Assembly: GCA_036172245.1 (NCBI GenBank)
Contig: JAYWIR010000044.1
Coordinates: 1-64,000, forward strand
Reading direction: 5' to 3'
Origin: Raillietiella orientalis
Taxonomy: Eukaryota
Length of the DNA: 64,000 bases
Made by a program: the position numbers and the translations under genes. Below are positions 1-64,000 of this stretch, one piece after another. Every line of letters starts with the position of its first letter. Within the stretch, counting starts at the first letter, position 1. The notes below the pieces were generated by a model. That model was not told the origin of the DNA, ran no database searches, and saw only the letters and a list, made by a program, of their open reading frames with translations.

Positions 1-2406
1 GGCGTCCCATCACAATAGTGAATGCGGATGCCAAGTTGATAGCTAAGGTTTGGGCTCAGCGGCTGGGATGGGTTGCCAATGCCTTCATCAGCCCGGAGCA
101 GACGTATGCGGTTCCTGGGCGAAGCATGGAGGCGAACCTGTTCCACGCTTCCACCTGGCTAGAGTCCCAACAAGAAAGGAGCTTCGTGCGCAGCCGGGAT
201 TCCGGTGCGTGCGCCGGCAAAGGGTCGGATGCTCGGGTGCGGGAGGAAGCCCTTGCTGTCGCAGTCGATTTGCGGAAAGCATTCGACAGCGTCGACCAGA
301 ATCTCCTGTTGGTGCTTCTGGAACGCTTGGGCTTCCGGGCCTCATTGGTGGCCTATCTGCGCTCCTGCTGGCGCGACGCGCTCATCAACGTTTCTTTCAG
401 CGGGCAGACCGTGCACGGCGTGCCGGTGCGGCGTGGGATCCGGCAGGGACACAGCCTGAGCCCCTTGCTCTTCAGTACCTACTTTGATTTGGTCCTGAGA
501 GCCTACAGGGAAACTCTGAGGCACCTGCCGCACGACTGCGCCGGTGCGCCGGCGGTTTCAGCGTACGCGGACGACCTTCTGCTGCTGCTCCCTATGTCCA
601 CCCCGGTTCCGGCAGTCGAGGAGTTCTTCGACCTGCTGCATCGGGGAACCGGGCTTACGGTGAACAGGGGGAAGTCGTCCGTGATACCAGCTGGTGCGGC
701 GTGGGTAGGGCAGCAGGACTGGGTCCTTCTGGGGATCCCCACGGTGAGGTACTTCAAGTACCTTGGTGTGCCGTTGGGGGACTACTCCCCTGCGGAAGCG
801 TGGTCCGGCTGCCTCGAAGAAGTAGAGACGGCGATCGGCCCGTTTCGAGGCGGCAGGTTTTTCCTGCCTGAACGGGCCGCGGTTTGGAACACCTTCGCGG
901 CTCCTCTCCTCCGCTCCCTGCTTTTTGTTTACCCCCCCACAGAGAGAATTAAAAAGCGGACAAAGGACTTCCTCCGTATCGCCCTTTGGGGCAACGGGAG
1001 GGCCCGAGTCCGCTCAAAGGACTTGTGCGCTCCTCGTCGGGACGATGGTCTGGGCCTCCTGACGCTGGAGCGGCTGGAGCTTCAGCTCCAGTTCCGATTG
1101 TCGGCACTCGTTCCAGAGTTGTGGTGCACCTGTTGGTGCGTCCCTGCACGTCTCCTTCTCCAGCAAGCCACTGGCAAGACGGGACTCACGTCCTTTTTTG
1201 GATTCCATCGCTCCCGCATGTACCGATGTGGGCTCCAGCTGAGGAAAGTGGCTGCCTGGCTTCGGAAAAATCAAGGATGGATCACCTGTCGCCCCGCGAA
1301 TGGTAGTGTCTGGTTGCAGGAAACCGTTCGCACGTGGGCACCATGCGGCATGCAACGCGCCCAACAGGAACGACGGTTTCTTTTTGGGTGCTACAGAAGT
1401 TGTACGCTCAGTGAGATCCCGAAAGATCCGAAGAAGCAATCGTGGTCAGGAAGAACGGGAAGGGCAACGTTGCTGTTGTATCGCTGCTGCGCTGGCCTTT
1501 CTAGTGGAAGATCAGGACTGCTATGTTGCGGCGAAATGGGAGGTATAAAGCAACCATTTCCGGAAAGAAGAAGATGCAGGAAGAGTTGGAGCCGGGCCAG
1601 TTAACAGACGCTGCGACACCGAGTACGCCTCCTAATGGAGTTCTGCGCTGAGGAACGCTGCTCTATGCTCCGATTGAACATCTGAAGTGGCCCCCGGTGC
1701 TCATGAACACTTTCATTCTCTTCTTAAAATGGCAGGAGTCAACTCTTCTGTTGCAGCACTGGGGACTCCCCTGCAACGCCCGCGGACACCACTGGACCTG
1801 GGGAGCTGTCGATGCCAACTGTGTTAGGTGTGGTAAACGGGAGTCTTTCCCCTATCTTCGAGTGGATTGTGTTGTCCTCCGGCCTCTTTGGTTCCGCTTT
1901 GCCATGGCCATCGTTGTCCCCTGCGGCAACGCCAGGGACGCATTGAAAGCCCTCTTCGTTGCCGAAGCCCTTCGGCCAGCAGCCTCGATAGCGGCGTTGT
2001 GCTGCCTTCGCGGTATCGTCGCGGCATGGTGCACGGCTACGGGAGGACCATGCGATAAGGAGGCCATTCAGTGCTCCGCCCAATTCCTGTGGAGGGCGTC
2101 GCGATAGCCCAACCTGGTTCCGCAAATGCAGAAAGAGGTTGTCGGCATTCTGAGAAGGATGATGCGGCCCCTGCAGAAACAGTGATCCCTTCCCGTTCCC
2201 TCCCACTCTTTTTTTTTCTTTTTGTTTAGTTTTTTGTTTTTCCTCCTTTCCCCTGCAGCCTTGGTGGACCGCACCTGTCTGCAAGCCGGTCACCCGGCAG
2301 GCTCCGTGTTTCTCCGTGCGTAGCTGGAGCATTGCTGAAGTCACTGCCATGTTCTTGTAAAGTTTATTTTTGAATAAACGACCCGGCGAAATCCGGGTGA
2401 AAATCA
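1..2406 (+). mobile_element. L1/Tx1-like LINE, 3' half of ORF2 (RT + zf-RVT) and 3' UTR; frameshifted, runs off the window start
   Basis: RT motifs RPITIVNADAK, AVDLRKAFD, GIRQGHSLSPLLF, AYADDL, FKYLGV. C-terminal CVRC...E..PYLRVDC. Stop followed by TGATCCCTTCCC, T-tract, then AATAAA-hairpin at 2373-2398. Confidence 0.93.
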
Positions 2407-2427
2407 AATGCTTCTCGCGCGCATGGC

Positions 2428-3530
2428 GGACATGTTTTTTCGGTGTTCCTCGGTGCCTTGAACGCTCCCTAGGAGCAAGCGTTCTGTGGTTCGGTGGTCG
2501 ACCAGGCAGCGATACCTGACACGGCCACCAGTGAGTGCCAGGAGGCGGCGGCAACGTCGCCCCCAGAGGCAATGAAGGTTGGGTCTCTGCTGCAGCGCGG
2601 ACGTGAAGCGCCGTCGTGGCGGCACCATCGCCTGCATTCGCGGCGGAAATATCTGCCTATGTGGAGGAGGGACATAACCCGTGACAAGTATACAAGGTAG
2701 GAAATTTGTACACTTCTGAGAGCGCGCGCGAATTCTCGAAAGGGATGCTCGCTCTCAATATTAAAGTGGAGGAGCTATGCGCGATGACCATTCGCAGCGG
2801 GGGGCAGTACGTAAAGGTGATCTGTTAACAGGCATATCCGGCCCAGCGTCTGCTCAAAACCCCCGTGGTGATGGGAAAGCACAGTCTCCTTCCCATTACG
2901 GTGGACCGTAGCATGGTGGTCCACCTGCTAGGCGTAACGGCACGAATGCTTAAGGAAAGCGCACGCACGGCCTTAGAACAGTTCGGTACTGTGCATGCAA
3001 TGTGGTCCAAATCTAGTCCCTTTGTGGACTATACTGGACTGCAATGCGGCCTTACGGCTGCACGCGTCACCGTCCGGGAGGGCTGTTCTCTTACCCAAAA
3101 ACTGGTGGTCGGCGGCGAAACCGTCGACCTCTGGTATGTGCGGAAGCCCAAATACTGTGGCTTCTGCAAGACGTCGGGCCACCTCAAAAAGAGGTGCCCC
3201 AACGTGCATTGCCAGGTTTGCGGGAACATGAGCCACACGCAGAAGGTGTGCCCACAAGCACCTGTGCGCGTGGTGTCCGTGGAGAACGCCAAAAAATGAG
3301 CCCGGCTTCTGCAAAAACGGCTGGCGACGAAAGCTGCCGCGAAAGCTGTAAAACCCGCGCCCAAGACCCAGGACGCACCCGAGACCCCGGCAAGTAACGT
3401 CGAAAAGGTCGAGGTAAACGGGCAGGAGCCTGAATGGAAGGTGGCTACAGCCTATTAATCAAAACAGGAGAGTAGGGAAGCAAAGAAACTCGCCTACCTC
3501 AAGAAAAAAGACCAAGGTAGCGAGATGTAA
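2428..3530 (+). mobile_element. LINE 5' UTR + degenerate ORF1 (RRM-like region, two CCHC zinc knuckles)
   Basis: ORF 2865-3299 has CGFCKTSGHLKKRC and CQVCGNMSHTQKVC and is homologous to 22433-23340. 5' motif CGGACATGTTTTTT. Confidence 0.85.
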
Positions 3531-3537
3531 TTAAGGA

Positions 3538-4170
3538 ATGCAGCATCGTCCTTTATTACCCAGTTGCGCCGAAACGTTTATTTTAAATCATCTGGGAACT
3601 GTGTTCCCAGGCAAGGGAACAGAAGATGGGGTGGAGTGTACCCGACACGCAGGCCGGACACACTAAGAGTTCGGAACGGCAAGGAGGGGACAATAAATAA
3701 ATAAATATGGTGGGAGGGTGAGAATAAGGGTCCGCAGTTCTATCCGTTTTTTGTCTCAGAACCGGCGGTGAATGCCGGCAATCTCCGTCCTCACTTCTGC
3801 GTCAAGGTGTGGCCACCCGGCAGCCAGTTGCAGGTTGCAGGCTGCAGTGTCGGGGACCGATGTTGGGACCGCTCGCATCTGCAATACGTGGCGGGCCCTG
3901 ACAGTGGTGCGGACGCAGCAGATGATTGCGACGACCGCTCCAAGAGAAAGACCGCCACGCGTGAAGAAGCGGCGCATCCAATCCGTTGCGGTGTGTACGG
4001 GGTGCAGGAGCGCTGAAGACAGCCGCTGCCACAGCTCCTGGAGGGCACCGCATTCAAATAGCAAATGCGGAAGCAATTTCACCACTCCGCATGTTGCACA
4101 GTTCGGGGACGTGACTCCCCTGGAAACCAAGTGCGCGCGCTGGATGCAATACAAACCTCAATGCACTGAG
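3538..4170 (-). mobile_element. 5'-truncated LINE (zf-RVT C-terminus + 3' UTR)
   Basis: ORF 3756-4154 CATC...PHLLFEC, near-identical to 23570-23980. 3' hairpin at 3553-3582. Confidence 0.88.
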
Positions 4171-5519
4171 GTGCCATTATAGTGCAGTGTTGTTTTCTTC
4201 ACGGATCCCTTTCGCGGAAATCGAATCCGAACTCCGTGGACCTCGCACGCGCTAACGTCCAGCTCACGAGCCTGCTTGCTGTTGTCGCAGGCAGCAAGCA
4301 TGGGATGCGCCGGCGAACGGAGTCTTTGAGGGAAGCGCATGTTCCACCCACTGCTGCTGTGCTGAACAAAAATTCCGACGCTTATCCCGTCATTCGCGAT
4401 TCGCGCAACGGGCGTGTGCTACGCTACAGAATGCGTGCGTTCATCCAGACGGTGGTGAAGTACGAGAAGGGCCGCTGCACAAGTACGAGGTACCTGCGGA
4501 TATTTCCGGAAACGCAACACGCACGCCTTGGGTGGTCACAATGTACAAACGACGAAGGACTGCCGCTAGACGGAACGGGAAAAGAGGAAACCAACGAACA
4601 GGATGAATTGTTTGCGAGAATCGGGAAAAGGGAAAATCGAGCCAAAGTGGGAGTGCCTGCGTGCGAGAAACGCTCCGTTTCCGTTGTTTCGCACGTTTCT
4701 GTGCATCAGTGTGCACGGAGTCCGGATGAAAGGGCACTCTCCAAACGCATTGCTCGAGCGTCTGCGCACCCGATTGTGTGACGTCGGCACGGCCACCTCT
4801 CTGTTCGTCAACGATTTTTGTTGCTTAGCAAAGGAGATTCTCCCTAACGGAAGAAACGTGTGCTGCTTGCGAATTCGGATGTCGGATGGACTCGTGCATT
4901 TCGTGGAAGAGATCGCAACTCGGAGTATCGTACTGCTGCTGAATCCATTGCTTATCTACTTGTGCATCGCTTGTGAATTCCGAAGTTCATAGAGAAGGGC
5001 AACTCCCAGCCGGAAGTAATTAGCATCACTGCGAATCCGGAACTTGGAATTCGGTACCGAAACCAATCGAAAAGCGAGTCTTGTCGCTTGTAGTATTCTT
5101 GCTTTTTCCTTCAAAAAAGACTCGCCTATATTGCCTCCGAGCTTTCGCCGTACTGTCAACCCAGAAAAACCAGTGGTCCTTGGATCTGCTTTCCTCAGGA
5201 TAGCAGATCCAAGGACAAAGCTGAGCACTGGTAAGATGAATGCAAGGTCCGTGAGAATGTCCAAAATCCTGTGGCGCACGTTTGACGCAGGTAGTGATTC
5301 GTAGCTTGCGCACTACTCCCAGGTCGACTCCCTCGCAATCGGGAAATGTGTTAAGCCTGGGTTGGGATCTCGTCTACGATCATGTCCCTGCATTTCGGGA
5401 AAGAGAAGCCCGATTTTCCGAAGCAAAAAGCTTCGATGGGGACAGGACAACGTGAGAATCTGTACGGAAAGCCATTCTCTGGTACCGTGCCTGCACAGAG
5501 AACCCAGAAGGAAACGGAA

Positions 5520-7223
5520 GAGGTGGTGGCGGTTGGTGCGACGTGGGCTCGACGGCCTGACTGGATCCGCTTAGGGATCCCCGCAGCCAGGTACCTGAAG
5601 TGCCTTGCCGTGCCGTTGGGGGACTTCTGCCCTTCAGAAGCCTGGTCAGTTCGTCTCCAAAAAGTAGAGTCGGAGATCGGCCCGTTCCTGGACGACAAGT
5701 TTACCTTGCCGGAACTGACTGCGGTGTGTAAGGCGTTCGCGGCTCCCATCTCGGTTCCCTACTTTTTGTTCGTCCCCCCACTGAAAGGACAAAAAAGCGG
5801 ACCAAGGTCCTCCTATGGATAGCCCTGTGGGGTAGGGAGAGGGCCCGAATCAGGCTTGTGTACTTGAGCGATCCGCGTCGGGACGGCGCCCTCAGCCTCC
5901 TGACGCTGGAGCTCCAGCTCCAGTTTCGGTTACTCGCCCTAGTGGCGAAATATTGGAGTAGCAGTTGGTGCGAGCCCGCACGTTTCCTCGTCGAACAGGC
6001 CACCGGCAAGGTGGGACTGTCTTCCTTCCTTGAGCTCCGTCGTCGCCGCCAAGTCGGCCACTGCGGTTTGCAGCTGCGTAGAGTGGCTGATTTGATGAGG
6101 ACGAACGCGAGATGGCTTCCCTGTCGCCCTGTCAACGGAACTGTCTGGCTCCAGGAAGCCGTTTGCACGTGGGCGAGGAGCAAAATAACGCGTTGAACAA
6201 GATCGAAGGCAACTGTTTGCTCGCAATGACCGCCTTACGCTTCGTGAGATTCTGGAGAATCCCCAAAAACGAGCGTAAGCGAGGAAAACTCCCCTCGCCG
6301 CAATGCTGTCTTCTCTTGCGGAACATTTGGACAGCAACACTGCGGCGGCATGGGAAGTGTTCGCGAAAATCTGCGGTACGGTGCAAAAGATCGGGAAATG
6401 GAAAACGGGGATTCCATGTGATACTGCGTCTCGGATTACCATCCCAATTGGACTTTTGCACTGGAACGAGGTGCTCGAAGTTCCGACAGAACGACTTAAG
6501 TGGCCCCCGGTACTTATGAACACCTCCACCCTCCCCTTAAAATGGCAGGAGTCGGCTTTCCTGTTGCAGCACTGCGGGCCCCCTTGCAACTCTCGCCGAC
6601 ACCATTGGACCTGGGGAGCGGTGAACCCTACTTGTGTGAGGTGTAGAGAAAGGGAGTCCCTCCCCCACCTCCTTATGGATTGCGTTGCTCTTCGGCCCCT
6701 TTGGAACCGCTTCGCCGCGGCAATCGGTATCCCCTGTGGCAACCCCAGAGACGCTATTGGGTCTTTCTTTGTTTGCAACGCCCTTCGGCCAGCAGCATCG
6801 TTAGCAGCTATGTGCTGCTTTCGCGGGATCGTCGCTGCTTGGAGCAAGGCAACGGGAGGACCACGCGATAAGGGTGCTGTCCAATGCGCAGCCGAATTTC
6901 TGAGGACGGCGACAGGATGGACCCATCTGGATTTGCAAATCAAAGAACAGCTTGCCGGCATTCTAGAAAGGATGGAACGGCCCCGCAGTAGACTGTGATC
7001 CCTTCTCGTGCCCCCAGATCTTGTTTCTATAATTTTTTCTATTTTTTTCTTATATGTTTTTGTTTTGTCTTGGCCCCTCTCCTGTCGTGGTAGAGCGCAC
7101 TGGACTGCTAACCGGTGACCCAGGTGACTTACTGTTGTTTATTGGAGCGTGGCTGGACCACCAGTTAAGCTACAGGCTCTTGTTTTGTTCCGAAGAATAA
7201 ACTCACCGGTGCAACCGTGTGAG
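5520..7223 (+). mobile_element. 5'-truncated LINE (late RT/thumb to zf-RVT, 3' UTR), frameshifted
   Basis: WIRLGIPAARYLKCLAVPLG; RRDGALSLL; CVRCRERESLPHLLMDC; AATAAA-hairpin at 7196-7223. Confidence 0.9.
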
Positions 7224-7237
7224 AAGCGAGAGCGAGC

Positions 7238-7430
7238 GGACGGGTGTTCACTTCCTTCGTGCGCCGGTTGCGGTTTATTTCTGTTCCTTTTCTGATGTGC
7301 CTATGGATTCGGTGGTGGCTAGGCAGCAATACCTGAGATCATCAACAGTAATACGGACGGGGCGACGTTTAAGTGGCCCCAAGATTCAATGGATGTAGTG
7401 GCAACCGAACCACAGAGGCGTCTCCCTCGC
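7238..7430 (+). mobile_element. LINE 5' UTR / ORF1 start remnant
   Basis: TTCGGTGGTGGCTAGGCAGCAATACCTGA matches 2489-2519 and 22292-22319, the ORF1 start context. Confidence 0.6.
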
Positions 7431-8499
7431 TAGCGAGAAGCTGCAGCTGATTAAATATTGGATTCGAACTGATCCTGTAAATATACATTCAGGAAATAAA
7501 CAGGAAGGACGCGCTGAAGAAAATGGTTCATAACAATAAAAACATCATGAGATTCTTCTTTATAGTGTGTCGAAGTAGAATTCTGTAGCAAACATTCCGA
7601 CCAATACAAGACTTTCAAGTAAGATTGAGTGTTTCATTATGCGAACGATAAGTTATGGTATGGGAGTATGCAGCGAGGCGTCCTTGATGTTGCGTGGCCC
7701 TTCTTTCGTAGCTGCGGTGCAGCGACTCAGCATCCCGATATGTTGCACCGGTTCCAGACTGCTTCTTCGCGAGCGCTCGCCACAATACATGCAAAAAAAG
7801 CATCACGTGCAACAGATGACACTTGAATCTGAGTCACAGGGATACAAGCGAAGAACACACTTTTTTGAAATTGATGGTGGAATAGAATTATTATGAACTT
7901 TTTGCGTTTTACTCAGATTATTTCGTGTTTCTCCTTTTGTACATACGAAGATGAACCGCTGATCGATATTCCTGGACAATTCGCAATTTAATTCTTATTC
8001 AATCGGCGCTCTCCTGATGTTGAGTCCATAAGTTAATTCAATTTAGTGTGGCTTCAAGGATGAGTCTCGTCTCGTAGCGGTAGACGAGCAGCAAAACACT
8101 CCAGATGCTAGTTGTTTGCGAAGATATCATAACATAGAAAATCATTTAAATGCAGCGCCTCTGCTGAAGGATCGCTAGAGATAAATTCCGGGAATTTTGC
8201 ATATTATACTTCCCAAATACAATCAGAACGCATTTTCGCTTTTTTGTGAAAGAAGATCCAAGTACAATTTAAAACGAGATGCAACAGTAGGATCCAGGAT
8301 TTCAAACATTTCTTGTAATTTCCGAGAAAAGAAGCGTAATATATGCTTTCCTCAGTCCACGTTTCTGAGGCCGAAAATACAAATCCACGTAAGAGACTGT
8401 CAGTACTTTTGTTGCACTACGTGGAATCTGGAAGTGTACAATGGATTTCGAAGAATGACAACATACATTTGGATATTTCTGCTTTCACGCTTAACATGC

Positions 8500-9230
8500 A
8501 TGTTGACGGTTGCCGTAGGAATGCAGAACCTGGTTACGTGTTGGCAGTGACGCACTGGGCTCAGATGAGCAACCGTTGGGTCTGATAAGACAGCCGGATT
8601 CAGGTATTCTCTCTATTGGAAATTTCGACTGAGGCTGAATGCCGTACCATTCTGCTTCTTCATCGGTCAACTTTGTTTCTTGCTGCAGAGTGCATACTTT
8701 CTGGAAACCCTGCGAGTCTGTTTCCGGGAACCGTCAGCGGTCTCCTCGAACATTCCAGATGATCGAACGTTTTGCTCACTGTTACCATGAAAATGCTTTC
8801 GATGCCTTCCACAATGCATCCACAAGTATTATTCCAGGTGCAAACAAAAATAGAGAGTATTAATGTTGTCAGCATCAGAGGAAGCGTGCATCACGAATAA
8901 CCTTGAAGAAACAAATCTGTTCCAATCTCAGGGTTTCAAAGAGCGCATTTCTTTCGATCACAAAGATCGAACTGTGGAAGCTGTGTCAGATGGACGAGTC
9001 TGTCATCGTACGCAAGCGAGTCTGCAAAAGCACGAGAACAGAGCGTGGTATCGTGGCTAATAAACGAGAATTCCACCATGACATTTTGCATTTTACCTAA
9101 GCATCTCCTCAGGTTCGACGCTGCTTCCATTCCGGATGGGAGACAATCGCATTACACATAGTATGGAAATAAATGGAATCATTATGCTCGCGTTCGAAGC
9201 AGCAGCTAGATGAACTCTGTCGCCCTTCCT
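8500..9230 (+). pseudogene. Decayed Sec7-domain (ARF-GEF) gene, possibly with a following PH domain
   Basis: Motifs in order across frames: GSDKTAG (~GLDKTAIG), FWKPCES (~FRLPGES), MIERFAHCYHENAFDAFHNAST (~MERFA..Y...N...F.NADT). Many stops and frameshifts. Confidence 0.45.
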
Positions 9231-9602
9231 TTAATGGTACTTGGAGATGCCTGGCATTGTGGACCCAACCGCTGAAACATACGCGTCAGCTGCGGTCTCC
9301 GAAATCCCGCCAAGGGTTGTGCCAGTGCTTCTTCAACGCATGGTTGTTGTCCAGATGCAATGGAGACTGCTCATCCTTTGGACTGCACAACGTTTATTTC
9401 ATCTCAGTACATGGAGCAGGAAAAACAAGAATTCCACAAAGCAAAGAGTTTTTCCCGATGCATTTAGAAATTGTCTAACACATGCTTGCGTCGAGTTTCT
9501 AATGTTGGGACAGAAATAGACAGAAATTTCCCGTACTCATCCCGAATGGAATTTTGAGAAGTGACAATTGGAATGTGCGGCGCAACTCGGGATTGTAAAA
9601 GT

Positions 9603-10998
9603 TCATCACCCGGTCACTCCGGGGCGTTTATTTAAAATAAACCGGTCAGGGACAATGTCCCTAACCAAAGAAAGGACAAGGAACAAAGAGAAGTTTCCAG
9701 CACACAGGCCTGCTGAACACAAAATCTGGAGGGAGGGGTAACGCCTCTTTGGTGGGGCTCCGTACTCACGGGGATTCACAAGAGAGAGCACCTAGAATGT
9801 TCCGGATCCTAAGGGGACGGAAGTGGAAGAAAAAGAAAAAAAAACATAAACTTGATGGGAGCGATGGGAAAGGGTCACCGGGTGCGCTGCTGGGTAGCGT
9901 CTGCAAACCGACGGTGTATGCCGGCGACATCCCTTTTTGTGTCCTCGGTCAATTGAGGCCATCTGGCTACCGCTTCCATATAGGAGGCTGCCTTTCCGAC
10001 TACCTGTTGATACTTCCCGTTGATTACCAGCGCCTGACGGACTGAAACTATGGCGCGTATGCAACCGAAGGTTGCAATCCTTGCGCTTGCAGACAGCCCG
10101 CTCGGCGTGAAGAATCGTCGCAGCAATTCTCTTGCCGTGTCCAAGGGATGCATTAGTGCTGTTGCCAGGCTACGTCGCGGTCCTTGTAGGACACCGCAGT
10201 TCAGAATAGGTGCGGGATCGACTCTGTCGAGCCGCACCGAACGCAGTTCGCAGACGCAGGTCCCCCGGAGTCACGATGCCAACGCTCGTTGCACTGAAAA
10301 CCTTAATGAACGAAAAGCAGCACGGCTTGTTTCCAAGCAAGGAAGAGCAGCGAATTGTCAACACATTGTGGAGGGACTACAAGTTCTTCGTGGGTGACAC
10401 CAAGTTCTTCTGCCCACCGGAAGAGTCCCTTTGCAGTAGGACGAGGATTCGCGCGTCCGCTTACTCACTCGTCTTCCAGGCCCCAAGGAGTTTCGTTTTT
10501 TCCGCTATCGTGCAGGAAACCTCTTACCTCGCCGGTTGGCATCTGACGTTTCTTGCCCTGAGGGCAGACAGCGCTGCGGCGAGAGGCGTGGCAGCCAGGG
10601 TAGAGAACTTCACCTCGTCATGCAGTACTTCTTCCAAGGATCGCGGAAGAAGATGGCGCTGGGGGCGAAGATCTTCAGGGCGCATTCCTGGGAACGCCCC
10701 CGGGATTCAACAGACTCCTGCCGCCAAGCGTCGAAGTTCATTGGGCTTGAAGAGGTCCACGAGTAGGCCTCCAGAAGTGCGGCCAATTGCCGCAAAGGAT
10801 AGCCGAAACCTCGCTTCCTGTATTGCGAGCCCGGAAACAGCGGCAGCAGTCCTCCGCTGCCGGCGCATCTCCGCAGGAGAATGCGTGCTGGCACACACAG
10901 GGGGGATGTCCACAGCAGGGCACACAGTGCCAGCTGTCGGAACTGCACCTGCAGTCCGATTCGCTTCATTGTCAGGATACCCAATCCAGCATCCCGAC
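9603..10998 (-). mobile_element. 5'-truncated LINE with a 23-bp target-site duplication
   Basis: RRDAGLGILTMKRIGLQVQFR. Flanked by GCGCAACTCGGGATTGT(A/G)AAAGT at 9580-9602 and 10999-11021. 3' end reads AATAAACGCCCCGGAGTGACCGGGTGATGA. Confidence 0.92.
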
Positions 10999-11349
10999 GC
11001 GCAACTCGGGATTGTGAAAGTGACTCCAAATTGTGTGCACTTTCCATAGCTGAAGCTCTTTTTGGAATACTTGGCAGCAGCTTTCTTCGTAGTGCTTGCG
11101 TATTGCTCGCAGTCATCTGCTTTTCATGTTGCGATTACTAAGTTACTATAGTTCTTTCAATGTGCCAAAGCTGGTGAGCGTTATTGTGCTACCAGCATCC
11201 GCAGACGATAATCACACTTCAGGACCACGCATAGATGTTCGGCACGCTGAGCAGCTCAAAAAAGGAAATTCTGCTCTCGTTGCTTACTGAAGGATAAAAT
11301 GGACTTCTCAATAACCACCCTTCGAGCGCAGGCAACTGTTTTTGCTGTA

Positions 11350-13100
11350 ATTGTATGATGGCTACGTAGTAACCCAGACAACATGCATACGGCAGCATAG
11401 AAGGCACACTGCTAGGTCGCAATAAGGACGCTGATGTTGAAATGCTGCGCGGTGCGTTCAGAGCTTAAACGTTTACCTAGGTTTGCTTTCGTATTGAAAG
11501 AATTCGGCGTCGAGCAGATCAATCGGAATCGCGTTGCAAGCATTGAAGTTCCGCACCCCGTTTAGAGACGAATCGATGCTTCTTGTGGGATGAGAAAACT
11601 CTGCTTCGCGACTGTTGGGCTCAGCCAACCCATGCAAAGCGAATCTCAGCAGTTGTTGGGAAATAGTCTGGCACCAGAATGGAGCAGAAGAGGTCAAATG
11701 GAAACATGCCTTTGGGTTTGCCTTTTGGGTTTGTTCCTTCCCGACGTGAGCGTGAACGCTCCACTTCATCGTGGAACTTCATTGAAGCCACCAACGGTCT
11801 CTTTGTTTCTTTGCGCGAGCGAACCCGAATTTGGCTTGCCTGAGGGATCTCAGTATTGTGCTCTGTTTGCGGAACCGTGACCGCTGGGAGCAGCGACGAA
11901 AGAAGCAGGAAAAATAAAGGAGCCATATTCTTCGAATCGTGGGAGGATATGGGATCGAAATATCCGCGGTGACGTGCTCGCGCATAGTGCGCAGCAAGCA
12001 AGGATTTGCCAGCATCCTTGACGGCACAAGGAGGACAGCAGGGGAGAAGCTACGATTTCTTCCGCGCCCTCTATTCATTACAGTAATTTTTCCAACAGGT
12101 TTCGTATGTTCTCTGTTAGTTCCTCCATCCTTCAATACCCTTGCACGAACCTCTTCCGGAAAATGGTTTCGAGGAAACCGTTCCCGAGAAAAGTCGCGAA
12201 GTGCTTCATGCTGTCATCACAGAAGAACGAAAACATCCACTAATAAAACACGTGTTATTGTCTGCGATAGCGTTTGAAGGATTTTTTCTCGCATTTCTTT
12301 CCGAAGATGGGAAAGAAAATGCCATCGGCTTTTTGGATTCCACTTTTCTATTGTGAAACCGCAGTTTCATGGTTTTGTGAAGGTGTGTGGGCCACGCATG
12401 GAACCCCTTAACTTTTCGTTACATGCAGAATGCGCGAGCTGCTTCCGCATCAATGTGTATTTTGGGCTTGCGAAAGCGAATTTCGTTTGCAACTTTCGTG
12501 CCTTCCTGCCTGGTCTCCTGGACCATTCCATCGTGCCACAATAGGTGCTTCCCTGTTTGCAGTTGCAGCCTACTGCCGGTGGTGCATTCGCTGTTATGGT
12601 ACACATGGCATACTGCCGCCATGTTGCGCCTGCACAAGTTTCTCTCAAATCTACTCCTATTCGACGTTCTTTGGCAGGATCTTCACGTGTTAAGGAAAAC
12701 ACTTTTCACAACCTTTGATGTCCCGAAATTCCTTTCTGCCTGCTCCTTCTTGTCTACCATCGCAGTTTTCTTATTCAAGTCGCCTATGTTGTTGTTCAAT
12801 GCCTTTTCCTGCCACACTTGAAAGCTATCGTGCGTTGTCGCCTCCAGCCAGCTCGCCACTCTTTTGATACGCATCTTATGTTGCAAACTCGTTGTGGTTT
12901 CTTTCTCACCTGGAGAGCATTCCGTTGACTATGTTGTGGGCTATATTTCTCCGTAATGGGAATATTCTCTACGGCTGTGGTGTGCCGAGAACGTCCTCCG
13001 ATGTGGAAAAGTGAATCATCCGTTGTTTTCCGCAGCACGCCTTGAGAGATACGAGCACTCGTTGGGAGGACACCTTAGCAGAAGGAGGGGGGAGGAATTC
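11350..13100 (-). mobile_element. Decayed MULE/Mutator-like transposase with a possible C-terminal SWIM finger
   Basis: KTAMVDKKEQAERN..VKSVF (second catalytic-D region, ~12769-12700), NEK..GFHAW (~TNN.EGFH, ~12400), PYCDL..LCCRMHVVWV (SWIM-like, ~11428-11372). Confidence 0.45.
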
Positions 13101-15919
13101 CCATGTGCTGGCGGAAACCGCAAGTGAATCTGTATAAAACGCAGCGGAGCGGCGTTCTTCTCTCAATCCGTTGCTCAATTCTGCGCCCGTTTCGGCTGAT
13201 ATTTCGAGAGAAAAGATGCTGTCACTTCTATTCAACATCGTAAGCAGTCGTTGGTGTTTGAAACCATGTTCTTCTTAGGAGTTCACTTCTTGTGTCGCAT
13301 GCTGGACGATTTTTTCCGATTGCCTTCTGAATCGTTGATTTGAGGGTAAACAGCGCGTTGTGGTACGAATCGTTCGGCTGCTCACTTTAAGGGCTTCTTA
13401 GTTATGTAGCTGCTGCTCTTCTTTGCGCTTGAGTGACTTCGTGGTACTTCGGTTTTTTTCCGTGTTTCGTTTCTTCCTTTGCTTTGCGAGTTTCTTCATT
13501 TTCACCTCTGGAATTTCGAGCAAGTGTTTCACCTTTGGGGATGGAACTGCTTTTCTTGTTCTGTTTCAGTTGTTCTGAGAGATTCGTTGCTCTTGTTCTT
13601 TCCTCTGCTCTCCTAGATACATCTCAATGTTATTTGGTTTCTTTTGATCCGTGTTTGCTGTTTTTATCCCGTTGATGCTTTTGATGGTTGCGAAGGAAGG
13701 TATGCTTTGGAAACTCGCTTCTTTTTTTTGTCTGGAAGGGTTCTTGTATTTTTTTCGATGTCTGTTGCTTGCGTGTGCTTTTTGTCGTTGCTGCTGTATT
13801 TTCTTGTCTTGAATGCGATTGTTTTCTTAAATATTGAGTTTTCTAGGTTACTACTCTACTGGTTCTCCATTCTGCAGTAATTTCAACAGGTGTTTCTGCA
13901 AGCAACTTTACTTCGGCGGCAGAAAGATCTTTAACCGATTTGCTTGATTTTCGTCAGTTTCAGGGATCTTGTGATTTGTTCTTCGACAAGACGGCCGGAA
14001 ATTGCCAAATGTCTTATGGTTCCGAGGTTCCTCTGCGTAGCGCGTGTGAGACTAGTATTTTTGTGAGTAAATTTCTGCATTTTGCTAAACGTTAAATGTA
14101 TTTCAGGTAACGGGTCCCTCTGAAAGAGAGAGCATCATTTTCTTTCTCCATGGATTGTCGAATAGTTGCTACCTTCGTTATCCTTCTAGCACGCAGTGGT
14201 ATGTCCTTCTCTCGTGTGGATTTGATGATGTGTGTATGGATGCTGAACCTCGGTATTCTTTCTGGCAATTGCTGCTGATTCCTCGAATTTGTGGGAGGGA
14301 TGTATTGGTTTCGAAATATGATGAATGGATGCTTTTGCATGGATGAGTTCTGAGGAATGTGTAAAACTATAGGGTTTTTAATCATTCGGCTAGTTCGTGT
14401 CATCGAGGAACGATCTGTAAACACCGAACAGTATTCGCTTTGTGAATCGTCATCTCTGCTTATTTCACATCTGAAACAACAGAACGTAATATCTACCTCG
14501 AAGTAGTAGGCTTTGATTTCTCGTTGTTTATCTTTGCGTGGATTATTTTTGCAGCCATTTTCTTGTTTACCGCCTGTTGCATTCTAGGCTCTTCCCAGGA
14601 CAGAATGTTGGATCAGTGCCTTGCACTTTGCACTGCGACCCTGTTCGACAACCATCAGTTTTGGTTGACATAAGGAGCATATGATTTGGATGGTCACGGC
14701 AGACTCGGAATTTCTGAGAATAAAGTTTCCTAGTGCAGTTGTGCAGTTTGTTTCGCGAATTGATGTTCAGCAAACCGGTGTTCACTAAAAGATGGTGGGT
14801 ACATGAAAGGGCTCGTTAGGAACAGGAATGTAGGCAAGCTCAAAGCTCGTCTGCCTTCTGCAGCAGCGTGTTCTCTTGAGGCCACAAGGAGGGGAGTTCG
14901 GCACTTTCTATCAAAAGCTTCACATGAAAAATTAACCCAATACTACTCATTTAACGCACATGGAAATTGTTGCTCCCCATGAGGATTGATTTCAAATCAT
15001 GGAACATTCTTTATGGAGTAAAGATTTTCAAACACACAGCATTTTTTGGAAACCAAATGTTCTTAGCAGCCTTAAAAATGTTGATGATTTCATTCTATGA
15101 ACGGCGAGGTTCCAGATCATCAAGTTATTTTTTCTGAATGATGTTTGAATGAAGAATTCATATCATTAATTCAAATCTGCAAAAGGCTTCTATAGAAGCA
15201 GATCTTGGTTACGTGATCAACGATTGTGTAAGACGATGTTCATTTCAAGCACATGGAATTTTGCCTTTTTGACAACCTTGACAAAGGGACTGCTTTGTTT
15301 TTCATCACTATCTATCGGCTTTTTCAGTGACTAAAAGTGAAAACTCATTATGGAGATTTTGTCCTTGGAGAATCATCTATTCATTAGTTTAGGAGACTTC
15401 ATGATTTTTCTTCGCACATGGACAGTTCGACCTCAACCAGAGTTGAATTTAAATATTCCGCAGTCACTTTCATAACGATAAGAAGGGTGCATTTCTGATA
15501 TTCGTTTCTGGTTAAAAATAACGTGTTCCGTGAATCTTATCTATGAGAAAAGAAAACTGAGTCCATCAATGCTACACTCTGATCTTAGCCAGGACCAGAA
15601 GCTGATGAGCTCATTTCCTATCGGTGGTACGTGTCTTACATTGATCTTTGTAAGCTCTTAGAAGATACCCTTCATACCATTATCTCTTAGAACTGCGATC
15701 AACTTTTTAAAAAATAGCTGTTTCCTATTCATTCTCATTTTTCATAGCATCCATATTGGCTTAAACTGCATGATGACTTCTTATCAAATTATTCTATTGT
15801 CACATTTCTCAATATAAGGCATTTTCTAAAACCAACATCATCTGTTTTCTTTTTACGTACTTGCAAAGCTCTTAGTTTTTTCTTTTCTTTCCCATGCATA
15901 ACAGTTGTCAGTGGTACTC

Positions 15920-16260
15920 AAGAATCAAAGAGTACCACAAATTTTCCAGCAACATTTTTAGGGATCGCGACGAGAATCTGTTCGTCAACGAACTGAACTC
16001 CATTGGCGTGCGGGAGGAAGACCTCGCCATCATGACCGTAAGGGGCATTGGTTACGTAAAGATGCTTTGCAAGGGTACGGCACTTGTGCAGCCCCAGCAT
16101 TGCTTCCCATTGTCCATCCGTGGTCAGGAAATCTTCTCAGCCGCGACGAAGGGAAATTCCTGGTGGACCAAATTGAGACTAAAATCCCTGTCTACGGATC
16201 TAAAAACGCGCTGGCGGAATTCGCCACGATACACACGCTTTCGATTATGTCGTGCATTCT
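15920..16260 (+). mobile_element. Divergent LINE ORF1 remnant
   Basis: LNSIGVREEDLAIMTVRGIGYVKMLCK aligns with ORF1 MRALGVQNEELLAMSVRSGGQFAELICK (near 22560). Confidence 0.65.
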
Positions 16261-18552
16261 AATGATGTTCTTGTCTGTTCTCAGCAGAACAGTTGAACCG
16301 CCGTCATCTGCCTACGTGGCTCCGGATGAAATACACAGTTCAGGTGGTTCATCTGTACAGCACAGTTCGTTCTCCTGTGTATCGCATGCAAGCTTCGCGT
16401 GTGCGTGTAGTGCGGAGAACAGGAGCCCCGTCTCAAAAATGCACCTCTGGATTTCTATCTTCGAGTTCCTTGCCAGTCCGATTTCCTTTTTCAGAGTTTG
16501 CCATCTGGTTGCTTCTTGAGACAGATCCGGTCGTGAAGATCCGTGTCCACGTCACCCCATTCTTTGCAAATCTCTTCTGCTTGGTTGCCCGTGAAGTATT
16601 CTATCCTGGAAATACTTCGCCTTTCTCCGTAGTAGAACACCCGGAGGTCATCTTGGATGTCTGGAGGCAGGTCACTCCTCCCGAACGTCGTTTTAAACGC
16701 TAAGGTATTGACGGAGTCGTTTCCGTAGCGATTGGGAACTTTCTGGAGAGCATCGGTGTCTTGATCGTCTCCACGTTTGACGTGATGAAGGTGTTTCTTG
16801 TTCATCCTGGACCACGCGTTGTTCCTGTCTCTTTTTCACAATTCGCGTATGCTGTAAAAAACTTTTCCTCAACCATCTCGATGTACTTAAGCACGCGATA
16901 GTGATGGTGGTAGCCATCGCGTCTCCGTTGATCCAATTTTCTCAACGTAAATCTAGGCCACTGTTACATCCAGCTTCTCGTGTTACTAGGAATGGGGAGC
17001 TGCCAGGGAATTACAAGGATGAATTCCACTTTCCAGAGTTCCTTGCTTCGAGGCAGGAACTCTAGTTGGTGCTTCTGCTCCAGCGCGTATTTCTATCTCT
17101 GTATCGCGTCGATAATGATCCATCCTCTTTCTCGTCTGATTGGAGTCGTAGTCAGGCTCCAGGCTTGTTCAACAACGAGAAAGCTCTGTGAGATGCTCAT
17201 AGACAGTCCTCGCATTTAACTGTGGCGTTCAGGGCTAAGTAGGTGGTGAACCCAACAACTCAAACGGAAAACTTCCTCTATTCCATTTTCTCAACTACTG
17301 AAAAGAGGAAAACAAATGTAAGGCTGTGTATATAAATGGAGTAAAAGAAACCTCTTTAAAAGTGTTCTTACGAGTATGCTGAGCGGTCCAGTTCTCTCGA
17401 TATCTTCAGCACCATCTCGTGATCGGTAGGTGTCGAGCACCTCTTTGACGGTGAAGCCCAGCCATGGTCTTTATCGACGTAACGGCTGTACTCGATGATG
17501 GTAGACTGACCCCACTTGAATTGTCCGACATGTGGACTCCGGCTACCACTCGACCGGAGCGCTGAGCATTGGCATGGTTTCACTCAAGCTGTTGGATCAG
17601 ATCTTTGTCAACCACTCGGTTTCGGTACGCCAATGTTCGCTTCATCCTCGGCGCAACGTTCACCTTTGAAAAACATGGAAGTTCCTTCATACTGGACGTT
17701 ACATGCACATCGAAAGGCAATAAAACAGTGTCATGGATGCAGGGAAAACACAAGAAGGAAAATATCCAATTCTAATCCAGAGCATCAAGCATTCTGGAAA
17801 AAATGCCATTATGCAAGTTCCCAAAGCCTGAGGATCTTGCGATCCCAAGAAAGACAGCGTACTACGACTACTAGGAATTAGAGAGAACAATGGAAAAATG
17901 TTGACGAAGCTGTGTTTCCTGCTACATCAGGGAAAGCAAGGACGTTTACTGGACTTACAGACTCACACCGGACTATGCAGGCGACCCCATGCTTTACATT
18001 ATAGAGCGACCACAATCCCAAGACCAGTCCTTAGAAAGTAAACATCAGATCGTCAATCATATTCGAAATGCTGGAACAGCAGGCAGAGCCAGCGGGAACG
18101 TTTTTGCAGTTGTTACCAAATTTAATTCAATAAAAAAAGATTGTTGTCCATTAAATAACTTTAGTCAGATCACCACCTATTGGCATGAGTTTCTTCCTGC
18201 TTCCATAAACAATAAGGGTAATCGCTCTTCGCGGATGCACACTGTCAGTTGGTAAAATAGTCGGAGGAAGGCGTTCAGAAATCGCTGTTAGTGAGTGTTG
18301 GGCACACTATCAGAGCTCGCAGTCACATTTTTGCAAACTTCCACGGAAGGAGCCAGAACTTCCTCAGCGGAGATTTTTTCGCCGAGCATCCTCATTTGAT
18401 GTTCCTTAATTCATCGCCTCAGGTGGCGCAAATGAAGCACTGGTTGGGGAGGACGCAACTGTTCTCTTGAGAAGGGCTCGGTGTCACGTCTTGGGAAGGC
18501 GTCCATAATATCCACCAATGATGTGTGCCGGCTTGAGCTGTCGTACTGGATG

Positions 18553-19665
18553 TTTTCACCCGGGTAAGCCGGGGCTTTTATTATTTTAAAAAATCAAAAT
18601 TACAATTTATAATTGCAGTCGATTGATTTTTCATTGTTCTTGTGTTCCTGTCGGAAAACATTTCCTTTTTGTTTTGCACTCATTTACCGACTTGAGTGCC
18701 GGTAAGGCCTAGTCCACTCGCGAGGGGGACGGGAAAAAGGAAAAAAAATACAAAACAAGAAAAAAACGCCTGGGGGACATTGTTTATGGGAAGGGAAGGG
18801 ATCACTGTGCGTCGAGGGGAGGCCTCTGCATCTGGTTCCCGATGCGAACAAGTGCTGGCAGAATTTTCCTTAGCCGGCGCAAACGGGTAGCCTTCTCCAT
18901 GGAGATGACCGCCCAGTGGATGGCATTCCGACTGCTGTGGCCTCTTATCGACGCGTTCCACTTGTCCAATATTCCTCGTATGCAGCAGAGAACTGCAACA
19001 TACGCGGCACCTGACAGGGAGTTCCGCATCAAAAAGCGACGTAAAATGTTTTTAGGGTCGCTCACCGCTACGTTTATGGCCGACGAGAGTCGATCCCACG
19101 TTCGGCGGAGGGCAACACATTCGATGAGTAAGTGGGGGAAGGTCTCCCTTTCCCCACACTCTGTACAATGGGCATCCAATCTCCCCAATGTCCAGTGAGA
19201 CAGGCGTGCTCTGCTCAAAAGTGCCCAATGGAGCACAAGCAGCGCCGTCTCCTGCCAATCCAAAGGGAGGGTGCCACTGTCCCAAGACGCCGGGGGGCAC
19301 TTCACCTCCTCCGGAGCCATGTCGAGCAGCTCGCCCCAGCACACAATTCCATTTGGCGGGACACTCGGGGTTGTAGCGTTCGCTAGTTCCCGGAACGTCC
19401 ACGCCTTCATTGGTTTTTTCCTGCCTCCGATGAGGCAGGACACTTCGAAACAAGCGTCCTCTTGGCTGTCCCTGGCGGGAGCCGGGGAGCAGGAGCAGAA
19501 GGTCCTCCGCATAGGCCGAAACGGCAGGCGTGCCGACACACGAGCTGGGCAGGGTTGCCAAAGTCTCCCTGTATGCTCTCAGCACCAACTCAAAGTAGAT
19601 GCTGAAGAGCAGGCGGCTGAGGCTGTCGCCCTGCCGGATGCCGCCACGAACCGGCACGCCGTGGT
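18553..19665 (-). mobile_element. 5'-truncated, internally deleted LINE (RT core fused to C-terminus + 3' UTR)
   Basis: HGVPVRGGIRQGDSLSRLLF..AYAEDLL joined directly to the region before CTECGERETFPHLLIEC. Hairpin at 18555-18582. Confidence 0.9.
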
Positions 19666-19671
19666 TCATCG

Positions 19672-19760
19672 TGCTTGGCTGCAGCAATACTGCAGCCACT
19701 GACATTTTATTGTAAAGTTTATTTTTAAATAAACGTCCCGAAGAAATCCGGGTGAAAATC
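19672..19760 (+). mobile_element. Solo LINE 3' tail (~90 bp)
   Basis: Aligns with 2316-2405, including AATAAACG-hairpin-GTGAAAATC. Confidence 0.8.
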
Positions 19761-21922
19761 GGAAGCTTTACGCAGATCGACTGCGACCGCAAGGGCTCCG
19801 GGCGCCGATTCACCACTTCGGCTTCCCTACTCCCGATCTGTGGAGAGTCCAAGACCCTCTAAACCTAGCTGAGCCTCGCGTTGTTGCAACTGCCACCAGC
19901 TGTTGGCGAGGAACAGGTTGGCCTCCATGGTTCGTCCGAGAACAGCGTGAGTCTGTTCCGGACTGACCACGGATTCCACTACCCGTCCCAGTCGCTCAGC
20001 CCAGTGTTTGGCAAGCAACTTCGCGTTCTTTAGCACCTACTTCGAGTTGGTGCTGAGAGCGTATAGGGTAACTTTGGCCCCCTTGCCGAGCTCGTGTCCC
20101 GGCACGCCAGCCGTAGCGGCGTATGCCGACGATCTTCTGCTCCTCTTACCTATGTCCACCCCGGCGAAGGCGGTCGGAGATTTTTCCGACCTGCTTAGCC
20201 GTGGGGCCAAATTACAGGTTAACAGGGCGAAGTCGTCAGTGTTGCCAGTTGGAGCGACGTGGGCAGGGCAGCAGGACTGAGTCCGTCTGGGGATCCCCAC
20301 GGTGAGGTGCATCAAGTACCTCGGTGTGCCGTTGGGGGACTACTCTCCTACGGATGCGTGGTCCGGCTGCCTCCAAAAAGTGGAGACGGCGATCGGCCCG
20401 TTCCTGGAACCCGTGTCCCGGACCGCGGTTTGGAACGCCTTCGCGGCTTCCATCCTCCGCCCCTTGCTTTTTGTTTGCCCCGCCCCGTAGAATGTAAGAA
20501 GAGGACGAAGGACCTCCTCCGCATTGCTCTTTGGGGCAATGTGAATCCCCGAGTCCCTTTGAGGGACTTATGCGCTTTGCTTCGGGATGGTGCTCTTGGC
20601 CTCCTGACGCTGGAGCGCTTGGAGATTCAGCTGCGATGGCGCACCCTCGCCATCGCAGCGAAGTCGTGGAGCACCTCTTGCTTCGTTCCGGCACGCCTCC
20701 TCGCCAGGCGTGTGTCCCGGTGCGAAGGACTCGCATCTTTTCTTCTGTGCCCTGGCCGGAAGATCAGAAGATGCGGCCTACTGCTGGGGCGCATGGGAAC
20801 CCTGGCAAAGGAAAACAGCTGGATGGTTTGCAGCCCTGCCAACTCCTCCGCCTGGCTGGAGGAGACTGCTGGCACCTGGGCTGCTGTAAACCTGCGGAGT
20901 GATGAATCCTGCAGCCGCCTGCGCTCCGGCATATACGCCCGCCGCACTCTGCGGGAAATACTGGAGTTTCCCGCGAGCTGCACTTGAGCCGATGCGACAC
21001 CCCTTGCTACGGCGATGCCCTTCCTGAGGAGGGCGCTTCACGGCAGCAGGACGCCGAGGTGTCAAGTCTCCTGCTGCATCGCGGGACGGGAGAAGATGAT
21101 GAGCGGCTGGACCATGGGTGAGCTGGCGGACGCTACGACCCCGAGCGTCCAGCCGCGAGGAATACTGAGATGGGGCGAGCTGCTCGCCATCCCCAGGGAT
21201 GAGCTGAAGTGATCCCCAGTCTTAAGAGAATCCAGGATCCTGCCCCTCAAGTGGCAAGAGTCGGCGTTGCTCCTGTTGCACTGGGGTCTACCCTGTAACG
21301 CACGCCGCTTTCACTGGACAAGGGGAGCTGTGGATCCTGCATGTGCCAGGTGTGGGGAGCGGAAATCGCTCCGCCACCTTATTGTGGATTGTGCTGCCCT
21401 CCGACCCCTCTGGGAACGGTTAGGGACGATCCTCGGTCTCCCTATGAGCAGCGCCCCCAGAGATCTTCTTCGGCTCCTCTTCGTGGGGGGCGCCTTTGAG
21501 CCAGCTGCAGCCGTGGCAGCACTCTGCTACATCCGAGGCATCGTGGTGGCCTGGAGCGATACCCGCGACGAAGGAGTGGATCTGAACGCGAGGGATGTCA
21601 TCATATATGCGCAACGCTTCATGCGGAGAGCTACAGAATGGCCTCAGCTGGCTGATATTCGGATGGACCTCGAGGGTATCCTGGGAAGGATGGGCCCTCC
21701 TCCCAGTGTATAGTGATCCCTTCCCCTCCCACCAAACTCTTTTTGTTTTTCTCATTGTTTTCTTTTTCCTTTGTTTTTCTTCCATCCCCTTTCACTGCCG
21801 AGGAGAGCCACACCGGGCTGAGTACCGGCGACCCGGGAGGTCCTGTTGCGTTGGCTGTAGTGGAGCCTAGTACCACGAATTGTAAAGAGAATTTATAATA
21901 AACGCCTCGGCGTGACCGGGTG
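19761..21922 (+). mobile_element. LINE with a 5' inversion (19761-20025 antisense RT motifs, 20026-21922 sense)
   Basis: Minus strand: AKLLAKHWAERLG...AVAVDLRKA. Plus strand: FSTYFELVL..AYADDL..IKYLGV..CARCGERKSLRHLIVDC, then 3' hairpin at 21897-21922. Confidence 0.88.
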
Positions 21923-22235
21923 GCAACGTACAGGGAGGAGTAAAACTTCCTCACAATCCCGCGCCTCTCAGCAGGAGCCGAGTGCTCCCGACCCTGGTCG
22001 TCCAGCAAGCTGGCCGACCCGGATTGCCAGGCTTGCTTCTCGGCTCCCGCTCGATACTCCGCTAACCTGCGCATGTCGGGACTTCTCGCGTAACGTCGGG
22101 CCTGGAGATAGCACCTTTCGTTACGCGACCTCTCCTTGAATCCCACAGGTAGGCGATGCAAAGGGAACTGTTCGCAGAACTCCTGGACCGACCGCTTAAA
22201 GCGGTCCCAGTCCTGAAGCGTCCGCCGCTTCGATC
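21923..22235 (-). mobile_element. LINE ORF2 linker (between endonuclease and RT) fragment
   Basis: WDRFKRSVQEFC...LLDDQGREH...IVRKFYSSLY, typical of the L1/Tx1 pre-RT linker. Confidence 0.65.
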
Positions 22236-23340
22236 GGAAGTGTCCCATCGCTGCTCCTGAGTTTGCGTTTCCTTTGCGTTGTGCGTGGTGTGGGTGGTGG
22301 ATTAGGCAGCAATGCCTGACGCCACCACCGGTGAGGATCCGGGGCCGATGACCCCTTTGCCCCTGGACGAGTTGGAAGTGGGGGCTTCCACCCCACTGAT
22401 GCGCCCCGGCCCTACTCAGAGCCTGGAACGCCGTGGCTGCGGCACCTATGCCGGCGACTATGGCGGAGATACGCGCCTACCTGGAGGAGGGGTATAACCC
22501 ACCCCTCCTATACAAGGTAAGGAATCTTTATTTACCGGAGAGCGCGAGTGCCTCCTCGCAGGCGATGCGAGCTCTCGGAGTACAAAATGAGGAGCTTCTG
22601 GCCATGTCTGTCAGAAGCGGAGGTCAATTTGCGGAATTGATATGCAAGGAGGCAGCTCTTCCGCAGAGACTTTTGCGAACCCCTGTAATGATGGGCAGCC
22701 GGAGGCTTCTCCCAGTTACGGAAGATCGGTCGGTGTTTGTCCACCTGACCGGTATTACGTTCCGGATGACCAAAGAGGCCGTCCGGAACGAACTGGAAAA
22801 ATTTGCGACCGTTCACGCGGTGTGGGGCAAGACCACGCCGTTCGTAGACTACGATGGGATGCTTAGCGGCCTGGCTACAGCGCGTGTTACGGTTCGCGAG
22901 GGATGTGAGTTTCCTCACAAACTGTGCGTCAACGTTGAGTCCGTTGACGTGTGGTACGTGGGAAAACCCAAGTTCTACGGCTGCTGCGGCAGCTTTGGTC
23001 ACCTCAGAATGACGTGCACGAGCGTGCAGTGCCAGCAGTGCAAGCAAGCGGGGCACACCCGTCGAGTGTGCCTTCAAAATTTAGTCCGTGTCGCGTCCGC
23101 GAAAAACGAGAGAAAGCGCGCGGCTAAGAGACGCAAGAAGCTGGAAGAGCGAGCTGCAGCTAAGGAGGTCACCTCCGCCTCCAAGGCGAAGGCCAGTTCC
23201 GAGACCCCGGCAGAAAAGGCCGAGAAAGTCGAGGACAACGGCCAAGTGCCAGAATGGCAGAAGGTCGACCCCAGGAAAAAAACTCCAAAGGAGGGAAAGA
23301 ACGTGGCGAAACGGAGCGAAACCGCTCCGCGCCGCGTAAA
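22236..23340 (+). mobile_element. LINE 5' UTR + nearly intact ORF1
   Basis: ATG at 22312 with a frameshift into ORF 22433. RRM-like VHLTGITFRMTKEAVRNELEKF; knuckles YGCCGSFGHLRMTC and CQQCKQAGHTRRVC; basic tail. Confidence 0.87.
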
Positions 23341-23349
23341 TACGAAAAC

Positions 23350-25288
23350 ATGCTGCGTCGTCGTTTATTACCCGGTTGCGCCGGGACGTTTATTAATAAC
23401 ATCATCTGGGAATCGTGTTCTCAGGCAACGGGAACAGAAGATGGGGAGTAGGGTTCCCGGAACACAGGCCGAACTCACTGAGAGTTCGAAACGGGTGGTA
23501 GGGGACAATAAATAAATTAATACGGTGGGAAGGCGGGGATAGGGGCATGCAGTTTAGCCGTTCCTATTCTCAGAACCGGCGGTGAATGCCGGCAATCTCC
23601 GTCCTCACTTCTGCGTCAAGGTGTGGCCACCCGGCAGCCAGTTGCAGGTTGCAGGCTGCAGTGTCGGGGACCGATGTTGGGACTGCTCGCATCTGTAATA
23701 CGTGGCGGGCCCTGACAGTGGTGCGGACGCAGCAGATGATTGCGACGACCGCTCCAAGAGAAAGACCGCCACGCGTGAAGAAGCGGCGCATCCAGTCCTT
23801 TGCGGTGTGTCCGGGGTGCAGGAGCGCTGAAGACAGCCGCCGCCACAGCTCCTGGAGGGCACCGCATTCAAATAGCAAATGCAGAAGCGATTCCAACGCT
23901 CCGCATGTTGCACAGTGCGGGGACGCAACTCCCCTGGAAACCAGGTGCGCGCGCTGGTTGCAGTACAAACCCCAATGCACCAGCAGGAAAGCGTTCTGTT
24001 TCCACCGAAGGGGGAAGAGAGTCGCGTCCAAACACGCAGAAGAGACCACAAGTTCTTCGGCGGGCACCCCGAGGAGCTCACTCCACCGGAGAAGTCCCTT
24101 GGCACGAAAGCGAGGGGTGGCAGCGACTGCCACCTCGCAAGTCCTCCAGCCGCCCAGCAGTCGGGTTTCTCCTGCGATTTCGCAAGCGCCCACCTACCTC
24201 GCCGGCAGGTCACTGTCGTCTCGAACCATCAGTGAAGACAGTGCTTCGGCGAGGGGCGTAGCGGCTAGGCGTGTCCAATGGTCCTGGTCTTCAAGCAGCT
24301 CCCCCACTGGACAGTATGAAAAACGGTTCACGCAACGGAGTTCCAAACGGGACGCATCCTGTTGCGCTGCTCAGGACGATGAGGCTTCCTGCCACCAGGC
24401 GTTGAAGTTCGTCGGCCGGCAGGAGATCCACTCATGCTTTCCCAGAAGCGTGGCGAGCTGCTTCAGAGGGAAGCCGAATCCTCTCTGGGCGCGCTCCGTG
24501 CGCAGATGCAACGAACGTAGTCCGTCGCCACCCGTGCAGCGCCGCAGCAGCAGCCGCGCTGGAGCACACCAGGGAGTAGTCCAGAGCTGGGCACAAAGTG
24601 CCGCATGCTGAACTGCACTTGCAGTCCGATCCGCTCGAGCTTCAGGATGCCCAATCCTGCATCCCGCCGAGGAGACACCATTTCCTTGAGGCGGATCCTG
24701 GAACCCGCCGGTCCCCACAAGGCATTTCGCAACAGGCGTTCCGCCCGACGCTTAGCCGAGTAGGGAGGGGGACCAACAAAAAAGAGGGGACGGAGGAGGT
24801 GGGTGACGAAAATGTCCCACACGAAGGCCCATTCCGGCAGGAGAAACCTGCCGCCTTGGAACGGGCCCAGAGCAGTCTCGGCCTTGTGAAGGCAGTACGA
24901 CCACGCTTCTGCTGGACAGAAGGCGCCCAAGGGAACGCCAAGGTACTTCAAGCACCTGACCGTGGGGATCCCCAGGCGGATCCAGTCGGACTGCCCCTCC
25001 CACGTAGAGCCAACCGGTACAACGGTTGATTTCGTCCTGTTGACGCTCAGGCCCGCTCCCCGACGAATGAGCTCGAAGAAGTCCTCGAGCCTGAACGCCG
25101 GGGTGGACATGGGCAGCAGCAGGAGAAGGTCGTCAGCATAGACGGTTACGGCCGGTGTTCCCGGGAGGGAGCTCGGCAGGTTGGCCAGCGTCAGCCTGTA
25201 CGCCCTCAGCACCAACTCAAAGAAGATGCTGAAGAGCATGGGGCTTAAGCCGTCTCCCTGCCTGATACCCCGCCGTATAGGAACGCCT
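23350..25288 (-). mobile_element. 5'-truncated LINE (RT motif 4 to 3' end), frameshifted
   Basis: GIRQGDGLSPMLF, VYADDL, LKYLGV, RRDAGLGI, CATC..HLLFEC. Hairpin at 23366-23394. Confidence 0.93.
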
Positions 25289-26201
25289 CACACGTGGTGC
25301 ACGCTCCATGAACACAGACTTCCATAATCGGCGATTTCCCTGACAATACACCCGCTGCCATCCTCTAATGGAGGCACATCGCCACGCTGATCACACATTC
25401 TTTACCATCTGACACCATAATCGACCCCACATCCCACCTTGCCAATGTCCATTTAAGACAAGGCGGCTGCCTGAGATTCAGGGACCACTGCGAACCATTT
25501 CTACTTTTGCAGAGATGAACAAACCTTCTTGCCGCGGAATCTGAAAATAAACACATGCCGAGTATATATTTTCGAAAAGCAACAAGACGAAGCACTTCTG
25601 CGGGGGGCACCTCGCAGTCCGACGGCAGTGCGCGATGGTCAACCGCGTGACGGCGTTTTTGCCCCCGTGCGCTCCTCTGATCGCGCAACACAACCGACTT
25701 CGAACGATTGATGGCTTCAGATTGCCAGGAGTACAACTAGCTCTTCTACACGCGGGCGCTCATGCACGGTGTCGAAGTCAGGCATACCATCTTGCACCGT
25801 CTCGCAACGTCGGAAACTGACTTACCACTCTCCCTGAATAAAAGACACTCTGCTGCAACCTTATGGCGATCCCCATGACCACGAAATCGACACATCTGCC
25901 AGCATTGCAACAACGTCTGGCTTCCATGGTAACTCTTCGTTGCTGCAAACTCAAATAGCTGTCCCTTGGTCCTTCTGTTTATCATTACCTCCCACTATCC
26001 TGCAGTTGATCAGCAGTAAACAGGAATTTTCGAAATATCTCCCGCTGCTCTTATCGGTAGCCCCCCGTTGTCCTGAAATTCCTTGACTCTCACGCAAGGT
26101 ATGATGATCTGATTTGTGATTTCATTTTGCAACCATAGCTTCCTAACTAGTACATTTTCCAGCTCGAGATACAATTCGATCTCTTCGACACATCCTCTGA
26201 G

Positions 26202-26936
26202 GTGATCATGCAACTTACGTCATTCGACTCCCAACAGCACTATCGACCATACACATTTCTTAGACTCCCCATCCATTCAAAGCTCACAGTGAGTCTACAC
26301 TCTACCTGGAGGTACCCTCTGCGACCCATTCGACGTCGCAATACATCCCTTGCCCAAAAGAAGACGATAAAAAGGAAGCGATCTGGAAATGGGAGGAGCT
26401 CTCCTCCCCGCAGAGAAGTGCGTTTCCGCGATCTGATTCCACGTGTTAATCTTCCGTCCACATCGCGGTCACACAGGATTCCTTATCCGGGTGCCCGACA
26501 GTCCGCTCCCCGTGCAGCAATCCCAGCGTTATTGCACAATGTTTCTCGTGGTTCCCCTCCTTCTCAATTGGAAATTCTTCCACCCCAGGATGCTCAAAGG
26601 CCGCCTTGGAACCCTCCTTTCTCTACTGAATCCGATTCAGACTATTCTACAGTTCCGACCTCCCATGGAGTAGGCAGGAGCTCTCCAATCATTTCTACTG
26701 CTCCGCCTCCATCAACCTCTCATAGATCTCAGGACGACCACGTCTTCGCGGAGTTTCGTGATTCCCACCATGATACATCTCCCGACAGCAGCGAACTCCT
26801 CTGGATGGCTGTTATAAGTGATTATGAGCATACTTTGCGAAAGAACCTTTCTCGACTTGCCGCCATCAGGAGGTTCTTGTGTTCATGCGATTGCTTCTGC
26901 CCAACAATTAAGAAGTCTCGACGTCCTTCCCACTGA
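26202..26936 (+). CDS. Hypothetical S/P/R-rich low-complexity ORF (copy at 38286-39020); may be a pseudogene fragment
   Basis: 244-aa ORF open in both copies, no recognisable domain. Confidence 0.25.
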   Translation: MIMQLTSFDSQQHYRPYTFLRLPIHSKLTVSLHSTWRYPLRPIRRRNTSLAQKKTIKRKRSGNGRSSPPRREVRFRDLIPRVNLPSTSRSHRIPYPGARQSAPRAAIPALLHNVSRGSPPSQLEILPPQDAQRPPWNPPFSTESDSDYSTVPTSHGVGRSSPIISTAPPPSTSHRSQDDHVFAEFRDSHHDTSPDSSELLWMAVISDYEHTLRKNLSRLAAIRRFLCSCDCFCPTIKKSRRPSH

Positions 26937-29900
26937 GGGCATCTTGTCTGCTCCTGCTACTTCCCTTCCATCCATCGGCTCTCCCTCAACCCTTCTTGAG
27001 ACAGTTCCGCATTTCCAAAATCAACACTCCAGCCTCGCTTCGTCCCGACTTCGGCCCCAACACCACCGCATCAACCACCATTGCAAGCAACTCCTCCAAG
27101 CATCACAACACTACGTTGCGTGACTAAGGATTGAAGCCCCCTTGCAGCAACACAAGCGAAAACGGCCGTGCAATCATGGCAGAAGGCAACGCTACCGTCC
27201 ATCCACAGGGTCGTCTTCCTACAACCACTGCAGAACGTGTTGAACAGACTCCGTCAACAGCAGGCCGGAAATAAAACAACCCGTAAGACCACTCTCATTC
27301 ACGCACTCTCTTCCAGCTATACGTTTCCAGCACGTGCTGAAATCCACTGCCCCACCACTGGTGGCCGATTTGACCCACCAGAACATATTCCGCGATAGGC
27401 ACAAGGCAGAATTCCTTCAGGCGAACAAGCGAGGCGACGGCTGTTTTCGCTTCCTGCGACTGCGCCCATCCAGCCAATGCTGGACCACTCGTGTCGCGCA
27501 TGCCGCCCTCACCAACGGTTGTCTGCGGATTCTGACACCACGCCACATGCAAATAGTTTGCCAAGCAGACGGAGACACGGCAGAGGGTATGCGAAAATTC
27601 ATTCGTCGATTGAGATGCAGCTGGCAAATAGGAATGACCTTCCCACCGCATGAAGCGTGGCAGCCTGCTCGTCCTCACGGGAGTGCAATTTTCAAATGAG
27701 CTTCTCACAGAACGCCGTTCCGGATAAGAAATAAAGTGCAATGGGGCCGAAAGCAACGCGGTCGTATGTCTCCAGAGTCTCCACATCAGGAAAGGATTTC
27801 GCAGCCACCACTTCGCGAATCATCTCCTCACCACGTACAGTCCGCATGATACTTCTTCGTTTCTTCCTCTGATTTCCACGGAAGATGCCACAAGAAATGT
27901 GGACTTGCTGCTCCTGTGCTAGGAAAATGGACCACCGTCATTCTTTCATCTTACAATTTTCCCTTTTTCTCCCCATGATGTTTGCGTGCTTCGTAAAATG
28001 ACGGAATCTTATCAGTTTAACACCAACCCATTCTCATGCAACCTCAAAACCAAACCACCTACCACTCCATCAGTCTTTTCATTCTACTCCAACGTTCCCA
28101 CCATTCTTCTGTTTGTTTTCATTTCAAATGCAGTCTACGCAGATGCCTAAATACTCCGTTCGCCACATCAAAGTCGGCAAGGGAATGGACCACGGCGGAA
28201 TCTCCGCCGCGTGGCTCGAAGATTCTTTCGTACATCCCGGAACACGATACCGTCGTGCACAGCTTATGGTCTGCTATCATCTCCCTTTCATGGTCACCAC
28301 CGTCGTGCCTCACGGCAACTCATAAACCTGTTGCAGTCTGAAAGCTCCCAATGCGCATCCACCTATTCCACGCACGAATGTCCGACACCACTTCTTGTCT
28401 TCGTGTTTTCGCCTCTATTGCATACGTCCTCTTCCATACTTCCTTCTTATCGGTCACGACCAACCGCATATCCATCATCCCTCAACCAGGCAAGGCATCC
28501 ATGCTCAGGGAAGAGAGAAAAATCAAACTTCTTACACCCATACCCATCTGTGTTGTTTGCCATTCAGGACAGTGTCCCACGGATGAATCATCAGATACCC
28601 CCCAAGCACGCACACGAATTCTCCTGACCAGCAACAAGCCGACCTTTCAACTGACATCGATAAAAGTGATCGGAAGCCTTCTCCCCTGACCTCAATGCAG
28701 GGCTGCATTTTTACCGCCACACATAGTTGAAAGAGTCCTTCTCCTCCTGGTGCTTTTCAACCAAAGAGCCCAATTTCTTCCCAGTCTGTCAGGATACCCA
28801 TGTGGTGCGCGCATACCGAGACGATCAATCCTCGGAAGAGGAAAGCAGGTGAGACGCCATGGGACCACCGACGTCCCATCTCCTTACCCAATGCCGCACG
28901 CAGACTTCCCGGCGTCGCAAAACTTTTCCTCAAAGCTCCAAGTAGCTCCTTCTTGCATCCTCCATTCGGGTGCCACAGACCGTTTCTCTTTTCGAACCTC
29001 GCCGTAAGTTCAGCATGCTTCTTTAGTAGGGAAATGCTCTTTCTGGCAGGGATTCTTCCCGAATTCTGTTCTCCTCCTCCATGATATCCCGTGCGTTAAC
29101 ACCATTGTGCCGTCCACTCGAGGTCGCGGTCCTTTCGCAGCGTGGCAGCAATCAGCAAGTTGGTTTGCCATTTCCCGCGTCACGCGTGTTCCCACCCATC
29201 TGATCACGTGGAATGCAGAAGCCATTTTCGACACGCTTCCTTTCTGAGGAATGGGCACGTGACTTTCTCTCGAGGAACGTGCACGCCGGCGAAAGTTTTG
29301 GCGTCAGATGGAAGTGGAAGCCATCCATCCCCAAAGAGGATTTCTCTGCAAAGAAGCTACAGACGCACTAACGTAAAGGAAACAAAGGAACGCTCGGAGT
29401 GTCTCTTCTACGCCGCTTCCTCTTTGCCAGAGGTTGTGCTTTCGACCGACGTAATGTGCCATCGTCGACTTTTTCATTGCACTCGGCAAAGCATGGCTTC
29501 CTCGGTAAAAAGTCCGTCTGAGTGCTCGTTCGACGCGTATCTACCAAAAATCGCAAGGCCGAAAGGCGAGCAAAGCGAATTGAAGCGTGGAAGGCTTTGC
29601 ACGATATCACATCTTCAGCGCTGAAAAGGCAGCGGAACTTTTGGCCTTCCACACGGAGCTTCCAAGAAAGGAATTCATCGAAAGAACTCGATCCTGGATT
29701 GTATTCGGATTCAGTCTCTAGAACAAAAGTAAGGGAGTTTGAACCTTGGATCCCGGGGGTAAGAAGTCCCGAAGGACGCAGTCGACATCGGACGCGCTGC
29801 TGCTACTCGCACACGTGCGTGCTGCATTCCGGATTGGCAAGGAGTATGGCGCAGACTGCACATCGCAGCCTCCGTGCTCTCCACTTCCAAGCTCTTCAAG

Positions 29901-29979
29901 GGGACTTTTGCATGCAGGTGCGTGTTCACGCCCTCATGTGCGTGGACTCACGATGAGGTCACGCCGCTTGACCTAATTT

Positions 29980-31050
29980 TTCCATCATCTCTGTCCAGCG
30001 GTCCGCTCGAAACCATGCCCGACAACGGACACACCTGCACGACAGCTGACAAAAAGACCGGGATCACTTGACAACTCGAGGGCAATGTCATGAAGCGCAT
30101 CTGCTGGAAGATCTGACTTTTGCAATTTTGAAAACTCACGTGCTCGCAGTTTCAGTGCAATCTTAGAGAGCTCCTGCAAAACCTTCAGTTTCGACACGTG
30201 AAATGCTCAATGGGAAACCATTTCTTCGGATTCTCTCCGTACAGTTCGAGCGCTTCGATGGATTTCTTACCAACATTGTACTCACTGGGGCATAGAGGGT
30301 ACAAAGATGCTGCGGGAGCCAGTGCAAAGGACCACCAACCAAACAAGTCCACATCACGGAATACCAGATGCCCCCAATATTTGTCACGGTGCTTCCAACG
30401 GATGTCGAGATAAAAAGGAAAGCCAATTTGAAAGACGGCTTTTCCGAAGCATCCATCCTTTAATGTTTTTTGATTAATTAATAAATATGGAGACGACCCA
30501 TAGCACCTGAATGGGCAAAAAAACATTTCCTTCACTTTCGAGAAACACGAACCGTAGACAAAATGAGCGCAAACGAGCATTTTTTTGCGAAATGGAAGTC
30601 TTGCCACATCTGCAGCATCCAGGTTTCTCACGGATCACATGAATGCGCAGCAGGACATCAAGCTGACCTGCTTTGACCTCTCCGTTGCGCCTGCTCGCGA
30701 GATCGAGCAGATCTCGATCCGTGGGAAAGTCGAGCAGACTTTCCCACGGGCGACGGGCATCCGGGCCGACATCGTCGAATCATCAACCGAAGTGCTCGCT
30801 TCTGCGAGTTCTGAGATTGCGGAAACGGAAATTCTCCTTCCGATACTCAACGAGCGCCCCGAATTGGTGGAAAGGGTTATTGCGGGAGTTCAGGGATGCC
30901 TTCTGCGATCGCCGCCGACGCTCCGGAATGTTTCGGCTTGCGGGGGATGATCCGCACCGCCGTTCTCTGCTTTCTTAGCGGCATGCTGCTCTACTGGTAC
31001 GCCCCAAAGAGGGGTCGGAATGGAAGGGATGCTATCCTCTTCCCGGAAAT
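29980..31050 (-). mobile_element. Decayed MULE transposase (copy at ~42090-43150)
   Basis: FYLDIRWKHRDKYWGHLVFRDVDLFGWWSFALA resembles the MULE D.T.K.NKY..L....VD.FG motif; later ..ALHDIA is CxxH-like. DNA homologous to 50390-50780 in inverted orientation. Confidence 0.5.
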
Positions 31051-31493
31051 TTTCGCAGCGATAGCCACGAGGCGGAATCACCTGGGAAATATGCGATGCG
31101 AACATGCAGGATACTGAAAATCACTTCGAGGGTGTGGAGGCGCACATTCATTTATATCCCTCACAGAAGTTGTTGATTTCTCTTCTTTTCATGATTGTCC
31201 ACCCCTTCCTTCACTGGCTTCAACGGACCCCCTCGGTCTGCCTATTGGCGCTTTGGAAGATTTATTATGTGTTATTTCTTGGTAGAACAGAAAGTCCAAC
31301 CGCACCTGGTGTCTTTTCTTATCATTCACATCTGAAAATTCTTTTACAACTCCGGGTTCATGCGATCGGATGCAACGGTTTCAGAAAGCTTCTTTTCCTC
31401 GAGGGACGAATGTGATGATCGTGCGTCCGCTTTCGTTTGCGTTCCAGGCGGCAGCAACACGGCTCCTGCTTGTTCTCTGTGGACCACTTTACG

Positions 31494-31529
31494 CCAGCAG
31501 CAAGAGGGGCCGGCCCCTCTTGCTGCTGG
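31494..31529. repeat. Perfect 36-bp palindrome (also 43596-43631)
   Basis: CCAGCAGCAAGAGGGGCC|GGCCCCTCTTGCTGCTGG with no spacer. Confidence 0.97.
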
Positions 31530-31737
31530 TGGGCTCCATAGGTAAGTGGTGCTCCGCTCGGTCGGGATGTTTGAAGAGGCTGCTCGGAGGAGGATGGGCG
31601 TTGCGGCTGGACACCGTATGTGCATGAAGTATAAAGAAGGGATGGGGAATTCACATTGGGAACGTACATTTGTGGTGACACAGGTTGATCGATAGCAGGC
31701 AGGAAGATTAGTCTTGCGAAGGATGTGCAGAGTGATC

Positions 31738-32685
31738 TCAGAAACGAAGCAGTTTCGACGAGAACATACGGGGTCGTGGAGCTGCAGATGTGCTCCGAGG
31801 GTTCTGCAGTGTGGGAATTCGAGACCCAAACCTTGGCGCATGAGGTTGACGGAGGTATAATTGCAAGTTGCTGCCACTGCCTCTTCCCGTGCTGGAGGGT
31901 TGCACAGGTGCAGAGGACGAAGTACTTCTTATACCTCCTGGACGGTAATCTGCCCATCCACTGCTTGTGGGTTCGAAGAGGTGTTCAGATATTTGCATCG
32001 TTGCTCTGGGAACATCGGGCATAGGAGTCGACGATCTATACATTTGACGTTGTTGTAAATATTCTTCGAATGGAGACGTGGGGGGTGTTCGTCTGCCGCC
32101 ATGGGCAAATGGTGGAATGAGGGGTGCTTCAAGCCTGTAATCAGTCTCCCTGGAAGTTGATGGCTCGTGTATAACGCTGGCAGGTGCCTGTTCAACGGAA
32201 CTAAGCTCCATCCTGGGTGGAGCGGATGTCGTTGGTTCGCTTCCGGATTGCTCGGAGCTCTCCGTCTCCTCGTATTGGAAGACATTATAGTGTTGATAGT
32301 TTCGAAATGTACTCCTACGTGAATTTCCACGTGCATTTGGGTTAATGGAACGTCTCCCTATTCTTCTAGCTTGAAGAGAAACAGATGTTGGCGTGAGCGA
32401 GCTGCGAATACGCGCTCGGGATGGTTGACTGGAACGGCGGCTTAACCCGCGTCCTAATCGACGTCTTTTGGGGATGTCGCCATTGGAAACGAAAGGATAC
32501 CAGGATGGCCTACGTTCTTCCTGGTATCCTGGTTTGTCTCGGAAGCTCGGATCTTCGAAATAAGCTTCATTGAAATATTCGCGTTTTCCTTGTGCCGGTT
32601 GTTGATCGTGGACGAAGCCAAGAGACTCATCATCTGAGTCGCTTAGAATCGATTTATGATGACCAACAGTTGCCGCGAAGTCCAT
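31738..32685 (-). CDS. Hypothetical disordered S/R/P-rich protein ORF (copy at 43840-44787)
   Basis: ATG-initiated 315-aa ORF open in both copies, no domain recognised. Confidence 0.35.
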   Translation of the reverse strand: MDFAATVGHHKSILSDSDDESLGFVHDQQPAQGKREYFNEAYFEDPSFRDKPGYQEERRPSWYPFVSNGDIPKRRRLGRGLSRRSSQPSRARIRSSLTPTSVSLQARRIGRRSINPNARGNSRRSTFRNYQHYNVFQYEETESSEQSGSEPTTSAPPRMELSSVEQAPASVIHEPSTSRETDYRLEAPLIPPFAHGGRRTPPTSPFEEYLQQRQMYRSSTPMPDVPRATMQISEHLFEPTSSGWADYRPGGIRSTSSSAPVQPSSTGRGSGSNLQLYLRQPHAPRFGSRIPTLQNPRSTSAAPRPRMFSSKLLRF

Positions 32686-35600
32686 GATCTTAGAGAAATT
32701 TTTTTTTTCTTTTTCTCAATCTTGCCAAGGAAGAAATCCTGGAAGAAAAACCGTTGTTACAGGACGAAATTCGAACTCAACCCATCCATCCGTACTTTGT
32801 CTCAGCTGCGCAGGATTTCAGAACAGCAGTGGGATACGATCGATAGCAGAGGAGTAGGATTTCAGAATCCTGTCCTAAATTTGAAAAAGTTCTGCAAGAT
32901 CAGGAAAAGAAACCAATTGAAGAGATCGCCGAAGGAGAGTTTTGGAAATCTCCAACCGAGAGAAAGAGTTTCTATGGATATTACGCTTTGTTATTTCGGT
33001 GCGGATTCCGATATTGCTGCTTTCGTGTGAACATGGACTGTGGTGGTGGACAGAAATTCCCCAAGAATTTTTATCTTTAGGAGATATTGGTTGTAATTTT
33101 GCGGGAGAGTCAGGCTGCACCTTTGACGCCTGCGTTGGGTTCCCACTCTCCAACAGAAGTGTTTCCTCGGTGAATATCTGACGACGAGCAACCCATTCGG
33201 CTTCCTGTCTTTGGCAACTGCCTTTGCACTTGGCAGTCCCAACCCTCAAAAGTCCTCTCCTTCTCTCCCTGTTTCTTGGTAGCACTTAGGGGAGTGCTGC
33301 ATCTAGGGTGCGAGCCAAATTGCTTACGTGTAATCGCCATTGCGATTTCGTAGGTGTCCTGCATAAAAGCCTGTGCTGCAACGTCTTTCGCTTGCACTTA
33401 AGGTGACAGAGTCGCTTCTTTAAACAGCGACCACTTCCGGTCGCTCTTTTATGTCGATTGTCTTCGACTGTGGCGTGCTGGCTGTGCTCTCCTGGTCTGC
33501 TGATGGAGCCTTGGTGGGTGGTTCGGAAGAGAATTTCACTCTTACTTTGTAGCGGTTGCGCCAGCAGTGGTTGTTAGCTGATTCGTGGCGCGCTAAAACC
33601 CTCGCATACCGCCGCGGTCTTAAGACTTCAGTTTTGCAGCAGCTTTGGCGCGCGCTTGAGTCACGTCTTCTCGCGCGAAAGTCGAGATCCTGCGAAACGC
33701 GGTCTCCGCTTGAAGAAGGAAGTGATTCGCGTGCTAAACGGATTTTGTGTGGAGTCTTCCGGGAAGAAACCACCGCTTTGAATCTTCGCTACCACTCTGC
33801 GTCGTTGCCGTTTTTTCGTGAAGTGCCGTTCGACGGAGCAAAGGGCGTGTCTTCTGCATCGATGCCTTAGTTCGGAACGTTGCTGTTGGATTGCTCCTTC
33901 AGAGGGCACATCTGATGCTGTCTCGAGTAAAGTCCGACGCCTTCAATTCGTTCTGCTTCCATATGCAGCCGCCTCTCTCGCGCATGCGGTGGTCGCAGCG
34001 ACCGTCACTGATGGGTTCGGTCTGCGTTCGGTGGTTTTGTCGCAAATCGTCCATCACTTCTTACTAGTGAGGTCACTTAGCTGTCGTTTACTTTATTGCG
34101 GTTTCTGTGCCTTTGGACTTTCGTTTTGTTTTTATTTTTTATTTTTTCTTAAAGGCCAGTAGCGACCCCCACGGGGAGATCGTTACTATTGCCCTAGGAC
34201 GATGGAAATTCTTGGGTTCTTCTTTTTCTTCTGTATGCTGTCTTTCTTTTAGCTTTTTTTTTCAAGAGTTTCCTTTTTTTTTGGTTCGCTAAGTTCCTCA
34301 GAGCCGGTCGCGTGCCTCGCGGCGCAGGTGGCTCAAACATTAAACACACTGTTGCACTTGGACTTTCTTTGCAGCTCTTGCGAGGTTAAGAGTCCAGCGT
34401 ACAACTCTTCGTCTTTTTTGCTTCGCTGCTTAATCCCGAAGAATGTGTGAGGAAAAGTCTCAGAAGGCGAAGTTTTCCTCAGTGCACTGCTTCCCTTGCA
34501 GCAGCACTGGATGCGTCCGTGCTGCTTTCCGAAGGATAGGACTATGCAATGTCGTCAGGTATTCAACAGTAGCAGGGATAGCAAGTGATCCCACCTCTGC
34601 TGTTTCAGCATTGAGGACGCTTGCCTTGTAGCAATTCCACATCCCCTCATTCTAGAAGGGAGACGCAGCAGAAACGATAGCAATGCTTTGCTTCGGCCGT
34701 AGATCGAGACATGCATTTGCATGTCAGGAGTCCCACAATTCTCCATGGGGAGCCAGGTTTCGGTATCGCACTGTCTGCCCGGTGTTTTTGCTCAGCATAT
34801 CTTATTTGTCATCGTTTGCTGACACCCTGTACCCATCGAATGGTATGAAAAACCTCGCGATTCTTTGCAGGTGCTCCACCCACATCTTGGCCGGCTACGA
34901 ACATGCTTCAGATGGTTTCTCTTATCGCACAAACGAGGTTGTCGTGGAGAAACTAGCCAAAAACCATGTCAGGTGCCCTGAAAATCAGGGTTCAAAGGAC
35001 CCTGCGTCTCCCGAACAACGGTATGCCAGTCGTCAGAGGAGGAGCGTTTAAGGATGGACGCCCACGAAACCATGGGGCCTAGCATGACACGCGTAAAGGA
35101 AGCTCTTGAGGCGAGTCGGGCAGAGGCGTCCTTCCAGTAGTGCAGCGCAGGTTGTAACCGCCGGAAGGAAGCAGTTTTTCCTCTTGCCGCGCCACGCCGT
35201 GGAGTTCGCCGTGACCGAATTGCCCGCGCCAAACGGCAGTCGGGACAGCATCTGGCGGTTCTTCTGTCACCTTCGCTCGCTAGCTCCAGCCTCCGGTCGC
35301 CGTCGAAAACCCCGCGGGAGCAGTTGCATCGCGTGCAGATGAGCGAAGCGACTCCATCGGTGAGCGCATGCGCACAAGTTGGTGTCCGTGAACCTGGGAA
35401 ACTTGGTATTATCGACAGCGTCTTCCTCCAAGAACTGCCGCGTGGTAATGGGCTACTGTCCTTCCGCTCAGTCAGAGTACGTCTCCAGCCTGTATGCGGC
35501 GACATTAGCCAACTCAGCATCTAACAGCAAGCTGTTCTCCATCCGTGGACTCCGCTCTCTGCACTGGCGGTCCACTTTCTCATCCGCCTTGGCTGAATTT

Positions 35601-37396
35601 GCGAAGTTTGATGCGAAATTTCAGAGACGGAAAGCTGTCTCACTTGCCAGTCGTTTCACCACAGCAACGGAAAGATCAGAGGGAAAGCAATCAATACAGG
35701 AACAGAATTCTCAGCAACTTTTGCTGGCAAGCGGAGGAATGGGGCGCTCTCAACACAACACTCTCGACAGAGTGTTTGCGAAACGACATCCAAAGCATTT
35801 ACAGCCCCTCCACCTCATGGCGTGACCTAAGAAAGGCTGATAGCCAGCGCCTAGGATTTCCATGCTCTTGCTGCGACTCTCGAGCTCGCATTGGCGTCAA
35901 CAGTTCGTCAGCATAAACTTCAGCCTCCGCCACAATCACCGCGTGCGGGTGCTCCAAGCAAAAATGCGACCTGACACTGCGAAAGTTATTTCCTCCAGTT
36001 CTTCAGCCGAATTGGTGCCGAGGAACTTTGCAAGAGAGAAAACCATACTGTTGATTTCAGGCGAGAGCGTGTCCACGGCGGCTGCGTGCGCGGATGAGGT
36101 GCCTCTCCTGCTGTCTGGTTTCAACCCTGCAGGCATAGCTCCAGGGGTTTTTCTAGCTCATCTCTACGGAACAGGGTATGTGCACACGCAGGCAAACATG
36201 CTCCGTCGTCCTGGTCTTGGAAGGGCTAGGAGGAATCCATCTGCCTGGACATCGTCGCTTGCAGGCATTTTGAGACCCGTCGCGTTGCCTTGCACGCCAT
36301 CTGCATTGCAACAGCGCGGCAGCTTTGGTTTCAGTACATCGGCTCATCTTCACAAACAAATTTGCAAACTAACGAAATGTCATAGACTACGATTTCCTGC
36401 ATATTAAAAGCGAGGATGGAAAACATCATTTGCAGGAAGCGTTCCTCAACTCGCTGACCACCCAACACATCTCCTGTAGAATCGGAAACCAAACGGAAGA
36501 AACGCAAAAATGGTTGGAGGGCGGAGGGTTCGAACACCACTTTTTCCGCTTCTCTCTCACAGCCTTGGCGAAGAGATGGCGACTTTCCAGCAGGATGAGC
36601 GAACTTTCGCTGTCTTATCATGGTTATCTTGAACGCGAAAGAAGCCAGACGTCTTGCTGCTAGCTGTGATGGACCGCGCTCGCTGTTCGCACAACAGTGA
36701 CGGACGTGCGCAGAGCACACACTCTCAAAGTTTCTGACCACTCACGGATTCTTGCCGTTCGTAAGGAGGGCGTGGACTCGTCCGTGGGCTCCCTTCTTCA
36801 GCGTCCTGCTAGTGGTTTCTTCCTTCTTATTTGGATTGGAACGGAAGAAATACAATGCTGCCCTGTGGCAAATGCCGTTGTTTTGCCACAGACAGGTCGC
36901 CCTGCGACAAAGACGATAACCGTTGCACGACCGCACTTTCTCCGGTTCTCCAGTGCCGTTCGTATGGTTATGCTGCCGTGTTCCTGGATCATCGCGAGAT
37001 GATCACATCAGGTGATACCCAGCAGCTTCTCATTACACTAGGATGATTCCTTCAAGTGTCAAAGTGGCAGCGACAGCAGGAATTGAACTTTCGGTTTTCC
37101 AGAACAAAGGTCGTGAATGAGGGATCAAACTACATCCTTACTCTTTCTCTAAAATTCAACGGGGGCACTGCATCTCAGATGGTCCACTTTCCAAAGAAGG
37201 TAGACACAGAGAATACACCCATACCTATACCACGCTCTGTGCACTTAAAGAAAAAGATGCAGCTCTGCATTCAAAGCATCCAATTGCTGAGGAGCGCATT
37301 CCTTCGTCTACTTGCAATGTCGTTCTGACGCATGCTCAAGCAGAACCTGCTGAGGGTGTGGCAGGGCAAACGATCACTTCCATCACTGTCCATATG

Positions 37397-40300
37397 CACA
37401 GACTTCCATCATCGCCGATCACCCTGACATTACACCCGCAGGCATCCACTAATGAAGGCACATCACCACGCTGATCACACATTCTTTACCACCTGACACG
37501 ATAATCGACCTCACATCCCACCTTGCCAATGTTTATTTAAGACAAGGCGGCTGCCTGAGATTCAGGGACCACTGCGAACCATTTCTACTTTTGCAGAGAT
37601 GAACAAACCTTCTTGCCGCGGAATCTAAAAATAAACACATGCCGAGTATATATTTTCGAAAAGCAACAAGACGAAGCACTTCTGCGGGGGGCACCTCGCA
37701 ATCCGACGGCAGTGCGCGATGGTCAACCGCGTGACGGCGTTTTTGCCCCCGTGCGCTCCTGTGATCGCGCAACACGACCGACTTCGAACGATTGATGGCT
37801 TCAGATTGCCAGGAGTACAACTAGCTCTTCTCCACGCGGGCGCTCATGCACGGTGACGAAGTCAGGCATACCATCTTGCACCGTCTCGCAACGTCGGAAA
37901 CTGACTTACCACTCTCCCTGAATAAAAGACACTCTGTTGCAACCTTATGGCGATCCCCATGACCACGAAATCGACACATCTGCCAGCATTGCAACAACGT
38001 CTGGCTTCCATGGTAACTCTTCGTTGCTGCAAACTCAAATAGCTGTCCTTTGGTCCTTCTGTTTATCATTACCTCCCACTTTCCTGCAGTTGATCAGCAG
38101 TAAACAGGAATTTTCGAAATATCTCCCGCTGCTCTTATCGGTAGCCCCCCGTTGTCCTGAAATTCCTTGACTCTCACGCAAGGTATGATGATCTGATTTG
38201 TGATTTCATTTTGCAACCATAGCTTCCTAACTAGTACATTTGCCAACTCGAGATACAATCCGATCTCTTCGACACATCCTCTGAGGTGATCATGCAACTT
38301 ACGTCATTCGACTCCCAAAAGCACTATCGTCCATACACATTTCTTAGACTCCCCATCCATTCAAAGCTCACAGTGAGTCTACACTCTACCTGGAGGTACC
38401 CTCTGCGACCCATTCGACGTCGCAATACATCCCTTGCCCAAAAGAAGACGATAAAAAGGAAGCGATCTGGAAATGGGAGGAGCTCTCCTCCCCGCAGAAA
38501 AGTGCGTTTCCGCGATCTGATTCCACGTGTTAATCTTCCGTCCACATCGCGGCCACACAGGATTCCTCATCCGGGTGCCCGACAGTCCGCTCCCCGTGCA
38601 GCAATCCCAGCATTATTGCACAATGTTTCTCGTGGTTCCCCTCCTTCTGAATTGGAAATGCTTCCACCTCCGGATGCTCAAAGGACGCCTTGGAACCCCC
38701 CTTTCTCTACTGAATCCGATTCAGACTATTCTACAGTTCCGACCTCCCATGCAGTAGGCAGGAGCTCTCCAATCATTTCTACTGCCCCGCCTCCATCAAC
38801 CTCTCATAGATCTCAGGACGACCACGTCTTCGCGGAGTTTCGTGATTCCCACCATGATACATCTCCCGACAGCAGCGAACTCCTCTGGATGGCTGTTATA
38901 AGTGATTATGAGCATACTTTGCGAAAGAACCTCTCTCGACTTGCCGCCATCAGGAGGTTCTTGTGTTCATGCGATTGCTTCTGCCCAACAATTAAGAAGT
39001 CTCGACGTCCTTCCCACTGAGGGCATCTTGTCTGCTCCTGCTTCTTCCCTTCCATCCATCGGCTCTCCCTCAACCCTTCTTGAGACAGTTCCGCATTTCC
39101 AAAATCAACACTCCAGCCTCGCTTCGTCCCGACTTCGTCCCCAACACCACCGCATCAACCACCATTGCAAGCAACTCCTCCAAGCATCACAACACTACGG
39201 CGCGTGACTACGGATTGGAGCACCCTAGCAGCACCAGAAGCGAAAACGGCCGTGCAATCATGGCAGAAGGCAACGCCACCGTCCATCCACAGGATCGTCT
39301 TCCTACCACCACTGCAGAACGTGTTGAACAGACTCCGCCAACAGCAGACCGGAAATAAAACAACCTGTAAGACCACTCTCATTCACGCACTCTCTTCCAG
39401 CTATACGTTTCCAGCACGTGCTGAAATCCACTGCCCCACCACTGGTGGCCGATTTGACCCACCAGAACATATTTCGCGATAGGCACAAAGCAGAATTCCT
39501 TCAGGCGAACAAGCGAGGCGACGGCTGTTTTCGCTTCCTGCGACTGCGCCCATCCAGCCAATGCTGGACCACTCGTGTCGCGCATGCCGCCCTCACCAAC
39601 GGTTGTCTGCGGATTCTGACACCACGCCACATGCAAATAGTTTGCCAAGCAGACGGAGACACGGCGGAGGGTATGCGAAAATTCATTCGTCGATTGAGAT
39701 GCAGCTGGCAAATAGGAATGACCTTCCCTCCGCATAAAGCGTGGCAACCGGCTCGTCCTCACGGGAGCACAATTTTCAAATGAGCTTCTCACAGAACGCC
39801 GTTCCGGATAAGAAATAAAGTGCAATGGCGCCGAAAGCAACGTGGTCGTATGTCCTGATGTTCCTGATGTGGAGACTCTTTAGAGTCTCCACATCAGGAA
39901 AGGATTTCGCAGCCACCACTTCGCGAATCATCTCCTCACCACGTACAATCCGCATGATACTTCTTCGTTTCTTCCTCTGATCTCCACAGAAGATGCCACA
40001 AGAATTGTGGAGTTGCTGCTTCTGTGCCAGGAAAATGGACCACCGTCATTCTTTCATCTTAAAATTTTCCCTTTCTCTCCCCATGATGTTTGCGTGCTTC
40101 GTAAAATGACGGAATCTTATCAGTTTAACACCTACCCATTCTCATCCAACCTCAAAACCAAACCACCTACCACTCCATCAGTCTTTTCATTCTACTCGAA
40201 CGTTCTTACCATTCTTCTGTTTGTTTTCATTTCCAATGCAGTCTACGCAGATGCCTAAATACTCCGTTCGCCACATCAAAGTCGGCAAGGGAATGGACCA

Positions 40301-43300
40301 CGGCGGAATCTCCGCCGCGTGGCTCAAAGATTCTTTCGTACATCCCGGAACACGATACCGTCGTCCACATCTTATAGTCTGCTATCATCTCCCTTTCATG
40401 GTCACCACCGTCGTGCCTCACGGCAACTCATAAACCTGTTGCAGTCTGAAAGCTCCCAACGTGCATCCACCTATTCCACGCACGAATGTCCGACACCACT
40501 TCTTGTCTTCGTGTTTTCGCCTCTATTGCATACGTCCTCTTCCATACTTCCTTCTTATCGGCCACGACCAACCGCATATCCATCATTCCTCAACCAGGCA
40601 AGGCATCCAGGCTCAGGGAAGAGAGAAAAAGCAAACTTCTTACACCCATACCCATCTGTGTTGTTTGCCATTCAGGACAGTGTTCCACGGAGCAATCATC
40701 AGATACCCCCCAAGCACGCACACGAATTCTCCTGACCAGCAACAAGTCCACCTTTCAACTGCCATCGATAAAAGTGATCGGAAGCCTTCTTCCCTGACCT
40801 CAATGAAGGGCTGCATTTTTACCGTCGCACATAGTTGAAAGAGTCCTTCTCCTCCTGGTGCTCTTCAACCAAAGAGCCCAATTTCTCCCCAGTCTGTCAG
40901 GATACTTATGTGGTGCGCGCATACCGAGACCATCAATCCTCGGAAGAGGGGAGCAGGTGAGACGCCATGGAACCACTGACGTCCCATCTCCTTACCCAAT
41001 GCCGCACGCAGACTTCCCGGCGTCGCGGAACTTCTCCTCAAAGCTCCAAGTAGCTCCTTCTTGCATCCTCCATTCGGGTGCCACAGACCGTTTCTCTTTT
41101 CGAACCTCGCCGTAAGTTCAGCATGCTTCTTTAGTAGGGAAATGCTCTTTCTGGCAGGGATTCTTCCCGAATTCTGTTCTCCTCCTCCATGATATCCCGT
41201 GCGTTAACACCATTGTGCCGTCCACTCGAGGTCGCGGTCCTTTCGCAGCGTGGCAGCAATCAGCAAGTTGGTTTGCCATTTCCCGCGTCACGCGTGTTCC
41301 CACCCATCTGATCACGTGGAATGCAGAAGCCATTTTCGACACGCTTCCTTTCTGAGGAATGGGCACGTAACTATCTCTCGAGGAACGTGCACGCCGGCGA
41401 AAGTGTTGGCGTCGGATGGAACTGGAAGCCATCCATCCCCAAAGAGGATTTCTCTGCAAAAAAGAGCTACAGACGCACTAACGTAGAGGAAACAAAGGAA
41501 CGCTCGGAGTGTCTCTTCTACGCCGCTTCCTCTTTGCCAGAGGTTGTGCTTTCGACCGACGTAATGTGCCATCGTCGACTTTTTCATTGCACTCGGCAAA
41601 GCATTGCTTCGTCGGTAGAAAGTCCGTCTCGAGTGCTCGTTTGACGCGCGTCTTCCAGAAATCGCAAGGCCGAAAGGCGAGCAAAGCGAATTGAAGCGTG
41701 GAAGGCTTTGCACGATATCACATCTTCAGCGCTGAAAAGGCAGCGGAACTTTTGGCCTTCCACACGGAGCTTCCAAGAAAGGAATTCATCGAAAGAACTC
41801 GATCCTGGATTGTATTCGGATTCAGTCTCTAGAACAAAAGTAAGGGAGTTTGAACCTTGGATCCCGGGGGTAAGAAGTCCCGAAGGACTCAGTCGACATC
41901 GGACGCGCTGCTGCTACTCGCACACGTGCGTGCTGCATTCCGGATTGGCAAGGAGTATGGCGCAGACTGCACATCGCAGCCTCCGTGCTCTCCACTTCCA
42001 AGCTCTTCAAGGGGACTTTTGCATGCAGGTGCGTGTTCACGCCCTCATGTGCGTGGACTCACGATGAGGTCACGCCGCTTGACCTAATTTTTCCATCATC
42101 TCTGTCCAGCGGTCCGCTCGAAACCATGCCCGACAACGGACACACCTGCACGACAGCTGACAAAAAGACCGGGATCACTTGACAACTCGAGGGCAATGTC
42201 ATGAAGCGCATCTGCTGGAAGATCTGACTTTTGCAATTTTGAAAACTCACGTGCTCGCAGTTTCAGTGCAATCTTAGAGAGCTCCTGCAAAACCTTCAGT
42301 TTCGACACGTGAAATGGTCAATGGGAAACCATTTCTTCGGATTCTCTCCGTACAGTTCGAGCGCTTCGATGGATTTCTTACCAACATTGTACTCACTGGG
42401 GCATAGAGGGTACAAAGATGCTGCGGGAGCCAGTGCAAAGGACCACCAACCAAACAAGTCCACATCACGGAATACCAGATGCCCCCAATATTTGTCACGG
42501 TGCTTCCAACGGATGTCGAGATAAAAAGGAAAGCCAATTTGAAAGACGGCTTTTCCGAAGCATCCATCCTTTAATGTTTTTTGATTAATTAATAAATATG
42601 GAGACGACCCATAGCACCTGAATGGGCAAAAAAACATTTCCTTCACTTTCGAGAAACACGAACCGTAGACAAAATGAGCGCAAACGAGCATTTTTTTGCG
42701 AAATGGAAGTCTTGCCACATCTGCAGCATCCAGGTTTCTCACGGATCACATGAATGCGCAGCAGGACATCAAGCTGACCTGCTTTGACCTCTCCGTTGCG
42801 CCTGGCCGCGAGATCTGCTCGACTTTCCCACGGGCGACGCGCATCCGGGCCGACACCGTCGAATCGCCGACCGAAGTGCTCACTTCTGCGACTTCTGAGA
42901 TTGCGGAAACGGAAATTCTCCTTCCGATACTCAACGAGCGCCCCGAATTGGTGGAAAGGGTTATTGCGGGAGTTCAGGGATGCCTTCTGCGATAGCCGCG
43001 TCTTGGGATATCGCCGCCGACGCTCCGGAATGTTTCGGCTTGCGAGGGAGGATCCGCACCGCCGTTCTCTGCTTTCTTAGCGGCATGCTGCTCTACTGGT
43101 ACGCCCCAAAGAGGGGTCGGAATTGAAGGGATGCCATCCTCTTCCCGGAAATTTTCGCAGCGATAGCCACGAGGTGGAATCACCTGGGAAATATGCGATG
43201 CGAACATGCTGGATGTTGAAAATCACTTCGAGGGTGTGGCGGCGCACATTCATTTATATCCCTCACAGAATTTGTTGCTTTCTCTTCTTTTCATGATTGT

Positions 43301-45545
43301 CCACCCCTTCCTTCACTGGCTCCAACGGACCCCCTCGGTCTGCCTATTGGCGCTTTGGAAGATTTATTATGTGTTATTTCTTGGTAGAACAGAAAGTCCA
43401 ACCGCACCTGGTGTCTTTTCTTATCATTCACATCTGAAAATTCTTTTACAACTCCGGGTTCATGCGATCGGATGCAACGGTTTCAGAAAGCTTCTTTTCC
43501 TCGAGGGACGAATGTGATGATCGTGCGTCCGCTTTCGTTTGCGTTCCAGGCGGCAGCGACACGGCTCCTGCTTGTTCTCTGTGGACCACGCTACGCCAGC
43601 AGCAAGAGGGGCCGGCCCCTCTTGCTGCTGGTGGGCTCCATAGGTAAGTGGTGCTCCGCTCGGTCGGGATGTTTGAAGAGGCTGCTCGGAGGAGGATGGG
43701 CGTTGCGGCTGGACACCGTATGTGCATGAAGTATAAAGAAGGGATGGGGAATTCACATTGGGAACGTACATTTGTGGTGACACAGGTTGATCGATAGCAG
43801 GCAGGAAGATTAGTCTTGCGAAGGATGTGCAGAGTGATCTCAGAAACGAAGCAGTTTCGACGAGAACATACGGGGTCGTGGAGCTGCAGATGTGCTCCGA
43901 GGGTTCTGCAGTGTGGGAATTCGAGACCCAAACCTTGGCGCATGAGGTTGACGGAGGTATAATTGCAAGTTGCTGCCACTGCCTCTTCCCGTGCTGGAGG
44001 GTTGCACAGGTGCAGAGGACGAAGTACTTCTTATACCTCCTGGACGGTAATCTGCCCATCCACTGCTTGTGGGTTCGAAGAGGTGTTCAGATATTTGCAT
44101 CGTTGCTCTGGGAACATCGGGCATAGGAGTCGACGATCTATACATTTGACGTTGTTGTAAATATTCTTCGAATGGAGACGTGGGGGGTGTTCGTCTGCCG
44201 CCATGGGCAAATGGTGGAATGAGGGGTGCTTCAAGCCTGTAATCAGTCTCCCTGGAAGTTGATGGCTCGTGTATAACGCTGGCAGGTGCCTGTTCAACGG
44301 AACTAAGCTCCATCCTGGGTGGAGCGGATGTCGTTGGTTCGCTTCCGGATTGCTCGGAGCTCTCCGTCTCCTCGTATTGGAAGACATTATAGTGTTGATA
44401 GTTTCGAAATGTACTCCTACGTGAATTTCCACGTGCATTTGGGTTAATGGAACGTCTCCCTATTCTTCTAGCTTGAAGAGAAACAGATGTTGGCGTGAGC
44501 GAGCTGCGAATACGCGCTCGGGATGGTTGACTGGAACGGCGGCTTAACCCACGTCCTAATCGACGTCTTTTGGGGATGTCCCCATTGGAAACGAAAGGAT
44601 ACCAGGATGGCCTACGTTCTTCCTGGTATCCTGGTTTGTCTCGGAAGCTCGGATCTTCGAAGTGAGCTTCATGGAAATATTCGCGTTTTCCTTGTGCCGG
44701 CTGTTGATCGTGAACGAAGCCAAGAGACTCATCATCTGAGTCGCTTAGAATCGATTTATGATGACCAACAGTTGCCGCGAAGTCCATGATCTGAGAGAAA
44801 TTTTTTTTTTTCTTTTTCTCAAGCTTGCCAAGGAAGTAATCCTGGAAGAAAAACCGTTGTTACAGGACGAAATTCGAACTCAACCCATCCATCCGTACTT
44901 TGTCTCAGCTGCGCAGGATTTCAGAACAGCAGTGGGATATGATGGATAGCAGAGGAGTAGGATTTCAGAATCCTGTCCTAAATTTGAAAAAGTTCTGCAA
45001 GATCAGGAAAAGAAACCAATTGAAGAGATCGCCGAAGGAGAGTTTTCGAAATCTCCAACCGAGAGAAAGAGTTTCTATGGTTATTACGCTTTGTTATTTC
45101 GGTGCGGATTCCGATATTGCTGCTTTCGTGTGAACATGGACTGTGGTGGTGGACAGAAATTCCCCAAGAATTTTTATCTTCAGGAGATATTGGTTGTAAT
45201 TTTGCGGGAGAGTCAGGCTGCACCTTTGACGCCTGCGTTGGGTTCCCACTCTCCAACAGAAGTGTTTCCTCGGTGAATATCTGACGACGAGCAACCCATT
45301 CGGCTTCCTGTCTTTGGCAACTGCCTTTGCGCTTGGCTGTCCCAACCTTGAATAGGCCTCTCCTTCTCTCCCTGTTTCTTGGTAGCACTTAGGGGAGTGC
45401 TGCATTTTGGATGCGAGCCAAATTGCTTACGTGGAGTCACCATTGCGATTTCGTAGGTGTTTTGCAGAAAAGCCTGCACAGCAACATCTTTCGCTTGCGC
45501 TTAGGATGACAGAGACGCTTCCTAAAACAGCCACCACTTGTGGTC
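37397..45545. repeat. Segmental duplication, copy 2
   Basis: Direct repeat of 25312-33440. Confidence 0.97.
39861..39900. repeat. Palindrome with 19-bp arms and a 2-nt spacer, specific to copy 2
   Basis: TTCCTGATGTGGAGACTCT-TT-AGAGTCTCCACATCAGGAA. Copy 1 (near 27770) has only the right arm. Confidence 0.95.
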
Positions 45546-45726
45546 CGGAGAGCCTCTACCGCTTCTCGCCTCTAGCCTTCTCTAGCTGGCACTGCAGATG
45601 AAGGTGGGCTCGTGCATGGCGTGCGTACAGAAAACGCTGAAGACACAGGAGCTCCTCGGCCGTGCTGGTGCTCCGTGTGTGTTTGCAGTGGTGGCCAGAT
45701 TCGCGCATGTGAGCACATTTTCCTGT

Positions 45727-46425
45727 CGAGCAACGTGCACGCCGGCGAAAGTTTTGGCGTCGGATGGAAGTGGAAGCCATCCATCTCCAAAGAGGATTTC
45801 TCTGCAAAGAAGCTACAGACGCACTAACGTAGAGGAAACGAAGGAACGCCCGGAGTGTCTTTTCTACGCCGCTTCCTCTTTGCCAGAGGTTGTGCTTTCG
45901 ACCGACGTAATGTGCCATCGTCGTCTTTTTCATTGCGCTCGGCAAAGCATTGCTTCCTCGGTAGAAAGTCCGTCTCGAGTGCTCGTTCAACGCGCGTCTT
46001 CCAGAAATCGCAAGGCCCAAAGACGAGCAAAGAGAATTGAAGCGTGGAAGGCTTTGCACGATATCACACCTTCAGCGCACAAAGGCAGCGGAACAGTCGG
46101 CCTTTCGCACGGAGCTTCCAAGAAAGGAATTCATCCAAAGGACTCGATCCTGGATTGTATTCGGATTCAGTCTAGAGAACAAAAGTAAGGGAGTTTGAAC
46201 CTTGGATCCCGGGGCGAAGAAGTCCCGAAGGACGCAGTCCACATCAGACGCGCTGCAGCCAATCGCACACGTGCGTGCTGCATTCCGGATTGGCAAAGAG
46301 TATGGCGCAGACTGCACATCGCAGCCTTCGTGCTCTCCACTTCCAAGCTCTTCAAGGGGACTTTTGCATGCAGGTGGGTGTTCACGCCCTCATGTGCGTG
46401 GACTCACGATGAGGTCATGCCGCTT
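45727..46425. repeat. Third, more diverged partial copy of 29270-29970
   Basis: Shared TCTPAKVLASDGSGSHPSPKRIS... sequence with more substitutions. Confidence 0.92.
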
Positions 46426-46569
46426 GTAAAAAGGTTACGCTTTTGGGACCACAGAAGCATACCCTTCGGCAATGCGGGTCATGAAACTTTCACTCGCGAG
46501 GCCATGTCCCCGGAACACCGACACACTCGGTGCCTCGTTTGCGCCACCACACAATGAAGCATGTCCTCA

Positions 46570-47400
46570 TGCATTTGAGAAGCGGGAATCTCGGTCCATT
46601 ATTCTTTGGTTCTCATGCGAACGCAAAGGGTGACAACGGACGTCTGGAAAGACGTCGAAATCGCCACCGCCTCGCGAATGGCGCACATGCGCGTTGCCTG
46701 GCTGCAGCGGCCAACCACGCGCGCGATTGCGCTCTTCCCAACGCGCTTGCCTTGGTGACCGGTGCTCTCTTCCGCCTCAGGTCGCACGCTTCCTTCGCTC
46801 ACGTGCATCGCTATCTTTTGTACTTGCTTGGTTTCCACGGAGACGCAGCGTTCTTGTTTTTTATTTTCTTTATTGCAATTGCTCGCGCCATGGCCTTCCG
46901 CCAACGCCTGCCGCGCTTTTTGACACGCATCTGCCCGTGCATGTCCTCCAATCGACGCCGGATGGACGCTTTTCCCAAATCCGCGTGTGCCATTATGATC
47001 TTGATGGTCAGCATGACGGCAGTTGTGCCTATATGGAAGGACAAGGAGGAAGAAACCCTGAGGGACATCAGGTACCTCTTCTGCTAGGAATCTGACGGCC
47101 TTCTGCCGCTTCGTTTGAGTTCGAGAGTGGGTGCGCTTGCGTGAGTGCGAGCTTGTGCACCTGGTCTTTGTCCACTCCTCCCTGTTTGTCGGCACTTCGA
47201 ATCGCCTTCCCTTCCTTCCATTGCTGTTGTCGCCCGTATTCCACCGGTCTCAGCCCTCGGCCAAGCGCTGACGAGGATTCAACGCTTCTCGCCTGCTTCG
47301 CGCAGCTCTGCGGCCTCTCGCCGCATACGAACCGCTCGTGAGTCGCCAGCGCCAACTGGACTAACCGCGAGCCAGCTCGGTGCTTGCCAATGTTTGCCGC
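46570..47400 (-). pseudogene. Possible decayed Fanzor1/TnpB-like RuvC nuclease C-terminal half
   Basis: Motif order across frames: GVD..(P)G ~47170; RRWRKAMARAIA ~46900; KRAPVTK..ARVV..ATRMCAIRE ~46770-46670; LCVR; IMDRD at 46602-46588. Confidence 0.35.
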
Positions 47401-49237
47401 CCCTCGTGGCACGTGTGGCGCCATTTTGCATGTTGCCTCTGGCGACAAACAAACCAGCCGCAGCGTGATTCCGGTCAGCGCCTGCGCCGCACTCGGCAGG
47501 AAGCTTCCCCGCGCAGTGCAGGTGTGTGCGCGCGCGTGCACTCACGCGGAGCTGATGACATACAGTTCGTTCCCAGAGCGCGCAGCCAGAGTGGGACCCT
47601 CCAGAGTCGCCCACGATGCTCGGAGAAGCGTCTGAAGTGCTCTTCCACCGCACGTCAGGTGAAGCCTCTTTCAGCAGATGTCTGCTTCATCCCCGCGATG
47701 TTCCCATGCAGGGCGTCGTCGACGCACGTGTGAGGTGCGGTCGAGCAACAGCGGGAGGCGTTGCCGACCGTCGTGGTCGGCTCCCGCCGTCTGTCGGTTG
47801 CTGTCGCCGCCAACGGCCCAACCCCATCCTCTTCTGTCGCCGTATTCGGCGACGCGTCGACACGCACAGAAGGCTCTGGCTTGCTCTTCCAGCGGCGTGC
47901 CGCGGCCGTAGCTTCGTTTCGCAACGTCGGAACCCGTGGTCGCAGGCTCGCTTGCTGAAGACCTACTTCAGCATCTGCCTGTGAGTCACGATTGTTCGCC
48001 AAAGGGAAGAAGTGTCCTGCTCACATCAGGCAACCTTTGCAGCTCTCTGCACACGGCCTTGCTGCTGTAGGAGGGAACCTTGTGGAGATCACGGTGTTTC
48101 TAAACACTTGTCCTTTTCCCTGGATGGTTTCGTGGCGGCGGTGCCTTCGTCCACGCAATTACTCCACCAGACTACAGATCGCTTCCACCATGAGTGTCGC
48201 ATCCGTGAGGATGGAACCAGGAGGAATTTCCCTAGTTCCAACACTGGACTTTTGCGTCGCACTCTCGCATTCCTCTCTCCTGGTCGCCTTCGTCCACTGT
48301 TCCTTTCCTGGTAGACGCATCCAGATTCTTCACGGTCTCTTGGAGGTTTGCTGAAACTGGTCGGTCCATGGAAGAACAATTTGCTCTTGCGTTCATCCGT
48401 TCCCTGGCTGGTGCGTAAAGAAGCGGCTGATCTCATATTGAACTCGCGTTCCGTTGAACGGTCCTTCCAACTGCTGCTTCAGTTTCTCTCCAAGAAGGTG
48501 CGTTCAGATGGGTGGTGGTAACCGCAGAAATGACTTTCTTCTTTTCGTAGTTCTGATGCCAGCCACCGTGGAGCCACTAGCATTCCTGCAGCAAGTGCAT
48601 TCCTGGTGCTCCTCCAGTTTTCCATAAATTCTCCCTCCTTCCTCTTTTTTTTCTTTCGGTTGTTTTTGTTGTCGGATTCTTCCTTGTGGATGTTCAGAAC
48701 GTTTTTTTGAACTGAAGAATCCCAGCATGTGGGGTGCCGCAGTCGACCTTCGCATATCGGAGCGCGCTTTTCCAGGAAGGTTGGTGTCAGCGCGATTGCT
48801 GCCCCACCATGTGAACCCCTTGATTTTTCAGCACGTGACGCGCGCACGGCGCTTGCTGTTTCGAAATCGCTGTACACTTGTGAAGATCTGATGCGAGAGC
48901 GCACGTTTGCCGCAGATTGGATCGATCCGCGGTGCTTTTTCGACCTGGTTCTTCCGGATGCCTCTCGACTGGTGAGAATCTGCCAACCTTACTGCGGGAA
49001 GACCGTAACTGCCGAGCCGTGCTCTTAATGACATGTTGGAGAAAGGTGTTCCCTTTGCGTCCCTGATCTCTTGTGCCATTTCGCCGGCGAACGCGAGGAC
49101 TCGTCCCGAGCTTTGTACACCGCGAAGCGTGGTGACCCCGCAGTGCATTCCATAGGCGGCGCTTTAGATGCGGCAGAACGTTCCCTGCAGGCGGAACCTT
49201 CCCGAACCTTGTGCGTATCGTCCCTGAATACGAAAGA

Positions 49238-50390
49238 TATATATATATCACCCGAATTGCCCAGCGTATTTATTATTAAAATTTTTATTCAATGTAAATT
49301 TCATAATAAATCCTTTAACTGAGTGTAGGCAGAACACGTGCTTCTGGCTATCTTGACGCATTTGCCGCTGCCAGTTTGCAGGCCGCAGAGATCCTGCCCG
49401 GATGCGATGGGGAAGGGAAAACTACAAACAAAAACAGAAAATTAAATTAAAACCAAGGGAAGGGAAATGTTTTTTGGGGAGGGGAGGGCTGGGATGAAAT
49501 CACTGGTCTCTCCGAGAGGTTCTCTGCATCCTGCTCAGGATGCGGATAAGTGCCGGACGTAATGATCTCAGCCGGGACCATCGGGAAGCTTTCTCAATCT
49601 TGAGGACCGCCCATTGGATGGCGTTCCGTCTGTTATTTTCTCTGTTGGACGCAGTCCATTTGCCAGGATCCCGCGTATGCAGCAGAGAACTGCCACACAC
49701 GCGGCTCCTGGCAGGGAGTCCTGCATGAAGAGGCGATGGAAAATGTCCTTCGGATCGTCCCCGGGAATGTTCAAGATCCCTGACAGTCGATCCCACATGG
49801 ATCGAAGGGCGATACACTCGATGATGAGGTGCGGGAAGGTCTCTTGTTCCCCGCACCCTGAACAATTGGCATCCACTGTCCCTGAAGTCCAATGGAAGAG
49901 GCATGCTTTACAAAGGAGTCCCCAATGGAACAGTAGCAGTGCCGTCTCCTGCCATTCCAGGGACAGGTTGCGACAATCCCAGCACACTGGGAGCCATTTC
50001 ACCTCCTCTGGAGGTATGCCGACCAGCTCGCCCTAGCGCACAATTCCTTCACACGAAACGCTCGGGTTCGCAGCGTCCGCTAACCCCCGAATCGTCCACG
50101 CCTTCAATGGTTTTCTCCTGACTCGGATGAGGCAGGACACTTCCCACAATGTTCGTTCGTTGCTGTTCCTGATGTTCCTGAGGGAGGACAGCACGAGGGC
50201 ATGGGGGGTCAAGGAAGCCCACAGAAACTTCCACGGGCTGTTGATGATCTCCTGCAGGGGCTGTCGAGCGTTGGGTCCTCGACGGAGACAGTTGTCCTCC
50301 TCCTCGCTCGTGCCATTGCCAATCCGAAAGATGCCGCAGCGTCCGAGCCGCTTCTGCTCTTCGCTTTCCCCGGCAATGGGGGCGCTCCCT
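49238..50390 (-). mobile_element. 5'-truncated LINE ending in hairpin + (TA)n
   Basis: WQETALLLFHWG..CSGCGEQETFPHLIIEC; AATAAA-hairpin at 49247-49274. Confidence 0.88.
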
Positions 50391-51632
50391 GCCTACCGGA
50401 AGGAGAATTTTCCTTTCCGCGATCCCAGAGGTCGCAGAAGCGATCACTTCGGTCGGCGATCCGACGATCTCGGCCCGGATGCGCGTCGCCCGCGGGAAAG
50501 TCAAGCAGGTCTCGCGAGCGGGCGCAACGGAAAGGTCAAAGCACGTTGCTTGATATCCTGCTGCGCCTTCATGTGATCCGTGAGAAACCTGGATGCTGCA
50601 GAAGCTGCAAGATTTCCAATTCGCAAACAAATGGTCGATTGCGCTCATTTTTGTTGTTGCTGTTGTTCTTCCAAAGTGAAGGAAATTCTTTTTTTTCTAC
50701 TCGGTGCCAAAGGCCGTCTCTAAATGAATTATTCAGACAAAAGACGTTAAAGGAGGGCTTTGTCGAGGAAGCCGTCATTTAAATGACCTTCTCTTCTGTA
50801 GCCTTTCGAAAGATGCCAAAGTATAATGCGAGCGTCCGAGATTCTACAGTGGTGGCTACTTTTTTCTGGGTCTTCCTCCGCTTTCTCCTTCGATTTTTGT
50901 TTCCCAAGATGATATTTGGGTTTCTTCTTACGCTTTCGCGAGTGTAACTTTGTTCAGCAACCTGCCTGAGCGCTCCGGGAATGGAGGCTTCCTCATTTGA
51001 GGCGAATAAGGAGCCTGAAGAGCACTGTAAGTTTCCTTTTACCGTCCATAGCAAAGTAGAGAGCGTTCTTAACTTGCGCATAGAAGAGCAAGCACAACAA
51101 AACAAAGAGGTGCAAGACGCAAAAGCAGGTGTGTTGAGATCTTCCTGGTTTTTTCGGAAGAACGCGCTCTGTGGATCGCAGTGTGAATCACTCTTTGTGG
51201 CCTTTGCCCACCGTGATTAGGCCTGCTTCCAAAATGAACCAGCAGATTGGTAGGTCGTGCCGACTCGTTGGAAGTTTTGCTCGGTGCATCAACGGAAGGC
51301 ACTGGAATTTTCCAACCATTCGAGTTGCCCTCTGGGGAGTTATGCTGAAACATTTCTGCAGGATGTGACTCTTCTGGCTATCAGAAAAGATCCTTTCCGA
51401 GGTGTTGCGTAAATCGATTCGAGGTTCTGCACATTGCCCGTGGGTGTTTGCACCTTGGAAATGCTCTGCTTGCATTCAGATTGCTTGCATTATTCCCTGC
51501 ATTTCAGTTGGCTTCAGAAAGGACCTTTTCTGGGAACCCTCAATGCAGGTACATTGACCCGTACCGGACTGCTTCTGCGTCGCAGAAGCTCTGTGCCTTC
51601 AGAATGCTGAGATATCTCCCGGCACGTTTTTT

Positions 51633-54124
51633 GATTCTCACCCGGGTGCGCCTAATGCTTATTCTAATGAAAAATAAACATTTTATTAGAATTGTGGCTG
51701 GACCGGCAGTTCAACCACGTGCTTTTTGTGAGCGCCTGCCGGCTCACCAGTTCACAGACCGGCGGGGTCCACCATGGCAGCAGTGAGGATGAGGGCAAGC
51801 AAAAATAAGAATAAATACACTTTGGGCCTGTGTGGGAAAAGATCGCTGTCTGCTGGTGGCGACTCTGTGCATCCTTCGTAAGATGTCGGCAAGGTCGTGC
51901 TGCATAGTCCTGTACATGTGGGGCCATCGCGTTGCCATCCTCATGAAGCGGACGACAACGTGGATGTGGCGTCCCTGTCGCCGTGTTCTCTGGCGCCACT
52001 CCAGGCAGAGACGATCCCGCGTAGGCAGCAGAGGGCTTCTAGAGAGACTGCAGCCGAAGGGCGTCGCGTAGGAAGGGGTGCTGTAAAGCGTCCTTTTAGT
52101 TGCCAGCTGGGGTTCCCAGCATCACGGCAAACTGTCCCGAAACGGCCCAGAGGGCAACACAGTCCACAAGCAGGTGCAGGAGGGATTCGCACTCCCCACA
52201 GGTGGCACAGTTTGGGTCCACACATACTCGCGTCCAGTGATAACGGCGGGCGTTGCAAGGGAGACCCCAATGCAACACCAGCAGTGCCGACTTTCGGACG
52301 TGTTTTTTGTGCTCTCCTGACTCGCTCGTTTTCAGTGGCGTAGTTAGGTGATTCAGTGATTGGAGGATGGCAGAAATACCTCAATCCGCTACTAGAGAAT
52401 GTGGGGGAGGCGACTGTCTAAGTCTCCTGTCCCCATGGAGGTAGGGGCATCAGCCCCCGAATCATCGTCCCCCGCGCCAGCGAGGGACTACAGCGCCGTG
52501 GTCGCCGTGCCATCTGCAGCGGCCATAGCCGAGGCCCAGGCCTACAAGGCCTCTAATTACAACCCCAGCCTGCTGTACAGGACAGGCAGGGTGTTTGACG
52601 ATTGTGTGGCGCGCTCTTCGAGCAGAAGCTCCACCAATTGAATGTATCCAGGGAAGAGCTGTTGGGGCTCTCTATCAGAAGCGGGGGCAGCCCGTCGAGC
52701 TGACCTGCAAAGAGGCAGATTTGGCTCAAAGACTGATGTGGACCCCGTGAGGATCGAGGGCCGCCAGCTCTTCCCCATTCCGGTGGACAACTCGATAGTT
52801 GTCCACCTTAGAGGAATCACCCTGTGAATGCTTTCGAGCGCCGTCAGGGCTGAACTTAGCGAATTCGGCACCGTGCACTCACTGTGGGCCAAGTTCAACA
52901 GATTCCGTACGTACGACGGACTTCTGAGCGGACTCGCCGCGGCACGTTGACGGTCGCCAAGGATATTGGGCTTCCTCACAAACTAGTAGTCTACGGAATC
53001 TCCGCCGACTACCTCCACTGGTGGACAGAACGATGGGGACGCCATCTGCTCCTCCCTGTGCTTCCTGAGGACGGCAGCCGGATGGTCTGATCTGGAACGT
53101 ATGCGGACTGAACTTGCCGGCATCCTGAAACGGATGTAGAGGACGACCCCAGCGGAACGTGATCCCTTCCCCGACCCCACCTGATTTTGTAAATAGTATT
53201 TTCTTTTTTTGTTGTTTTTATTTGTCCCTTCCCCCTCCGCTGCCGAATCGAACTTGCCGGCATGCGCTCTGGCTACTCGGTTAAGTTCAGAGTTTTTGTC
53301 GGACGTTGTAGGGGCACCGGCCCTACACATGCTGGTTTATTTTTTTGACGAAAATAATCGCCCCGGCGCACCCGGATGTGATGACAGCGCCGCTTCAAAG
53401 GGATAATGCGGGTTTCTATGAGCACCGGGGGTCATGTCAGGTGCTCCAGTAGCTCGCCCCAGAGCAAGAGTCCATGGGGTGGTGTACTCGGGTCACAGCG
53501 TCTGTGAGCTGGACCGTTTTCCACTGCTCCAATCCTTTCTCCTTTCCAGAGATGCTCACTGTAGTCTCCCATTTCGCCGCGACGCTGCTGCTCAGGTGTT
53601 CCCTGAGGGAGGACAGAGCTGCGAAGAAAAAGGTTCTTCCTGCCCATGAGCTTTTTCCAGTATCCTCCTGGATCTCTCGGAGCGTGCAGCTGTTGTTGCG
53701 CACGAAGAGGTGACAGCGCACCTGTTCCGTGCGTTGCTCCTGGCTCATCGTCCACGTGAGAACGGTTTCCTGTGGCTAGGCACTACTATCCGCAAGGTAG
53801 CAGAAGATCCATGCCGTGTTCTTCCTCGTCTGCGTGGCCACCCGTCGAAGCTGCATTCAAGTGGCAGATGTTGCGGCAACAAAGTTCAAGGTAGGCTGCG
53901 TTGGAAGTGATCTGCTCGACGAGGAGGTGTGCAGGGTCGCACCTGGCGGTGCTTCACAATTTCGCCACGTGAACAAGTATTTTCCATCGGAGCTGAAGCT
54001 CTAGCCGCTTCAGCGTTAGTAAGCCAAGACGTCCGTTTCGACGCGGAACGCACAAGTCCTTCAGGCAGACTCAAAGCCTCCCTTCGTCCCAAAGGGCGAT
54101 TATTAGAAGGTCCATTCATCCACA
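51633..54124 (-). mobile_element. 5'-truncated LINE with a 12-bp TSD, interrupted by a nested element
   Basis: GGCACGTTTTTT at 51621-51632 and 54125-54136. LHWGLPCNARRYHW..CATCGECESLLHLLVDC; coding sequence resumes across 52285/53390. Confidence 0.85.
52295..53384 (+). mobile_element. Nested ~1.1-kb internally deleted LINE (5' UTR + partial ORF1 + last ORF2 codons + 3' UTR)
   Basis: Starts CGGACGTGTTTTTT; YNPSLLYR and VVHLRGIT match ORF1; ends hairpin-GTGATGA. Flanked by CAGTGCCG / CAGCGCCG. Confidence 0.82.
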
Positions 54125-56369
54125 GGCACGTTTTTTCTCGATGGCAAGTGCATCTTGCCGGGGTTGACCACTATGTGGAACTCCTTTACTGGGGTCTTCC
54201 CCTTTTCTGTGTTTTTTGCTTGATCACCTCCCTATTCGGCGAATACCCGCTGCAGCGACTACTTAAAACAACCTCGTGAGGAACTTCAAGTTTCCAGATT
54301 GCCTGAAAGTCTTGGTGGTGCCGCGCCAGGATGCTGGGCCTGGGTGCACTGACAGCACAGATCAAACTGCAAGTTCGACTCCAACGCGTCGCTCGCTGTG
54401 CCATCGTGTGGACTTTTTGTCTGGTGTGAGCCTTGTTCTTCCTCGGAGTGCCATCAACGAAGGGCATCTGTCATATGCAAAACCGATTCTCTTCGTTTGT
54501 TCTCAAGATTGAACGCTCCAGAGTGACTGGATGGGAAACTTTTACTATTTGATGTTGCGCATACGCGACCAGCAAAGTAATCGTTTCCCTATCCCCGCGC
54601 ATCCGAAGAATGGCGTAGCAGTGTATGTTTATCAGAGTAGAAGATGGTCATGGTCCACGTGTATGGAATGATGGCAGGATGCTTACTGTTATAACTACAG
54701 TCTCGAATGAGAATCGTATGAAAGAACAATACAGTCTCCATAAAAGTGCTGGGTGGACCGACCATTTCGAAAGGCAGTTGTGGATCCGAAATGCAGCTTG
54801 CGTAGCAGAATTTTGTCGAGTCAGTCGAGAAGCATCTCGAAAGACCGCCTTAATTTTTCGTGCATGAATTCTATGCACTGTGTGAAGAGAATAGGGAGCA
54901 GGAATACAGTTAGGGAGGAGAATAAAGCTGGAACTCAGAATGCGCCATGAAGTCGTGCAAGATGCTTGTAAAAGACACGAGTGAAATCTTCGAAACCAAT
55001 ATAAAATGTGCTGTCAGGTCGCAAAATTTTCAGTTGAGGAAGCGGACTGACATGCTGCTCACAACAGGAAGCCACACCAAACTCGTAAATGAGCGATCCG
55101 GTTGTATACTTCAGCCCTCTCCACCGGATATTCAGAACTAGGAGCAAAGGCTGAATCGGAAATGACGTGCCGCAAAAGACCTGAAAGAAATGCGCACCCG
55201 ATGGCAGAGAAAACCCACAGAGGCCGACTGTAGATCAGTGGATGAACCCCAAAATCTCGGAAATCAGACACAACGGACATGTGCTCCGCATGTCGAAACG
55301 AGTCGAAATGCCTTCACCATGCAAAATCTTTCTACGCGAGACGAACCAGATCGGCTGCAGCGATAGCTGCAGCCAACACTCAAGGTCTCGCGTAGAGGCT
55401 GCATCTCCCATCAGCTGCAAAAGCTGAAATTCCAGACTCATTCCTTGCAAAGCCATATTTTCGCGCACAGTGAGTTTTCCAGCATCAGTAGCTTGCAAAG
55501 CCGAAGATGGAGCAGCTGCACTGACACATGCTTTGGACTCACTCTTCTTCAGCATGTGTAAGGAGATCTCCTGAGGTTGATAGATTCTCCCTTTTTATCT
55601 GGAGTTTGCTCTCCTGTCGTGTTTGACCTGGAACCAAGTGCATTTGTTGCCGATGCACTCTGAAATCAGACAAGACATCATTTCTTAGTTAAGGGTGCAG
55701 TCTTCGAAATCTCATTCAAGAACGGCTTCTATCAGCGTGCAAGAACAGTTTAAGTCATCCGTGAAAAAGGAAACGACCCAGTTTTTGGAATTCTTCATAC
55801 GGCTATTCTTCATATGCCATGCAAAATCACTTCGATGACCTCATGCGCAATTGCCATCACCCATTCACCATCAACTAAGAAACCGTTTTTTGAAAGAGGA
55901 AAACTCGAACGCACTGCACTGACGGATTCCTACCACGCACTGCACAAGGGCATGGTAGAAACCCATCAGGTTTGTACACCCCTCGAGGCAAGGCGGAAAG
56001 CCTTGCGGCAAGGGGCTGCCAGCTGAGTGATTGAATGGTAGCCTGCTCGATCCTGTCTTTTCGAGCTCGGCGTCCGAGCAGAGAGATCCATCTGCGCGCG
56101 TAGTGGCTTTTCAGACGGTTTTCCTTTCCACCGCGGCATTCGCTCATCTAGTGGATTCTGGGAGGAAAGGAAGCCATCGAAAGAATTTCGCAGACCATCA
56201 GGTCGATGAGCTGCAGTCGTTGCTTGAGCGGGGAGCAGCCGACCGCGCACCCTATTCAGCATGCGCCTGCTGAAAGAGCTACCCGAGGTGATTTGCAGCG
56301 AAGGGAGACAACCAGCACTGGATTTGCTGTTAAAGCGTTCAGACATAATCCGGCGCACGGTAGCTATGC

Positions 56370-58740
56370 CCTTGGGAGAACTAGGCCAGCAATTCACTCA
56401 GAGGTCTCGGAACTTTTGGTTCCCGCCGCACACCGCAGGATTTGTTTCGCGTCGACCACTCTCACACTTCCCAGACACCCCCAAGAAACTCAAAAGCTAC
56501 TACCTCATCAAAAACGTGCTGATGAACTGAGAAACATCGCAAAAATTGACGCCGATCTTTACTTTGCAACTCCTGGAATATCTGACAGTAGCAGCCCCAA
56601 GAGGTTGAGGGCTTCTTACGTGAGACCCAAGCTAATCTCCCTCAAGCCTGTCGCATTCTTGTATCCTCCCGTTTGCACTGTCTCTTGGCAGCCAGCCTTC
56701 TCCGCAACCATTACTGAAAGTTGGACAGCGAACAGTTTAGTCGGGATCAGTCGCACAGGAGCATTTTCGAAAACTGAATCGCAACCGATCGCAAAAGCAC
56801 CACCGAGAGGCATCAGGCGTCGTTGAAAGAAGAAGAGCATTTTCGCCTCGCCCTTTGCAAAATGCGTCGACTGTTTCGAGGTGCGTGGCCCGATGTGAGC
56901 AAAGCAAACGGCCAGGGATCGGTCTGGATGACCTCCGGAACTTCCGGTGTCGGACGGAATTCCCTGCTTCTCTCGAAAGAACAGGTGGATCCAACCGGAC
57001 TGGCGCTCGAGCCTGCATCCCGCACCGGCTTCTTGTCAATACTTACAGAATTCGAGGAGACTGAGCTCGAGCAACAGCGAAAGCACCATTATTCTGAGCA
57101 TTTCGGTCCAGTGGTCTCTTAAGAAATCGAGGAAGGCAAGAGCTGGTAACGGGAAATTCCTTCCGGGATTGCGAATGCGAAAGCCAAAGTACTTACGGCG
57201 TCGCGGGGCGGCTTCCTCGGACAGCGACGCAAACTTCGATCGGATGATCTCGCACCTTTCTGCGGTGAGTTCTCCCTTCCGAATGGCTGCGGTCCTGCTG
57301 GTGGGTGTACCCACGGTGCCGCATTCCTATGACCTTCCTTTGCGTGTCGCTTATGCTGCAAATTTCACGCATCATGATACCGACATTCCCATGGACCTCT
57401 CGTGTTTCCTTCGGATATGACCGGTTACACGCTCAGACGAGCATCCCCTACTGGTGCGCCATGCTTGCGGGTTGACTCTCGATAAGTGTTCCTGACTTCA
57501 ATGGGGTGTCGATCTCTGTAACCACCAGTCGTTTTGATATTCTTGGAAGACAAGGTCAACTTCCTGAGCAACTGCAGCTCTTCTTTAGACGTATCCTATT
57601 CCGTTCCTTCACACGGATTTGTAATCTGTTGTTACGAATAATAGGAATCAAGTTTCTTCAAAGGTGGACGCTATGCATGTTGGTAAAATGATACTCATGT
57701 GCTCTTAGGGAATGCACACGATCTGCTGCCGTCCGTGAACTCTGTGGCAACACTGCGCATGTTACTATCTTTTTTGTTGCTGTTGCTGTTGTTGTTTTCG
57801 GATTTTCATCGGAAAATCCTTCGTTTATTTGCGTTCAGTGTACAGCGTGATTTAATATACAGAATCGTCTTGGAAGTTGCACTCTAAGAACCATGGTGCT
57901 TGTTGCTGTATCAGACTCCATTAGCAGAGTATTCCGCAGCTAATTGCATGTGATGGAACAGACATAACAGGGTGAGTCCATTTGTGGATGCTTTTGCAAG
58001 GGACGCAAAGGAATGAGATGGAGATTCCCCTTGCACATATTTTGGTTTTCTTACTGTTTATAGGGTCCGAAACATTCCTTCATCCTCGGGCAAAGAGTGA
58101 ACGGTTCCCCTTCGAAGACAACCAGGGTGGAAGTGATCCCCATTTCCGGGGATCGCTCCTCAAGCGTGCGAGGAACGGAAGGGTCCTTCCTCGATTCATA
58201 GGGTGGTCACCTCCCGAAGTGGCCCCCTATCTTGAAGGATTATACGCATCCCCTGCTGGCATGAAACAGTGTTAAAGAGCTGCGAAGACAGAAAAGACGA
58301 GGGAGGCATGCATTCCTGTGGTATTCCAACCCGAAGCTCGTAAGGAGTCCCACATTATGAAAGAGTAAGAAAGTGCTGATGGCCAACATTATTAGCAAGA
58401 CGTGGTCCACGAGTGTATAAACGCTGATTTCTACTTTTGCCACTTGTTCCTGTATCGTGCGCGCAGAGACTCGCGCGCTTCTGTGCACTGGGAGACGTGC
58501 AATCGAATGGCATGCCTCAACGAGATGCTGTTGGCTCGTGGAGAAATTCGTGATGGAAGATCTGCGGGGCAGATAGCCGATGCCGGTCTTCATCCTTTTC
58601 TCATGCAGCCGAACTGCACTCATGTGTCAGAGTACAAGGAAATTGAAGATTGTGAGTGCGATGCCCTGTTGTTGAATAAAGGAATCCTAGCAACCTTTCT
58701 CAGCAGATACAATTGATTGCACATGCTCACTGTCCAGCAA
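56370..58740 (+). pseudogene. Decayed Argonaute/PIWI-family gene (N-L1-PAZ-MID-PIWI)
   Basis: Ordered remnants: LGELGQQFTQRSRNF (N), PTGLALE (L1), DLPL..DIPMDL (PAZ), ICVQC then IVLE..SKNHG (MID), GTDIT, RNGRVLPRF-x6-EV (~RDGVSEGQF-x6-E), QKR, DVVHE..DFYFCH..SR..H, NCTHVS, AHAH. Span is about Argonaute length. Confidence 0.6.
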
Positions 58741-60120
58741 CAGGTGATGTCTTCAGATTGGGAGAAACCATCCCTAAGGTCTCTAGTGAAAACGATCTTA
58801 GGTGCTGGAATAGGAAGCCAGAATTCCAAACTCACCACAAAATTTCGGATGCAAGAAGCACTTTGAAACAGGAAGGCTCAAATATCGGAGGCATGTCGGC
58901 AACTTTCCACGGATTCTGCCCGTTTCCCAAGCGCAGTCAGTTCTGCATAAGGTCTCATTTGTTTGGTTGAACAAGTCCAAGGAAGTTGTCCTTTGGAGCT
59001 GAGAGTTCACGGTGCTGACTGGCGCGCGATCTTTTGGAATTCGAAAGCCAATTTTGGAATCTGATTTGTTGCTTTGCTCGACAAAAGGCACTCCAATCTC
59101 GGAAGGAAAGTCTCACTCCCCGCTACAAGTGCAAGTAGTAAATACGATGCGGTTCCGTTCGCAAGGGATTTTCAGACGGCGACAGCATGCGGTCTACCTC
59201 CAGACTCGAAGTTTCCGGAGACCGGCATCTGGTGATCGCGGTTCATGGCGGAGAGGAAACGCAACACCTCTGTCAAAACGGCAGCAGGAACAGAAGCGTG
59301 TCGTTGCCTTGACGTCAGTCCAAATCATGTTTGCCTCCCTACGGTGGATGTTGAAAAACTGCGTCCACATCGTCATGCGGCTGAAAGATCGAGAGAGCCA
59401 GTGGAAAAGGCCTTGTCGTGCTTTCCTCGCGTAGAGAAGCAGAGATGAACTTTGGATGTCCAGCGTAACAGAAGCACTTTACCATTTCTCTCGCTCTTGA
59501 GCAGAGAGAACTGCCAAGCGAACCAATCCGCAAGCTCTAAAGATCTCCTGCTGAAGAGATGATTTCACAAAAGGAAATCAGGTCATTTGATGCGAAAGGT
59601 GACTCGCGACGCCAACCAAATCCGCTGTCCATGCCCAAATCCCTTGAGATTATGCTCTCCCTTCGGAGAGTGCATTCCTATCTCATCCACCCGGCGTCCG
59701 TGACAGTCCAGATCAACTGTGAGCAACTTTTCTCCCTCAGCGGTCCGCAGAACAGTATCGGACTTTTCTCGGTCACGCCATCTTCATTAAGCAATAATAC
59801 TGCAAATTTTCAAATTCACTTCGTGATGAATAGTTGGAAAGCGTCTCTTCTACGAGGTTATCCACAATGATCGCCAACTCATTTCCTACTCTAACAGTTT
59901 CTTTTGCAGATTTTAAAAGTTCTACCAGACATAATTTCAAATTTCAAGGCGTCATTGGAATCGTATCGTCCATATTGGAATTTTTCCAAGCACTTCGAAG
60001 ATGTGTACCACTGCCAGTCTCTTTTCGGGAAAACCTCGTAAAAGAGAAGAATGGCCAACGTCAACATAAATGTAATTGCTTAGAAATGCATCTACATCTG
60101 TATTTTTTTCCTGTACTAAA

Positions 60121-63100
60121 GTGCGAGCCTTCCACAGACAGAAGACTTCGCAGCTTGATTCCAGTTCACGAGTTGATCTATGCTTTTCCTGCAGACTTGC
60201 AACCATGATTGCATGGCACATAAATGCCAACGTAAACTCTCAACAGCTCCACAGCACGGTTACACTGCTGTTTATGCACCTTCATTCTGCATCGTCCTGC
60301 CTCCTTTCCGTCCAAACACAAACTCCATGCAAGTGTTCTCTCGTAATGCACTGAAGCATGAGGACCAACCAAATGCTGAGACTTCCAGAGAACAAGAGGA
60401 TCCAAGAAAACCCTGATGCCACCACGCTGCTCATCGCATTTGTTGGCATTTTTCAAAGTGCAACAAAAAGAAAACCAGCTCACATGGATGACAGCTTCCT
60501 CGATCAGTTCATCCTGAAATGCCCTTTGTTGACGAGATTCACCTTGAAATATGCACTAGACACCAACATCCCCAAAAACGAACTCTTATTCAACTTGGGA
60601 AAAAACAAAGAAAACCTACACACATGGTTACAAATTTAAAATCTTCACAGTTTAGACAGTTAAATTAGATTTTCATATTTATCACATTCTGCAATGAATG
60701 CAGAACAGAATGGGAAATGGCCAAACAACCGCTAGCAAACTATGTTTACTCATCTACGAAATTATCTTGTTTCATTCTCAGCAATCCCAACAGGATGATA
60801 CGGAACTCAGTTGCAATTAAATGTCTCATCATTTAAAGTTCCCAATATTTGGCACTTTGATTACATGACATTTAATGATGCTTGGGCTCAGTTTTGAACT
60901 GGGATTTCACAGCTACAGTCAAAACAAATGCCAGAACTCCCCACTTCCATCCCACTGTGGACACTTGTAGTAAAGAAGACCAGAAACCACGATTACTCCA
61001 AACTGTTTTGTCGTACCTCCAAACTTCATTTCTAAAATACAGGAAAGAATCATCACTGCTCTGGAAAACGCATTACTAGAATATACAATATACTTACAAA
61101 GCTCTCTAGCATGACATTCTACACATTACACACCACATAAATGCACACCAAGTAAAGACACAATGTGAATCACTTTAAATGATTTCCGGAACAAACCTGA
61201 GCGGAAAAATCATCCATGACACCAACGCAATAAACACAGAAAATGGTTTTGCAAATACAAAATAGCCTATCAACAATACACGAATTTTCCATTGTAATTC
61301 TACAGATGAGGAAGTTTTTTGTAAACTCATCTCATAAGCTGAGTGAATTCTTCACAAAGTTAAGCAGAGGTTGTTGATTCCAGAGACAGAACGGATTTTG
61401 GTCCATGTTCCCGAGGTAAGAGTTGCATGGACGATAACACTTTAACAGTTAGCATACATTGAAAAACTGACACCACTTAAAAGTTTGATTGCTCGAAATT
61501 TGCTGTTATTGAAAAAAGGAAGTCAAATACAATGATGGTTTGTGGAGCACTAGATAACTTCGACTTAAATACCATAAGATTCATATCAAGGCAATCATAC
61601 GCTATCCCTGATGCATACTCTTGCATCGTGATGCTCAGGCGTCTTTACGGTCACCTGAATCGATGTGTTTTTTTAATTTACATACACTCCGTAATGAGAG
61701 GAAAAGCAAATGAAAGCATCTTGCTGCTGGGATCCAGTAGATGTGCAACAGGACGCTTGGTATCCATGAGCGTCGTCTTCAGCTCAGTTTCTTCGCCCAG
61801 CCTTCGAAGAGGAGTTTCGTTTACAGGGCTGTTCCTTTGCCCAAAAGCCAGCGTGATGAGCTGCATCGCTGCCGTATTTTGAGGTGGTTGCTGCAGTCAG
61901 GTTAGATATGCCGTAGTTTATTGTTTTCCGACAGTTTTCTCAGAAAGTAATTGTGCCACATATACCAGTTTCAGTGTCTAACATTGCCAAAGCAATTGTT
62001 CCTTATCTTCAAACAAAACAGTTGGAGCAGTCACTGTGCCCTTTTGTTACCCATGAACAGCCTTTCCTGATGGGCTTTATTCTTCCGTAGGAAGAATTGC
62101 TCGGACGAAATGGGTGGCAGTGTTGCAAACGAAACTCCCAAGGTTCCACACTACTCTGTTTACAAATTAGACAATTGTCCGCAATTGCTAAAATTGCAAG
62201 CCAAATTGGCAAAGGAAGGTCTGAAGGACCCTTGGATTAGGTAAGTTTGTCGCGAACATGATTCGCACCCTTTGAGGATAAGTATGAACAAGTGGTATCA
62301 GTTTTTCAATTTATGCTAATTGTTAAAGTGTTATCGTCCATGCAACTCTTACCTCGGGAACATGGACCAAAATCCGTTCTGTCTCTGGAATCAACAACCT
62401 CTGCTTAACTTTGTGAAGAATTCACTCAGCTTATGAGATGAGTTTACAAAAAACTTCCTCATCTGTAGAATTACAATGGAAAATTCGTGTATTGTTGATA
62501 GGCTATTTTGTATTTGCAAAACCATTTTCTGTGTTTATTGCGTTGGTGTCATGGATGATTTTTCCGCTCAGGTTTGTTCCGGAAATCATTTAAAGTGATT
62601 CACATTGTGTCTTTACTTGGTGTGCATTTATGTGGTGTGTAATGTGTAGAATGTCATGCTAGAGAGCTTTGTAAGTATATTGTATATTCTAGTAATGCGT
62701 TTTCCAGAGCAGTGATGATTCTTTCCTGTATTTTAGAAATGAAGTTTGGAGGTACGACAAAACAGTTTGGGGTAATCGTGGTTTCTGGTCTTCTTTACTA
62801 CAAGTGTCCACAGTGGGATGGAAGTGGGGAGTTCTGGCATTTGTTTTGACTGTAGCTGTGAAATCCCAGTTCAAAACTGAGCCCAAGCATCATTAAATGT
62901 CATGTAATCAAAGTGCCAAATATTGGGAACTTTAAATGATGAGACATTTAATTGCAACTGAGTTCCGTATCATCCTGTTGGGATTGCTGAGAATGAAACA
63001 AGATAATTTCGTAGATGAGTAAACATAGTTTGCTAGCGGTTGTTTGGCCATTTCCCATTCTGTTCTGCATTCATTGCAGAATGTGATAAATATGAAAATC

Positions 63101-63648
63101 TAATTTAACTGTCTAAACTGTGAAGATTTTAAATTTGTAACCATGTGTGTAGGTTTTCTTTGTTTTTTCCCAAGTTGAATAAGAGTTCGTTTTTGGGGAT
63201 GTTGGTGTCTAGTGCATATTTCAAGGTGAATCTCGTCAACAAAGGGCATTTCAGGATGAACTGATCGAGGAAGCTGTCATCCATGTGAGCTGGTTTTCTT
63301 TTTGTTGCACTTTGAAAAATGCCAACAAATGCGATGAGCAGCGTGGTGGCATCAGGGTTTTCTTGGATCCTCTTGTTCTCTGGAAGTCTCAGCATTTGGT
63401 TGGTCCTCATGCTTCAGTGCATTACGAGAGAACACTTGCATGGAGTTTGTGTTTGGACGGAAAGGAGGCAGGACGATGCAGAATGAAGGTGCATAAACAG
63501 CAGTGTAACTGTGCTGTGGAGCTGTTGAGAGTTCACCGTTGGCATTTATGTGCCATGCAATCATGGTTGCAAGTCTGCAGGAAAAGCATAGATCAACTCG
63601 TGAACTGGAATCAAGCTGCAAAGTCTTCTGTCTGTGGAAAGTTCGCAC
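60121..63648. repeat. Long inverted repeat: arms 60121-61478 and 62290-63648, ~0.81-kb spacer
   Basis: Arms are near-identical reverse complements. ORFs 60358+/63129- are identical and 60882+/62689- differ by one residue. Confidence 0.97.
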
Positions 63649-64000
63649 ATGGGTGTCATTTGGGTTACAAAACACTTGCTAGGTTATGCCCAAGGAGTTG
63701 CTCATCATTTGATATTGCTAATGGTGTATTCACTGCTGCTTCAGCATCAGGAGCAACCTCTATAACATGTTCTCTTTTGCTGCCTTTGCTTTGCTTAATT
63801 GCTGCCTTTGGATTTGATCACCTACTTGTGAAGGCATTCCCCTGCACATTGGGCATGGAGAGAGTGTCTGTGATGGCTCAAGCAAATTGTGTGAATTGGT
63901 TGGCTCCCATCTCCTCACAGCTTAGGGTGCACAGTGTGCATGCTGGTTGCCCAAACTTTTGTGCTTTAAAAAATGTGGAACTTGTGGTGAGCACACCTGT

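Follow-up and report, generated by a model that had tools for sequence, protein, structure and literature searches.

Tail-less 3′ ends, probably set by lineage-specific hairpins, in an L1/Tx1-type LINE radiation of Raillietiella orientalis

Among plant L1 families, 224 of 233 end in poly(A), and 9 of the 233, together with 5 of 15 algal families, have no 3′ repeat (PMC3472496). Stringent L1s on record include LINE1-1_ZM from monocots and L1-1_CR from Chlamydomonas, both members of the L1 clade with a conserved 3′ end and partner SINEs. The monocot lineage has a 3′ hairpin with compensatory changes, and L1-1_CR, which is poly(A)-ended, has its tail in common with a SINE (PMC3472496). The literature has not settled if L1 elements were originally stringent or relaxed (PMC3472496, PMC3747384). 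Vertebrate L1s carry AATAAA and poly(A) in all species examined (PMC5381506), and their ORF1 is of the Transposase_22 type. Human ORF2p recognises mainly poly(A), and a stem-loop can position RNA on it (PMC12503042). The Tx1 group (Xenopus Tx1, Keno, Kibi/Koshi and crocodilian Tx1-Mar) lives in animals, encodes an APE-RT-zinc-knuckle ORF2 and an RRM/CCHC-type ORF1, and prefers sites within other transposons (PMC4494074 and PMC5203782); the crocodilian SINEU partners of Tx1 carry poly(A) (PMC4494074). The stringent L2 elements UnaL2, ZfL2-1 and ZfL2-2 end in a small bulged stem-loop with a constant stem and a family-specific loop. The L2 ORF2 protein binds this structure, reading stem and loop separately (PMC4176376), and UnaL2 ends in TGTAA repeats (PMC3747384). 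R1Bm and SART1, of the R1 clade, are APE LINEs with sequence-specific rDNA or telomere targets, 3′ UTR recognition and RNA-target pairing when copying is initiated (PMC7265360 and PMC6007223), and SART1 copies are poly(A)-ended. PMC5135761 is among the sources on ORF2p poly(A) recognition, R1 pairing, bulged 3′ stem-loops and ORF1 types.

The elements described here were followed from a 64-kb stretch of DNA (the window) at the start of contig C44 into the whole 210-Mb genome. They belong to the L1 clade in the broad sense and appear to behave like a stringent element of the L2 or R1 type. With the Tx1 group they share the animal host, the architecture of both ORFs and the preference for other transposons, but their targets are the ORFs of fellow L1s and their ends are tail-less and lie at a fixed distance from a hairpin. 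They resemble LINE1-1_ZM and L1-1_CR in clade and in having a conserved 3′ end; unlike those two, they live in an animal, lack a tail and showed no partner SINE in the roughly 1 Mb read. The small bulged stem-loop, with its constant stem and variable loop, recalls the L2 elements, whereas the RT is of the L1 type and no repeats follow. R1Bm and SART1 are comparable in endonuclease type and target specificity and, under the mechanism proposed below, in 3′ UTR recognition and RNA-target pairing, and differ in clade, in the sites attacked and in the poly(A) of SART1. Human LINE-1 also has AATAAA at its 3′ end, and its ORF2p is the closest solved relative (PDB, E 3e-45; R2, E 1e-13); vertebrate L1s differ in their poly(A) and in their ORF1. 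The contrast with known L1s drawn in the original prediction is softer than was implied, as stringent and repeat-less L1s have been reported (PMC3472496). Hairpin-dependent L1s and L1s without 3′ repeats are each known already, and what appears new is their combination in an animal L1/Tx1 radiation: a search of openly available papers, Repbase lying outside its scope, turned up no account of such ends, tail-less and hairpin-fixed, in any animal L1/Tx1 group.

Eleven 3′ ends had been predicted in the window. All eleven exist where they were predicted and all are 3′ ends of L1/Tx1-type LINEs; three fit the strict pattern and nine fit it with at most three substitutions. An ORF2 C-terminus lies directly upstream on the same strand in 9 of the 11. 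The first of these, a lineage-A ORF2 (3..2182, plus strand; RT, thumb and C-terminal zinc knuckle; Pfam RVT_1, E 1e-20), is 76-84% identical to the intact ORF2 of L062, is frameshifted near 1475-1556 and has its 5′ part beyond the window. It is followed at 2373..2403 (plus) by AATAAA, CGA, a CCCGG-CGAAAT-CCGGG stem-loop and TGAAAA (fold z -2.5), and the +6 rule set out below puts the element end at 2403. A variant end at 7196..7225 (plus; ORF2 end near 6986) keeps its folding (z -4.5). On the minus strand, motif matches and ORF2 homology identify a degenerate end at 3553..3582 (ORF2 end near 3762) and another end at 18553..18582 (ORF2 end near 18829). The two more decayed ends, predicted at 49247 and 51637, lie on the minus strand at 49245..49274, followed by (TA)n, and at 51635..51663, with ORF2 ends near 49661 and 51864. 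Motif and target site duplication (TSD) together delimit a 5′-truncated copy of 1.4 kb (9603-10998, minus; 3′ end 9603..9632), flanked by a 23-nt TSD at 10999..11021 (5′ copy, minus) and 9580..9602 (3′ copy, minus, one mismatch), the latter starting at +6. Three further ends lie antisense within other L1s: that of a truncated UTR copy of about 110 nt (19728..19758, plus), inserted at the RT 'VDLxKAFD' site of a minus-strand L1 at 19448-20027; that of a copy with ORF2 at 20026-21692 (21897..21926, plus), within another L1's ORF2; and that of a copy with ORF2 at 25311-23573 (23365..23394, minus), in the ORF1 of another L1 (22382-23365). The short copy at 19728 has no ORF2 upstream, and neither does the end predicted at 53352, which belongs to an internally deleted L173-family copy (52280..53382, plus; 5′ UTR/ORF1 fused to 3′ UTR, 3′ motif 53353-53382) with a degenerate TSD near 52280 and 53383, readable near 53384 as a start at +6 to +8.

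The window also holds minus-strand ORF2 fragments of a lineage-B-like L1 (16521..18551, 41-45% to L191), and no B-type 3′ motif was found in its 64 kb. Apart from the LINEs, an 8.2-kb direct duplication (25305-33442 and 37389-45545, 96.6% identity) was observed, a 700-nt part of which recurs at 45720-46426 and whose scanned ORFs gave zero Pfam matches. There is in addition a 1.36-kb inverted repeat (60121-61478 and 62290-63648, 99.3% identity, spacer of about 810 nt), and perfect or near-perfect palindromes of 36-41 nt lie at 31494-31529, 43596-43631, 39861-39900 and 5176-5216.

Full-length copies measure about 5.5 kb. Their ORF2 of about 1,200 aa has the APE endonuclease, RT and C-terminal zinc knuckle required of the L1 clade (L1 and Tx1), and intact ORF2s match Exo_endo_phos, RVT_1 and, weakly, zf-RVT in Pfam. 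ORF1 carries CCHC knuckles (zf-CCHC); Pfam gave no match for an RRM, and in the Atlas it lies next to clusters of the zf-CCHC, RBD_ZCCHC3 and RRM types (0.91-0.94). The Type I ORF1 of the Tx1 clade (RRM plus CCHC knuckles) is therefore present, with the RRM assigned by cluster resemblance. A second Tx1 feature, target-sequence preference, is seen in subfamily-specific fixed sites, and the 5′ truncation and 10-25-nt TSDs expected of broad-sense L1s were both found. Protein relatives in the databases are at most about 33% identical. A FastTree phylogeny of the RT region (63 sequences, uncurated reference clade labels, lineage D left out) united lineages A, B and C in one clade (support 0.997), which joins vertebrate, plant and fungal L1-like proteins (support 0.928). 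In this tree, built without curated Tx1 references, the clade branches alone, about 30% identical to all database proteins. Anatomy and phylogeny thus agree with the predicted L1/Tx1-type placement. RTs are 59-95% identical within lineage A; the low-copy lineage C is 38-44% identical to A and carries the A motif; lineage B, found in 5.6-kb tandem arrays, is 27-36% identical to A; and lineage D, a single copy, is 36% identical to B. What was originally proposed as a single family is instead a radiation in which two or more different hairpins occur. A second, clustered LINE type with an RT also occurs in the genome (L246, L247, L249 and L250, the last two with a C-terminal restriction-like endonuclease motif), which we take to be R2/NeSL/Utopia-like.

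The lineage-A pattern AATAAACGNCCCGG-N5,6-CCGGGT has 1,722 exact matches in the 210-Mb genome, against 0 for the reversed control pattern, and so does not arise by chance. Where 500 nt of upstream sequence were available, 177 of 179 local motif matches proved to be L1 3′ ends, recognised in 156 cases from ORF2 and in 21 from homology in the UTR. Two samples were drawn blind to the motif, from loci chosen by zf-RVT alone, and the motif was found 400-800 nt downstream in 26 of 30 (a sample containing four duplicate pairs) and in 35 of 40 (leaving one opposite-strand match uncounted); the loci that lacked it appear decayed or cut by other insertions. The motif is the normal end of the element and does not mark a selected subset. 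Its predicted formula needs correction at position 7, which is C, T or A (AATAAA-YG). AATAAA is about 99% conserved among local matches, in part because the search pattern imposes it. The motif is absent after 2 intact actin genes and after the histone genes examined. The actin is of animal type and the histone genes carry canonical stem-loops, in keeping with an animal host. Metagenome contigs gave 0 exact matches to it, and the metagenome protein relatives of these L1s are just 24-36% identical.

TSDs show where the elements stop. From the 188 local motif matches, 36 TSD candidates were obtained, and they start at +6 after CCGGG in 24 cases, at +5 in 4, at +7 in 3 and elsewhere in 5 (31/36 at +5 to +7). 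Control runs with foreign flanks yielded 7 candidates each in a flat distribution, with 3 of 35 at +6. An end 4-7 nt after the stem had been predicted; the distribution corrects this to +6. The structure-linked, nucleotide-precise end is therefore supported. Lineage-A TSDs are mostly 11-23 nt long and enclose inserts of 78-5,533 nt, and a lineage-C copy shares the +6 start. The spacer behind the stem is T-N-N-N-A-A, 6 nt, with A at +5 in 98% and at +6 in 95% of copies. Because most TSDs begin exactly at +6, the TGATGA, TAATAA and GAAAA formerly read as tails are versions of this fixed spacer, and no repeats follow it.

Poly(A), the hallmark of genomic copies of canonical (relaxed) L1s, is missing as predicted, and none was found in copies with an intact ORF2. 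Across the genome, only 9 places (10 matches) have a run of A7 no more than 22 nt from the 5′ arm, compared with at least 1,722 ends, and some A7 runs at motif ends are target-derived. Two ends, L114 (C10:1012614) and L118 (C46:276586), run directly into A9 and A15 and may have true tails; no TSD was found for them within 1.5 kb. The comparison set comprised 57 out of 79 L1-like loci, distant relatives from metagenomes, and the end of ORF2 could be resolved in 22. An A8+ run lies within 700 nt in 16 of these 22, several of the loci being redundant. None had the A motif, and one loose match to the B pattern was not the B hairpin. In L162, L177, L189 and L019 (lineage A) and L205 (lineage B), the base or bases past the usual end match the family and not the target. 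This suggests RNA extending beyond the usual end, as read from the genomic copies, and a mutation in the 5′ TSD could mimic it.

The lineage-A stem, CCCGG/CCGGG, is invariant, and subfamilies differ in the loop but not in the stem. The covariation expected from the original prediction did not appear: at the single pair tested, scored by eye in the 73 copies where one position of the right arm is a pyrimidine, 0 of 73 were compensated, and 1 of 73 in a slipped register. Single-copy fold z-scores ranged from 1.1 to -2.5 for 10 of the 11 window ends, mostly not significant. Lineage B ends in AATAAA-YTYA-CCCCA-CCC-CNNGT-GGG-AC(Y)-TGGGG-AAA(A/C), again without poly(A), a pattern with 328 genome matches and 0 for its control. 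Among the first 100 of the 328 listed, scoring of the inner pair by eye gave 67 C-G and 22 G-C pairs, 4 wobbles and 7 broken pairs (C-C 0, G-G 1). In 26 B copies, hand-picked for variants, all 78 of 78 inner-stem cells pair (15 G-C, 11 C-G), which 0 of 500 shuffles matched, although this covariation may reflect one ancestral event. The B bulge varies between 2 and 3 nt with the stem kept, and upstream UTRs are often unalignable. The 8 TSDs that were usable among 12 B copies begin between +1 and +6 and for the most part overlap the A's of the tail, which fits an end near +4. The lineage-D copy lies 14 nt from the end of its contig and retains the fold of B; its outer stem has a T-A pair and its inner stem is longer (z -4.0). 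A genome search with its pattern matched that copy alone. Compensatory change in a stem-loop, a feature of stringent LINEs, is thus present in B/D and absent at the tested A pair. The hairpins of A and B are unrelated, and AATAAA and the presence of a hairpin are all that the two lineages have in common. In every lineage sampled, AATAAA is followed after 3-4 nt by a GC-rich hairpin, and the hairpin by a short spacer of fixed length (6 nt for A and about 4 nt for B). Rfam recognised 0 known RNA families in 4 loci. Identity with the histone stem-loop was rejected, as host histone genes carry the canonical loop, unrelated to the motif. No partner SINE sharing the 3′ end was seen in the roughly 1 Mb of 210 Mb that was read, where 177 of the 179 local matches are LINE ends, and the SINE search gave two weak ARAGORN calls at relaxed threshold. 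The observation is real and genome-wide and spans deep RT divergence, with each of its ingredients known separately.

The explanation we favour, and consider somewhat probable from the genomic copies, is stringent priming measured from the hairpin: ORF2p would bind the hairpin, RT would start at a measured point and poly(A) would be left uncopied. Host cleavage and polyadenylation would use AAUAAA, cutting at or a few bases past the element end; ORF2p would bind the hairpin of its own lineage and so position the template; reverse transcription would then begin at a constant distance on the 3′ side of the stem, short of any poly(A). The 1-5 bases of RNA that follow may base-pair with the nicked target, and the endonuclease is probably the main setter of target choice, as in Tx1 elements. 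An end at +6 whatever the spacer sequence counts in favour of hairpin-measured priming, and so does the same +6 in lineage C at an RT identity of 38-44% to A. The constant stem with a subfamily-variable loop, paralleled in zebrafish L2 elements (PMC4176376), points the same way, as do the inner-pair swaps of B and the T-A pair of D. Counting against it are the lack of covariation at the tested A pair, the weak folds and the lack of a partner SINE in the sequence read.

Strict stringency also sits poorly with retrocopies of host mRNAs. Histone H2B and H3 retrocopy-like sequences without an A tail were observed (L092 and L098 from L090; L085 from L081); L092 and L085 stop 3-4 nt before the histone stem-loop and L098 3-16 nt before it, and the two H2B retrocopies align from the identical parent base. 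An intron-poor actin retrocopy with an A10 run lies at L106/L108 (G000:C17:208471-209700); its use as a measure of host poly(A) spacing was dropped, because a 10-nt direct repeat covers the junction and the A-run may be flank. Some RT in this genome therefore copies host mRNA without the hairpin, and the RLE-type LINEs that are also present could be the source.

Alternatively, and in our view fairly unlikely, the hairpin might act on the RNA itself, with the RNA cut at the element end and left un- or oligo-adenylated, and RT starting from that end. The hairpin could do so by folding out part of the distance from AAUAAA to the cut, which RNA folding is able to shorten, or by guiding a nuclease in the manner of the histone stem-loop. 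The conserved AATAAA does sit 3-4 nt before both hairpins, and the unpaired distance from it to the end, with the stem folded, is similar (about 9 nt in A, 8-9 nt in B). The A-rich ends (AA at +5/+6) and the continuation of L114 and L118 into A9-A15 are also in keeping with such processing. However, a host factor would be expected to impose one structure, and the hairpins of A and B bear no relation to each other, a pattern that co-evolution of each with the ORF2 of its lineage, and not with one host factor, would produce. Moreover, the element end is nucleotide-precise whereas host cleavage is usually heterogeneous, an RT starting from the RNA end would copy any tail, and the Rfam search of 4 loci returned no known RNA family.

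Target sites bear on a further possibility. Of 188 3′ flanks, 93 map inside other L1 copies, in a sample enriched for L1-dense clusters, and the initial TSD bases are subfamily-specific. CGAAAT/TGAAAA copies lie antisense at the RT VDLxKAFD codons in 18 of 27 cases, CGCAC/TTTCAA copies at a single ORF2 site in 5 of 5, and one 3′ family has two different fixed target words. Such patterns could arise if read-through RNA included the target duplication of its source copy, so that 10-20 flank bases paired with the nicked DNA; the hairpin would set the start, and the target preference, inherited via RNA, would lead to the same site in other L1s. The long fixed sites, the two words of one 3′ family and the family-typical bases past +6 suit this idea, and pairing of read-through RNA with the target is reported for R1Bm (cited in PMC7265360 and PMC6007223). 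We nevertheless regard it as quite improbable. Between the two best-sampled subfamilies, endonucleases are 63-66% identical and RTs 84-87%, and this greater divergence favours specificity set by the endonuclease; dispersed copies have only the first 4-5 target bases in common; and most of the loci come from clusters dense in L1s. Copies that pair one endonuclease with different targets seemed to offer a test (L170, L174, L176, L159 and L177: endonucleases 97-98% identical, 3′ words differing), which was rejected, the checkable copies being recombinants. The 5′ and 3′ flanks of L170, L174 and L176 do not match, L170 and L075 have internal crossovers, and the 5′ ends of L159 and L177 were not located. 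L170, L174, L176 and L075 are thus composites whose halves or flanks derive from more than one copy or subfamily; ORF2 is intact in L174 and L176. Mostly antisense L1-in-L1 insertions at fixed sites were observed in the window (19728-19790, 21926-22251, 23365) and in L032-L060. Head-to-tail tandem arrays of full-length L1s with a period of about 5.6 kb occur in L191, C26, C53, C74, L063 and L065, and appear to have arisen by successive insertions into one target. A compound model, in which a tail-less L1/Tx1 radiation measures the RT start with lineage hairpins while the inherited flank pairs with the target and sends subfamilies to fixed sites in rival L1s, VDLxKAFD included, through a heritable RNA address, strikes us as distinctly unlikely.

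That the motif works at the level of DNA or primary sequence, be it as a palindrome bound by protein or as a termination signal, with the tail lost after insertion or missing for another cause, is very improbable: the lineage-A stem and much of its loop are indeed conserved as sequence without covariation, but TSDs abut +6 in intact-ORF2 copies, so no tail was lost, the stems of B and D covary and B keeps its stem through changes of bulge length, and the lower stem of A has G-U pairs that, judging from the fold, would work on the sense RNA only.

Under hairpin-measured priming, hairpin-ended L1s form a natural test of how elements pick the point at which copying starts. Tail-less, base-precise ends with two hairpins across 27-36% RT identity amount to natural swap experiments between the hairpin and ORF2 of A and those of B. 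Swaps of this kind could help to find which surface of an L1-type ORF2p binds RNA and to ask if poly(A) is needed at all. Builders of retrotransposon-based gene-insertion tools may also take an interest in a 3′ tag that is short and portable, gives exact junctions and comes with targets specific to each family.
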